NCBI RefSeq assembly: GCF_003918875.1
Contig: NW_025767189.1
Coordinates: forward strand, 62,001 to 126,000
Source of the DNA: Haliotis rubra
Taxonomy: Eukaryota
Direction of reading: 5' to 3'
DNA length: 64,000 bases
The position numbers and the translations under genes are program-made. Under the pieces are notes generated by a model. The model had not been told where the DNA came from. It did not search any database and saw nothing but the letters and a program-made list of their open reading frames with translations. Of this stretch, positions 1-64,000 are shown one piece after another. Every line of letters starts with the position of its first letter. Positions within the stretch are counted from its first letter, which is position 1.

Positions 1-195
1 CTGCTAGCACCTGGTAACTAAGTGAGGGAAGTCAAGGACTGTAGTACAGCGCACATTCATTTGCAGATCCAGGTGTGCGTACGTGCGTGCGTGTGTGAAA
101 GTTTATTTAAAACTGTCATGAAAATGGGTGAAAATAAACTGTGCACGCCCTCTTTCTCAAAAAGATGTATCCGCCTTTGCTTATTCTCTTCTCAG

Positions 196-1413
196 GCATG
201 TCTGAGACAACAGGTGTCCAGTTGGGTAAATGGTGTCAGGACATCGACCAGTCAGAAACAATACACTCCAGCCACCAATACCTGACAATTGTCTTCCACA
301 CTAACGAGGATCAGTCAGGTGATGGCTTCAGGCTGAAGTACTGGACAGATGCCAGACATGATGAACAAGGTACTTACTCAACGCATACACAAACATAACA
401 TGCCACAGAATTTAAATCCAATTACTTGTGACAAGATGATTGACATGTGACATGATTCTACTTCTAAATGTTTGTTGCTGGAATTAATACTCTTGGGTAA
501 ACAAAATAAAGCGTGGGGGGTATATTTGGTATGAAAGATATTTAATCCATTGCAAATGATGATGCAGGATAAGGACTTTAACGGCATCTAGATTTGGAGA
601 TTTCAGAAATGAGAATACATGTAGCAAACCCTGTGAAGATTATCAGATGTATTCATATGTTTCGTCTTTAAAACCCATTCCACTACTCCTCCTAATAAGA
701 CCGCCTCCGTGGTGTAGTGGTTAGAGCGTCCGCCCGGAGAGCGGAAGGTCGCGGGTTCGATCCCCGACCGTGTCATACCATAAGACGTTAAAATATGGTA
801 CTTGTTGGTCCCTGCCTGGCTCTCGGCATTAATGGGTACAACAAGGACTGGTCGCCTCGGAGTCAGTATAATATGTCTGAGTGGGGTATTCATGCTTCTC
901 AATGGTATCTCAGTAGGCTAGCACTATAAAACCAGCTTAAGTCTGGGCTAGTACAAGCAGCCGCACATACACATACACACGCATGCACGTCGTCATATGA
1001 GCGAAATATTCTCAAGTACGACGTAAAACCAAATTTTCACCTCACCTCACTCCTCCTAATATCATTGCACAGTTTCAGGTCAGACTGGAGCCCTCGGGAA
1101 TGTAGGAGCTGTTGTTGGTGCCGTAGTAGGAGTCCTCGTACTGTTGGTTGTCATCATCATCATCATATTCTGTATCATCAGGAGACCTCTGTCAAAAGGT
1201 TCTGGGGGTTCTTCTGGGGGAAGTCAAGCCGCTCCTGTAGTGGTTTATCAGCCAAAGGAGCAAGTTATGTATGAAAGACCACCTGACTACCCTCCTCAGT
1301 ATGACCCACAACAAGGGTCAAAGTACAAAGTTCAAGGACATGGATATCCCCAGACTGGACCTGTTCAGGATCATGAAGTTTCACAGTTACTACATGTTAA
1401 GGAACATGTTTAA
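196..1413 (+). CDS. 3' part of a CUB-domain single-pass transmembrane protein (5' exons lie upstream of the window)
   Basis: Exon 196-369 (ctcag| ... CAAG|gtactt, phase 1/1) encodes GMSETTGVQLGKWCQDIDQSETIHSSHQYLTIVFHTNEDQSGDGFRLKY, the typical C-terminal half of a CUB domain. Exon 1073-1413 (cacag|; an in-frame alternative acceptor is at 1079) encodes a TM helix (AVVGAVVGVLVLLVVIIIIIFCII), an RR stop-transfer, and a cytoplasmic tail with PPDY and PPQY (PPxY) motifs; stop TAA 1411-1413. Confidence 0.8.
698..1048 (+). mobile_element. tRNA-headed SINE family A (Meta-domain-like body), full-length intronic copy
   Basis: A box (tggtgtagtgg) and B box (ggttcgatccc), body gtcataccataagacgttaaaatatggtac..., (ctcac)n tail, flanked by the TSD actcctcctaata. 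Near-identical copies at ~20291-20607 (+) and ~46342-46718 (-). The Meta-domain assignment is from memory. Confidence 0.85.
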
Positions 1414-1689
1414 TCTTGTTCTTGAGCTTTTCAAGTGAAGACCTATTCAAGAAATATGTATTCTTTCCCAGGGCCTCTCAAAAGGAATGAATATTCCAGC
1501 CAGTGCTTGTACATGATTATGCATGTTCTCAGGACAGTTCCAAGTGCATTATCTCAGTCAGTATCTATTGAAGAAAATAAAATATGTCAGCCAGGGCCTA
1601 ATATGAATACTCTCTTGACATAGCATCTTGAATGGGACGAATATTCCCAGCCAGGGCATGTTGAGAGTGATGAACATTCCTAATCAGAC

Positions 1690-4600
1690 CCTGTGCAGAG
1701 GGATGAAGATTCCAGACCAGGGCCTGTCCATGGGGATGAATATTCCCATCCAGGGCCGGTCCATGGGGATGAATATTCCCATCCAGGGTCTGTCCAGAGG
1801 GATGAATATTCTCAGCCAGAGCCGGTCCAGAGGGATGAATATTCCCATCCAGGGCCGGTCCAGAGGGATGAATATTCTCAGCCAGAGCCGGTCCAGAGGG
1901 ATGAATATTCTCAGCCAGAGCCGGTCCAGAGGGATGAATATTCTCAGCCAGGGCCGGTCCAGAGGGATGAATATTCTCAGCCAGAGCCGGTCCAGAGGGA
2001 TGAATATTCTCAGCCAGAGCCGGTCCAGAGGGATGAATATTCTCAGCCAGAGCCGGTCCAGAGGGATGAATATTCCCATCCAGGGCCGGTCCATGGGGAT
2101 GAATATTCCCATCCAGGGTCTGTCCAGAGGGATGAATATTCTCAGCCAGAGCCTGTCCAGAGGGATGAATATTCCCATCCAGGGCCGGTCCATGGGGATG
2201 AATATTCCCATCCAGGGTCTGTCCAGAGGGATGAATATTCTCAGCCAGAGCCGGTCCAGAGGGATGAATATTCCCATCCAGGGCCGGTCAATGGGGATGA
2301 ATATTCCCAGTCAGGGTCTGTCCAGAGGGATGAATATTCTCAGCCAGAGCCGGTCCAGAGGGATGAATATTCCCATCCAGGGCCGGTCCAGAGGGATGAA
2401 TATTCTCAGCCAGAGCCGGTCCAGAGGGATGAATATTCCCAGTCTGGGGTCGGTCCAGAGGGATGAATATTCTCAGCCAGAGCCGGTCCAGAGGGATGAA
2501 TATTCCCAGTCAGAGCCGGTCCAGAGGGATGAATATTCTCAGCCAGAGCCGGTCCAGAGGGATGAATATTCTCAGCCAGAGCCGGTCCAGAGGGATGAAT
2601 ATTCTCAGCCAGGGCCGGTCCAGAGGGATGAATATTCCCATCCAGGGCCGGTCCAGAGGGATGAATATTCCCAGTCAGAGCCGGTCCAGAGGGATGAATA
2701 TTCCCAGTCAGAGCCGGTCCAGAGGGATGAATATTCCCAGTCAGAGCCGGTCCAGAGGGATGAATATTCTCAGCCAGAGCCGGTCCAGAGGGATGAATAT
2801 TCCCAGCCAGGGTCTGTCCAGAGGGATGAATATTCCCAGTCAGAGCCGGGTCCAGAGGGATGAATATTCCCAGTCAGGGTCTGTCCAGAGGGATGAATAT
2901 TCCCATCCAGGGCCGGTCCAGAGGGATGAATATTCTCAGCCAGAGCCGGTCCAGAGGGATGAATATTCTCAGCCAGGGCCGGTCCAGAGGGATGAATATT
3001 CTCAGCCAGAGCCGGTCCAGAGGGATGAATATTCTCAGCCAGGGCCGGTCCAGAGGGATGAATATTCCCAGTCTGGGTCTGTCCAGAGGGATGAATATTC
3101 CCAGTCAGAGCCGGTCCAGAGGGATGAATATTCCCAGTCAGGGTCGGTCCAGAGGGATGAATATTCTCAGCCAGAGCCGTCCAGAGGGATGAATATTCTC
3201 AGCCAGAGCCGGTCCAGAGGGATGAATATTCCCAGTCAGGGTCTGTCCAGAGGGATGAATATTCCCAGTCTGGGTCTGTCCAGAGGGATGAATATTCCCA
3301 GTCTGGGTCTGTCCAGAGGGATGAATATTCCCAGTCAGAGCCGGTCCAGAGGGATGAATATTCTCAGCCAGAGCCGGTCCAGAGGGATGAATATTCTCAG
3401 CCAGAGCCGGTCCAGAGGGATGAATATTCCCAGTCTGAGGTCTGTCCAGAGGATGAATATTCCCAGTCAGAGCCTGTCCAGAGGATGAATATTCCCAGTC
3501 AGAGCCGGTCCAGAGGGATGAATATTCCCAGTCAGAGCCGTCCAGAGGGATGAATATTCTCAGTCAGAGCCGGTCCAGAGGGATGAATATTCTCAGTCAG
3601 AGCCGGTCCAGAGGGATGAATATTCCCAGCCAGAGCCGGTCCAGAGGGATGAATATTCCCAGTCAGAGCCGGTCCAGAGGGATGAATATTCCCAGCCAGG
3701 GCCGGTCCAGAGGGATGAATATTCCCAGTCAGAGCCGGTCCAGAGGGATGAATATTCCCAGTCTGGGTCTGTCCAGAGGGATGAATATTCTCAGCCAGAG
3801 CCGGTCCAGAGGGATGAATATTCTCAGCCAGAGCCGGTCCAGAGGGATGAATATTCCCAGTCAGAGCCGGTCCAGAGGGATGAATATTCCCAGTCTGGAG
3901 TCTGTCCAGAGGGATGAATATTCTCAGCCAGAGCCGGTCCAGAGGGATGAATATTCCCAGTCAGGGTCTGTCCAGAGGGATGAATATTCCCAGTCAGGGT
4001 CTGTCCAGAGGGATGAATATTCCCAGTCAGGGCTGTCCAGAGGGATGAATATTCTCAGTCAGAGCCGGTCCAGAGGGATGAATATTCCCAGTCAGAGCCG
4101 GTCCAGAGGGATGAATATTCTCAGCCAGAGCCGGTCCAGAGGGATGAATATTCTCAGCCAGAGCCGGTCCAGAGGGATGAATATTCTCAGCCAGAGCCAG
4201 TCCAGAGGGATGAATATTCCCAGTCAGGGTCTGTCCAGAGGGATGAATATTCCCATCCAGGGCCGGTCCAGAGGGATGAATATTCCCAGCCAGAGCCGGT
4301 CCAGAGGGATGAATATTCCCATCCAGAGCCGGTCCAGAGGGATGAATATTCTCAGCCAGAGCCGGTCCAGAGGGATGAATATTCCCAGTCAGAGCCGGTC
4401 CAGAGGGATGAATATTCCCAGTCAGAGCCGGTCCAGAGGGATGAATATTCTCAGCCAGAGTCGGTCCAGAGGATGAATATTCCCAGTCAGAGCCGGTCCA
4501 GAGGATGAATATTCCCATCCAGGGCCGGTCCAGAGGGATGAATATTCCCATCCAGGGCCGGTCCAGAGGGATGAATATTCTCAGCCAGAGCCGGTCCAGA

Positions 4601-5650
4601 GGGATGAATATTCCCAGCCAGAGCCGGTCCAGAGGGATGAATATTCCCAGTCAGGGTCTGTCCAGAGGGATGAATATTCTCAGCCAGAGCCGGTCCAGAG
4701 GGATGAATATTCCCAGCCAGAGCCGGTCCAGAGGGATGAATATTCCCATCCAGGGCCGGTCCAGAGGGATGAATATTCTCAGCCAGAGCCGGTCCAGAGG
4801 GATGAATATTCTCAGCCAGAGCCGGTCCAGAGGGATGAATATTCTCAGCCAGAGCAAGTCCAGAGGGATGAATATTCCCAGTCAGGGTCTGTCCAGAGGG
4901 ATGAATATTCCCATCCAGGGCCGGTCCAGAGGGATGAATATTCCCATCCAGGGCCGGTCCAGAGGGATGAATATTCCCATCCAGGGCGGTCCAGAGGATG
5001 AATATTCTCAGCCAGAGCCGGTCCAGAGGGATGAATATTCCCAGTCAGAGCCAGAGAGGGATGAATATTCCCAGTCAGAGCGGTCCAGAGGGATGAATAT
5101 TCTCAGCCAGAGCCGGTCCAGAGGGATGAATATTCCCAGTCAGAGCCGGTCAGAGGGATGAATATTCCCAGTCTGTCTGTCCAGAGGGATGAATATTCTC
5201 AGCCAGAGCCGGTCCAGAGGGATGAATATTCTCAGCTAGATCCGGTCCAGAGGGATGAATATTCCCATCCAGGGCCGGTCCAGAGGGATGAATATTCCCA
5301 TCCAGGGCCGGTCCAGAGGGATGAATATTCCCAGCCAGAGCCGGTCCAGAGGGATGAATATTCCCATCCAGGGCCGGTCCAGAGGGATGAATATTCCCAT
5401 CCAGGGCCGGTCCAGAGGGATGAATATTCCCATCCAGGGCCGGTCCAGAGGGATGAATATTCTCAGCCAGGGTCTGTCCAGAGGGATGAATATTCTCAGC
5501 CAATGGGCTGTCCAGAGGGATGAATATTCTCAACCATTGGACTGTCCAGAGGGATGAATATTCTCAGCCAGAGCCTGTCCAAAAACGATGGATATTCCCA
5601 GTCAGGGTCTGTCTACAGGGATGAATTTTCTCAGCCAGAGCCTGTCCAAT
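1690..5650. repeat. 33-bp minisatellite, ~120 units (consensus gtccagagggatgaatattc[t/c]cagccagagccg), with degenerate flanks ~1480-1690 and 5650-5790
   Basis: Directly visible head-to-tail units without spacers. It explains all ORF-track entries from 1628 to 5557 (11-aa periodicity: QRDEYSQPEPV / MNILSQSRSRG). Confidence 0.97.
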
Positions 5651-7213
5651 TCCCAGCCAGACTTGTGCAGAGGAAATTCGAAGAATATTCCATCAGAGCC
5701 TTTTGAGAAGGATGAATGCTCTCAGATGTAGCATGTTCAGAGGAGTGATTATACTCAACCTGTCCAGAAACATGAATATTCTCATCCGTCCAAGTTATGA
5801 TGACATAACTGCTGTGGTCCATAATGATATGGATAAAATCCAGATTGGACAATGTTTAGTCATACAAATTAATGTACATGCATGCAGACACAGAGACAAG
5901 AAATATTGGGCATTTTACCCTGACAAGAATTTGATAGTAACCTCATTTTGTATTAGGAATATTGCTGAGTACCAATACACTGGCAGTATGTACCAACTTA
6001 TATTAAAAGAAAAACATCAACTGGTTGTCCTATATGTGTTATGAATAATTATACTTATGTATTATTAAGCAAGTTGAAGATGAACAAGGTTTCCCATCTA
6101 TGGTATAAATATTTGTTTTGTGTATCAAGTGTTATTAAATAGTGAAATATCAACAGCTTATCCCATGGCTATGTTGTAAATGATTTCAGTCTGTCAGTCT
6201 GTTTCTTATGTTGTTGTTTTCTTATCACAGGAGCAGTTCTCATCTGCATGCAATTCTGACTGTTTATTATGAAATATATCCATTATGATGTACAATGTCT
6301 GTTGTAGTCTGTTCAAGGCCAGCAAGGTTTTAGTAGATTAATATTGATCATTTGCTTGTAAAGAGGAACCAAGCCTTATGCTACTGAGGGTGAGTCCCGT
6401 ATTGTGAAACTACCCAAAGGTGGCAAGCTGCAAGGGTATGAAGAAAGCCAGGCACCACTTACCAAGAACATATTTTTGTCTACTAGCATATGTTCAAGGA
6501 TAGAAACATGCGGAATTTGCCTGCAGTTCTGCAAAGTTACAAATGCCTGCAAATGCTGAAGGAATGCCCTCACGCTTTGGAGTATCCCAAGGTCCCATAG
6601 ACCAACGTGATATATTTTATGAGCGCCTCAACAAATTTGCTGCCAGTCATAATCGCCACAGTGGCCTGATACAGAACTAGTGTCACAAACAATAGACCCA
6701 TTCTGTCTCAATAAAAAATTACCTGAAGTCTTCCTGTCCCACCTGAAAGAAACCCAGCAGCTGTTCCCATTATCAAAACCTCGTAGAACATAACCTTTAT
6801 ATGTAAACATCACAGAATTAATTGTTTGATGAAATTGGTGACAGGTTAAACAATGCCACGTGTGTGGACCATAGGCGGATCCAGACGGGGAATACAGTAC
6901 TTTAAACTTTGGGTTTGGCTCTAAAACCCTATGTCCATTCCCCTTTTGTACTGGAATACAAAGCAGTATAAAGTTCCCTTCAAAGAGGGAGACATTGCTG
7001 AGGACGGGAAATATACCACCAAATCTGTGTCGCAAAGAGAAACCTTAATCAATAATACGACCACGGAAAGCCGTTCTTTATATTCAGAGAAAGCATGGCT
7101 GACACGAGCAATTAATGCCTTGACAGTTCGCCAAAACTCAAATAAGTTCTATCAATTTCTGTACGTTCCTAGCACATACGACAATTATAGTTCCATGGAT
7201 ATCTTCAAAGATT

Positions 7214-7362
7214 GAGTGAGTATGGTTTTACGCCGCTTTTAGCAATATTCCAGCAATAACACGGCTGGGGACACCAGAAATAGGCTTCACACATTGTACC
7301 CGTGTGGGGAATCGAACCCGGGCCTCGGCGTGACGAGCGAACGATTTAACCATTAGGCTACG
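7214..7362 (-). mobile_element. Short (~160 bp) tRNA-headed SINE family B; representative of ~20 copies
   Basis: Consensus ggggcggtggggtagcctagtggttaaagcgttcgctcgtcacgccgaagacccgggttcgattccccacatgggtacaatgtgtgaagcccatttctgg...gcggcgtaaaac(tcac)n. Other copies at approximately 9078(+), 10190(-), 16246(-), 20203(+), 21515(-), 23078(-), 27509(-), 28990(-), 43481(-), 43894(-), 44390(-), 50428(-), 50694(+, partial), 52587(-), 56484(-), 58328(+, partial), 60387(+), 63089(-), 63693(-). Several have 11-15 bp TSDs (tggttactcatga at 63680/63862; ctaagtaggtc around 60387-60555). Confidence 0.9.
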
Positions 7363-8214
7363 CCTCAGGGAGTAAGGACACTTGTCAAATGAGGAAGGAG
7401 ATGTTGCTAGTGCTACACAATTCAAAGTCTCGGTAAAGTTTACAGAAACGTTTATGTGGAGGACATTTACAAATTCTACTCACTCCCACTATATGCTGCA
7501 TTACTGCATTAGCCTGTTTCTTTGAAATTTAAATGGACTTTCTTTTTCAATTCCGTTAGTGTCTTTCAAAATTAAACTGTGAAACTAGGTAATATTGACT
7601 GAACGGGGCTGGGGGGTGGGGTTTCAGCTTCTCGTCATTGCTCTAATGGTCTGTTAGATCGGGAATTGTGGGTAATTAATAGTATCAATGGTAACAGAAT
7701 ATTGCGGAATAGGCCCATTCGTCACCTCTCGCCCCTTTCCGTAACCTCCAAGCTCTTTGGCTTGTCCCGGAATAACACGAGTTGGTCACGAATGGAATAG
7801 GCCATTACTTCGGGTCGCCATCTTCGGGAAGAATTATTTGGTAGAGTGTTAAATAATTTATTAAGATTTAACCAGAAATGAAAAGATAATGTGCTGAAGA
7901 TTTGAAAATACTTCAGATTATATTTCCGCAGTACACCTTATTAACCTTAACTTCTTTTAAGGTATGGTTGACTTTCAAAACAAAATATGTAAAGTCTGAG
8001 TTATACTTCAAATGTGAATCAGTTATAAGATAAACATGTCCTCTCTTCCTTGCATAGAGACTGCTTATCTGTCTTTGAACCCAAACATAGTTCCGTGACA
8101 GCTGGTTCTGAAACATTTGACGAAGGACAACTGACCTGCGCCCTCTTGCACAAAGAAGATTTTTTTTGCGTTGGCGGAGCCAATGGAGGGTTCAGGGGGT
8201 TTGAACCCCTTCAA

Positions 8215-8248
<34 letters not shown>

Positions 8249-9875
8249 TTTCTCATCAGGTTAATTCAATTTGCGTAAAGATACCTTCTGTTTAAAACAA
8301 AACTCCACAACGAATTATGAATTTAAATGACATGTTTACATCTTGGTTACGGGTCACTGGATTGTGATTTAAATGAAGTTTTCAAAACATAATATGTCTA
8401 TTTATGAAAGAAATCCGAATTCGTTCTTACAGACAATACATTATTTTTTAGACCACCCAGTAGGACCAGGGAAAACCTTTTTGTGTGTTCGAAAACAAAG
8501 TACTGTTTCCCAAGCGGAACCAGGGACAGATTATGAGTCCCAAAAAATCGCTTATACGTGTAAGCACAGTGGTCTTATCGATTTGACAGTTAATCCCAAA
8601 TTTAAGGGCATCACATGTCGCCAATTAAGGACATTATGACGATGTGTGTTGACGGTATTATAAATGGATCAGCTTCTCTAACAATTTATTGCATCTATTA
8701 TGTACAAGTCATAATAGATGGTGTTTAATGTACAATATCGATTTAGGCACCAGATGTGTCAAAGGTTAAACCTTATGCACTGTTGCTTCGAAACTGTCTT
8801 TAAAAGCGTCCATCCAAGCTGAATGACTGTAAAAGGGGTAAGTATGTTTATATATTATTCGAATGGAACTGAACAGTTTACCATTTAAACTTCAAAATGA
8901 ACTATTACTCATTGTGGAATCATAATTATCATAAGAATAAGGATTATTTGTGTATATAGTGTAATGGTTGTGATTGTGTGTGAGTTGTCAAAGGCTCTGT
9001 AATAACCTGAGGGCGTCACTGACTCTTGATACAAACCTGTCATAGAGTATAGGAATCTCAAATTCTCTCTGACTCGTGGACGGTGGGGTAGCTTAGTGGT
9101 TAAATTGTACGCTTGGCACGCCAATGACCTGGGTTCGGTTCCCCATATGGGCACAACGTGTTAAGCCCATTTCTGATGTCCCCCGCCGTGATATTGCTTG
9201 AATAATGCTAAAACCGGCGTAAACCTAAAGTCACTCCCTCTAGGGATGACTGTGGTTTGTCTGTCTAGGTTTGTCTGTATATTCTCTCTTTCTCTCTATC
9301 TCCCTCTTTCTCTCTCTCTCTCACACACATACACACGCACACATACACATTTCTATGTTTTCTGTTACCAGTACACTACTCTTTGTACGTAGCGCCTAAA
9401 TGATTCTATGCCGCGTTCCACTATTCACACAGTCCTGAAGCCATGTGTAACAGACCCCATGTTTTCAGCTAGCCAGTGATCGCTTCAGCCACAATATATT
9501 ACCTACGCTGCCGTTATAACCTCAGAATGAGTATGTGTACTTGCTCAAGGATCATTCACAGTCTCAGAGGTTGTAAGCACAAAGTTGCCCAAGCATATCT
9601 TGAACACATATTATAAGTATACTTTTCAAAACGAGTCATAGAAAACAAAGAATTAGAAGTCTATGTGCTGCGATATCCACCAGTTTGACAGAGTAACTAT
9701 TTACATAATTATGTAAAGATCGAATCTTCTCAATTTCTGTTGAGTAGTACGTCGTGTGTGTGTGTGTGTGTGCGCGCGCGCGTGCGTGTGTGTGTGTGAG
9801 TGAGACATAGTCATCTAGAAGACTTTACAATGTACTGATACAATTGTGTTATTGTCTTCAGGATATTTCGGAACA

Positions 9876-12561
9876 ATGTGTGCCTTCCTCTTGACTTTGA
9901 CTGCAGGTAGGTATAGAATATCACAATATATTGAGTTGGAAAAATCTAAACTGGAAGCTCATGTGACACAATACGAGTATTCAGGATGTGCTTAGACCAA
10001 TGCGCAGTCCACTGGTATGACACCACACATATAATGACAGGTTGTGCAAGGATACACCGGAAAATACATTTCACTAAGGTTTACAGATGGTTCACCGAAG
10101 ATGCAGAATGTCCTTAAATGTCTTGTTAAAATATACGTTAGAGAAAGAAAGTGTTAGATCTGAATCAATGACGGGAACAATATTGAGTGAGTGAGTATGG
10201 TTTACGCCGCTTTTAGGAATATTCCAGCAATACCATGGCGGGGGGCACCAGAAATGGGCTTCACACATTGTGCTCGTGGGGAATCGAACCCGAGTCTTCG
10301 GCGTGACGAGCCAACGCTTTAACAACTGGGCTATCCCACAGCCCCGGAACAATATTGAGTCTATAATATCCCAATTATATAACACCCTCATCTTCCCCTC
10401 CAAACCACACACACGCGCACGCACTAACGCACGCACACATGAAAATGTTTCGGAAGTAATGTAAAATGTGTTAGTGCATACGCTACTTGTGATTCACCTT
10501 CGAAACTCCATTAAGGATTTTTGAACAAATGACTTAAATTCAAGACTTGAAAATCCATCAGGTCAAGAAGACACATCTAGATAGTGCACACAATAAACTC
10601 CTCTCCTCTTTATCCTTTACAGTTTTGTGTCACGTGCTACGTGTGGATGGAGCTCAGGTGATTGACGCCAACAACCGCTTCCGGTACGCACTACACCGGA
10701 ACTGGCGTCTGGCATATCGTCGACCAACAATAGCCCGAGTCTTAGAGCTTGATACGGATGTTAGACTTGAAACACGCTACACATTCACCACCGTCCATGG
10801 TGTCCATAGATGCAGATTACGGGGAGTTGTATAACGGCATGCCTGTCATAGGGACGAGTGTTGAAGCCGACGTTGACGACATCGGCCGATATGCTGGTGG
10901 CGCCGTGACGGGGACGCTGGTGCTGTCTATGAAGAACGACATCTCTAACCCTGAGCTGTGTCAGTTGACGGAGCAGGAGGCACAAGACATCCTCCTTACA
11001 GAGGAAGGACTAGCCTTAGATATACATATTTTGCGTAAAAGAGTCATCAAGAAGATATTTGTTGACAAGGCTAAGAAAGCCCATCTTGTGTTCGCCACTG
11101 ACATACTGGTTGAAAACACATTAACTGAGACAAGACCATATTACCTCATAGATCGCTGCGACGGTTCTGTTCTCAAGAAATCAAAAAGGTTGAACACGAA
11201 ATTCCGATCCCTGGGGGGCAGATTTGTCCATCACCGGGGAGACAAGTACAGAGGAACTGGATGCAGAGGAAACCTCTACTGGGACCGCGCCCTCACCTAC
11301 CGTGACAGTTCCAGACACACCTGGCGGGAAGTGTCCAACCTTTGTGAAGGGGACCGGTGGCAACCCGAAGACAGGCCCCATTGTGTACAGCACTCCCCCC
11401 TACTGTCTCGACGTGAGGGTGGAGGGGGACACGTGCTTTCTGGAAAATGAATATGTCAAGGTCGTTGATCTGAAACAGACAAAAAACGAAACGAAGACTG
11501 AGGTTGTTAGCTTCAAATGCTCTGATGGGTATGACGACGCCATCAACGAGGCCAGCAACCCCGTCCTCGACGCCCTCTTCTACGGCACAGCAACTTTCAA
11601 AATGTTTGAAGACTGGTATGACACCAAACCGCTGAACATCCAACCATCATGGCTTCTTGTTCATTACGGTTACGTGACTGATAACGCTTTCTGGAACGGG
11701 GAGAGGATGTTGTTTGGGGATGGAAACCTAGACAATACTTATCCCGTTGTGGGACCTGATGTCATAGGTCATGAGCTTGGACATGCGATATCAGAGCAGA
11801 ACTCTGAGTTAGAGTACTCTGGACAGTCTGGCGGGATTGATGAAGCCTTCTCTGACATTGCAGGAGAAGTTGTAGAGGCCTACGTTAGAACAACTGACTG
11901 GATGGTCGGATTCGATTTATCAAAGTCAGAAACTGAAGCGCTGCGATATTTTGAAGACCCCACCAGGGATGAAGTTTCAATTAAAGATGCTAACAATTTT
12001 GAAATCGACATGGACGTCCACTACAGCAGCGGCGTCTTCAACCACGCCTTTTACCAGATTGTTGTAGCCGGCATGGTCCCCATCAAATACGCGTTTGAGG
12101 GTTTTCTTATCGCCAACAGGTTGTACTGGAAGGAAGATACTGGGTTCGTCGATGGCGCATGTTCAACTATCCGTGGCGCTTACGATGCCGGCTTGGATAC
12201 CGATATATACAGCTCAGCCTTCACAGCTGTTGGGATTAATGCTTGTCCTTTGACCAGGTTTCTTCAGATGCTGATCCCCTCAATCGAACACCCCAACATC
12301 CGGGTATCGAGTATCCGTCAACCGCTGTTTGGCATCAAGACCAAAGACACAACAAAGAAGATCGTTGTGGAAGCTGTCAGTGGGACCGAAGCGGATGTGA
12401 AGCTGGCGCTGTCGAGGACGGAGTCCCGAAGTAACCCTGACGCTTCAGGGACTGGGAGGGTTGAACTGCCAGTTTCGGGGATAGCTTTGTACTACGTCCG
12501 CATCTTCACAGACTCCGTCGACGAGATAGATGACGTCAGGGTCACTTTGAAACTGGAATAA
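9876..12561 (+). CDS. Secreted M4-family (thermolysin/pseudolysin/vibriolysin-like) zinc metalloprotease preproprotein, ~655 aa, two coding exons; two apparent +1 frameshifts in G runs
   Basis: Exon 9876-9906 (MCAFLLTLTA G|gtagg) joins exon 10623-12561 (tttacag|TT) to give the signal peptide MCAFLLTLTAVLCHVLRVDG. FTP/PepSY-like propeptide (RLRELYNGMPVIG; YYLIDRCDGSVL). Catalytic domain: GTGGNPKTG, NAFWNGERMLFGDG, HELGH (HExxH, 11770-11784), GGIDEAFSD (third Zn ligand E at 11842), DVHYSSGVFN (His at 12019), then a ~105-aa C-terminal beta domain (PPC-like). Frames join by removing one G at 10821-10824 and one at 11213-11218. AATAAA signals near 12557 and 12623. Confidence 0.9.
10190..10344 (-). 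mobile_element. SINE B copy inside the M4 protease intron
   Basis: Family B sequence flanked by the 15-bp TSD ggaacaatattgagt on both sides. Confidence 0.9.
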
Positions 12562-12828
12562 ATTACAATTAATGGAAACAAATTCGAATCGACCTGTCAC
12601 AGATCTGGAATTTACCAGGTGAATAAATATGATCTCAACCTTGCTATCATATATCTTTGTTTTCTATCAGGCCACGTAATCATCAAAATCAAATATTTAA
12701 ATTCTGAACAACCAATTGTAACAAGTGTATTAATTTCCAACAGAGACATACAGATTTCATAAACCATAAAAATAACAAAAATACGCTATTTTGTCAATTT
12801 AATGCATGAAAGACGTGGGTAATAAATA

Positions 12829-12952
12829 AAATACCACACTCGGTCTCATTACATATGAATTATACGAAACTCGTGACCTTCCTATGGTATCTGACCGAGG
12901 AAGGACACTCGTTTCGTATAATTTGTATGTAATGAGACCTCGTGTAGTATTC
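12829..12952. mobile_element. Small foldback/hairpin element (MITE-like)
   Basis: ggtctcattacatatgaattatacgaaac ... gtttcgtataatttgtatgtaatgagacc forms a ~55-bp imperfect inverted repeat. A hairpin of similar style occurs at 62449-62583. Confidence 0.65.
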
Positions 12953-13820
12953 TCTATGTATGGCATAGTCACTCTATCCCAGTAAGGATTTTTTATGATA
13001 AACTTATTTGCACTGATAAATGTTCAAACATTTGTAATAAATGGCAGCTTTTATTTCCTGAAACTGACTTTGATTGGAAAAATATATTTACAGTATATAG
13101 AAAGGGATTACAAGATACAAAGCTTAAAGCGAGTTAAGATTTAACGTCACATCGGCAATATCTCAGCCATATCGTGACGAACAAAGCTTATAGACTTATT
13201 ATTATACAAAAAAGGAATTGGTAAAAAAAAAAAAAAGTTGATAACAGTTTGTGTTGTTTTTGCAATGCTGTAAATGAGAGTTTGTGTCATGTGTACTTGG
13301 GATGTCAGGAGACACAAACATATTCCATCAATGATGGAGAGTTCTCTCCCCAGTACTAAGATGACTCTAAACTGTATTAATTTGTACCTGACATTATCTA
13401 TACATTGTCTATTTATGATTTTATACATGTTTATGGATATATTAATATATTGATATCTTACCTGTATATCATGTAGTTATATTACCTTAAGCCGTATGTA
13501 ACACGGCTATGTATATCTGTGATATTACAATCTTGGGAACCAATAAAAAATTATATAAAAAAATATGGCATACCACTGAATCTACAAATGAGTATAAACA
13601 GCTCAAAATCATTTGGATTTCATTTTATTACAAACGAAACAGCAGAATAATCAGTGCTAGTTTACAATACAACCTTACACAATGGATGAGGCTGTTCCAG
13701 AGAAGTACGACAATCGGCACACATTTGAAACTGGTTCAATCTCATGGCTAGTCAGTCAGCCTGATGTACGCACACAACCAACAATACTGTCCCATCACCG
13801 CGACTGGTCCCATCTCATGG

Positions 13821-15080
13821 CTAATCAGTCAGCCAGATGTACGTACTGTACACAGAGTACGGGAACCCGTCCCAGAAAACCTCCCCAGGATCAGTCTGTC
13901 TCATCCCATCTAAAGTAGGAATCAGTTTACCGTTAGGGTTGCACAGCGCCGGATCCATCGTATAGGAAAACGCTGCGACATCACAACCTTTGAACCACCA
14001 ACCCGACTTATGCTCCAAAGCACAAGTCCACCACGAAAGGTCATCATTGTCGCGGTCTTTTGCTGAGAAAGGCTTCCCGATGACGCTGGTGAGGCAGTCG
14101 TTCCCGAAGTCCCCGTAAGAGTGGTTGAACGAATCGATTGCGAAGTCCTTGTTCTCGTCCAAGATTTTGAAGTTGGTGTAACTTCGGGAATAGGTCGAGC
14201 CGTTCTTAATTACGTAACTGATGGTAAAGGTCACGTTCCTGGACGAAAGGAGGGTGTGGAGGTAGCGGTTCCCAAGCCAGTGGTCCCCCGTGAGACTTCC
14301 AAAACCCTCAGTGTACTCCGCCCATGGTCTGAACATGTCTGTGGAGGGGTTCTCCCGGTACTGCACGTGCAGTCTCCCGCCATTCCTCATGTCGCACCGG
14401 ACAAAGAAGGTATGATTGAAGGTCGACGGCTGGACGGGTAGAACACCTGAAAAGTTGTTGTAGCTGTTTGACTTGAACCCATCGCTACAACCTAGATACA
14501 AAACACAGGTGAGAGTTAATCAGTGTAATAAATTATCGGACAAAAGAAAAGCATATAACAATGGCCTGATTGTGACGAAAAGTAGTGCAACAAGATATGA
14601 TCATTCTTTGGTGATGTATTGATACTTGACAAACCAATTCGATTATGTACTTAAAGCTGCTTACCCATTTTTTCTGGAGTTAAATTCAATTAGTCTTGGT
14701 TGATATGAGTTAATAACGTTTACTCACTTGACATCCGTCTCTCACAGCTGTCCCCCACATAGCCGTGAACGCAGATGCACTGGTCCCCAGTGTCTTTGTA
14801 GCCCCCATTCTGACAGTCGCCACGCTATCACACAGACATATTTGATTATTAGATGGGAATAGTTAAAATCTCTGGCTACAACAGTTCAAATGTGTTTGGT
14901 GCGGAGTTTAGTATTTTGAACGAGTGGTAGTAGTATTAGTAATAGTAGCTGCAACAGCAATAATAATAGTAGTAGTAGTAGTGATCGAGGGGAAAAAATA
15001 GCAGCGCCTTGAGCATGCACTAGTTGCGTGGATACGTGCGCTATATAAATATCCTATAATAATAGTAGTAGTAGTAGTAA

Positions 15081-15112
<32 letters not shown>

Positions 15113-16000
15113 TGGTCCTATGCACAGAGCTCAGGTCACGAATCAGTGAAGTTAAGCAACGTCGAGCTCGGACAGTCCTTCGATGGGTGACCGTGTTTGA
15201 CAGCTTGACTCCTGAGAGTTTCTAGGACTTCAGTCCTGCCCCACAACGAAGCGATACATGTGGTCTCACCTTAGGCAAGTGAGTTTGTTCAAACTTGCCT
15301 CTGTTCACCCAGCAGAAAATGGGTACCCGGTTGGAAAAAATTATGTGACTAACCTTTTAGCGCCTGACAGGCAGCTTGGGTTATCCGGGGAAATAATCAT
15401 TAGATTCTGAATAAGCGCCGCGAGCAATCACTTGGTGTTTGGAGACTGTGCGCTATAGAAGATGACTTATTATTATCTTAGTAGTAGTGTTTTCTTAGGA
15501 ATGTCCCAGCAATATTACGGCGGAAAGCCCAAAAGAGCAGTGGTACTAGTAGTAGTAACAGGAGGAGAAGTAGCAGCAGTGATTGGATATTGAATATGCT
15601 AGTGTGTTTAACAAGTAATACAGGTATAAAAAAACGGGCACACACGCAAACACACACACACACACACACACACATTAACGCATTCGATGTGGAAACAAGA
15701 AAACAAAACCTGCTGGAGGATTAAATCAACCACCTCCACAAAGTAACTTGAGAGTTGTTCCCCCTTGCACTGGTTATTGTCAGGCTGTGGGAAGAGAGTA
15801 CAGTTTCGTCGATAGCGGTCAAATACCCGGCACTGGGGGTTCTGTAGGCACAGGACGGCACACTCAGTGACGGTGTTGGTGTCCACGGTGGCCAGGACGG
15901 ACGTCAGGGAGCACAACTCGGACTTGAACATAAAGATCCCCGTGACATGAGACAGGTACATCACGTGCATCATGGTTACCAGGAGACAGCGGAGTGGCAT
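13821..16000 (-). CDS. Secreted fibrinogen-related protein (FReD): signal peptide - PAN/apple-like - EGF-like - fibrinogen C-terminal domain, 344 aa, 3 exons
   Basis: Exon 16000-15734 (MPLRCLLVTMMHVMYLSHVTG...TECAVLCLQNPQCRVF...CTLF, GAG|gtggtt). Exon 14824-14728 (tag|RGDCQNGG...CICVHGYVGDSCERRMS A|gtgagt). Exon 14491-13821 (tag|SCSDG...VRCDM...WAEYTEGFGSLTGDHWLGN...FSAKDRDND...SGWWFKGC...NPNG, TAG). Phases 0 and 1 join to 1035 nt. Confidence 0.88.
15111..15477 (+). mobile_element. 5S rRNA-headed SINE (SINE3-type) with CORE-like body and L2-like tail
   Basis: gaagttaagcaacgtcgagctcggacagtccttcgatgggtgaccg (15148-15193) matches the 5S internal promoter region. ccttaggcaag...ctctgttcacccagcagaaaatggg (~15269-15323) is CORE-like. 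The aagcgcc...gcgctatagaa(tta)n tail is L2-like. Inserted in a (tag)n microsatellite. Confidence 0.7.
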
Positions 16001-19000
16001 CCTTCTTGACAACACTTAGCAACGGGATACACGTGATCTGTAGATAGAACTCGGCATTGAAACCATCCTGGATGATCCGGTGAACAATACTTTCTGATTA
16101 CTACGAGGAATGCCCTGGACAAATTCCATATCATAGCTTCGTCACGAAGGTAACGGCGTATTCTCGTGGCGTAGGTTTAAGGGCCCGACAAAATCTACGT
16201 GTACGCTAAACAATAGTAAACATATCCGCCCATTAATGATAATAGTGAGTGAGTTTAGTTTTACGCCGCGTTTAGCAATATTCCAGCAATATCACGGCGG
16301 GGGACACCAGAAATAGGCTTGTACCCATGTGTGGAATCGAACCCGGATCTTCGGCGTTACGAGACCGCCCCCATTAATGATAATAACTATCTGGAAGTGT
16401 ACTATTTATAAGACGATAGAGGCGATAAAGCAGAATTTGTTTTAAGAATGACAGTTTTAAAATTCGCAATTTTAGCAGCGACGTTTAATAGAGTAATAAA
16501 ACATATTTTTGGGAAATTCGTACAAATGGAAACCTAGTTGGATATAACAGAGGTCTTACATAAGACATAAAACTTGATTTACTATGTGACACGGGACTCA
16601 AACGCGTTGCACACCCGTGTCACATGCGAATTACACGCGTTCAAGGAGAATGAATTTTTAGGCAGTAGTGTATGTATGTATGTATGTGTGTGTGTGTGTG
16701 TGTGTGTTCGTTCGTTCGTGCGTGCGTGCGTTCGAGCGTGAGGGTGTGCTTCCACTACCCTGTATATCACATGCGTGCAAGACTCTACACCGAAACGTCG
16801 CTCCTTGTTGCAATAACAAGTTCTTCATGTATACATCTTATCCTTACTTCATCTGTGACTGATATTTCCAACATCACAGCGAGATGGTCATCCCTAAGTT
16901 TAATTCTTCTTAAAATTTGCCGGGATCAAATTCTGCAGCTTCTCTCAGTTCTAGTATTCAGTTCAGTACACTGGAATTTAACACTTCATCGTCAATATAC
17001 AGGATATGACAGGCAACAAAGGCATACTTTCCCATGCACATGTTTTCGAGGTGGCTACCGATAGAGCAGGGCATGCCTACCCTTTCGGCGAACACCTGGT
17101 ATCATCGCTGATTGCCAGTCATTTAGTTATTTAGTGTTCATTTCCAGTGGATAATTAAGACTGGTTATTCCCTGCCATTGCCGTTTTCTATTTACAACAT
17201 GACCTAATGCCAAGAACCAACAGAAACCGACCGGAACAATACAAGGTTTTTTATGCCAATTTTCATCGCTAATCGTGATTTAAGGTGCAGTTAAAATATT
17301 TTGATAACTTTTAACTCATGCTTGTCAAAGTTAAATAATACTGACCGTGTACTGTTATTGGGTTTCATTGTCTCTCATCACGAACAAAAACATAGATACC
17401 AGTAATAGAAAGTTCAAAAGACTCACCTTACATTACTTGTGAAACAACATGTTTGACACATTCCATCAAACACAAGTGTGATAAGTGAGTATCAAGCACA
17501 ACGACATCAGCGCCCTCAACCGTCGAAATCTGTCGTCAGAGTAAACAACGTATCGATATCGATTTGGAGGATCAGAATTACTCTGAACTAACCGGCTCAC
17601 TGATCAATGGAGCCTGACAACACCGTGTTGGTTGGGGCTGCGTGTCTGATCACAAGCGTACGTCTTCAGGAATATGATCATAAACCTTGACTCATGTCAA
17701 TGATACATTAAACGCTTAATTAGACGTTGGATATCATTTTAACATTAATACATGATTTCCAATTTTGAATAACATTCATTATTACACTGTCACCTATTCA
17801 TCAATTTGTAAGATCGTTACGTGACATGACATCAAGTGTTGAACAATTTCTCGATAGGCTTCGCATTGAATCAAATCGATTGTGATCGATTACTTGAACT
17901 TCAAGGTATGATCGTTGTTTCTGAACATATAAAGTTTTCAAGTTCTGTCACACACACACATCAAAAGCTCTGAGAAAGATTATTACAAATGATTTAAATG
18001 AACACAGATTAAATCTTTGAGTGGTCCAGCAAACCTGGGATTATGCGTATGCTTAAACATGGTAATAGTCTGTTCACAAACAGCCCATGTAATAGGATAG
18101 GATTGTCTCAACCACGTGTTTACACGGTCACCAAGGACGCTGTCATGGTAACGATGTAGGATGCTGTTAGATAAGGAAGAAGGTAATATGTTACATTTAA
18201 ATTCTCTCAGTTCAGCCCTTTGGTTTGAGGCCGTGTATTGAATAAGGAATTGTTCTCCTAATGCCAGACACTTCCCTTGCTTTATCAACAGTTACGCTTT
18301 GTTGGGTGTCACTTAAGAAGTCGCATACACCACACACGATCAAACTACTGTTATTATCCAAATGTAAATTACGAAGCATAATACTTTTAAATGGATTGTA
18401 TTCACACCTTTACGGTGTTTGCATGTCGAGATAAAATGGATACGGGCGTAATCTTATTGCCGAGTTTAAAAAATATTAAATGAGAAAGTTTCTCGAGATT
18501 TATCTTTGAAGGTTTAATGCACTATTTCCGTCTCTTGATGCGTAACTGTTTGTAAATCAGCGGCCACTTTTGATGACAAAAGAAAGCTGTAGAGGAGGTG
18601 AGCATTTTTAAAGGGACAAAAGCTCTTTAACACTCGAACTATTTTGACTGTAATTATAGATGGATGGGTACTACGGAATATGTCATGGTTCATGTTTTGA
18701 TGAGAATGATAAATAAACACAGATAACAACTTTTATTATTTGAAGTTTTATTGAAAATATAAAACATAATAGCACAATAAACATAATAACATTTCATTTA
18801 AATTTGCTCGTGGTAAACTAAAATGAAGAAATAATGCACATTTTTCCTACAGAGTTACGTAACCATTTGAACTCTCACATCGTATGGACATATATAAATA
18901 CATTATCGACAGGAATATGAAACTATAAGCAGCCCACAGCATCGAATGCGGTGATATTATCATATGAAATCATAGGAAAAATACACAGAGAAATATAAAA

Positions 19001-20202
19001 TATATGTAACATTAAAATGAACCATTAATGCAATGACATTTCGTTTCAGAATTGTACCGCTTTTTTTAACTGTTTTGAACATTTGCTTTTTGTTTATTGT
19101 ATTTCTTGCAAAGTAATGGAACTATTTGAAACCTTACATCTTAACAGTGTGTACTAATATACAGTAAATTACTATTATCAGGGCCTCAAACTATCACTTT
19201 TGTTAGTTTGTTCCAGCTGCAGTTCTTTATGTGCATTTGGACTAAACTACACAGCAAGTGGACTAAAACAAACAGTTGAGCCCTAAATAAATCAAAGGAG
19301 ACTACCTATAGAAATATACACAATAAAAAGCAACAAACGTTGTAAAAAGGATTAAACAGACAATATTTCTTCTTCGATATCCAACATAGTCATCAGTTTA
19401 TTGGCCATACATCACATGGTGAGATACATGACACTAAACTCATACAAATGTATGCCTCGTCTTATGTACATATAAATCAATTTTGACATAAGCATATAAC
19501 ATTCAAACGGACTTCCTGTACAAGTATATGTTACAAAGGCCTAGCAATTACGTTCAGTGAGGATGTGTTGCTAAAAGAATCACCATGACGACAGAGAGCA
19601 GACCGGTTATGACGTAATGAATCAAGAGCATGATGGTCTTGACTCGGTTCTCCTGAAAATAAAGCAGACATTAAAACATTTTGAACAACGGTAAATACGC
19701 TCTCCGTGGCATCACGGGAACAACCCCAGAGCTCCGTGTATAGTATCCAAAGCGTCCGAAGCAAAAAATATAAAAGCGTTTAGCGCAACTATGAAAAGCG
19801 GGAACTTAAAGCAAGTTTAGATAAACACTATGGTATACTTCACCAGCATGAGCAGGTTGGTGCCTGTGAACCCTTAATATTATCATTAGTAATCTCCGAT
19901 AAACTTTCAGCACATATCACAGTCAGGTGCAGGGCTCTACCGAGCCATCACCCGATCCTGACACGACAAAGGGACACAAATTTTAAAGGTCCAAAAATGA
20001 ACACTTCAATGCCTGATTGTTATGACTGAAAACAACATCTAAAGTACATGGTCAGGCTTCAGGAAGGGGTCGTCATTGTACAACTGTCATATACTTTTCC
20101 ATATACTTGCAGTTACATCGTGTTGCCAAAAGAAACATAGCATCAGGCAATGGAGTCCGACAGGGTGATCTTAGAACCAAATTGGAAGTGCCTTAATACT
20201 TT

Positions 20203-20705
20203 AGGGACGATGGGGTAGCCTAGTGGTTAAGGCGTTCGTTCCCCACGCCGAAGACCCTTGTTCGATTCCCCACATGGGCACAATGTGTGACGGAGTGCGG
20301 AAGGTCGCGGGTTCGATCCCCGACCGCGTCATACCAAAAGACGTTAAAATATGGTACTTGTTGGTCCCTGCCTGGCGCTCGGCATTAATGGGTACAACAA
20401 GGACTGGCCGGCTCGGAGTCCGTATACTGTGTCTGAATGGGGTATTCATGCTTCACTGCGGCATGGTATCTCAGTGGGCTAACACTATAAAACCAGCTTC
20501 AGTCTGGGCTAGTACAAGCAGCCGCACATACACATACACACGCATGCACGTCGTCATATGAGCGAAATATTCTCAAGCACGACGTTAAACCCAATTCCAC
20601 CATCACACCACAATGTGTGAAGCCCATTTCTGGTGGCCCCCGCCGTGATATTGCTGGAATATTGCTAAAAGCGGCGTAAAACTAAACTCACTCACTCACT
20701 CACTT
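20203..20705 (+). mobile_element. SINE B interrupted by a 5'-truncated SINE A
   Basis: SINE A (~20291-20607) sits inside SINE B with a perfect 12-bp TSD, cacaatgtgtga. Confidence 0.9.
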
Positions 20706-20802
20706 TACTACCTTAAACACAGATCCACGATAGTGGTGGCAATAATACAAGAACAAAGGCCACAGGGGTCCACTGTTCCATGACGCTGGGAAATATAGTT
20801 AC

Positions 20803-23800
20803 CTGTTCTATGGTTGGTGGGGGTTGAGTGATGACAGCGACAGGAGCTGTGGGGAGAGGGGTAGTGACGTCGTACCCCTTGTGAGAACCACGCCTCAAAT
20901 TCAGATTGGCACTCAATTCGAACTTGGTCTGTTTAACTGGAAGCAAACACCCATGAAGTTAACTGAGTCAACTAGTATATACTCATCCACTATATACCCA
21001 GTACTAACATCTCGACCAACCTACACTATCCCTGGATCCATTCCCATGGCTTTCGCGATCGCTAATTATCCGCCCTTGATTTTAAGCCTTGGTTTGATCG
21101 GTTCGTTAGGCCCAGTACCGTAGCGATCAAAATGGCAAAATCAAAATTAAGGGCGGGTAATTCAAAATTTCGAGAACCATTGACTGGATCCAGGGGGAAG
21201 TGTAGGCTTACAGAAATGCTTGCCCTTGAGATATCAAAGATGGCATATAGTCACAGTGCAGTATCTATGAAGCGTCAGTCAAACGTCTGTACTAAAAGGT
21301 ATTGGCGTTTTTTAAGAAAGAAATACACGTGATGTACCTGCAAGTGTCTTGAGAATAGTTGGCAGAAGTTCCATGGCAACTAGATACGCAGCTAAGTAGA
21401 CGACGTAAACCGCCATGACAGCCATCGGCGCTGTTGATGACCCTGCCTTTGTTAGGTCAAGGCCGATGAATATAGTTATGACTGAAACATGAAAGAAAAT
21501 ACAGATTTCTAGAGGAGTGAGTGAATGAGTTTAGTTTTACGCCGCTTTTATCAATATTTGTACCCATGTGAGGAATCGAACCCGGGTCTTCGGCGTGGCG
21601 AGCGAACGCTTTAACCACTATGCTACCCCACCGCCCTCCATAGAAGGAACATACCACTGAGACTATCATGCACGGTTCAGTAATTCTACATAACATGTAT
21701 TCTTAATATGTAGACAAATAAAGGCTCTGACCATGCACGGTCGAGTAATTCTACCTAAAATATATGCGCATCAATAATCTTAATTCAATAATCTTTGTTT
21801 TGTTTTTCACAAAATATAAATGACAGATGAAGGATCTGGCATGCGTGAATTGTTTATGTTGTGTTATTTTGTTTTAATTGGAGTGAGTACTTACTTGCCA
21901 GTACAGCCGATACAACCCCAACACCCCAGTGGGCCCAGTTGAAGAGTTGTCTCCCTACAGACTCAGGGCCAGGGCGAAACAGCGCCATGATTGGCTACAA
22001 ATAAACACGATGCATTCATGAACAAACAGACTGTGCAAAAGTAAATTCCGCGTGCAATGTAAAACGTTTTACTTCTGTTTGTGCACAATGGTTTAGGAAT
22101 CTATCGATTATGTTGAACTACATTTCAGTCGTTCGACTGGTGGTACTGTGGGCAACGTCTTCTCTTCTGGCGGCTTCATATAAATAAACAGCTAATTCTG
22201 TAAATCATTTATAAAATGTAGACCTTTCACGTGAAATCATTGAAATATTCCTTAAAAATTCTCGCGATATTATTAGTAACTGACGGTAAATGGAAAATGC
22301 AAACCCATGTTTGATAGCAGCAAATAATGAAACAACCAAAGAAATGTTTCTTAGACGGGAATAAGGGGTTGAAATGTTTTTCATTTTTGTTCCAGTAAAC
22401 TTTCAATATCCACTTGACCAAATGTTAATTTCAATTGATCACACTTAACAATTTGGTTTCTTTTGTAAATAATCTTTATCAATTGGTAGCAATTGCATTT
22501 GCACTACTGTGCCACGGTAAAGTTAATATGGATATTTACTTGACCGACCGAGAATTCGTAAGACCCAACTCACTCACTCACTCACTCAGTCACTCATCAA
22601 CTGTGTAGTTTCTTTTGTTCGTCAGTTTAGATCAAACTCCAGCTGTAGTATCGGGCTACTATAGTATTGCAGCCACTGTAGTGGTACTTACGTTGGTGAT
22701 GGCGAGGATGATGACGATGATGCCGAGAGGAGGATGCAGCTGTTGATACTGCTTGCCTGGAATCTTTGGAATCTGAGGACATGGATGAACGTGAAATTTC
22801 AAAATTAGCGGATTTTAGAGATTGAACGAACGCTTTCATCAAATACTGACCGGATTTTAACTTTAATTATTACATGTACTGGAATTTCTACTTTTGTGGT
22901 CGGGGGAACAATAAGCATGACGAAAGTAGTCCCGGTTTGTCTTACTGACCTTGCTGTATCCCTCCGACTCCACGACAACAATAAGTGCCGCAAGGAGCGT
23001 CATACACACTGATGTTATCATACATCCACGGTGGATCTGAAAATACAGTACAGGCATGTTGCGGTCAGTCAGAATAAGAGTGAGCGAGTTTTAGTTTTAG
23101 GCTGCTTTCAGCAATATTCCAGCAATATCACGGCGGGGGACACCAGAAATAGGCTTCACACATTGTACCCATGTGGGGGAATCGAACCCGGGTCTTAAGC
23201 GTGACGAGCGAACGCCTTAACCACTTGGCTACTCCACCGCCCTCAGAATAAGGTGGAGCGCTATTACTTGTCGTAGGTGAGGTAGAAACATATTCGTTGG
23301 GAAGATAAGCGTGGCCAAAACGTGCCTCAAAAGTTGGACAGGGTAGTTTGAAAATATTTATATTCATATGACGAACAGTTACACTAGATAATCTTTCCCA
23401 CAGTTCCTGAACCGCAATATTTTCCCTCCCGTCCAGACATTTCCGGAGTGTTAAAGCCCTGAGGGACCGTTCATAATTTATGGCTAGAGGCGGTGATGAT
23501 GATTTTTATGGATTATTTTCATGTACAAAATCAATTACCCCAATGACCTTTCCTATAATTTCTAAGCATAATTTTAAACATACTTTCATGTACAAAATTG
23601 CTGACCCCCCTAGTACGTATGTACAAAATTGATGAGCCCCCCTCCTAGCTCCCTAGAACAACCCCTTAAAATCATCACCACCACTACCCCCTCCAGCCAT
23701 ACATTATGAACGGTCCCTAAATGAAGCAAGTCTAGTTTTCCTGAGGTTCAGAATCTCCTATCTCACTTGATCTCGGTTTCAATTTTTAAGGAATTACTTG

Positions 23801-26800
23801 TTTCTATTAAAATAACACATATCAGTGTTAGTCTGTAGGTAAACATGTAGTATCATTGACATGGTGCACACTTATGTCACTAGGGACTCACCTGAAACCA
23901 TATTTTCAGTCCGAAGAAGTGAGTTTTTGGCAGCAGTGGTTTTCCGTACCTGGCTGTGACAATCCCAATACCCGGAAGTAGCACCCAACACATGATCATA
24001 ATGCAGCCTGCAGTGGAACACGTAATGAGCGGTATAGTGAGCCTCCTCTGGAGACATGTAAAGCACTTAACATTAAACACTCACCGGGGACATACAGGTA
24101 CTACGAGGCACGTAATGAGTGGTATAGTGAGCCTCCTCTGGAGACGTATAAAGCACTTAACATTAAACACTCACCAGGGACATACAGGTACTACGAGACA
24201 CGTAATGAGTGGTATAGTGAGCCTCCTCTGGAGACGTGTAAAGCACTTAACATTAAACACTCACCAGGGACATACAGGTACTACGAGACACGTAATGAGT
24301 GGTATAGTGAGCCTCCTCTGGAGACGTGTAAAGCACTTAACATTAAACACTCACCAGGGACATACAGGTTCTACGAGACACGTAATGAGTGGTATAGTGA
24401 GCCTCCTCTGGAGACGTGTACAGCACTTAACATTAAACACTCACCGGGGACATACAGGTACTACGAGACACGTAATGAGCGGTATAGTGAGCCTCCTCTG
24501 GAGACGTGTAAAGCACTTTACATTAAACACTCACCGGGGACATACAGGTACTACGAGACACGTAATGTACATAGAGACAATAGTCTAATGGCTTTCAAGT
24601 GGGTGGCGTGAAATGGGTTAAGCGTCACGTCCAAGATTCAGATTGTGTGTAGATGTATACATGAATTAGTTTGGATATCTTCCTGTTGCATGGTGAGGAC
24701 CTACTTAGAGACCATGGCGCAGTTTTACAAGGACATCCCACTCAGACAGTGTACTCCGTAGTGTTGGGAATTGGTTCAAATCTCATTATTGATGATTGCT
24801 TCATTACTACCGATCAATCATCGAAAATAATTGCGTGTATATATGGAGGCGTTCAGGTTTATGCAATTGAAAACAACTTATGGCAGAATGATTTACGAAT
24901 ATTTTTATTTTAGATATAGTGCAGAATACAGCGTGTGTCAACGACCCTTCTCGTGTTACTAACAAACATGATAATAATTATAATGTAAAAATATATCGGG
25001 ATACTTTGATTCGATACAGCGAACATGGATCTTCAAGTGATCTGAGACAGTTATACCGTCAATAAATGAGAACCCTGTACACAAAAGTGGCCTGTATTTG
25101 ATACATAATAGTTTCTCAAATAAATATTACAAATGTATAGTTCAATAAATAAGTAGAGATTATAATTCACTTAAATGCAATACAGCATATTGCTGGTGTT
25201 ATTGTGCGGATTTGTTTAGACTGTTTGAAAGACGATGCATATCAGACTTCCGGTCAGGACGAAAACGAGGTTACTTCCGGTCCATCTGCAACCAGCTTTT
25301 GGTGCCGGGGGTATAATGACGCCTTGCACCTCTGCAAGCACACAGACAAGCGTGTTAGATTTAAAACTGCGATAGCTTTCTTGAATGAAATAACTCGAAA
25401 TGCTGAGCTTTACTTTACGAGTCCAGGGGCATACTGCTCCTCCACTTCTGTCAAACTAGTTAGATGTTACCAGGATCCCATCGAAGGGGTAATTGATCAT
25501 AGAAACTTTCTGTTTCATTTTGCATCAATCTGGTCATAAATTTATAATCATATCTTGGTGCTCGTCACCGCTTGACAAGATCTAAGGCCATCCTATCCCG
25601 GTGCACACTGCAATGCGTCCTATCCAAAGAGATCCCGGTATCAAATACAAGCTCACTTGAGTTCCACAGAGTTCCGCGAACGATTACAGAGATTACTTAC
25701 CGTGAGCCAGCACTAGCGGAAACCTAGGCCCCTCACCTCCCACACTCTCCATGCTCTGCAGGTCAACTGGCACGTCAGTCACTGGCGGCAGCACGTCGTA
25801 CCGGTGAGGGAAGATGTTACCTGGAACACGACCATTGTACATATGTTCTCACAGCTCGCACTGAGTGTTTCTGTTGCTCAGTGCGTTGTGTTTATGGGAT
25901 CGAACAACGCCGCCTTTTCAGTGAGTGAGTATGGTTTTACGCCGCTTGTACCAATATTTCAGTAGTATACTGTATTCTTGTTAGAAATGAAGCCGAATTG
26001 TATCGAGCGAATTTAGCTAAAGGCGAAAAGAGCCTTGACGAACAGGTAGATGAAAAATGCAATTGCAAACATGCATGGTGTCCTTCGTTTCAAAGAGTGA
26101 GTGAATGAGTTTGTTTGACGCCACTTGGAATAGTATACGAGTTATATCAGTTTACTGTGGGAGGATACCCGTGAAGATCCGGGTTATAATTGATCTTCAG
26201 TAACACATGCTTGTCGTAAGCGCGACTGTCGGGATCAGGTGGTCAGGTGCGCTGACTCGGTTGACACATGTCATCGTATCCCAATTGCGTAGATCGATGC
26301 TCATGGTGCTGATCACTGGAGTTTCTGCTCCAGATTAGATTATTTACAGACTGCCGCCATATAGCTGGAATATTGCTGAGTCTAGCAAAAAACAAAACTC
26401 ACTCACTCACTAATTTGGGTGGACAGCCACAAGAGATGCAGATCTTAGACGTTTACCACGTGAACACTGGATTTAAGGTGAAGACAAACCTAGCAACATG
26501 TTCGGGGATAATTGGGATTCGAACCCACAATCTCAGTTTCGTAGATGAGCACAGACAACTGGGTCACTCGTTTCAGTTCTATTCAAAGACAATGTTAGTA
26601 CGTTTTCGTTGTTTATCTACCAAACATATATAAGGGTAAGCCTACCGCTAATGGCATCCCCGTCGGCAAACATAAGGTAGAAGTCGTGGTTAAGGTCCTT
26701 CAGATGTGGGTAGAAGTCGTCCTTCTTAACGTGGTCGAAGCTGCATTCGAGGACGCCGTTGACGTAGGAGCCGGCAGCGTTACTCAGACCAGCAGTTTTC

Positions 26801-29800
26801 TTAAACGCCAATCGCAAAAGTGAGTTACATATGCCATCCAGATATAATAACTTTAACTGAGCAAGGCAGCATCTTAAGAGTAACATGCATGGGGGTGAAT
26901 AAATATTACAACTTTGAAAGGAGACTCAAGTCTTAGGCACCAGAAATGCCTTTCAGATACTATCAGGCCTTTCTGTCCATTTCTATAAGAAACATTGGGA
27001 CCGATGCCTTCAGTAATTGCTAAGGGAATCCAATTCCTAAGGGAAACATCTCCGTACAGGCCAGGGTAGCGTTGTACAAAACAACTCTGACTAGTCCATG
27101 TTAAGGTATGGGAATTACGGTCACCCTAGAGACAAGACCCTTTTGTACAACGGCGACCCGAGCATTATTTTAGAAAACCAATGTATGTGTCTTTCCTATG
27201 CCCTTGCACGAAAGACTCCATTAAATCATTTGTAAACTTTGGTTAATATACTATTCAAACCTGGAAGGTTAACCATAGTGAATTGAAAGCCGCAGGTGAT
27301 CCTTAAGTTTGGGTTAACAATCACTTCTGGTCAGTACTTACGTCTTCCATGCGCTTGTTGATTTTATCATCGTTGTAAGAGCTGTACACGCGGACAAACC
27401 CGGCGTCAATTACGCATTCAATGACTGCATCGTCTCCCTGGATAACAACGGGAACATAGTGTCAACATTCAGAAACATTACAACGAACGTTGGCTCATGG
27501 GAGTGTTGGTGAGTGAGTATGGTTTTACGCCGCTTTTAGCAATATTCCAGCAACATCACGGCAGGGGACACCAGAAATGGGCTTCACACATTGTACCCAT
27601 GTGGGGAATCGAGCCCGGGTCTTCGGCGTGACGAGCTAACGCTTTAACCACTAGGCTACCCCACCGCCCCGTGTTGGGAAGAAGACGTCATGTTTCATCT
27701 TACAAGGTCAAAGGCTCACCATCATCCTGTCCTCTGAAAAAGCAATGGCCATCCACCTCTCGCTCCTTGCTGGTTCGATCTTCTTCATGTCAAATGTGAT
27801 GACGTCCCCAGCATCCACCCACGTGACGATGTACGTGCACCTGCCTCTCTGGCAGTCATGGAAGCAGCCCCGAGTCCGGCCACAACCAGGATCCAGGGGT
27901 AGACCAAGAGGGGTAGTACTTTTGGAAGCATTCTGCAAGGAAGATAACACAGCAAAGTGTTAACTAAGCATATTTAACCTATGCAGGTGCTCGATATCTC
28001 AGCCACAATTTAAAAAGTAGACTTGTAATAGACTCTCACAAGGTTTAACGTCCACTATAGTCTGTTTGCGGTGAAAACATACCGATGAATTTCACTTTAA
28101 ACAAAAATGTAAATCAAATAAAGAGAAATTAAGATTGCGAATCCTCATAATTTTACCTTGCCATTTAAAAATTTAAATCTCAGATTTTTATTCAACATAG
28201 GATAAAAGGTGTTTAACAAACGATCATAGTTTCAAATCGGTATTATTGGTTTGTATTACAAGGGGTATGCACATTAAATGAACAAGGAGGGTTGGTCTAA
28301 GTTAACGCTCATCACGTACCGCATGTGCATTTGTTTCACTGTTCCAACTACTGCGCTTACCCCCTTGTAATACAAACCAATATAAGCGATTTGAAACAAT
28401 GATCGTTTGTTAAACAACTTTTTTCCTAAGATGAATAAAAATCTAAGATTTATTTTTTAAATTGGCAAGGTAGAATTATGAGGATTCGCAATCTTAATTT
28501 CACTGTATTCGATTTACATTTTTGTTTAAAGTGAAATTCACCGATACGTTTTCACTGCAAACAGACTATAGATGAGGTTCAGCAAATGTGAACTCACAAA
28601 AATGAATATGTCTTTACTTTATGATTCGTCCACCACCAGAAATTATTAATATCAAAGAATATAAAAGAGGACACAGACCTAGTCGGAGTGATCCAAAGAC
28701 TCAAACTCAGATGTGCGACAGCTAGGAAAGAGGAGATAGGAAGAACACCAAAGAGGACAGTATATTAAGAGATGAAACAAATCAGCTAAAACGTCCTCAT
28801 TCCACAGTAAAAAACTGTAGATGTAACTGTAACATGTTGCATGTAATATACATTTTTGAAAATGTCCGGTGTGGGTCAATTTAATATCTTATAGAAGAGT
28901 GAGTGTACGTGTAAGTGAAAATGTCCGGTGTGGGTCAATTGAATATCTTACAGAAGAGTGAGTGTACGTGTAAGTGAGTGTGTACGTGTGTGAGTGAGTG
29001 AGTGAGCGTGGTTCTGCATTTATCACCACTTAAGCAATATCACCGCGGAGAATATCAGAAATAGTCTTCACACATTAACCATGTGGGAAACGAACCCGTA
29101 AGTTCAGCGTAACTGACACTTTAACCAGGAGGCTACCCCCGCCGCCTCTTTCCCTGACGTTCAAAAGGACTACTTTGTAGAGCTATCGCTGTCTAATGAA
29201 TTGGCAGTTTTGCTTCAAAGTGTTGAAGAATCTTTCACTTATTATGTTACACGCTATTACATTTCACTCTGTTGGTTAATCCCAGAATGTCTGTTGCTGG
29301 TCTACTGCCCTTAGCCTGGAAGGTACCGGAAGTCGGGAGCTTGTGGGTAATGTACTGTGCGTAAAGCCCTGGAAGTGAATCATGTACAATATGGAAACAA
29401 TCCATCACCACTGTTCTGACTACTAGAATTCCATGCCACTTAATAGGATAGAAAACATGCAGGAAACAGGAAAAAAGACCAAGTTGTTTATTTTGGTTGC
29501 AAGAATGAGATACGTTTGACATGCAAGAGAATAAAGGCGGGGAACACTGCAGGTTAACTGCAAATACTGAAGAAGCAGAGCTATGATATTCAGGTGGGGT
29601 CTGGAAATAATTTGTTTCCTACAAGAATAGACAAAATAGATTTGCCTCGAGTTTATAGAAACTACGACAAACTGTTTGTTGAACATGCCCGATATCCTGA
29701 AAAAAAATAATTACAAAAAAATAACATACCTTTGGATCCTCGTTTCAGAGAAAAAAAATGTGAATCACAATCTCCCCACCACCCAACCCTTCAAACTCCT

Positions 29801-32800
29801 CCCCCACCTGAATATTAACTAAACAATCCTCAACAGACACGTTCATGTACTCAAGATGCGGCAGTAAAATCTTAACTTTTTCTGTAAAAAAGGTTGATCT
29901 GAATCGAAGTCAAAGTCATCAGGCAATGCATTTCACTGTGGACAGTCTCCTCCAAGATGATATTACGATTACAACCTAACATTGAAAATGAAAGACAGGA
30001 AATTGAAGTTGGAGAGTTTAGGAACGTGGTGTTGCCCATCTAACGTTAGGGAAAATGAGATGAAGGAACCGCCGCCACGACCACTGAATCGCTTCACGGG
30101 TTATCTGGCCCACCCGAGTGATCTCCTTTTGCGTTTGTTCAGCAGTTAGGGGTTCAGTTCCAATTATCTCCCTTGGTACAGATCCCTGCTGAGTTTTCGT
30201 TTCACGTGACGGAGAAGGGTTTGGGGCCTGACGTCCGTTCGAGATGCCAAACGTGAATCCACCGACAGGTTGGCGTGGTTTGGGTGTGGTTGGAGCTTGT
30301 GTGGTCGGTCGGGACACTATGACCACGTTGGCGGAGTTCACGTAGTAGTAGCGGGTTTTGTCCTCCACGATGACTGACCTGCATGTAGAAGACATGGATT
30401 AAGATAATGGACCTTGTTCGCCTCGCTTCAGTTGTAGACCATAACAAAACATGAGTGAGTGAGTGAGTTTAGTTTTACGTCGCACTCAGAAATATTCCAG
30501 CTATATGGCGGCGGTCAGTACATAATCCGAGTCTGGACCAGACAATCCAGTGATGAACATCATGAACATCGATCTACACAACTGGGAACCGATGTCATGT
30601 GTCAACCAAGTCAGCGAGCATGACCACCCGATCCCGTTAGTCGCCTCTTACGACAAGCATGGGTTACTGAAGATCATATCTTACCCGGATCTTCACGGGT
30701 AATCAAACAAAGGCAATGCAACCGATCTGACGTACAGTGTGTTGTTTGTTGTTTAACGCCATAACGAGCATTGCATGCGATGTCAGGCATGAACCAAATC
30801 AGCGAGTCAGATCACTATGTCCCGTTAGTCTTTCACAAAACACAGAAACATCTAATAAATTGGGTTCCTGAAAACCAATGATTATCAGGATTTTCACGTG
30901 TGTCTCAATACAGACATATTTTGGATTTTCATTGAGGTTCTGATTCGACTGAATTTTTACAGTCTCGTTCTTGTTTAGAGGAACGATCGTGGCGCTACAG
31001 GAATCGCATACTCCGGCATCTGACTGCTTCCACATGGGTACCGCTACGTACTGAATATTGGAGTTCAAACTTTCAGGACTTCAACTTCCTGTTCCCGGGG
31101 GATGCTCCTCTGGAGCTTCTCTGTGTAACGTCAGCTCAGCGTGGACTGCAGTACGTCCATGTCAACGTACAGGAACTACGACAGCAGAAGCGCTTTGCAT
31201 CAGAACTTGGAGCATGGCACCCGTTTAAGAGTTCACGTACCTGAATTGGATAATCGTCCCGGGATTGGCGTTTAAAGGTGCGACCCAGTCGAATGTTTTC
31301 CTCTTCTTTGCTATGCGACCGTCCATATGTGTTACACCGGATTTCTGATACAGAAGCAATTGACAAAATACATGCATTATTAATGTGTGATCTGGGTTTG
31401 ACAGAATTTCATGTTAATCAGGGCGTGTCACGTTAAAGTCGGAAGAAAGTCAAAATGAGATAGTTTTGTTTTTTTTCTTCCACTTTGAAATGTTTTTACG
31501 GAAACGTATTCCAAAACAGGGAAGAATGTCTGGTGGAATTCAGCGAGAGATGCAGATACTTCTAGATCCTTCTTCCCATTATTGGTGAACCCAACGAGCT
31601 CTGGCAGGAGCTTGTGACTTGTCCTGAACATATTTTCAGGTGCATCTACAACATTGTGCAACAGTCTATTGTATTTCATTTTTGTGGTGCCAGGCACTTT
31701 TAAATATTTTTCACAAGCATAAAAAAGATTTTTGATAAAATCCCACGCCCGATTATCAAACAGTCGCTCCCTATGTGATGCAGCTCTACACAACAAATTT
31801 TACAGCAAATAGCTGGCCTCCTCAGTATAGACTTGAGAGAAAAGCAACAAAGCTTATTATGCTGGGTTCGGTTTGTTGTTTTACGCCGCACTCCCCAATA
31901 TTCCAGCTATATGGCGGCAGTCTGTAAATAATCGAGTCTGGACTAGACAATCCAGTGATCAACAGCATGTGCATCAGTCTACGCAATTGGGATCCGATGA
32001 CATGCAGCTAGCCTGACCACCCGATCCCGTTGGTCGTCTGTTACGACAAGCATGGGTTACTGAAGACCAATTCTAACCCGGATCTTGACGGGTAGCTTAT
32101 TATGCATTCCCATGGGGATATCCTTGCCCCTATCACAATACAACACTTACGGCACACCTGTCGGCCATGTGGATGCCGGGGATGCTGACACCGATGGTGT
32201 TACCATTCCGAGTTTCGACCGTCTTCACTAAGAAACCTCTGAAGTCCTTTGATCCCTCGATGGTTACTGGGTAACAACAGAAATTCACGTAACTAAAATA
32301 AGTGCGTTTTGTGAACTATACAAGAATAACAATAACCGACTACGGCCATGTTGAAACTGAGCTTGGGGAGACAATATGGCTGCAAAATGGACAAAATGGC
32401 TTCGGAGTATAAATAGCATTTGTATTTGCACATGCAACAGAACATTCTCATGTGATCAGTGCCACGTTAAGGCGATCGTTATTCGCATACTTTCACGTAG
32501 AGTTACGATGACCGTAACGGGATATCTTGCAAAACAGGGCCAATGCTAGCTGTGAATCATACTACCAAAACGAACTATCGTAAATTGTTGATTTACACAT
32601 GGTGCTTTACAGTTCCATGATAAATACGTTCACATCTGCTTCACATCTCATCTTGTACCAATGTAGCGAATGAAACATACAAGTGGTGATNNNNNNNNNN
32701 NNNNNNNNNNNNNNNNNNNNNNNNNNNNNNNNNNNNNNNNNNNNNNNNNNNNNNNNNNNNNNNNNNNNNNNNNNNNNNNNNNNNNNNNNNNNNNNNNNNN

Positions 32801-34354
32801 NNNNNNNNNNNNNNNNNNNNNNNNNNNNNNNNNNNNNNNNNNNNNNNNNNNNNNNNNNNCACGCATATTCTCAAGCCAATTATGAAAAATTTGAGAGGTG
32901 TGATTTTATCCCAATTTTGTGACACAATTTTGTCATGTTGATAAGATGAAAAGGAGTTGATGGATAATAGAAAAGTATAATACTTTATAGATAACACCTT
33001 CTTTATTTTCATGAACAAGAAATAAAGAAGTTGTTATCCATAACGCATTATACCTTTCTATGAATATTTATCATCTAAAACATTTATTAACACGTTTCCT
33101 TGTTATGCGTTATTAGTTATCTAGTTTAAATGTGAAAAAGGACTTGACATGTGCGTGTTTTCTTTGTATTGTGACACTCTTGTCAGAGCATGCTGTGGTG
33201 GCATTTTTATTGCCTTGGCATATTCTTTCTGTTTAATGATATATTACAAATTTTAACGTTACGGTATATACACGTATACGCAACAATATAAACAGAGCTC
33301 CAATAAGGAATGAACAGAATATATAGCTACAATTGTTACTGGGTATCTGTAGGTTGTGCAATGCTTCTACACCCACTGAATCTGTTTCAGTGATAAATCT
33401 CTATGGCGTTAAAGTTATATTAGATATTAGAAAAATAAACATCAAACAATACCCTAGGCTTTTCACTAGACGGCATTTTGGGTTTCCCTCCTCCCACGTG
33501 TAAATGAAATTCCCATTTGTGCCCCCTCTCAAAATGATTATACGCATTTCTTTTAATGTGTCCCTCTCACATGTCATACACTTCTCTCTAAATGTGCCCG
33601 TAGCCCAGTGTCAATACATTCTCTTTGAATGTGCCCCTCTCACATCTCACACTTCCCTCTAAATGTGCCCCCAGCCCAGTGTCAATACACTTCTCTTTGA
33701 ATGTGCCCCTCTCACATCTCATACACTTCCCTCTAAATGTGCCCCCAGCCCAGTATCAATACACTTCCCTTTGAATGTGCCCCTCTCACATGTCATACAC
33801 GTGACTCTAAATGTGACCCAGCCCAGTGGAACTGCACTTCCCTTTAAATGTGCAGCTCTCACATGTCATACACTTCCTTCTAAATGTGCCCCCAGCCCAT
33901 GTCAATACATTTCTCTTTGAATATGCCCCTCTCACATCCCATACACTTCCCTCTAAATGTGCCCCCAGCCCAGTGTAAATACACTTCCCTTTGAATGTGC
34001 CCCTCTCACATGTCATACACGTGACTCTAAATGTGACCCAGCCCAGTGGAAATGCACTTCCCTTTAAATGTGCAGCTCTCATATGTCATACACTTCCCTC
34101 TAAATGTGCCCCCAGTCCAGTGTCAATACATTTCTCTTTGAATGTGTCAGTGCCGTACCTTTGATCATGTCTCCTGGGTGCACAGTCAGCTTGCTGACGA
34201 TAAGGTTGTAGGGTTTTTCGTGTTTCACCTCTATTCCGTGCCCTGGAACTAGTCCCTTGCAGGACATCTCATTGGCTCCCTGGGGGAAGGCAGCATCCCT
34301 TCCCAGCATCCCTAGCAGCACCAGCAGGGAGCAGATACCGGAAGTGAACGTCAT
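20803..34354 (-). CDS. FRRS1: Reeler-DOMON-cytochrome b561 protein (ferric-chelate reductase 1 / SDR2-like), paralog 2; final exon and spacer junction unresolved
   Basis: Minus-strand exons: 34354-34159 (signal + Reeler start FPQGA...C...PGH), 32266-32151 (FRGFLV), 31344-31241 (VTH...FDWVAP), 30378-~30114 (Reeler end + Pro/Thr spacer; donor uncertain), possible 29315-~29268, 27932-27720 (CGRTRGCF...WMAIAFSEDRMM), 27437-27342 (GDDAVIEC), 26799-26646, 25820-25701 (...LAH), 24007-23892 (TM1), 23036-22950 (IHR), 22772 or 22763-22692 (LHP), 21994-21895 (FNWAHW), 21481-21338, 20936-20803. All have GT-AG ends. Four b561 His and the DOMON Met/His are present. Probable 5' UTR exon donor at 37506. Confidence 0.85.
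21020..21206. mobile_element. MITE in intron
   Basis: Terminal inverted repeats cctacactatccctggatcca ... tggatccagggggaagtgtagg, with inner inverted segments. Confidence 0.65.
23463..23717. mobile_element. MITE (PIF/Harbinger-like ends)
   Basis: TIRs gggaccgttcataat...atggct / agccat...attatgaacggtccc, followed by taa. Superfamily inferred from the GGG termini. Confidence 0.7.
24019..24568. repeat. 90-bp tandem repeat, ~6 copies, intronic, abutting the TM1 exon acceptor of paralog 2
   Basis: Unit cacgtaatgagtggtatagtgagcctcctctggagacgtgtaaagcacttaacattaaacactcaccagggacatacaggtactacgaga. It explains ORF 23956..24588. Confidence 0.95.
28055..28571. mobile_element. Foldback MITE with ~215-bp terminal inverted repeats
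   Basis: ctatagtctgtttgcggtgaaaac...tgtattacaaggggta is mirrored by taccccttgtaataca...gttttcactgcaaacagactatag. TA at both ends. Confidence 0.85.
31863..32093 (-). mobile_element. SINE-like family C (~240 bp, non-tRNA structured head); representative copy
   Basis: Begins acccgtgaagatccgggttagaattggtcttcagtaacccatgcttgtcgtaagaggcgactaacggg (consensus) and ends ...tatagctggaatattgctgagtgcggcgtaaaac. This copy has a perfect 12-bp TSD, agcttattatgc. Other copies at 26167(+), 30452-30700(-), ~46165(+), ~51325-51500(-), 54039-54790(+), 57676(+), 62130-62365(+). Confidence 0.88.
32691..32859. other. Assembly gap (N run) within an intron of paralog 2
   Basis: Run of N. Confidence 0.99.
33555..34148. 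repeat. ~74-bp minisatellite (two ~37-bp subunits; ~220-bp higher-order repeat)
   Basis: Recurring cacttccctctaaatgtgcccccagcccagtgtcaatac...gaatgtgcccctctcacatgtcata. The variant gtgactctaaatgtgacccagcccagtggaa recurs ~220 bp apart. Confidence 0.9.
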
Positions 34355-34762
34355 TGCTGGACTCGGCTGGAAACTCTCCTTGGAACTGAAATAGAACTGT
34401 ACATCCTCAAATACTACCGATAACATGTTACTCACAGGTTAAAACTCCCATGCAATACCGTCATCTGTTTATGTGATGATCTTCCTTATCAACATTGCTG
34501 CGGTTTATGCCCTTGGGTAATAAAATATGGCCATGAAGGACTTCAGCGATTCTACATCAACCTCTTTACTTATATCCACATAAAACATACTTAAACTGTA
34601 ATAACATTTACTGCTTCGGTTTTGTTTTTGATGTGCCGGACATTGTGTATTTTCTATGTGAAATAAGATAACGAATCCCTTTACGTATACATGACTTTGT
34701 CACCGTACGATATACCGTATACATATGTTTAAGAATCACCAAAACATGAAATTGGTTGTAAC

Positions 34763-34875
34763 CTGGGCACCGTTCCTCAAAGCGATCGTAACGTTACGAC
34801 AGTCGTACGTCTATGTTAAAGCATGGGGGTTACGATCATCTTAGCGCTACGATCGCTTTGTGGAACGGGGCCCTG
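34763..34875. mobile_element. Small MITE family (related copies ~27060-27162 and ~59768-59933, the latter with an internal 54-bp tandem duplication)
   Basis: Imperfect TIRs ggg..cgtt...caaagcga / tcgctttg...aacg..ccc and a shared atgttaa.g.atg.g core. Confidence 0.6.
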
Positions 34876-37864
34876 GCCCGTAACGTACGCCTTAATTACA
34901 CGGTTTGGTTTTGTACCGTCGAAACCTTGGCGAAATTTTGATTGCCTTTCAAAAACATTGCCAATTTTCTGAGTCAGTCATTCAATACACATGTGTATTG
35001 CTGAGTAGATGTGTGTTGAAACATTTACTTCAATTTTCTGTGAATAGATACATATTCTATTTTACTCCAAATTTGCAAATCATGAGCGACTTTGACAATT
35101 GTACAACTTTACGCAACATAATTATATCAAATTTTCTAAAACTACATTTAACCGGATCCAAATACCCATGTGAAATAGATGAAATATACTCATTATCTGT
35201 TAATCTGAAAAGACGTCAACACCTTCTTACTTCGTTACTTTAGAGGTGTTTAACTAGCCAATTGTGTCAAAAAAATACTACCCAAGAAAACCAAGATGGT
35301 CATAATCTAAAACCCCAATCACCAAACATTCATTTGAATTTGAATATAATATAACTGCACAATGCTTGAATATATTTGTTAGTAATTTTATCTCCAGCTA
35401 TCTGTGCCATCTACACAAAAGCAAACAAATATCTAAATATAGTAACATGTTGTGTATAATGGAGATGGTCTTCGTAAATTCAGTTTTACACCTGCACCCT
35501 GCACTACGAACAAGTGAACAAGATAGCTGCCATACAATGGAGATCGGACACATTTGCCATAAACTACTTCGAGAGATGTTTGTAAGCACTTATGTAAACA
35601 CTTTAAAAGCCAACTGGTGGATTATTTTCTCTATATTGCCAAATCCACTGACCCCCCAAATTTCAGATGTGTACTTTAAAATCTGACAGATCTGACAATC
35701 AAATGATAATGGCAATCAAATTTACTTTACACCTTGCCCTTATGGTACTGTATTTCTTTAAGCGATAAGTTTTCTCCAGTTCTAAAAACAACATTAACCT
35801 TCACAAATGTCGTTCCCCATTTATCTGTAATAAGAACCTAGCACATATATCTGGCGATGTAAACTACAGAGTCTGAAACTAGAATTACATCACTAGCAAA
35901 TAACGACAGTAATACGTTTACAATACCAGTAAACAGTTGAATGTCGCGAGCTCCATATGTTTGCGGCTAACTCTGTTATGAACAGTGATTGTTGTTGTTT
36001 TATCTTATCCTTAAAAACATTGCCCAATGAGTCAGTCATTCAATAGACATGTGTATTGCTGAGTAGATGTGTGTTGAAACATTTACTTCAATTTTCATAT
36101 GAATATATAGATATTATTTTGACTACAAATTTTGCAAATCATGAGCGACTTTAACAATTGTACAACTTTACGCAACATATATCAAATTATCTAAAACTTA
36201 CATTTAACCGGATCCAACTACCCATGTTGATATACACTTACCCTTGACACATAGGCCCTAAACAATATGTTAAAAATGAATCAACTAAAGTCGAGAATAA
36301 AAATAAGCATTTTTCGCTGCTCCGTTTTATTTTGTATTTCATAAACACATATTTCTAAATTTGATAACTCTGTTTCTTAATTTATTGGTCACTCTACCCT
36401 TTTGCTTTCTGGATTAAATACATTTGTTTGTTAATTTTGCTGATAATCTCAATTCGCTTGCTGCGTGATCTATGTACAAATACGCAGCAAAGGGCTCAAA
36501 TTTAAGGAGCGTGTTTTCCAGCAGTTTTTTCGTCTCGCCCTAATTACGCATGTACATGTATTCAGGCAGCTGTGACACTATGCACCGCTCCCTGTGACGT
36601 AGTGAGGGTAATTAGTCTTCAAGATAAACGTACCGGGACGTAGATTTTGTTTGCGATTTAAATCTGACCGTGTACGTGTTCTGTGTTTGCAAAGACTATG
36701 TGTTGTGTATTCACAAATGCTCTTATGCATATAATTTGCACTGGTTTGGGAGAGGTTAAAGGTATATCATTAATGTTCCGACTGCTAATAAACTCTTAGT
36801 AGCTGAGATTCTAATGCCCGGGTATATTAATCATAACCAGCCTCGGGCTAAGAAATCAAAGCTATTTTTTTCTGAAAACAAAATTGGATCTTTATTTCTC
36901 GACAAAACTTTCAATTATTATTTTTTTAATTCCCTAAGCGGGTTAAAAAATATACGGTACTGATTATCTATTAATTCATTAGCTCGAAAGGGATATTATT
37001 TTCTGTCTATTCATTGCGAGCGTTGTCACTTCCTTCTTTGATTGGTGTGGCGAAACCCGGTGACATGTGTCAAGTATCAGTAATAACGAATGATATCCTC
37101 TGGATCTGAAGTTGGTTTGACAGCAATGCTATGCAGTGAAATTATGGTTGTGAACAATTATTTGAGCATTATCTTTGATAGCCTAATGGCGTGTTCAATT
37201 TACCTCGTTTCTTCTGCACGTGCATCGCCCTTTAACACTATTTTTGATATGCAAATGTAATAATATTCGTTCTAATAATAATGGTTGCTTTTATAACACA
37301 TTTTAACCAGTATGTCGAAATTGTATTTTATAACGCTATCAAACAGCAAAGATTTTTAAACAAGTTCAAGTAAGTATTTCTTTGAAAAAGTCAGAGATAT
37401 GTCTTTCTGTATTTTGTATAGCAAAATCAAAATAATTACATAGCCAGATGGTGATCAATTGATATACATAATCTTTAAATGAATACACTGCTAAGTAACT
37501 CTTACCTGTTGTGTGGGTCTTCCTGGTTGTGGGTGTATAATCCGCGGGTCAGGGTCTGTTTGTCGGGTCCCTCCCTCCGCTAGTGTGAAGCGCGTTTGGT
37601 AATGTGAAAACGACGCATGTCTGCTGTCATAAGAATTACTTACCTGTCTACCTGTCACGTGCCCCCAGCAGTGTTCAGCCAGGCGCGGCCAGTGTTTAGG
37701 TCCTCGGGCGACACGGACAACCGTTTAATAAATGGTGATAATTAAACTCGCTATTTTTTAAATGATTACAATGTTTAAAACGTGTTTCTGCTACACGACA
37801 CCCCCTTCACTCCCCTTACTGTGTTGCAAAACGAATATATTTCTGAAACGTACTCTTTACTTGT

Positions 37865-38690
37865 ACTTAACTTAATCTCTGCACTTGTACTTTTTGTGTG
37901 TTTGTACTTAGCATGATTTGTGTGATTGTACATAGGATGATTTGTGTACTTGAACTTAGCATGATCTGTGTGCTTGTACTTAAGATGATTTGTGTACTTG
38001 AACTTAGCATGATTTGTGTGCTTGTACTTAGCATGATTTGTGTGCTTGTACTTAGCATGATTTGTGTGCTTGTACTTAGGATGATTTGTGTGCTTACTTC
38101 AACTTCTAGCATGATTTGTGTGCTTGTACTTAAGGTGATTTGCACTACTTAATTTGACTTAGATGATTTGTGTGCTTTTACTTAGCATGATTTGTGTGCT
38201 TGTGTTTGTAGATGATAGGATCTTTGTACTTGTTTGCATTTGGATGATTCGATGTGCTTGTACTTAGGATGATTTGTGTACTTCAACTTAGCATGATCTG
38301 TGTGCTTGTACTTAAGATGATTTGTGTGCTTGTACTTATAGGATGATTGTGTGTACTTTGGATAATTTGTACTTAAGATGATTTGTGTGGACTTGTACTT
38401 AAGATGATTTGTGTGCTTTTACTTAGGGTGATGTGTGTGTTTGTACTTGATAGGATCTTTGTACTTGTACTTTCGATGATTTGTGTGCTTGTACTGAGGA
38501 TGATTTGTGTATTTCAACTTAGCATGATTTGTGTGCTTGTACTTAAGATGATTTGTGTGCTTGTACTTAAGATGATCTGTGTACTTTTACTTAGGGTGAT
38601 GTGTGTGTTTGTACTTAACAGGATCTTTGTACTTGTACTTTGGATGATTGTGCTTGTACTTTGGATGATTTGTGTGTTTGTAGTTAGCAT
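37865..38690. repeat. Degenerate 24-bp minisatellite (gatttgtgtgcttgtacttag[c/g]at)
   Basis: Visible tandem units; they explain the ORFs STSTQIML / MICVLVL at 37867-38964. Confidence 0.92.
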
Positions 38691-39397
38691 CCACGCCGCC
38701 TTTGGTCTTAAGCCCAGCTCGTTGCTCTCTTTTCTTTTCAAGCAGGTCATCGAGTGTCGTCTATTTCTTTTTCTTCCTTGGTGTCTCTCTCCCTCTCCAA
38801 ATACTAAATGGCTCATAGGTATACCGCTTTGGCCTTTTGATGTCCAATTCTGTAGTCGATATCATTCTACGTGCTTTGTGGTGCAGAGTCTCTCAATATT
38901 ACATGGGCTTTCTTTATCGAATTTAGATTCTAAGAATATAGATATGTTCAGACACAAATGCTAATTAGGTGCTTGGTGGATAGGCATGGGGTTAAAAAAG
39001 TCATGAAAAGACAGTTGCATTTAAACAATGAGAGAAAACCGTAGCTCCGCACAGTGTTAAGGTCAACAGTAAGGAGTGCCCTAGGGTACACCGTAGGGTG
39101 ATATGGTTATCAGTGTTCTACAACACGGCATGCACCAGCTTCCTGGAGCAACACGGAAGTAATGACATAATACTGTACATGCCCACAGCACGGTCAGGAC
39201 ACGTTGGAAATGAAGCTACCTTTTCAGTAATAAGACATATGACCATTAGCAACAATTTACATCCGAGAGTGAGTGAGAGAGCCCTGAAAAGTCTTGTGGA
39301 TTTGGATTGACCTCTTGTCTTCTTCACAGAATAATACGAGTCATTATCTTTACTGTTCGGAATTTGTTTACTTTAATAATAATTGATTTGTACAACG

Positions 39398-41501
39398 TAG
39401 GGCTACACAGTATTACCGGTATACCGGTTAACCGCAATACGAAATTGTAACAATTACGTATCGCGATACGTTTATGACGTACCGGTATACCGCCAAAGAT
39501 TTATTTGTTCAATTTTAACCCATTCAACAACGCACATAAGACTTCCGCCCGTATACCCCCTAAATTTTAATGGTGAGGAAAAAGATGTATATGTATATTC
39601 AGGTAATATGGGGGGTGGGGATTGGGCGGAAGACTTTCCAAATGATTGGCAACGGGTCCACTTAATAATTGTCAAAGAGCAAAGTATGGACGTTTCGAGG
39701 AAATCATTAAAATTGAATAAACTAATGAATAAAATCAACAGTTTTCATAAAAGTTGTCAAACGTCTCGGCTTTCGTCACCTTTTCGTTCGTCATGTTATG
39801 TAAGTCAAGTCACGTCTCGATCTTCATGCTCGGACACGATGTTTAATGTGAAAATAGTTGCATAAAGAATATTTGTCACAGGTCGCCACTTAGCACGATA
39901 CGTCCAATAAGTTCCATAATGTACGTATATATTGCGATTTGTTGCTTAACACGTTCAGAATAGCATTATTGTACCCAAAACTTTTGTCTAAAAGTTTTCG
40001 TTTATGAGGACGGTATCGATTGTTGTAATATGATTTTTACCAATCACGAACCTTATAGCAGACTGTGGCTAAAAAGCGTCATTAGAAACCAATCTTTATC
40101 CACTAAAATCGCTTCTTACAATTACGAAAATACTCCTGGCAAGGTTATTGTGATATTATTGATGATTAGAGAGCTTTGGAACAATACCCGCCATCAAATG
40201 AATCTTCTATGGTGTTGTTCATACGGAGCTTCGAAAACGAAGGCATTTCCCAAAGTTGTGTCATGTTACCGGGTGGAAAAGCCACGGTTATCGGGAAATA
40301 GGCGACCATACACATTATTTAATTAATCTTTATTTAATGATATTCTGATTACGTAAAAATGAAAATATAAAAGAAATAGGTAAGAGGATATTATGGCAAC
40401 TTACAAATGGATTTAAATAGCGGGAGTTTACGACTCCTTCGTGGTTTATATGGACATTTTAAGTGTGTAAATATGTATTACTATTAGAAATAAATTTATT
40501 TAAGTTGAAGTTGTATTATTTGAATAATATGATAAACATACCTTTGGTATTTATCAACAGTTGGATTAGGCCTAAAAAATTGAAATGGTGTATGACATAG
40601 CAATAATGTTTCACGAGCTGATATTTTCCTTGATAAACGTAGGCTTCTATCTTATTATAAGGTTATGTTTCTCATGTTTCATCTTTTTTCATTATTCTAT
40701 TTAGTCTAAAGAAAGTGTTCTTTACCTGATACAGACTGACTTTTGTCCATCGTGAGTGTTTTATTAAATCATTTCTTCATGTGAATGTGCACCAAACATC
40801 ATTCATGAAATAGTAATGTTAATAATACTTTTATTCAAAGACAAAGGTGCATTAATCATCGTTTTAATTAGAATGTGCACTTCAAGATCATGTCACATGA
40901 TTGTGACTTCAATTAATTTTTTCTTGAGTAATACAGATGTGTACAGTAAATTCTTTAACTCTTTGAATTATTTGAAATTCAACATCCTTTGCTGTTTAAA
41001 GAAGTTAAAGTATATACATAGTATGGGTGGGTCGATGGAGGACATGGTGTAAGCTAGTTTCAGTTGAATTTGTCATATATATGAAATGATAAATCATCCA
41101 TTTATCTGCGTTAACTTTCCTTTGGACAGCAGTTACAATTAAAAGAAACACTTGTTGAAAGTTTTTTTATAGTAAAGCGTAGGGCTAGTAATATTTAGAA
41201 AGGACTAGTGAAATACAAAATCCACTAGCCCGAAGGGCCAATTTAAATTTTTAGTGAGTGTCGATCCCTGCTGTTTTAAAATAAAAATATAAACAGAAGA
41301 ATGTTCTGGATTTTCCTTTTTTCATTTTGAAAGAAGCTATACAATGCACAATGGTTACGCACATATACTGTGATTCAATTTGAAGGTAAAAGAATATTAC
41401 CTAGTGGACAGATCTCAATAACTGTTCTTTCACAATATATTGCAATACGTATCGCAGAAGAGTGTATCGCAATACGAAATTTGGGGCAATACACAGCCCT
41501 A
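39398..41501. mobile_element. Non-autonomous hAT-type DNA transposon, 2.1 kb
   Basis: Perfect 8-bp TSD gtacaacg (39390-39397 and 41502-41509), TIRs tagggct...agcccta, and subterminal cgcaatacg/tatcgc repeats at both ends. No transposase ORF. Confidence 0.88.
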
Positions 41502-42606
41502 GTACAACGTACCTTAACGGGTTGCATTTACTGAACGTGTTTCTTTAGGTGTAATCTGTGCATTATACACAACAGAAGTAAATTAGCATATTTTTTTTAT
41601 GTTATTTTTTTCAACACCTAATTCAATGCGCCTATCGTGTGAGGTCAGTAAGATATTTGACAAGATTAGATAAATATCGTCTATATCTTGCCGAAGGATA
41701 TGCCAACTCTGTCTGCATAAATATGGGTTAATACAAGATGGCTCACCTGTTATTGGGGCCATGATCGTACGGTCAGATACATGGAGATATCTGGAATATT
41801 TGGTATGCATACGTGACGCCTTGACATACATTTTGTACAACAGATTGTACAGCGTCCAGCGAGTTTCGTTTGAATATCTGTACAAAATGTTGATCAATGA
41901 TGCAATTTCTTCTCTCTGATTCATATATGATGAGGAAATAACTGCAATCAATATACCTGGTGTGTTGATGTATCATTACGTACTGATGGGGCCTGTGATC
42001 CGTCAACTGTCTAGTGATATAAATTCCTCTTGGCCAATTTGCGTACCATCTCTCTCGCTATAAAGTGAACGTTCTTGATAGTCAACAGAAACATTTCGCG
42101 TTATTGTTCAACTTTCTCGCAGCATTGGGTTGGGGAAAGTAAACATGGATAGAAAGGGTGAATATTGCAGAATACTTAACCATCTTCACTTACGCAATTA
42201 AACTAGGTGTATGTTATGGAAATGTTGAGGACTTCCTCTGAATCAATCAATCATTATCTATCGACATAACTTGAGGATGAGTTAGGTTAAATAATCCTCA
42301 GTGGCACCCAATACTAGCTCTCAAATTCAATTTTAATATCCGCTAGTTTTTCATATTTTAACAATCAATAATCATTATAAAAAAAGAAGAAATACGAAAT
42401 ATTACTGAAGGAGCTATACCAACGAGACTTAATCACATCCTCTCCAAATCATCTATGGAACTGCAACTCATCGAGCAGAGTTTTGTCCCTTAGACGGGCC
42501 TGGATACTATCATCGTGGTTTCAAATCCAATATTACTCTTTGATTATGTATCTCTAATTTTGTCAGTGCCTTACCCGTGCTCGCAGATTTCAACAAAAAG
42601 TTATAC

Positions 42607-42801
42607 GTAACATATGTTATATTTGGGATTACACTTTCTTAGTAAAGTACAGATTGTAGTACTTTTGTTGGGTTGTGTGATGGCGATTAGATGCCTGACC
42701 TGAGGGTGTGGGTTCGAATCCCAGATGGGACTCAACCCAACAAAAGTACTAGAATATGTACTTTACTAATAAAGTACAATCCCAAATATAACATATGTTA
42801 C
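42607..42801. repeat. ~70-bp inverted repeat enclosing a tRNA-like B-box fragment
   Basis: gtaacatatgttatatttgggatt...agtacttttgttgggttg / caacccaacaaaagtact...aatcccaaatataacatatgttac flanks gggttcgaatccc. Confidence 0.7.
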
Positions 42802-45800
42802 ATTTGACCACTTTCTATATGGCATTAGGTATTCAAAAAGGTAAAAGTCAGAGACTCACACCACTTGAGGGCTTTACTCTCACATTAAGATGACACGTCT
42901 CAGTTTTACAGAAATCCTGTTCAAAGCGTCACAAAACCACACTCACTCACGAGTTTAACAAAAGTTTCAGATTTCAGATGTGCAGCCGGAAACTTAAATC
43001 ACGTTAACGTACTTTCTTTGTTTATTTCATTTATATAGCCAGGATTTATAACATATGACAACGTATTTGTTAAGGCACTGGGTTCATTGAACCGGAAATG
43101 AAACAATTTTTATATGTATGAGAATCATTAAATTACATATGTGATTTCCTCCAACCTTAGTAAAGTTACTTCCGCGGTCTCCCTGCAGCCATGGCGTGTA
43201 TGAGAAGGTTCAGACATGGACATCTCGCCTCTGGTAAAATATACGATAGGATATCCGTCTGGGTCCATCAATATGTTAAACCACCGATGTCATACACGGC
43301 CGCTTACCGAGGAGGTTGACATAACCCTCATCTGTAATGATATACACCTAAACAAGTAAACCACTTGTCCAATGCTGTCATATCATTTGATTGTATTTTG
43401 GATGTCGTTTCTTTTCATTAAGTACACACTCTGGTACTTTCTCCAGATGGTTACCAGGACTGCGTGTTTCTATTTGCAAAGAGTGAGTGAGTGAGTTTGG
43501 TTTTACGCCGTTTTTAGAAATATTCTAGCAGTATCACGGCGGGGGACACCAGAAATGGGCTTCACGCCTTGTGCCCATGTGGGGAATCGAACCCGGGCCT
43601 TCGAGCGAACGCTTTAACCACTTTGCTATCCCACCGCCTCCCATTTGCTGAGATGTGTTAAGATGAAATGTGGTTTTACATAGTGTTCAAGGTTATAGCA
43701 ACGTGCATTCGCGTGTGCCTTTGTAATTGTGTGTGTGGTTGGTTGTACTAGCCCCGGCAAATGCAGGTCTTATATTATAAGTCCACTGAGACACCAGACG
43801 TAGTTGAACAAGGATGCCCCTCTGAAACACGGTGTGCTGACCCCCAGCCGACCAGTTCTTGTTTTATCCCATTAATGCCGCGTGTCAGGAAGGGTGAGTG
43901 AGTGAGTTTAGGTTTATGCCGCTTTTAGCAATATTCCAGCAATATCACGGCGGGTTACACTAGAAATGGGCTTCACACAATGTGCCCATGTGGGGAATGG
44001 AACGCGGGTCTTCAGTGTGACGAGCGAACGCCTTAACCACTAGGCTACCCCACCGCCCTGTCAGGAAGGGAAACAAAAAGTACCATTCGTTTGGAATGAA
44101 CAAACCATCCCCTCTCAAGACGATCTATCGACATGGCCTCAAAGCGTGATCAAACGAGTGAGTGGGTGAGTAAATATAGGTTTATGCTGATTTCAGCAAT
44201 ATATCGGTGGAGTACATAGCTGCGTGAGTGAGTGAGTGAGTTTAGTTTCACGCCGCTTTTGCACCCACATAGGAACACGGACCCGGATCTTCGGCATGAC
44301 TAGTGAAAGCTTTCACCACTCGGCTGCCATAAATTTAGTGCCCCATCTTGGAAAGAAATCACTGACAGTGCTGTTGAATAACTGACTGACTGACTGACTG
44401 AGTTCGGTTTTACGCCGCTTTTAGCAATATTCCAGCTACATCACGGCGGGGGAACACCAGAAATGGGCTTCACACATTGTACCCATGTGGGGATTCGAAC
44501 CACTAGGCTACCCCACCGCCCCGTTGAATAACTATTGACATAGCCACACTTCATGACATAATCGATTTACACTTTCACATCAACTGGAATTTATCGACAA
44601 AGTAAAATGCTACAGTCTGAAGAACTAAAGAATATAAAGAATACATAATATCGTACATGTTATTTTATTCATAATGGCATATATACAACGATCACAGTAT
44701 CTTCTATATGTGACATACATTTCAATTAATAACAACAGAATACAATCACAGGTCAAAATAAACTACATGCAATTATTAGTTCTTTGAAAACACATATCCC
44801 AGGAGAAGTATACGATACATATCGGGGACGCCATCAAACCAGTATTAAAACACGAGGTCAGCTTTTCTTCAGCTGTTGGTCTTGCACAGTTTATAACGAA
44901 CTCAACAAGCAGTAGTTCAAGTTTGAACACTATTAAATCTAAACTTTGTAAACAAATTGGTTTGACATTAACGAAAGCCAATAGTGTTCCACAACATATC
45001 AACATCACACAAAACACAGAACTGGTGTATAGCACAGCTAGGATATACATGTTTACCTCTTGTCCAAATTAAATAACATTCAATGTAAAGGAAAACCAAG
45101 TTCTATGGATAGTCAACTTCTTTATTGCGATGGGTGCGACGTTTCGGTGTAGGTACTTCTTTCATCGCAATAAAGACTGTCCATAGAACTTGGTTTTCCT
45201 TCATCTATACAACTTCTAAAATGCCCCTCAAAGAAACATTCAATGTATATAAAATAGTAGGCCAATTTATTAATATTTACAATAAGATTGTCATTATGTA
45301 CAATTTGTCTCATTCAGATCCAACGTATTGAAAGTAAGGTGATAGTGCTTGAAATCGTGTTACAAGTTTCCTAAATATACTTAGTTCCTGGTGTGATTCG
45401 GTTGTCATTTAGAAGATTTTACCTGTAAACCTTGACGGGACCTGTTGTGTCATGACATTACTGCTCTCTATATGGAGAATTAGTGTTCTAATGTAGCTAA
45501 ATCCGTGTATGCCAAGGCGACCGGCACGCATAGTGCACAGGCGTTTGATGTTCATGAGTGTTTCGTGCCGATATACATGTTTTGTCTCTTTGATGGCGTG
45601 TCACGTGCTGGCAGCCCGCACGAGTTGCACGTGCTATCACGAGGAAGCGTCATTAAATGATTTTGAATTCATTACAATAGCACGTTACATTTTTCTGCTG
45701 AATCGGACGATTTTTAAAAGTATTATTTTTAGAACTATTACAGATATGTTTTGCGTGTGGTTAATTCGTCTTTTCAAACAAATTCTTGGTGTAGTGGTGA

Positions 45801-46047
45801 TACTGTTCTTGATCCAGATTTGTCAGAAATTTGTTACAGGAACCCTTGCTATTTGTGAGACAGTATGTAACAAATAAGATAGCCAATAATTGTACACTGA
45901 ATCAGGTTTCCGGACTTTCATTGAAAAATAACCATCACGGGAACTTTGTCATTTTCGGTCCCGACAGTTTTGCCTATTGAATACTGTACACAGTTCTTCC
46001 CAATTGTCTCATTATGCCAAGCTGTTCTGCAGGTCGTCCACGACGCC

Positions 46048-49000
46048 TCAGCTGATGGCAATGATGGCGATGACGCACCCGGTGAACGCTGTGATAACCA
46101 GGACATGGATCCTCAATATAACGCGTCGGGTGAACCCTCCCTGAAACACCAAGAGAATTCATATGATTAGAACTGGTCTTCAGCAACCCAGCCTTGTCTT
46201 TAGAGGCGACTAATGTGATCGGGCTATCAGGTACGCTGATTTAATTGATGCATATCCATGATATCCTGCATAGGGTTGATGTTCACGATGTCAATCACAG
46301 GATTGTCTGGACCAGACACGATTATTTGCAGTCAGCAAAAATGTAGATGGAAGATGGCTGGGTGAGGGGAGGTGAAATTGGGTTTTACGTCGTGCTTGAG
46401 AATATTTCGCTCATATGACGACGTGCATGCGTGTGTATGTGTATGTGCTGCTGCTTGTACTAGCACAGACTTAAGCTGGTTTTATAGTGCCAGCCCACTG
46501 AGATACCATGCCGCAGTGAAGCATGACTACCCCACTCAGACACAGTATACGGACTCCGAGCCGACCAGTCCTTGTTGCACCCATTACTGCCGAACGCCAG
46601 GCAGGGACCAACAAGTACCATATTTTAACGTCTTTTGGTATGACGCGGTCGGGGATCGAACCCGCGACCTTCCGCTCTCCGGGCGGACGCTCTAACCACT
46701 ACACCACGGAGGCGGTCTGGAAGATGACTGGGAGAGACGTTAGACAACAGCAAATATATAACATGTGGATTATATAATCATATAGAGCTTTCAATCAACC
46801 AAGATTAACGATACTTCCACACACACTAACGTCTCAATAACTTTCGATCCCATCAAGCAGTACCAAACGAAATGACAACTTTTAGTCCCCACAACAGGAA
46901 CCTGGGATGCCACAACCAACCTAGCTTCGGACGACACTCTGTCACCATCCTAACACCATCCATGTTAGCTTAAAGCATACGGAAGAGGCGACTAACGGGA
47001 TTGTATCGTATCCCAATTGGGTAGATCGATGTGCATGACATTCACTGGATGAAAAGGCCCAATCTATTTGCACTGAATGCTCAGACAGCGTCTCAGTACC
47101 GCCATGAAGTCATATCAGCGCCTTGCTAGAACCCTGTCAACACTCCGTCAATTGCCTGTATCAAGGTATTGAACAAATACACAGCTTCACGCCTTTTCGA
47201 CGCCCTGTCGAACTGTGGCCAACAGTGCACCGACATGTAAGCACGCTCTGTCAGCCCTATGTAACTACTGGCGTTGAAGCAACAACGCAAACATCGCACA
47301 CCAGTCTGTGTCACTGATGTTTGATTGTGTTACCGTTGTATTATTGTTATCGCTTTCCTTTTCTTTACCAACAAAGGTAAACCCCTTCTGAACCCATTCT
47401 GAACTTACCGGTGGCTCTGTGTCATCAGTGTCTACATCTTTTGTACTGGAATACCGGGTGGACCTATCTGCGTAGATGGAGTAGCTCTGTTGCTTGCGTT
47501 CTGGAAAGAGATGGGCAGGAACATTGTACACGATGAAGTCAGAAATATTAAGGCGAGGCGGTTTTATCGATATATTTGCTAGGCAAGTTACAGTTAATGT
47601 GGTCTTTCTCCCCTTGCGGGTTATGAGTTGTCTACCCTTTGTCTGGGTCGAAAGGAAGTCGATTATTCACATCTGATCTTGTGTTTACAGAAGGCGAGGT
47701 CATGAACCTTTGACCCAAAACAGAAGTTACCTTTGACCCGAGGGCTGCGAAAGACAGACCACTCACTCACCTTTGATTCTGGAGTTACAGGAGACCACCT
47801 CCAGGATGAGGACAATGAACACTTGGTACACGGCGAAACAGTAGAGGATGTAGGAGACGTACTCGTGCACGCCGGCCTTCTTCAAACCCACACCAAGGAT
47901 GATGTTCATTACTACAAGGACATGAAGCATAGGTCAGATTCAGTTTATTAAAGCTATATTATTGCCATGTAATATAAAACTATTAAAACACTAATAAACA
48001 CCAAAAAATTGTTCTTCCGTGTGATAGAATGAAAACGATTATTTTATTGTTGGCGTGAGATGGGTTCATAGTGGGTAACCACCATAGTGTAATGTCCAGT
48101 AGGACGCACGACATGACCAAACCTCCTCAACCCATGAATGACGGAAGTGTACCACGTCGACTCAACCGACGACCAAGCAAAAGGATATCTCTAACAATGA
48201 ATACACTGATGAACGTATATCATATCTATCGTTCTGTGACGCACCTGCCAGGATGTGGTCGATGATGCCGACACACCAGTGAGCCCAGTTGAACACTGGT
48301 CTGTTGGTGGAGGTGGACTTGGGGCGGAACAATCCCATCGCAGCCTGGAACATATACAGAGGCATACACGAACCTGACAACATTGATGTTTCAAGATCAA
48401 TGAAATCCCGCTGTACCTGAGTTTTATTTTCTTTGTGGGTTTTCCTTTTATACTGTCAGTTACATTACAGAAAAACAACATAAAATAACTACACATTTGT
48501 CAATACTTGTAATTTGTCAAGATTATTAAAACTGATATGATTTTTATTGATTGCTTACTTTTAGGCAAACATCTAATGGACAACTAGGTCACTGAAGACT
48601 GGGCATTCCTTTACTTGCTTGTAGCTCCTTAAATGACGTTGAAATCCATACATTGGCACAACAGTTTCTACCAGCTACCAAGGAAGACAAGTTTAGTAAA
48701 TGTATTTTAGTTCAGAAAGCAAATGACTGTTGGTTTGAAATGAATAATTTTCAATTTGAAACACACACCTGTATTATTGTAAGACCGGTGACGATCATGC
48801 CGAGTATTGGGTGAATTTTTCTGAAGTCCAGGAAACTGATCTGAAAACGGAAATCTGAACCCTGTATAATTCACGAATGAGTGAGTTTAGTTTTACGCCG
48901 CACTCAGCAATATTCCAGCTATATGGCTGGTATAATTCACTAAACGATATGATGAAACTGTATACATTCGAAAATAAGGTAATCTGTGATTTTTAAGATT

Positions 49001-52000
49001 GTTTCATCTCAACTAATAAATACAATGTATGTAGTAAGTTTTAAGTGTCACTTACATCACTGAGACCTTTGACCTCCAGGAAGATGACGACAAAAGCCCC
49101 CACAACCAACAACGCCAGCAACATCGTGCACATCCGGTGTATCTGTGGAGGAGAGCATACAGAGCAAGTGAGTTGGGTTTAACACCCCTTCAACATATTT
49201 TAGTTACATGGCTTTATGAGGGGTGAAGGTAACGAAGGTCAAGGTAACGAAGGTCAAGGTAACGAAGGTCAAGGCAACGAAGGCTATAGACGTTAACAAC
49301 TTTGGTTAAACAACAAGCAACACACGGCTATCATCAAATCTCATCCTTGTATGAATTAAATTAAATAAGTATTGAACATTTAGCTGAACACAGAAAACTG
49401 TTTCAAAGATAGCCCATGCGTTTCATTTTTGAAGAGTTACTAGACCTTTAAGTGCTCATTGATTATGATTAGTCAGAGTTACTCACCGTGAACCACAGCT
49501 TGCGGCCGCATACCCGGGACTGGGGCCACATCGGTTTGTAGAAGCGGGCCACGACAATAGCAATGCTGGCCAGGAACATCCACGCGAAGGTCATCGCACA
49601 GGCTGGAAAAACACATTGTCAGAGATATTTACTAGGCTAGAAAACACACTGTTTTCATCGAACTGGCTACTAACGTTGTCATGGTCACCGAACTGGCGAC
49701 AGACACATTGTCAGGGTCACCGAATTGGCTACAAACATGTTGCAAGGGTTACCGAATTGGCTACAAACATGTTGCCAGGGTCACCGAACTGGCTACAAAC
49801 ATGATGCCAGAGTCACCGAATTGGCTACAAACATGTTGCCAGGGTTACCGAATTGGCTACAAACATGTTGTCAGGGTCACCGAATTGGCTACAAACATGT
49901 TGCCAGGGTCACCGAATTGGCTACAAACATGTTGCCAGGGTCACCGAATTGGCTACAAACATGTTGCCAGGGTCACCGAATTGGCTACAAACATGTTGCC
50001 AAGGTTATCGAATTGGCTACAAACATGTTGCAAGGGTAACCGAATTGGCTTCAAACATGTTGCCAGGGTCACCGAATTGGCTACAAACATGTTGCCAGGG
50101 TCACCGAATTGGCTACAAACATGTTGCCAAGGTTATCGAATTGGCTACAAACATGTTTTCAGTCATCGAATATAGGCTACGAAACACATAGTGTCATCGC
50201 ACAGGCTAGGAAACACATTGTCAAGATTATTGCACAGATTAGAAAATATGTCGTGGCTAGGAAACATAAATAGCCAACGCACTGGCTACGAAACACACAG
50301 ACAGGGTCATCGTACAGGCTGGAGACCTCTTGTATACACACGGTCATCACACAGAATACCTGCATCACCAGAATCATCAGACACCGTATAGATAAACAGT
50401 TTAAAATCCACCAGTAATGACATCAAGAGTGAGTGAGTTTGATTTTACGCCGCTTTTAGCAATATTCCAGCAATATCATGGCGGGGGACACCAGAAATGG
50501 GCTTCACACATTGTACCCATGTGGGGAATCGAACCCGGGTCTTCGGCGTGACGAGCCAAAGCTTTAACCATCAGGCTACCCCACCGCCCCAATGACATCA
50601 AATGAGCTCATTAGAATGTTGTTATTGATATTACATTTGGTATGAAGGTATGGGCTTTATTTTATTTGTTCAAACGATTTTCATGTCAAACATGGTGTCC
50701 CCCCGCCGTGATATTGCTGGAATATTGCTAAAAGCGGCGTTAAGCCATACTCACTCACTCATGTCAAACAGGTATGGAATTAGTTAAACGTTTTTACAAA
50801 GCCTCGACATCACCGTCAGTTCAACATAAGTTGTTCCCTATCACAGTATATTGGTCAACTTTTCCTTCTACGACATCCATTCAACAACCGTTAACTGACA
50901 TGTATCTCTCTACAAGCAAGATGGCGTTTTATCCTACACAGTTGATTTTGTGATACCCTTACCATGAACCTTGATGAAGATTCTGTCTCCGAAAGCCACT
51001 TGCATCTGCTGGGTAGCCTTCAGGTCGACCCTGTACCTCGACACCCACGGCAGGTTGGTGTGACGCTCCATGCGGCCTAGAGAGAGTGTGTATTGTATAT
51101 ATGTACTCGAAGAAAGACGAGAACGCAGAAGTAAAAGTACAATCCACAGGCTTTACATTTGTTTGTCTGTTGTTTAAAGTCGTACTCTGAAGTATTCCAG
51201 CTAAGTGGCGATGGTTTCTGAAACATCGAGTCTGGATCAGAAAATCTAGTGATTGACACCATGATCTACGTTATCGGGTTACCATCAATCACATTATTTT
51301 GGTTGTTCGTTTATGTTTAACAAGTAATCGAGTCTGGACCAGACAATCCAATGACCAACGTCATGAGCATCGATCTACGCAATTGGGATACGATGACATG
51401 TGTCAACCAAGTCAGCGAGCCTGACCACCCGATCCGTTAGTCGCCTCTTACGACAAGCATGGGTTACTGAAGACCAATTCTAACCCTGATCTTATCGGAT
51501 CATATGTTTTAAAGATCTCTACTGGCGTCATAACGATCATCCTACACCCATGATAATACACAGTAGATAGGTTCTATGTCCGTGGATGTGAAGAAATAGA
51601 TTACATATTTGATATGCGTATATTTGTTTACATGGCATAAAACCTAAACCCTAGAGAGCAGCTAGTCCAGATTATCCCTGAAACAGATCCCGCTGGGTGT
51701 AAATGGCAAAACAGTGATGGAAAATACATGAATGGATCACTGAAACCAGGTGTTCGCGAAAGGGTAAGCATGTCCTGCCAACCTTGAATTGAATTGAATT
51801 TTCACAAGTAACTGTTTGTTGTCTCACAACAGCACTCCTCCTACGCGACGATAGTGAGTAAGCAAACCAGACAATCAGGTGATTGACCGGATAATCCAGT
51901 GACACGACATCGCAATAACTGATTCTGATGAACCTAAAGAAATCAAAATGATGAAAGAAATATTGGGTATAAAACCTCACTCACCAGAAACAATGGGGCC

Positions 52001-55000
52001 TTGGGCGACCAACATGAACCAGGACTTGTCCAAGTTGTAAATCTTGTCGTTTCCGGGCACCATCTTGGCCCGTACGAACTCGCATGTGAGTACACCGTCT
52101 GCCATGGTGTCGGAGATGGGGAAGATGACGGGGTTCATCTAAACAGATAGTACAGGTTACCAGAGTGCACATGGTTATTTGAACAGAAGAACATAGGAAG
52201 ACCGTTTTAGTGATCTCCAATACCGTGTACCATTACTACATTGTGATAAATGACCTAAACGCATTCGCTTGCTTACATCAAAGACGTTTATGTTCACTGC
52301 TTACAATTATCATACGACACGGGTCCCTACAGGATATGTTGCCTTGGTGGGATCAGTAATGAAATTGGATCATAATTCATTGCGGACCTGGGTTAATATG
52401 AGCAACACTAATCTCTCTGACACTGAAGTTGGTAAGTTGGACCTTTCACACCTAATGCTGTATTTAAAAATGTAGGAAGTGACTTTTGATGATATGAAGC
52501 CGTTGAGTTTGCTTTTATTAAATCATTAGGTCAGATTGCCTCTAAAGCTCCGCTGTGAGGCTGATTTGAATGACATAACATATCAGAGTGAGTGAGTGAA
52601 TATTGTTTTACGCCGCTTTTAGCAATATACCAGCAATATCACGGAAGGGGACACCAGAAATGGGCTTCACACATTAAACCCATGTGGGGAATTGAACAGG
52701 GTCTTCAGCGTGACGAGCCGAGGCTTTCAACAACTAGGCTACCCCACTACCAATATAACCCATCACAGCGCACATGGTTATTTGAACATAAGAACATAGG
52801 GAGACCGTTTTAGTCATCTCCAATAAAGTGCATCATTTCCACATTGTGATAAATGACCTGAACTCAGTCGCTACATAGAGCATGAGCATCGCCTATCGCT
52901 CTGACACTGAACCTGGTTGACTGTACCCTTAACATCTGAGACACTTCTAATACTATATCTCAAACTAATGGAAGGGTGATTTTGTATTATAGAGAGAATA
53001 TTATCCTCGTGTCCCTAGTGTCGAACACGAACTGATAAAAGTTTAAAACTCAGAGGCAAACTTTTATTGATTCGTGCCGATATGTTTTCTATGAAGCTGA
53101 GGAGATAGAAACAACTTTTGATTCGTATTATATAGTTTAACGGAGAAAACTCCGGGTCAGATTTTTGGTACAGCCACTTTGAATGGTATAACGCTTTCGA
53201 GCATATATACTGAAGGAAACAAATAAAGGAACACGTGAAAATTCAAGTTCCATTAAAGATGTGCCGAGAATAAATATAGGAACGCTGCCTGAAGTGGTGT
53301 TCCCTTAATTGTTTACTTATAGTTTTTACCCATGAGCACCACTGCCTCATTTTTCATGGCAAGAGCACCCTGTTGCTTTGACGCATTGTCGCCCCATGAA
53401 GAATGCGACAATGTGACAATGTCCCTTCTGGGATTCCATACTAACTTCATGCCCTCAGTTCTCACCGGGTTCATTCTCCTGTTGGACCTTTGGTAGTTGT
53501 AGGAGATGCTCATGCTGCGTCTGCCGCCCTGACTCAGACACTCAACAACGCTGTCGTCGCCCTGGTAACATAAAAGAACAAGGTCAGATATCACAGCGTT
53601 CAACGCTTAGCATTATCACGACATTGCCACGTGTTGTTCTATATCTTCTAAAATCGTGTAAAATGTTTTGAGGGCATGGTCTACAGTACATTGTACCAGA
53701 TCCCGTATTGTACTGCGTAAATGATATGTACTAGCATTTCAGTGAATGAATATAAAGCGTAAAAGCAGATTGGGTAAAGTTTTATGTCGCTTTTAGCAAT
53801 ATTCCAGTAATATCCCTGTGGCAATACGCTGTATTGCAGCATACCAAGGCATCCATGCTGCTTCTGGAGGCGCAAAGGACACAGTGCACGTACAAGGAAG
53901 TAGTATGTCAAACATAGGAAACACAGTTACTTCAACCTGAAACGTCCTATTCAGTTCACCCGCCCATGTCCAAGAATAGTTTTCACTTTGATATGAGCCA
54001 GAGAAGACTCAAACCTCGGGTAATGTATGTGGATATGGACCTGCGAAGATCCGGGTTAGAATTGATCTTCAGTAACCCATGCTTGTCGTAAGAGGCGACT
54101 AACGGGATCGGGTGGTCAGGCTGACTTACATACATACATACTAACATTTGTATAGCGCCGATATCCAGCTCAGCTCAGCTGCTCAAAGGCGCTTTGTTTT
54201 CCCTCGTTCACTGGATGTCAATCTCAACGGCACATCGAATTGTCAATCTCAACTCCCTGGGGATCATACAACTCTTGCAGCCACTAGGCGCACCGAGTTA
54301 TTGTGGCATTCCCATCCTTACGAGGTTCCCATTCACAGCTGGGTGGACTGGGACACATAGTCACAGTACTTTGTCCAAGTTTACTGCACTGGGTGTTTGC
54401 ACGTATTCATATGGCCACCATCTGGTCATATACCAACGGATTCGTGGGTTCTTTTAAGTGCACAGGGTTGTGTACTGTACACTAGGGGTTGTGACAACAC
54501 TGAAAGAGTCTGCACACAAAGTTGACTCCAAGGTTTTTACACCCGGTCACAGGTGGGCTCGATCCCGTCACCTCAAGCTCGCTGGATCACTAGCCTGGCG
54601 CTTTAGCCAGTTCGCCCACCGCGAACATGTCATCGGTTCCCAACTGCGCAGACATGTCATCGGTTCCCAACTGCGCAGATCGATGCTCATGCTGTTGATC
54701 ACTGGGTTGTCTGTCCCAGACTCGATTATTTACAAACCGCCGCCATATAGCTGGAGTATTGCTAAGTGCGGCGTAAAACTAAGCTCACTCAATATGTGGA
54801 TATGTTGACAAAACTACATAACACATCTGAAAACGGTATATTCTCAGCTTACCATCTTCGTATCATGCGACATCCCTAGAGCCACCCACTGGTCGGGTGT
54901 GTCCGGCAGCACCTTGACCGATAAGCTGAACCACACCCGGTCCCCCATATCTCGCCATTGCACGTTGAATGTGCAGTCCTTCTCCACACATTGGCTGAAG

Positions 55001-58000
55001 CATCCCCGAGTAGTGCCGCATTTACCTCCCTTGTCGTCCTTCGGAAGAAGAAAAGACATTTAAGGTCATTATTAAAACTGTGTTGTCGAGAAAACATTTA
55101 GCAGTGTAAAGTACTGTAAACTATACACATGCATACATAAAACTTTCTACGAGGTGAATGTACGTTGTAATCATTTTCTTTATCATTTGAATATAGGGTC
55201 AATGTATTTTTCAATCATACACGAATCGTGGATTCTTTGGTCAAATCCAAAGTTTACTCTAAAAGGACATCGCACTAGAAGAAAGATACAACAAGTATGT
55301 CTGATGTAATGCTTATATGACTATGTGTGTGAATCAGTGTGAATCAGTGCTAAAATGCATCATACGGTGACCTGGATGTTTTTATCGAAACACGTGCAGC
55401 TTTTTCGCTAAAACTTTAATATTAGAACATAACCAGTCTCGATTGCAATAGCAAAATTGCGGGGAAAAAGACGTGAAGCGTTACTGAAAATCATACAATA
55501 TACATACGTAAACCCTGAAAAGTTCGGAAAATATCACATTTCCCCGTACGAGACTAAACCCTCCACACGTGCGCTTGCGTGCGTGCGTGTTGTGGGATAG
55601 ATAGGTGGAGAGAAGGATCAGTAAGAATACTTTAGAAACGGGATATTACAAAGACCAGTTCAGACGGTACGTCGAATGTGTGACTCACCAGGCCCACTGT
55701 AGTACGGGTGGGTTTCGGGGTTGATGTTGCCTTTGGTACCGAAGGTGGTGTGGCTGGTGCCGGGGTTGGTAGAACCTGTCTAGGAGTGGTCACCCATGGT
55801 GAGGTTACACGGTCTGTTGGTCTTGTAGTTGTCGTCGTGGTTGCAGTCGTCGTTGTAGAAGGTGTAGTTGTAGTGGTCGTTGGTGTTGTGGTGGTTGTCG
55901 TGGTGCTGGTCGTTGTGCTGGTCTGGGGGAGATCCTCGGGACACGGCGTGATGTAGGGGGTCACCAGCTGGCTGGGGTTGACGCTGAGGGGGAAGCGGGC
56001 CATGTTGTCGGTGATGACGGCGGAGTTGACGCCAACCCAGAAGTTGCTGAAGCGCTGTACGAAGGTCGCTCTGTGGACGAAATGGTACATACGTGTAGAT
56101 GTTTTGAAGTCAATATACACCTTTAAAAGAAGTTGGGGGACCTGAACTTTCAATTTGGATAGGGAGTATAAGCGTTATCAAACTTTTCAAAAACAGACAT
56201 CTTATGAACGCACCACCATTTCCCTTTACTACCACCTCTAAACACAACGCATGGGTTGCACGGGCACAACGCAGTAGACCCATACATGTGCATGGGGTGT
56301 CATTATTGATTTTAACGGTTTCCAAGAAGGTCATCTTTCAAGGGCGATTACTGTACAAACAACTATGGTCATAAGGAAGTGCAAGTGGTGATGCACTCTC
56401 AAAACTCTTTTTAAGAGAATATTTCTGTTGAACCTCTGTGTTTTTATCAGGACTAAAAGATGACATTAAATGTGATAGAAAAAGTGAGTGAGTGGGTTTG
56501 GTTTTACGCCGCTTTTAGCAATATTCCAGCAATATCACGATACCGGACACCGGAAATGGGCTTCACACTTTGTACCCATGTGGGGAATCGAACCCGGGTC
56601 TTCGGCGTGACGAGCGAACGCCTTAGCCACTAGGCTACCCCACCGCCCCGTGATAAAACTAGTGTACATAGGTGAATGTAGACCCTTTTATCAACCCATT
56701 AAGGTATACGGTGAGAATATACACTGGGGTGTACACCATGGCGCAATACGTCAGTACAAGACAATACCCAGTCTTCACTATCCCCTGAAACAGATTCCAT
56801 TGTTGTAAAGGGTGAAACAGTTGTGAAAATTATGTGAGTGGACAACTGAAAATCATGGATGACACCAGGTGTTCGCGGAAAGGGTAACACCGGCAGCACC
56901 CGCCATTAAAAGAGTAAGTATTCTCATCTAAAGCTGACCTTAGTTTATGCAAACATGTCATTGATTTATCGTGTGTCTGCTTTCTGTGAAATTTTGGTCA
57001 GAAAATATCTCACAAGGGAACCAGCAAATACGCTGGTTCTATCCGTTGCTGTGAATAGATCAAACACCACTACAACACACACACACTCTCCCTCTCCCTC
57101 TTCCTGTACGATACAGAACTGTATTAAATTCTCAATCTAACTTTCAAAGTTTGTCGGGAGAAGCATCGCGCTACTTGAGGGATTTGACCGAGGTCTACAC
57201 TCCTGCTCGCAACTTAAGATCTGAATTTCGTCAGCTTCTCCGTGTTCCACAAAGTAACACTGTCCGTGATGTCATTGATTTTTGCTTCAGACTCTCCTCT
57301 TCAGATCTTTAAGTCTCGCTTGAAAAGATATCTCTCTTAGAGTTTCGTTGTACATGGAGATATGCGCTATACAAATGCACCGTTGTTATAATGTGAAATG
57401 AGTGTTTTGCGTGTCCTGCGTGCAGTGTGGTCAGAACCCCGCTTACGTGACGACTATGTGTCCAATGGACTGGGAGGGCGATGTCCAGTTGAAGAGGAGA
57501 GAGGACTTGTCATCGTTAGTGATGTGGGTCAGAGCCGCTTCCTGAAACAGATGGAATACATTGGAGAGCCAGTCTAGACAGCATTCAATGAGTAATTTGT
57601 CACAATACCACGTCACGTCAACAACCCCCTAGATACTGCTCCCGTCACCTACTTACCTTCCTCACCCCTTTACCGCCCGTGAAGATCCGCAGTAGAATTG
57701 ATCTTCGGCAATCCATGCTAGTCGTAAGAGGGATCAGGTGGTCAGGCTTGCTGACTTAATTGACACATGTCATCGTATCCCAATGGCTTAGATCGATGCT
57801 CATGCTGTTGATCCCTGGATTGTCTGGTCCAGACTCGATTATTTACAGACCTATAGCTGGAATATTGCTGAGTGCGGCGTAAAACTTAACTCACTCACTC
57901 ATTCACTCACCACTTTACCTCCCCCGTTCCCTCCACGCCCTCCGACACTACCCCACCCCATCCCACTCACCCTTCGACACTACCCCTTTCACACCTACCC

Positions 58001-61000
58001 CTCCCACACTACCCCTTTCACACCTACCCTGCCACACTCGTATCTGGATCCTTGCACGGCTGTGAAGGTGCCGACTAGCTCCGTCTGGTTGAAGCGAGGA
58101 TCTGCCCGCCTGGCTTCTACCAGAAATCCTCGGAATGTATTCTTACAAAGGCCTCGAAGCATCACTGAAAATTCACAGAAAACATTCAAATGGACATTCA
58201 CTAATTCCTTGACTTGAATATATATTTTAACACTTGTAATCAAATCAGGTAGTAATTGTGTATACTGCTTCTGTACCTTGAAGCCTTCGCTCGTCATGCC
58301 GAAGGAACGGGTACAATAAGTGGCCATGTCTGGTGTTCTCCGCCGTGATATTGCAGGAGTATTGGTAAAAGTGGCGTAAAACCCAACTCACTCACTCACT
58401 CACTTAATCTCAGCGAATCTGGATTTCAAATTCACGATCACAAGATCTTGGCACACCTAAGGGGCGCTACTCCTCAACACCAATATATGACTTGGCCCTT
58501 CGTGACCCTCCAAAGTGGATGTTCTGTCCGAGTATCCCTACTGTTTAACCTACCCATAATGCTTTCATTCGGGCCGAAGCTGTCCTTTGAGACGAGTATT
58601 ACGAAAGGTGACCTCTCAGTGCTTCTCTGGCTGAGTCCATGACGCGGAGTCATACCAGTACATGCGTCAATCGGTGCTCCTCCACTGTATCCTTCCGCAA
58701 TGTACAGATGAAACACCACGCCCAGGAGGCCAACAAGGCATGCTAGTCGTATCTGATTTTACAATAAAACATGTTATTTGGGTTTGGAGAACAGAATAAG
58801 GTTTTAACCTACATTTTATGTAACTAACTTGCACAAATGTTAGTTTATAGCCTGAAAAGTGAATTTCTAAAACATATTCGCTCAAGAGGTACATAGTCGG
58901 TGCCACAGTAATTGTCATGACTCTTATCATTTTGAGAAGCCTTTGAAGATATATTGTGATGTTAACACGCTTACGTTCGTGTACTTTCTTGTGCAGTATG
59001 CTAAAACCCGGTGTTATCACACCTTTTCGGGAGCTTTTCACGAGGTAACATTATGAGAGCACATTTCGATATATTGCTTAAATTAAGCTGAAACCACATA
59101 ATGCTTATCCACTCATGAACTCCACTCATTTACATTCATTTGCGTTTTAACGCAAAATCGAATCGAGACATGTTATTCTCTAATGTTAATACTTGATCTC
59201 TACACTACAACGTAGAAAGTAAAACCTAAATCAAAAGCAGAATTGATAACCCTATTACTTTTGCCTTTTCATCACATACTATATATAATTTTAGAATGTA
59301 TCCCCAAAGGCCAGTACGTGGGACTTTATTGAATATCATTGTCCCAAACACATGAAATGATATTTTAGTAATTTATGTCAAATTGGCAATATAAACAGTA
59401 GAAAGTATTGAAGACCCCCGCGATGTTATATCATATCCAATATATCGCACTTTCCCTGCGCAGCTGGGCATAGATCAGCCATCTCAGATGTCGTCTGCCT
59501 GGCTGGGATTTCTTGACAGATGACATCCGCCTAGCCCCGGGTAATGGCAGGCGGGCAAGGAGGAGTAGCATATATGTAGTGTTAACACTAAATGGAAATG
59601 TTTTCAGACGATTGAATAGATGAAATTGAATTTCACGTTTTCTGTGCTCGAAACTACGAATGACTGGGTTGCTAGTTTCTGTTATACGGAGAATGTTCCT
59701 GCTTGTTGAATGACCTAAACCCGTGTCCCCAGCATCATGTGCTTTGTGGCGAATAATTGGGCCCGGGTAGGGTGTCGTTGTACAAAGCGACCTTACCGCT
59801 AAGGTGACCCTAAGTCACATACCTTAACATAGACTTAAGATAGTCTTACCGCTAAGGTGACCCTAAGTCACATACCTTAACATAGACTTAAGATAGTCTT
59901 AGCGTTAAGGTTGTTTTGTACATCAGCACCCAGGCCGTCAGGCTTAATGGCAGTCATCGTATCCAAATCTTTTTAGAACGGTGTTCCTGGCGTCAATCAC
60001 TGGATTATCTAGTCCAGACTCGATTATTTACATACCACTGTCATATAGCTGGTGTATTGTTGAGTACGGCGGTAAATATCAAACAAAACAACAAGCGAAA
60101 AAAATGAACTAACGTAACAAAGTAATGTGAACGTTTACCGACATACGACGTGGTGCTCGGTGACCAAGGAATTTAGCCTAGCCTTTGAATCTACCATGAC
60201 ATCTAAGGGAGGTAACTCTACCAATGGACTTGTTGAGCCTTAGTCCAGTGGGTCTCTTCAAGGTTATATCTTTTCAGGTTCGTTGATGGTGCCATGTGAA
60301 TGTATTCAAAGATTAAAATATATATGTCCCATTGTTTCTCGTGCCTGGGAGGAATGTGGTCTTCTCTTCCAAACTCTAAGTAGGTCGGGGCGGTGGGGTA
60401 GCCTAATGGTCAAAGCGTTGACTCGTCACGCCGAAAACCCGGGCTCGAATCCCCACATGGGCACAATGTGTGAAGCCCATTTCTGGTGTCAACCGCCGTG
60501 ATGTTGCTGGAATATTGCTAAAAAGCGGCGTAAAACCAAACTCAGTCAGTCAGTCTAAGTAGGTCATTCGAAGCAGTCATATAACCAGTTCTAAATTCAG
60601 CTTTCTTTGTCATAATGTGATGAAGTCAGTAAAACTATTTGGAAATAGGAATGCACTGAATAGTATTATGATATTAAATAACCAGTAAAATACCCGTAAT
60701 ATTGATACAAGGACAAGGGACATCACATAACGTCTGACAATGCGATACACGACATTCATTAATGTATTCAACTTTAAACTATACACTGAATCACTACAGG
60801 TTTAGTCTCGACGAATAACTTTGAGAAACAAACCTGAGAAAAGATGATTGCAAACTGCACATATTTTGAATTCAAAATGGCGGACATATCGACTGCAGTT
60901 AAGCAAATTTTGACATACGTAACCAATTTTACGGACCAAAATATGAGATTTAAATGATCGTTAGTTGACGGAAATGGAGCGAAAGTACAAATCAACATGA

Positions 61001-61529
61001 CAGAGCATAACACCGTACATTATAGATGTGTTTAGATTGTCTTTCAAAGTAGGTTTTAAAACAGCACGTCTTGGGGAAGCTCAAACTCTCCGTGGGTTTA
61101 GAAGAATTCACAAAGAGGAACATAAGTTTTGCATCGAAAGCATCATGTACCATCCTAAATCATGCTGAAATAATATCATGAAACGAGATGCTAAAGTATA
61201 CTTGAAGCTAAGAATTATTCATAAGAACTAAAGTAAGTGATAATATATAACACAAAAGTAGCTAACTTCGAGATAAAGTGAAGAAATACGACCACATTAT
61301 TCGAACATGTGATTCTGAATGTATCGTTTCTTAACTTTTACAGAAATATTTGACCTATGCTCGGGTAATCTCGTTCGGAAAAATACATTTCTGATGACGG
61401 ACAGAAAAAGCGACATAGCCTTCCCACTCAACAATGAAAAACACACGCATAAATACATAAAAATAAGTACACATTTACATGTATATAAAAATGAGCAGAG
61501 AATCAACTTACCTTTTCCCTGCTGACCAT
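46048..61529 (-). CDS. FRRS1: Reeler-(Thr-rich stalk)-DOMON-cytochrome b561 protein (ferric-chelate reductase 1 / SDR2-like), paralog 1, 16 exons, 693 aa
   Basis: Minus-strand exons: 61529-61512 (CCACCATGG Kozak, MVSREK|gtaagt), 58752-58554, 58164-58028, 57541-57447, 56070-55689 (mucin-like T/P stalk), 55038-54853, 53561-53466, 52138-51985, 51076-50963, 49602-49487, 49142-49056, 48840-48769, 48344-48245, 47911-47771, 47500-47409, 46140-46048 (TGA). All GT-AG; sum 2082 nt in frame. Reeler motifs (YSGGAP..C..MTPRH, FRGFLVEAR, LTH, W.SP), DOMON (WVALGMSHDTKMGDDSVVEC), and b561 histidines in KVH, IHR, IHP and WAHW. Confidence 0.92.
46342..46718 (-). mobile_element. Full-length SINE A inserted into a decayed SINE C
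   Basis: Reverse complement of family A with TSD ggaagatg[g/a]ctggg. The flanks continue the family C sequence. Confidence 0.85.
49655..50175. repeat. 33-bp minisatellite (ggtcaccgaattggctacaaacatgttgccag-type), ~15 copies, abutting the TM1 exon acceptor of paralog 1
   Basis: Visible tandem units; they explain ORFs 49616-50191. Unrelated in sequence to the 1690-5650 array. Confidence 0.95.
54128..54623 (-). mobile_element. ~500-bp tRNA-headed SINE family D (Deu/Nin-like + CORE-like body, L2-like tail) inserted into a SINE C
   Basis: The reverse strand reads: tRNA-like head (ggcgaactggctaaagcg...gggatcgagccc), tgtgcagactc...gcacttaaaagaaccc, cagtccacccagctgtgaatggg, tail aagcgcc...gcgctatacaaatg(tatg)n. 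Domain names are from memory. Confidence 0.7.
57170..57390 (+). mobile_element. Decayed 3' end of an L2/CR1-group LINE
   Basis: YLRDLTEVYTPARNLRS-like coding remnant, ...tttaagtctcgcttgaaaagatatct (FKSRLKRYL), and the tail gcgctatacaaatg. Confidence 0.6.
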
Positions 61530-61599
61530 GGTGGTAATTGTCCAGGAGTAAACACAATGAAATTATAATCGGATGGACATATTGCAAAACTTCACCCTG

Positions 61600-61920
61600 A
61601 GTGGTCACGTGGTATGGGGCTATGTAATACAGATCACGTGACGTATCGATACATTGATTGATGGTGTTCCGGGTTTACCAGACCCATTTACATTCACAAG
61701 ACATGACGTCATACAGGTAAAGTGCCCTGATTATCTACCTGGGCGTGACTACGACCCGTGGTAATGATAGGTACTTAATGATTTACTTGTAATCACAGGT
61801 AATGCTGTCCCAAGGTGTTAATTTGATTACACATAAAACCGACTTCCTACCTGTCTTCTCTGTTGGTAATTGTTTACCTTGGAGAAATAACGCCGTGGGG
61901 AGTGCATCAATCTACCTGAG
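61600..61920 (-). promoter_or_regulatory. Putative proximal promoter of FRRS1-like paralog 1
   Basis: Lies immediately upstream of the first coding exon. Contains GTCACGTG (61604-61611), TCACGTGAC (61634-61642), the CRE palindrome TGACGTCA (61704-61711) and five CAGGTA/TACCTG sites (61714, 61736, 61796, 61848, 61913). Confidence 0.45.
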
Positions 61921-62387
61921 CTGCAGATCTACTGCCATCAGCCTGTGAGAAATAGCCACCATTAGATTAAATGTCTAAACCTTTGAGATGGCCGCCATTA
62001 CTTGTCCCTTCCGTTTCATATGGTCAATTTTTACTCTGTTTTTTTTCATTCGTGAATATGCATGGATGATGTCTGGTTTCGAAAATAAGTGTCTGTTGGG
62101 CGTCCGCATTCACATTGCCTCTGTACAAGACCCGTGAAGATGCGGGTTAGATTTGGTCTTCAGTAACCCATACTTGTCGTAATAGGCGACTAACGGGATT
62201 GGGTTGTCAGGCTCGCTGACTTGGTTGACACATGTCATCGGTTCCCAATTGCATAGATCGATGCTCATGATGTTAATCACTAGATTGCCTTGTCCTGACT
62301 CGATTAGCTACAGAACGTCGCCATACAGTTGGAATAATGCTGAGTGAGACGTGAAACAACAAACCTCTATACAAAGTACATTTTCCC

Positions 62388-62893
62388 AGGAATGACAAGT
62401 AAATGGATGATCAACTTCTTTATTGTATAATAGCGACGTTTCGGTATATAGAGAATCTCACCCATGTGTCTTCTGATATCAATTATATCAACTCGAGTTG
62501 ATAAAGTAACAAATATTTTTACTTTTATCAACGAGTGTTGATATATTTGCTATCAGAAGACACGAGGGTGAGATTCTATTTATCATCCAAAATCACTCTT
62601 CATTAATTTTCAATGAAAAATGTACATCTCTGAACATGCCATTAGACTTGCAGTGCAGCGATGTCATAGCATTGTGACGTCATCAAGTACATGACGTCAT
62701 AGCATTGTCAGGGCATTGTACAAAATCTACTGTCAAAACGATATCTCCTGTGGAACACAGTTTTGGATGATAAAGATACTTATACCGTTTTCAAGCATTC
62801 AAGTTCATGCTTGAAAATGGTGTAAGCATCTGTACCGAAACGTCGCTATCATACAATATATAAGTTGATCATCCATAAAGACTTGTCATTCCT
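62388..62893. mobile_element. Penelope-like terminal palindrome with inverted minimal hammerhead-like motifs, interrupted by a hairpin/TIR DNA element (62449-62774); related remnant at ~45085-45235
   Basis: Outer arms aggaatgacaagt...gcgacgtttcggta / taccgaaacgtcgc...acttgtcattcct. Core TTGAAAA-t-ggtgta/tgtacc-GAAA-CGTC at 62811-62844. The insert has a ~135-bp hairpin plus a tttatcatccaaaa / ttttggatgataaa inverted pair. Confidence 0.6.
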
Positions 62894-64000
62894 ATTACTT
62901 ACAACTTCTAGACTGCCTCTCTAACAGTAGACGTGAGATGGTGAGGTTTACCGCCGTATTTAGTGACATCCCAGCAACGTCACTGCGACACAAGACTACG
63001 GCCCGAGACTACGCCACAAGTGACTGTTGTTTTCCGCCGCAACAAGCAATCACTCACATCTCAGCGTTATCACGACTGGAACACGAAAGTGAGTGAGTGT
63101 GTTTAGTTTTACGCCGCATTTAGCAATATTCCAGCAATATCAAGCGGTGGATACCAGAAATAGCTCATAGCACTCATGTAGGGAATCGAACCCGGGTTTT
63201 CGGCGTGACGAGCGAACGCTTTAACCACTAGGCTGTCCCACCGCCCCTTACACACAAGACGTTTTTCATAGAACATTGGGCTAGGAGTGTAGTTGAGTCG
63301 AATGTATGGGTGAATTTATCAAAGTCAGTCCAATTTACTGAGAATCGAAATATACATGGTTGTGTAATTACATTTATCTATGGCGCTGTTTGTTTTGTTT
63401 ATTACGCTCACGGGACGCCAGTATTGTGTCAGAAAACACTATAAATCTCGTAGTCAAATCATCTTGTTTAGGACAAGGGATACAGGTGTTAATTTTTCAA
63501 CATAATGCACTTTTGTAATGGTCACTTCGACTGATATAATGTAACAATCCAGGCCTTAAGATATATACCCCTAGGCCATGCATTGCTATGAGGGTGTGGG
63601 ACTAGCGTAAGACGTAAATGAAGTCAGTATCACCTGGGATAGGCGTTGGTATGTGTAAATTATCTAAGGAAAAGCCAATTGGTTACTCATGACTGACTGA
63701 CTGACTGAGTTTGTTTTTACGCCGCTTTTAGCAATATTCCAGCAACATCACGCCGGGGGACACCAGAAATGGGCTTCACACATTGTACCCATGTGGGGAT
63801 TCGAACCCGGGTCTTCGGCGTAACGAGCCAACGCTTTAACCACTAGGCTACCCCACCGCCCCTGGTTACTCATGAGCTTTAACTGAAAGCATTTACATTG
63901 GCGAAATGGCCAGCTTGTACACCCGTGATATAAACCCTGCCGGATGTGTAAATATATCCCTGGCTGTTGTAATTGTTTCTGTGAAGAGCTAAAGTGATTT

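What the first reader, a model, noticed from the sequence alone, without database searches (positions are those of the whole stretch)
9876..12561. Bacterial-type M4 (LasB/vibriolysin-like) metalloprotease embedded in an animal genome, with a spliceosomal intron
Seen: a complete prepro-M4 architecture (signal, FTP/PepSY-like propeptide, HELGH...GGIDEAFSD...DVHYSSGVFN catalytic domain, PPC-like C-terminus). Nearly all of it is one 1.9-kb exon, as expected of a gene acquired from bacteria. A single phase-1 GT-AG intron (9907-10622) splits the signal peptide and carries a host SINE with TSD, which argues against contamination. Established: M4 is a mainly bacterial family. From memory, motifs such as GGN.K.G, VHYG....NA.W.G..MLFGDG, EQNS.L.Y.GQSGG and DVH.SSGV.N resemble Gram-negative pseudolysin/vibriolysin more than Bacillus thermolysin. 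Inference: horizontal transfer from a marine gammaproteobacterium, followed by intron gain. Vibrio M4 proteases are virulence factors against molluscs, so host re-use in digestion, mucus/matrix remodelling or defence is plausible. Homologs may already be annotated in other molluscs.
Basis: partly seen in the sequence, partly recalled or inferred. Interest (0 to 1): 0.82.

Follow-up and report, generated by a model that had tools for sequence, protein, structure and literature searches.

The report
Ancient bacterial-type protease family in molluscs
This abalone gene encodes a zinc protease built like the secreted elastases of bacteria, and it belongs to a family shared by snails, clams and octopuses that likely came from one very old gene transfer from bacteria, not from a recent Vibrio infection.

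Summary
The gene is real. It has an ATG at 9876, a phase-1 GT-AG intron (9907-10622) holding a SINE with a 15-nt target duplication, and a stop at 12561. It encodes a LasB/vibriolysin-type M4 protease with every catalytic residue in place. The protein is already auto-annotated (RefSeq, Haliotis rubra 'neutral protease-like'). It is not a lone or recent transfer. The genome holds 7 M4 loci. The five near-whole paralogs share the signal-peptide acceptor. Homologs in gastropods, bivalves and cephalopods form one clade (99/84). With Lingula and transcripts of probable annelid origin, they sit on one side of a 100/96 split from all 34 named bacteria. The root is unresolved, so a gammaproteobacterial donor is not shown. 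Best reading: one ancient bacterium-to-animal transfer, then intron gain and duplication, giving a secreted, self-activating protease that most likely digests extracellular protein. Ten literature searches found no paper on this family. Expression and activity are untested.

The parts
7120..7182 (+). Candidate upstream exon (probably 5' untranslated here; the start codon of the H. asinina model reads TTG); its donor site is not located
   Evidence: tblastn of P0002 residues 1-21, 67% identity, E 4.8e-4; sequence
9862..9906 (+). First coding exon: acceptor AG at 9860-9861, ATG at 9876, MCAFLLTLTA plus one base (first half of the signal peptide)
   Evidence: P0002 reads through the same exon
9907..10622 (+). 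Phase-1 GT-AG intron, 716 nt, inside the signal peptide
   Evidence: phase-1 acceptor at the same place in 5 of 5 near-whole paralogs examined
10174..10360 (.). Host SINE (10189-10345) between two exact 15-nt target-site copies (10174-10188, 10346-10360)
   Evidence: depth of millions in 3 of 4 runs and 3.7e5 in the fourth
10623..10651 (+). Rest of the signal peptide (cleavage after ...VDG judged by eye; no predictor was run)
   Evidence: helix then A-x-x-V motif aligned across molluscs
10652..11212 (+). Propeptide, FTP plus PepSY-like fold; +1 frameshift at G run 10821-10824
   Evidence: 80-82% identity to P0002 in two frames; the ortholog model matches the vibriolysin MCP-02 propeptide 3nqz_A, E 4e-10, TM 0.78
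11213..11346 (+). G run 11213-11218 with the second +1 frameshift, then a Thr/Glu/Pro-rich flexible linker (repeat-expanded in close paralogs)
   Evidence: pLDDT under 50 over P0002 residues 232-271
11347..12240 (+). M4 catalytic domain: HELGH 11770-11784, zinc-ligand Glu 11842-11844, Arg 11944-11946, His 12019-12021, four LasB-type cysteines
   Evidence: Pfam; residue alignment to 1ezm elastase; ortholog model TM 0.93-0.94 to MCP-02 and LasB
12241..12561 (+). C-terminal beta-sandwich, PPC-like, and stop codon
   Evidence: Foldseek 5sv5 PPC domain E 2.4e-4, TM 0.62; weak hhalign to the Aeromonas PPC region, probability 6%; Atlas PPC clusters at 0.91 for the bivalve C-terminus

Best explanation
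This is an abalone gene for a LasB/vibriolysin-type M4 zinc protease, likely intact and predicted to be secreted, belonging to a mollusc-wide family that likely descends from one ancient transfer from a Gram-negative bacterium and most likely digests extracellular protein. Shown: the gene anatomy, the catalytic residues, the shared intron acceptor in paralogs, and the mollusc clade. Inferred from LasB/vibriolysin biochemistry (my knowledge): the signal peptide takes it through the ER; the propeptide folds and blocks the enzyme, then is cut off by the enzyme itself near the flexible linker; zinc held by HExxH plus Glu activates water to cut before bulky hydrophobic residues; the PPC-like domain holds it on insoluble substrates. 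Inferred history: transfer before gastropods, bivalves and cephalopods split (possibly in an earlier lophotrochozoan), gain of the signal-peptide intron before the paralogs diverged, then repeated duplication. Guess at role: gut or secretion digestion about 50%, mucus or microbial defence about 25%, matrix remodelling or development about 25%.
For: Intact: contigs of 3 runs lack the extra base at 10821 (all of the depth in X1 and X3, half in X4). X3 record 20 is 2 bases shorter than the reference over 10616-11230, and X1 record 4 is 1 base shorter over 10901-11563, as expected if both shifts are errors. The ortholog P0002 is colinear and open. Host gene: neighbours encode PAN and fibrinogen-C domains; the SINE sits in the intron; GC3 is 0.55-0.58, inside the 0.49-0.66 range of paralogs and a host exon. 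Family: 7 loci in the genome, 4 with one long open frame. The first 19 hits are 14 named molluscs and 5 unnamed rows, ahead of any named bacterium; further named members are Octopus, Sepia, Sinanodonta, Physella, Gigantopelta and Lingula. Careful tree, 73 rows: window sister to H. asinina 100/99; gastropods plus bivalves 100/99; molluscs 99/84; all 34 named bacteria on the other side of a 100/96 branch. All 71 placements of the abalone trio inside bacteria lose at least 121 lnL units, and the 7 best were rejected. 71 of 71 placements of the mollusc clade inside bacteria were rejected. Every outgroup row that carries a name, and the sister group, is bacterial.
Against: No RNA evidence for this gene. 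The AU test holding the abalone trio with all bacteria against 14 other molluscs was not rejected (p 0.347), although that constraint can be met by making the trio the deepest mollusc branch. The mollusc-clade rejections are marginal (p-AU up to 0.039 among those printed) and used fixed topologies under LG+F+G4. With outgroups the root falls among the animal-like rows, and 10 of 25 roots inside animals, 12 of 34 inside bacteria and 6 of 6 between were not rejected, so the tree does not give the direction. Animal branches are long and could attract each other. The bootstrap had not settled. Twelve rows on the animal side are unnamed. Absence from other animals and eukaryotes was not surveyed.
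Confidence: 0.62

Rival explanations
1. Several independent old transfers from LasB-group bacteria into molluscs, annelids and brachiopods, drawn together in trees by long branches; the mollusc family may still be one event.
For: Animal branches are much longer than bacterial ones. Lingula joins the bacterial side in the rooted tree. An unnamed protein with two ShK domains (P0080) nests apart, beside Vibrionaceae (97/97), which suggests repeated transfer if it is eukaryotic.
Against: 100/96 split under a site-heterogeneous model; 71 of 71 placements of molluscs inside bacteria rejected.
Confidence: 0.2
2. Vertical inheritance from an early animal or eukaryotic ancestor with many losses; the bacterial look is only conservation.
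For: The root is unresolved and fits inside the animal-like rows; no bacterial donor is closer than about 47% identity.
Against: Named eukaryotic hits in three searches were only molluscs, Lingula and one gut-parasite transcriptome. The catalytic and C-terminal coding region has no intron in any of the 6 near-whole loci of this genome. The whole bacterial domain order, PPC included, is kept. The searches were biased towards close relatives.
Confidence: 0.1
3. This copy is a recent pseudogene: the two frameshifts are real.
For: Two +1 shifts in the assembly; RefSeq models it as a 511-aa protein without a signal peptide; no transcript seen.
Against: Both shifts lie in G homopolymers; short-read contigs of two samples of the best-matching organism lack the extra bases; no in-frame stops in the three pieces; all catalytic residues are kept.
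Confidence: 0.06
4. Recent abalone-specific transfer from a Vibrio-like pathogen, or bacterial contamination of the assembly.
For: The closest solved structures are vibriolysin and LasB.
Against: The best named bacterium reaches 47% identity against 92% for the congener and 49% for a bivalve. Placement inside bacteria costs at least 121 lnL. Intron, SINE and animal neighbours. The stretch is held in DNA runs of 3 organisms at a word share of 0.2 or more.
Confidence: 0.02

Closest known systems
Pseudolysin (Pseudomonas aeruginosa LasB, PDB 1ezm) and vibriolysin MCP-02 (3nqx, 3nqy, 3nqz), peptidase family M4
   Same: Signal-propeptide-catalytic-(PPC) order; HExxH plus Glu; active-site Arg, His and Tyr; both disulfide pairs; about 40% identity; TM 0.93-0.94 for the ortholog model.
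   Different: Nuclear animal gene with a spliceosomal intron in the signal peptide; Thr-rich linker before the catalytic domain; Asp for Asn before the zinc Glu; C-terminal domain too diverged for Pfam PPC; activity untested.
Thermolysin/bacillolysin (M4, Bacillus type)
   Same: Same fold and zinc site.
   Different: Far more distant: 82-93 bits against 226; TM about 0.79.
RefSeq-predicted mollusc 'neutral protease-like', 'elastase-like' and 'virulence metalloprotease-like' proteins (XP_046584641.1 is this locus)
   Same: Same gene or family.
   Different: Automatic names only; the model of this locus lacks the N-terminus and skips part of the propeptide to get round the frameshifts; I found no paper on them.
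msp130 (PMC11878542; abstract and first of 7 parts read)
   Same: Proposed single ancient bacterium-to-animal transfer with later duplication and conserved intron positions.
   Different: Unrelated protein, bilaterian-wide, tied to calcification; here the named range is molluscs plus a brachiopod and probably annelids.

Membership tests
Peptidase family M4 | Peptidase_M4 and M4_C domains above the curated cut-off | tested here: met
   86 and 91 bits against cut-offs of 22.4 and 24.4
Peptidase family M4 | HExxH plus downstream Glu in GxxNExxSD, with active-site Arg and His | tested here: met
   HELGH, GGIDEAFSD (Asp for Asn, also in several mollusc homologs), ALRY, DVHYSSG align to elastase
Peptidase family M4 | Signal peptide and FTP/PepSY propeptide | tested here: met
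   By fold: ortholog model to 3nqz_A, E 4e-10. Pfam is below cut-off on P0002 and P0003. Signal peptide judged by eye.
Peptidase family M4 | Zinc-dependent proteolysis and autoprocessing | not testable with these tools
   needs recombinant enzyme
LasB/vibriolysin subgroup of M4 | Closer to LasB/vibriolysin than to thermolysin; two conserved disulfides | tested here: met
   one ingroup with them at SH-aLRT 99
LasB/vibriolysin subgroup of M4 | C-terminal PPC domain (vibriolysins) | tested here: inconclusive
   no Pfam hit; Foldseek E 2.4e-4 to a PPC domain; hhalign probability 6%
Horizontally acquired animal gene | Integrated in host DNA with host features | tested here: met
   intron, SINE, animal neighbours, orthologs in congeners
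Horizontally acquired animal gene | Nested inside a bacterial donor clade | tested here: inconclusive
   sister to, not inside, the sampled LasB-group bacteria in the unrooted tree; root unresolved
Horizontally acquired animal gene | Absent from outgroup animals and eukaryotes | tested here: inconclusive
   none among named hits, but no genome-by-genome survey was possible
Horizontally acquired animal gene | Transcribed and spliced | tested here: inconclusive
   no RNA holder listed; the RefSeq ortholog model uses the junction

The most novel reading that the evidence does not exclude
A single transfer into the common ancestor of molluscs, annelids and brachiopods gave Lophotrochozoa an unrecognised family of secreted bacterial elastase-type proteases. 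It has been kept for over half a billion years, expanded in tandem, marked by one ancestral signal-peptide intron, and fused to animal domains such as the C-type lectin in Lingula: animals turning a class of enzyme best known as bacterial virulence factors to their own digestion and defence.
Probability: 0.4. Interest if true: 0.74.

Novelty: new variant of a known kind. Interest (0 to 1): 0.56.

Why it matters
M4 is described as 'known almost exclusively from bacteria' (PMC7851659, abstract passage), and well-supported ancient bacterium-to-animal transfers are said to be few (PMC11878542, introduction). A retained multi-gene family across molluscs would be a clear, testable new case with an intron marker for dating it. 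Practically, 'virulence metalloprotease' or 'vibriolysin' hits in mollusc transcriptomes and proteomes may be host genes rather than signs of Vibrio, and mollusc plasma inhibitors of Vibrio metalloproteases could have endogenous targets (inference). The interest is tempered because the proteins are already auto-annotated, the donor is unresolved and no function is known.

Tried and rejected
Recent Vibrio/gammaproteobacterial donor: rejected. Contamination: rejected. The RefSeq internal intron near 11034-11223: treated as a model artefact, since the skipped part is 82% identical to the ortholog's propeptide. Expression: no RNA holder listed. A 1469-nt contig of run X11 (kind not on record) covers 11316-12568 at about 89% identity, but it is the close paralog, not this gene. 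Rooting with 8 outgroup rows did not resolve the direction. Fast constrained searches were discarded because the free tree scored below a constrained one. The AU test was uninformative by design. ARAGORN found no tRNA in the SINEs. Upstream first exons were found only for L002 and L003; candidates for L004, L005 and L006 were not convincing. Names could not be had for 23 of the 30 proteins looked up. The tool for contigs around relatives was closed, so intron positions in other species are untested. The Atlas gave only bacterial clusters for the whole protein. Literature: 10 searches, seen as listings and abstract starts, showed no paper on animal M4. Term look-ups in three papers found none. 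A review on peptidase origins that I recalled is not held. Supplements, subscription journals and MEROPS were not seen and may list these genes. Earlier scan notes: nothing.

Full report
Observation. The region holds a two-coding-exon gene on the + strand: ATG 9876, exon end 9906, GT-AG intron 9907-10622 in phase 1, and a long exon to the stop at 12559-12561. The spliced N-terminus is hydrophobic and signal-like by eye. The last open piece carries Peptidase_M4 and M4_C far above the cut-offs. The intron contains a 157-nt SINE between two exact 15-nt copies, present at very high depth in all four runs laid. A protein identical to the window's over 445 plus 65 residues is in RefSeq as 'neutral protease-like [Haliotis rubra]', so this is abalone DNA and the locus is already auto-annotated. 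Neighbouring exons encode fibrinogen-C and PAN domains.

Frameshifts. Exon 2 needs two +1 frame changes, located by the colinear H. asinina ortholog P0002 at G runs 10821-10824 and 11213-11218. Short-read contigs show one base left out at 10821 in X1 (151 of 151 depth), X3 (5.3 of 5.3) and X4 (13.9 of 27.7). An X3 contig is two bases shorter than the reference across both runs, and an X1 contig is one base shorter across the second (27 rows of that table were not shown, so the second is inferred from lengths). The best holder may be the sample the assembly came from; X3 is a second sample. I read both shifts as homopolymer errors (about 90%), giving a 655-residue protein. The RefSeq model avoids them with an internal start and an intron over conserved sequence.

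What the protein is. Among solved structures the catalytic part is closest to Pseudomonas elastase (226 bits) and vibriolysin MCP-02 (218) and far from thermolysin (82). The zinc motif, third ligand, Arg, His, Tyr and the four cysteines align residue for residue. A model of the ortholog P0002 (mean pLDDT 84.5, 19-row alignment) matches MCP-02 and LasB at TM 0.93-0.94, the MCP-02 propeptide at E 4e-10, and a PPC domain at E 2.4e-4. Pfam alone does not call FTP, PepSY or PPC on P0002, and hhalign of the C-terminus to an Aeromonas homolog is weak. The mechanism is therefore inferred from the subgroup: secretion, propeptide-assisted folding and inhibition, self-cleavage, and zinc-dependent cutting before hydrophobic residues (my knowledge of M4 enzymes; not tested).

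A family, not a lone gene. The genome has 7 M4 loci on 4 contigs (a lower bound): four with one open frame of 644-680 codons, one with a single frame break, one badly broken, and this one. All five near-whole paralogs, 40-51% identical in the catalytic domain, have a phase-1 AG acceptor 10-12 codons before the end of the signal peptide, and for two the first exon was found. The intron therefore predates their divergence. Short-read contigs also show a close paralog (about 87-89% identical, with a 3-base gap at 11644) that the assembly search did not find. Named homologs occur in four Haliotis species, Gigantopelta, Babylonia, Pomacea, Aplysia, Physella, Solemya, Tegillarca, Sinanodonta, Octopus, Sepia and the brachiopod Lingula (with a C-type lectin domain), and in a transcriptome of Siedleckia nematoides. 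That parasite lives in a polychaete gut (my knowledge), so a host origin is my inference.

Trees. From 475 catalytic domains plus 80 named bacterial loci I built a 214-row FastTree and a hand-picked 73-row IQ-TREE set (17 named molluscs, 3 other named eukaryote rows, 34 named bacteria, 19 unnamed; near-duplicates left out). In the careful tree (LG+C20+F+G4, bootstrap not fully settled) the window is sister to H. asinina (100/99), gastropods plus bivalves form a clade (100/99), cephalopods join them (99/84), and all named bacteria lie across a 100/96 branch. Abalone paralogs fall in two deep subclades, one shared with bivalves, so duplication predates the gastropod-bivalve split. Regrafting the abalone trio at 71 places inside bacteria costs at least 121 lnL; regrafting the mollusc clade was rejected 71 of 71 times, but only marginally; both used fixed topologies. 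Against this: a looser AU test was not significant (p 0.347). With 8 outgroup rows (5 ingroup rows dropped) the root fell among the animal-like rows, and roots inside animals, inside bacteria and between them all survived (10 of 25, 12 of 34, 6 of 6). The LasB-like group also includes Myxococcota, Acidobacteriota and betaproteobacterial rows, so the donor cannot be named. The bacterial origin rests on the bacterial sister group and outgroups, the bacterial domain order, the intron-free catalytic exon and the narrow range of named eukaryotic hits.

Novelty. The family M4 and ancient transfers into animals are known kinds. Ten searches of the open-access library showed no paper on animal M4 genes (listings only). 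PMC7851659 (two passages seen) calls M4 almost exclusively bacterial. PMC11878542 (abstract and first part read) gives msp130 as the nearest precedent. Subscription papers, supplements and MEROPS were not seen. Verdict: a real and probably functional gene, in an apparently undescribed, old, expanded molluscan (perhaps lophotrochozoan) clade of bacterial-type proteases. The donor and function are open. Interest 0.56.

Noticed in passing
window 10783-12568 (contigs): A second copy about 87-89% identical, with a 3-base gap at 11644 like P0003/P0004, is in short-read contigs of two organisms but was not found in the assembly G000; probably collapsed or missing.
   Followed up: partly
proteins P0003, P0004, P0255, P0256, P0384: Close paralogs are longer (701-979 aa); in P0003 and P0004 the linker before the catalytic domain carries short Thr/Trp-rich repeats (TTLDWGTGE-like), and P0255 and P0384 have repeat-type Pfam hits there.
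   Followed up: no
proteins P0080 and P0303: An unnamed M4 with two ShK domains nests beside Vibrionaceae, apart from the mollusc clade: a possible second, independent transfer into a eukaryote.
   Followed up: partly
protein P0304 (Lingula anatina): M4 catalytic domain fused to a C-type lectin domain, an animal-style domain shuffle that hints at microbe or glycan targeting.
   Followed up: no
window 13821-16015, minus strand: Neighbouring gene with PAN and fibrinogen-C exons.
   Followed up: partly
window 34100-34438 and 57995-58387, minus strand: Reeler-like exons (weak Pfam hit for the second, by eye for the first), suggesting tandem defence-protein genes.
   Followed up: no
window 1600-5600: About 4 kb of degenerate tandem repeat (unit about 32 bases, judged from the ORF translations) that makes long spurious ORFs on both strands.
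   Followed up: no
G000:C1113:1450500-1833556: Four M4 paralogs lie within 385 kb of one contig, two of them as a near-identical tandem pair 11 kb apart; a broken copy lies at the end of contig C330.
   Followed up: partly
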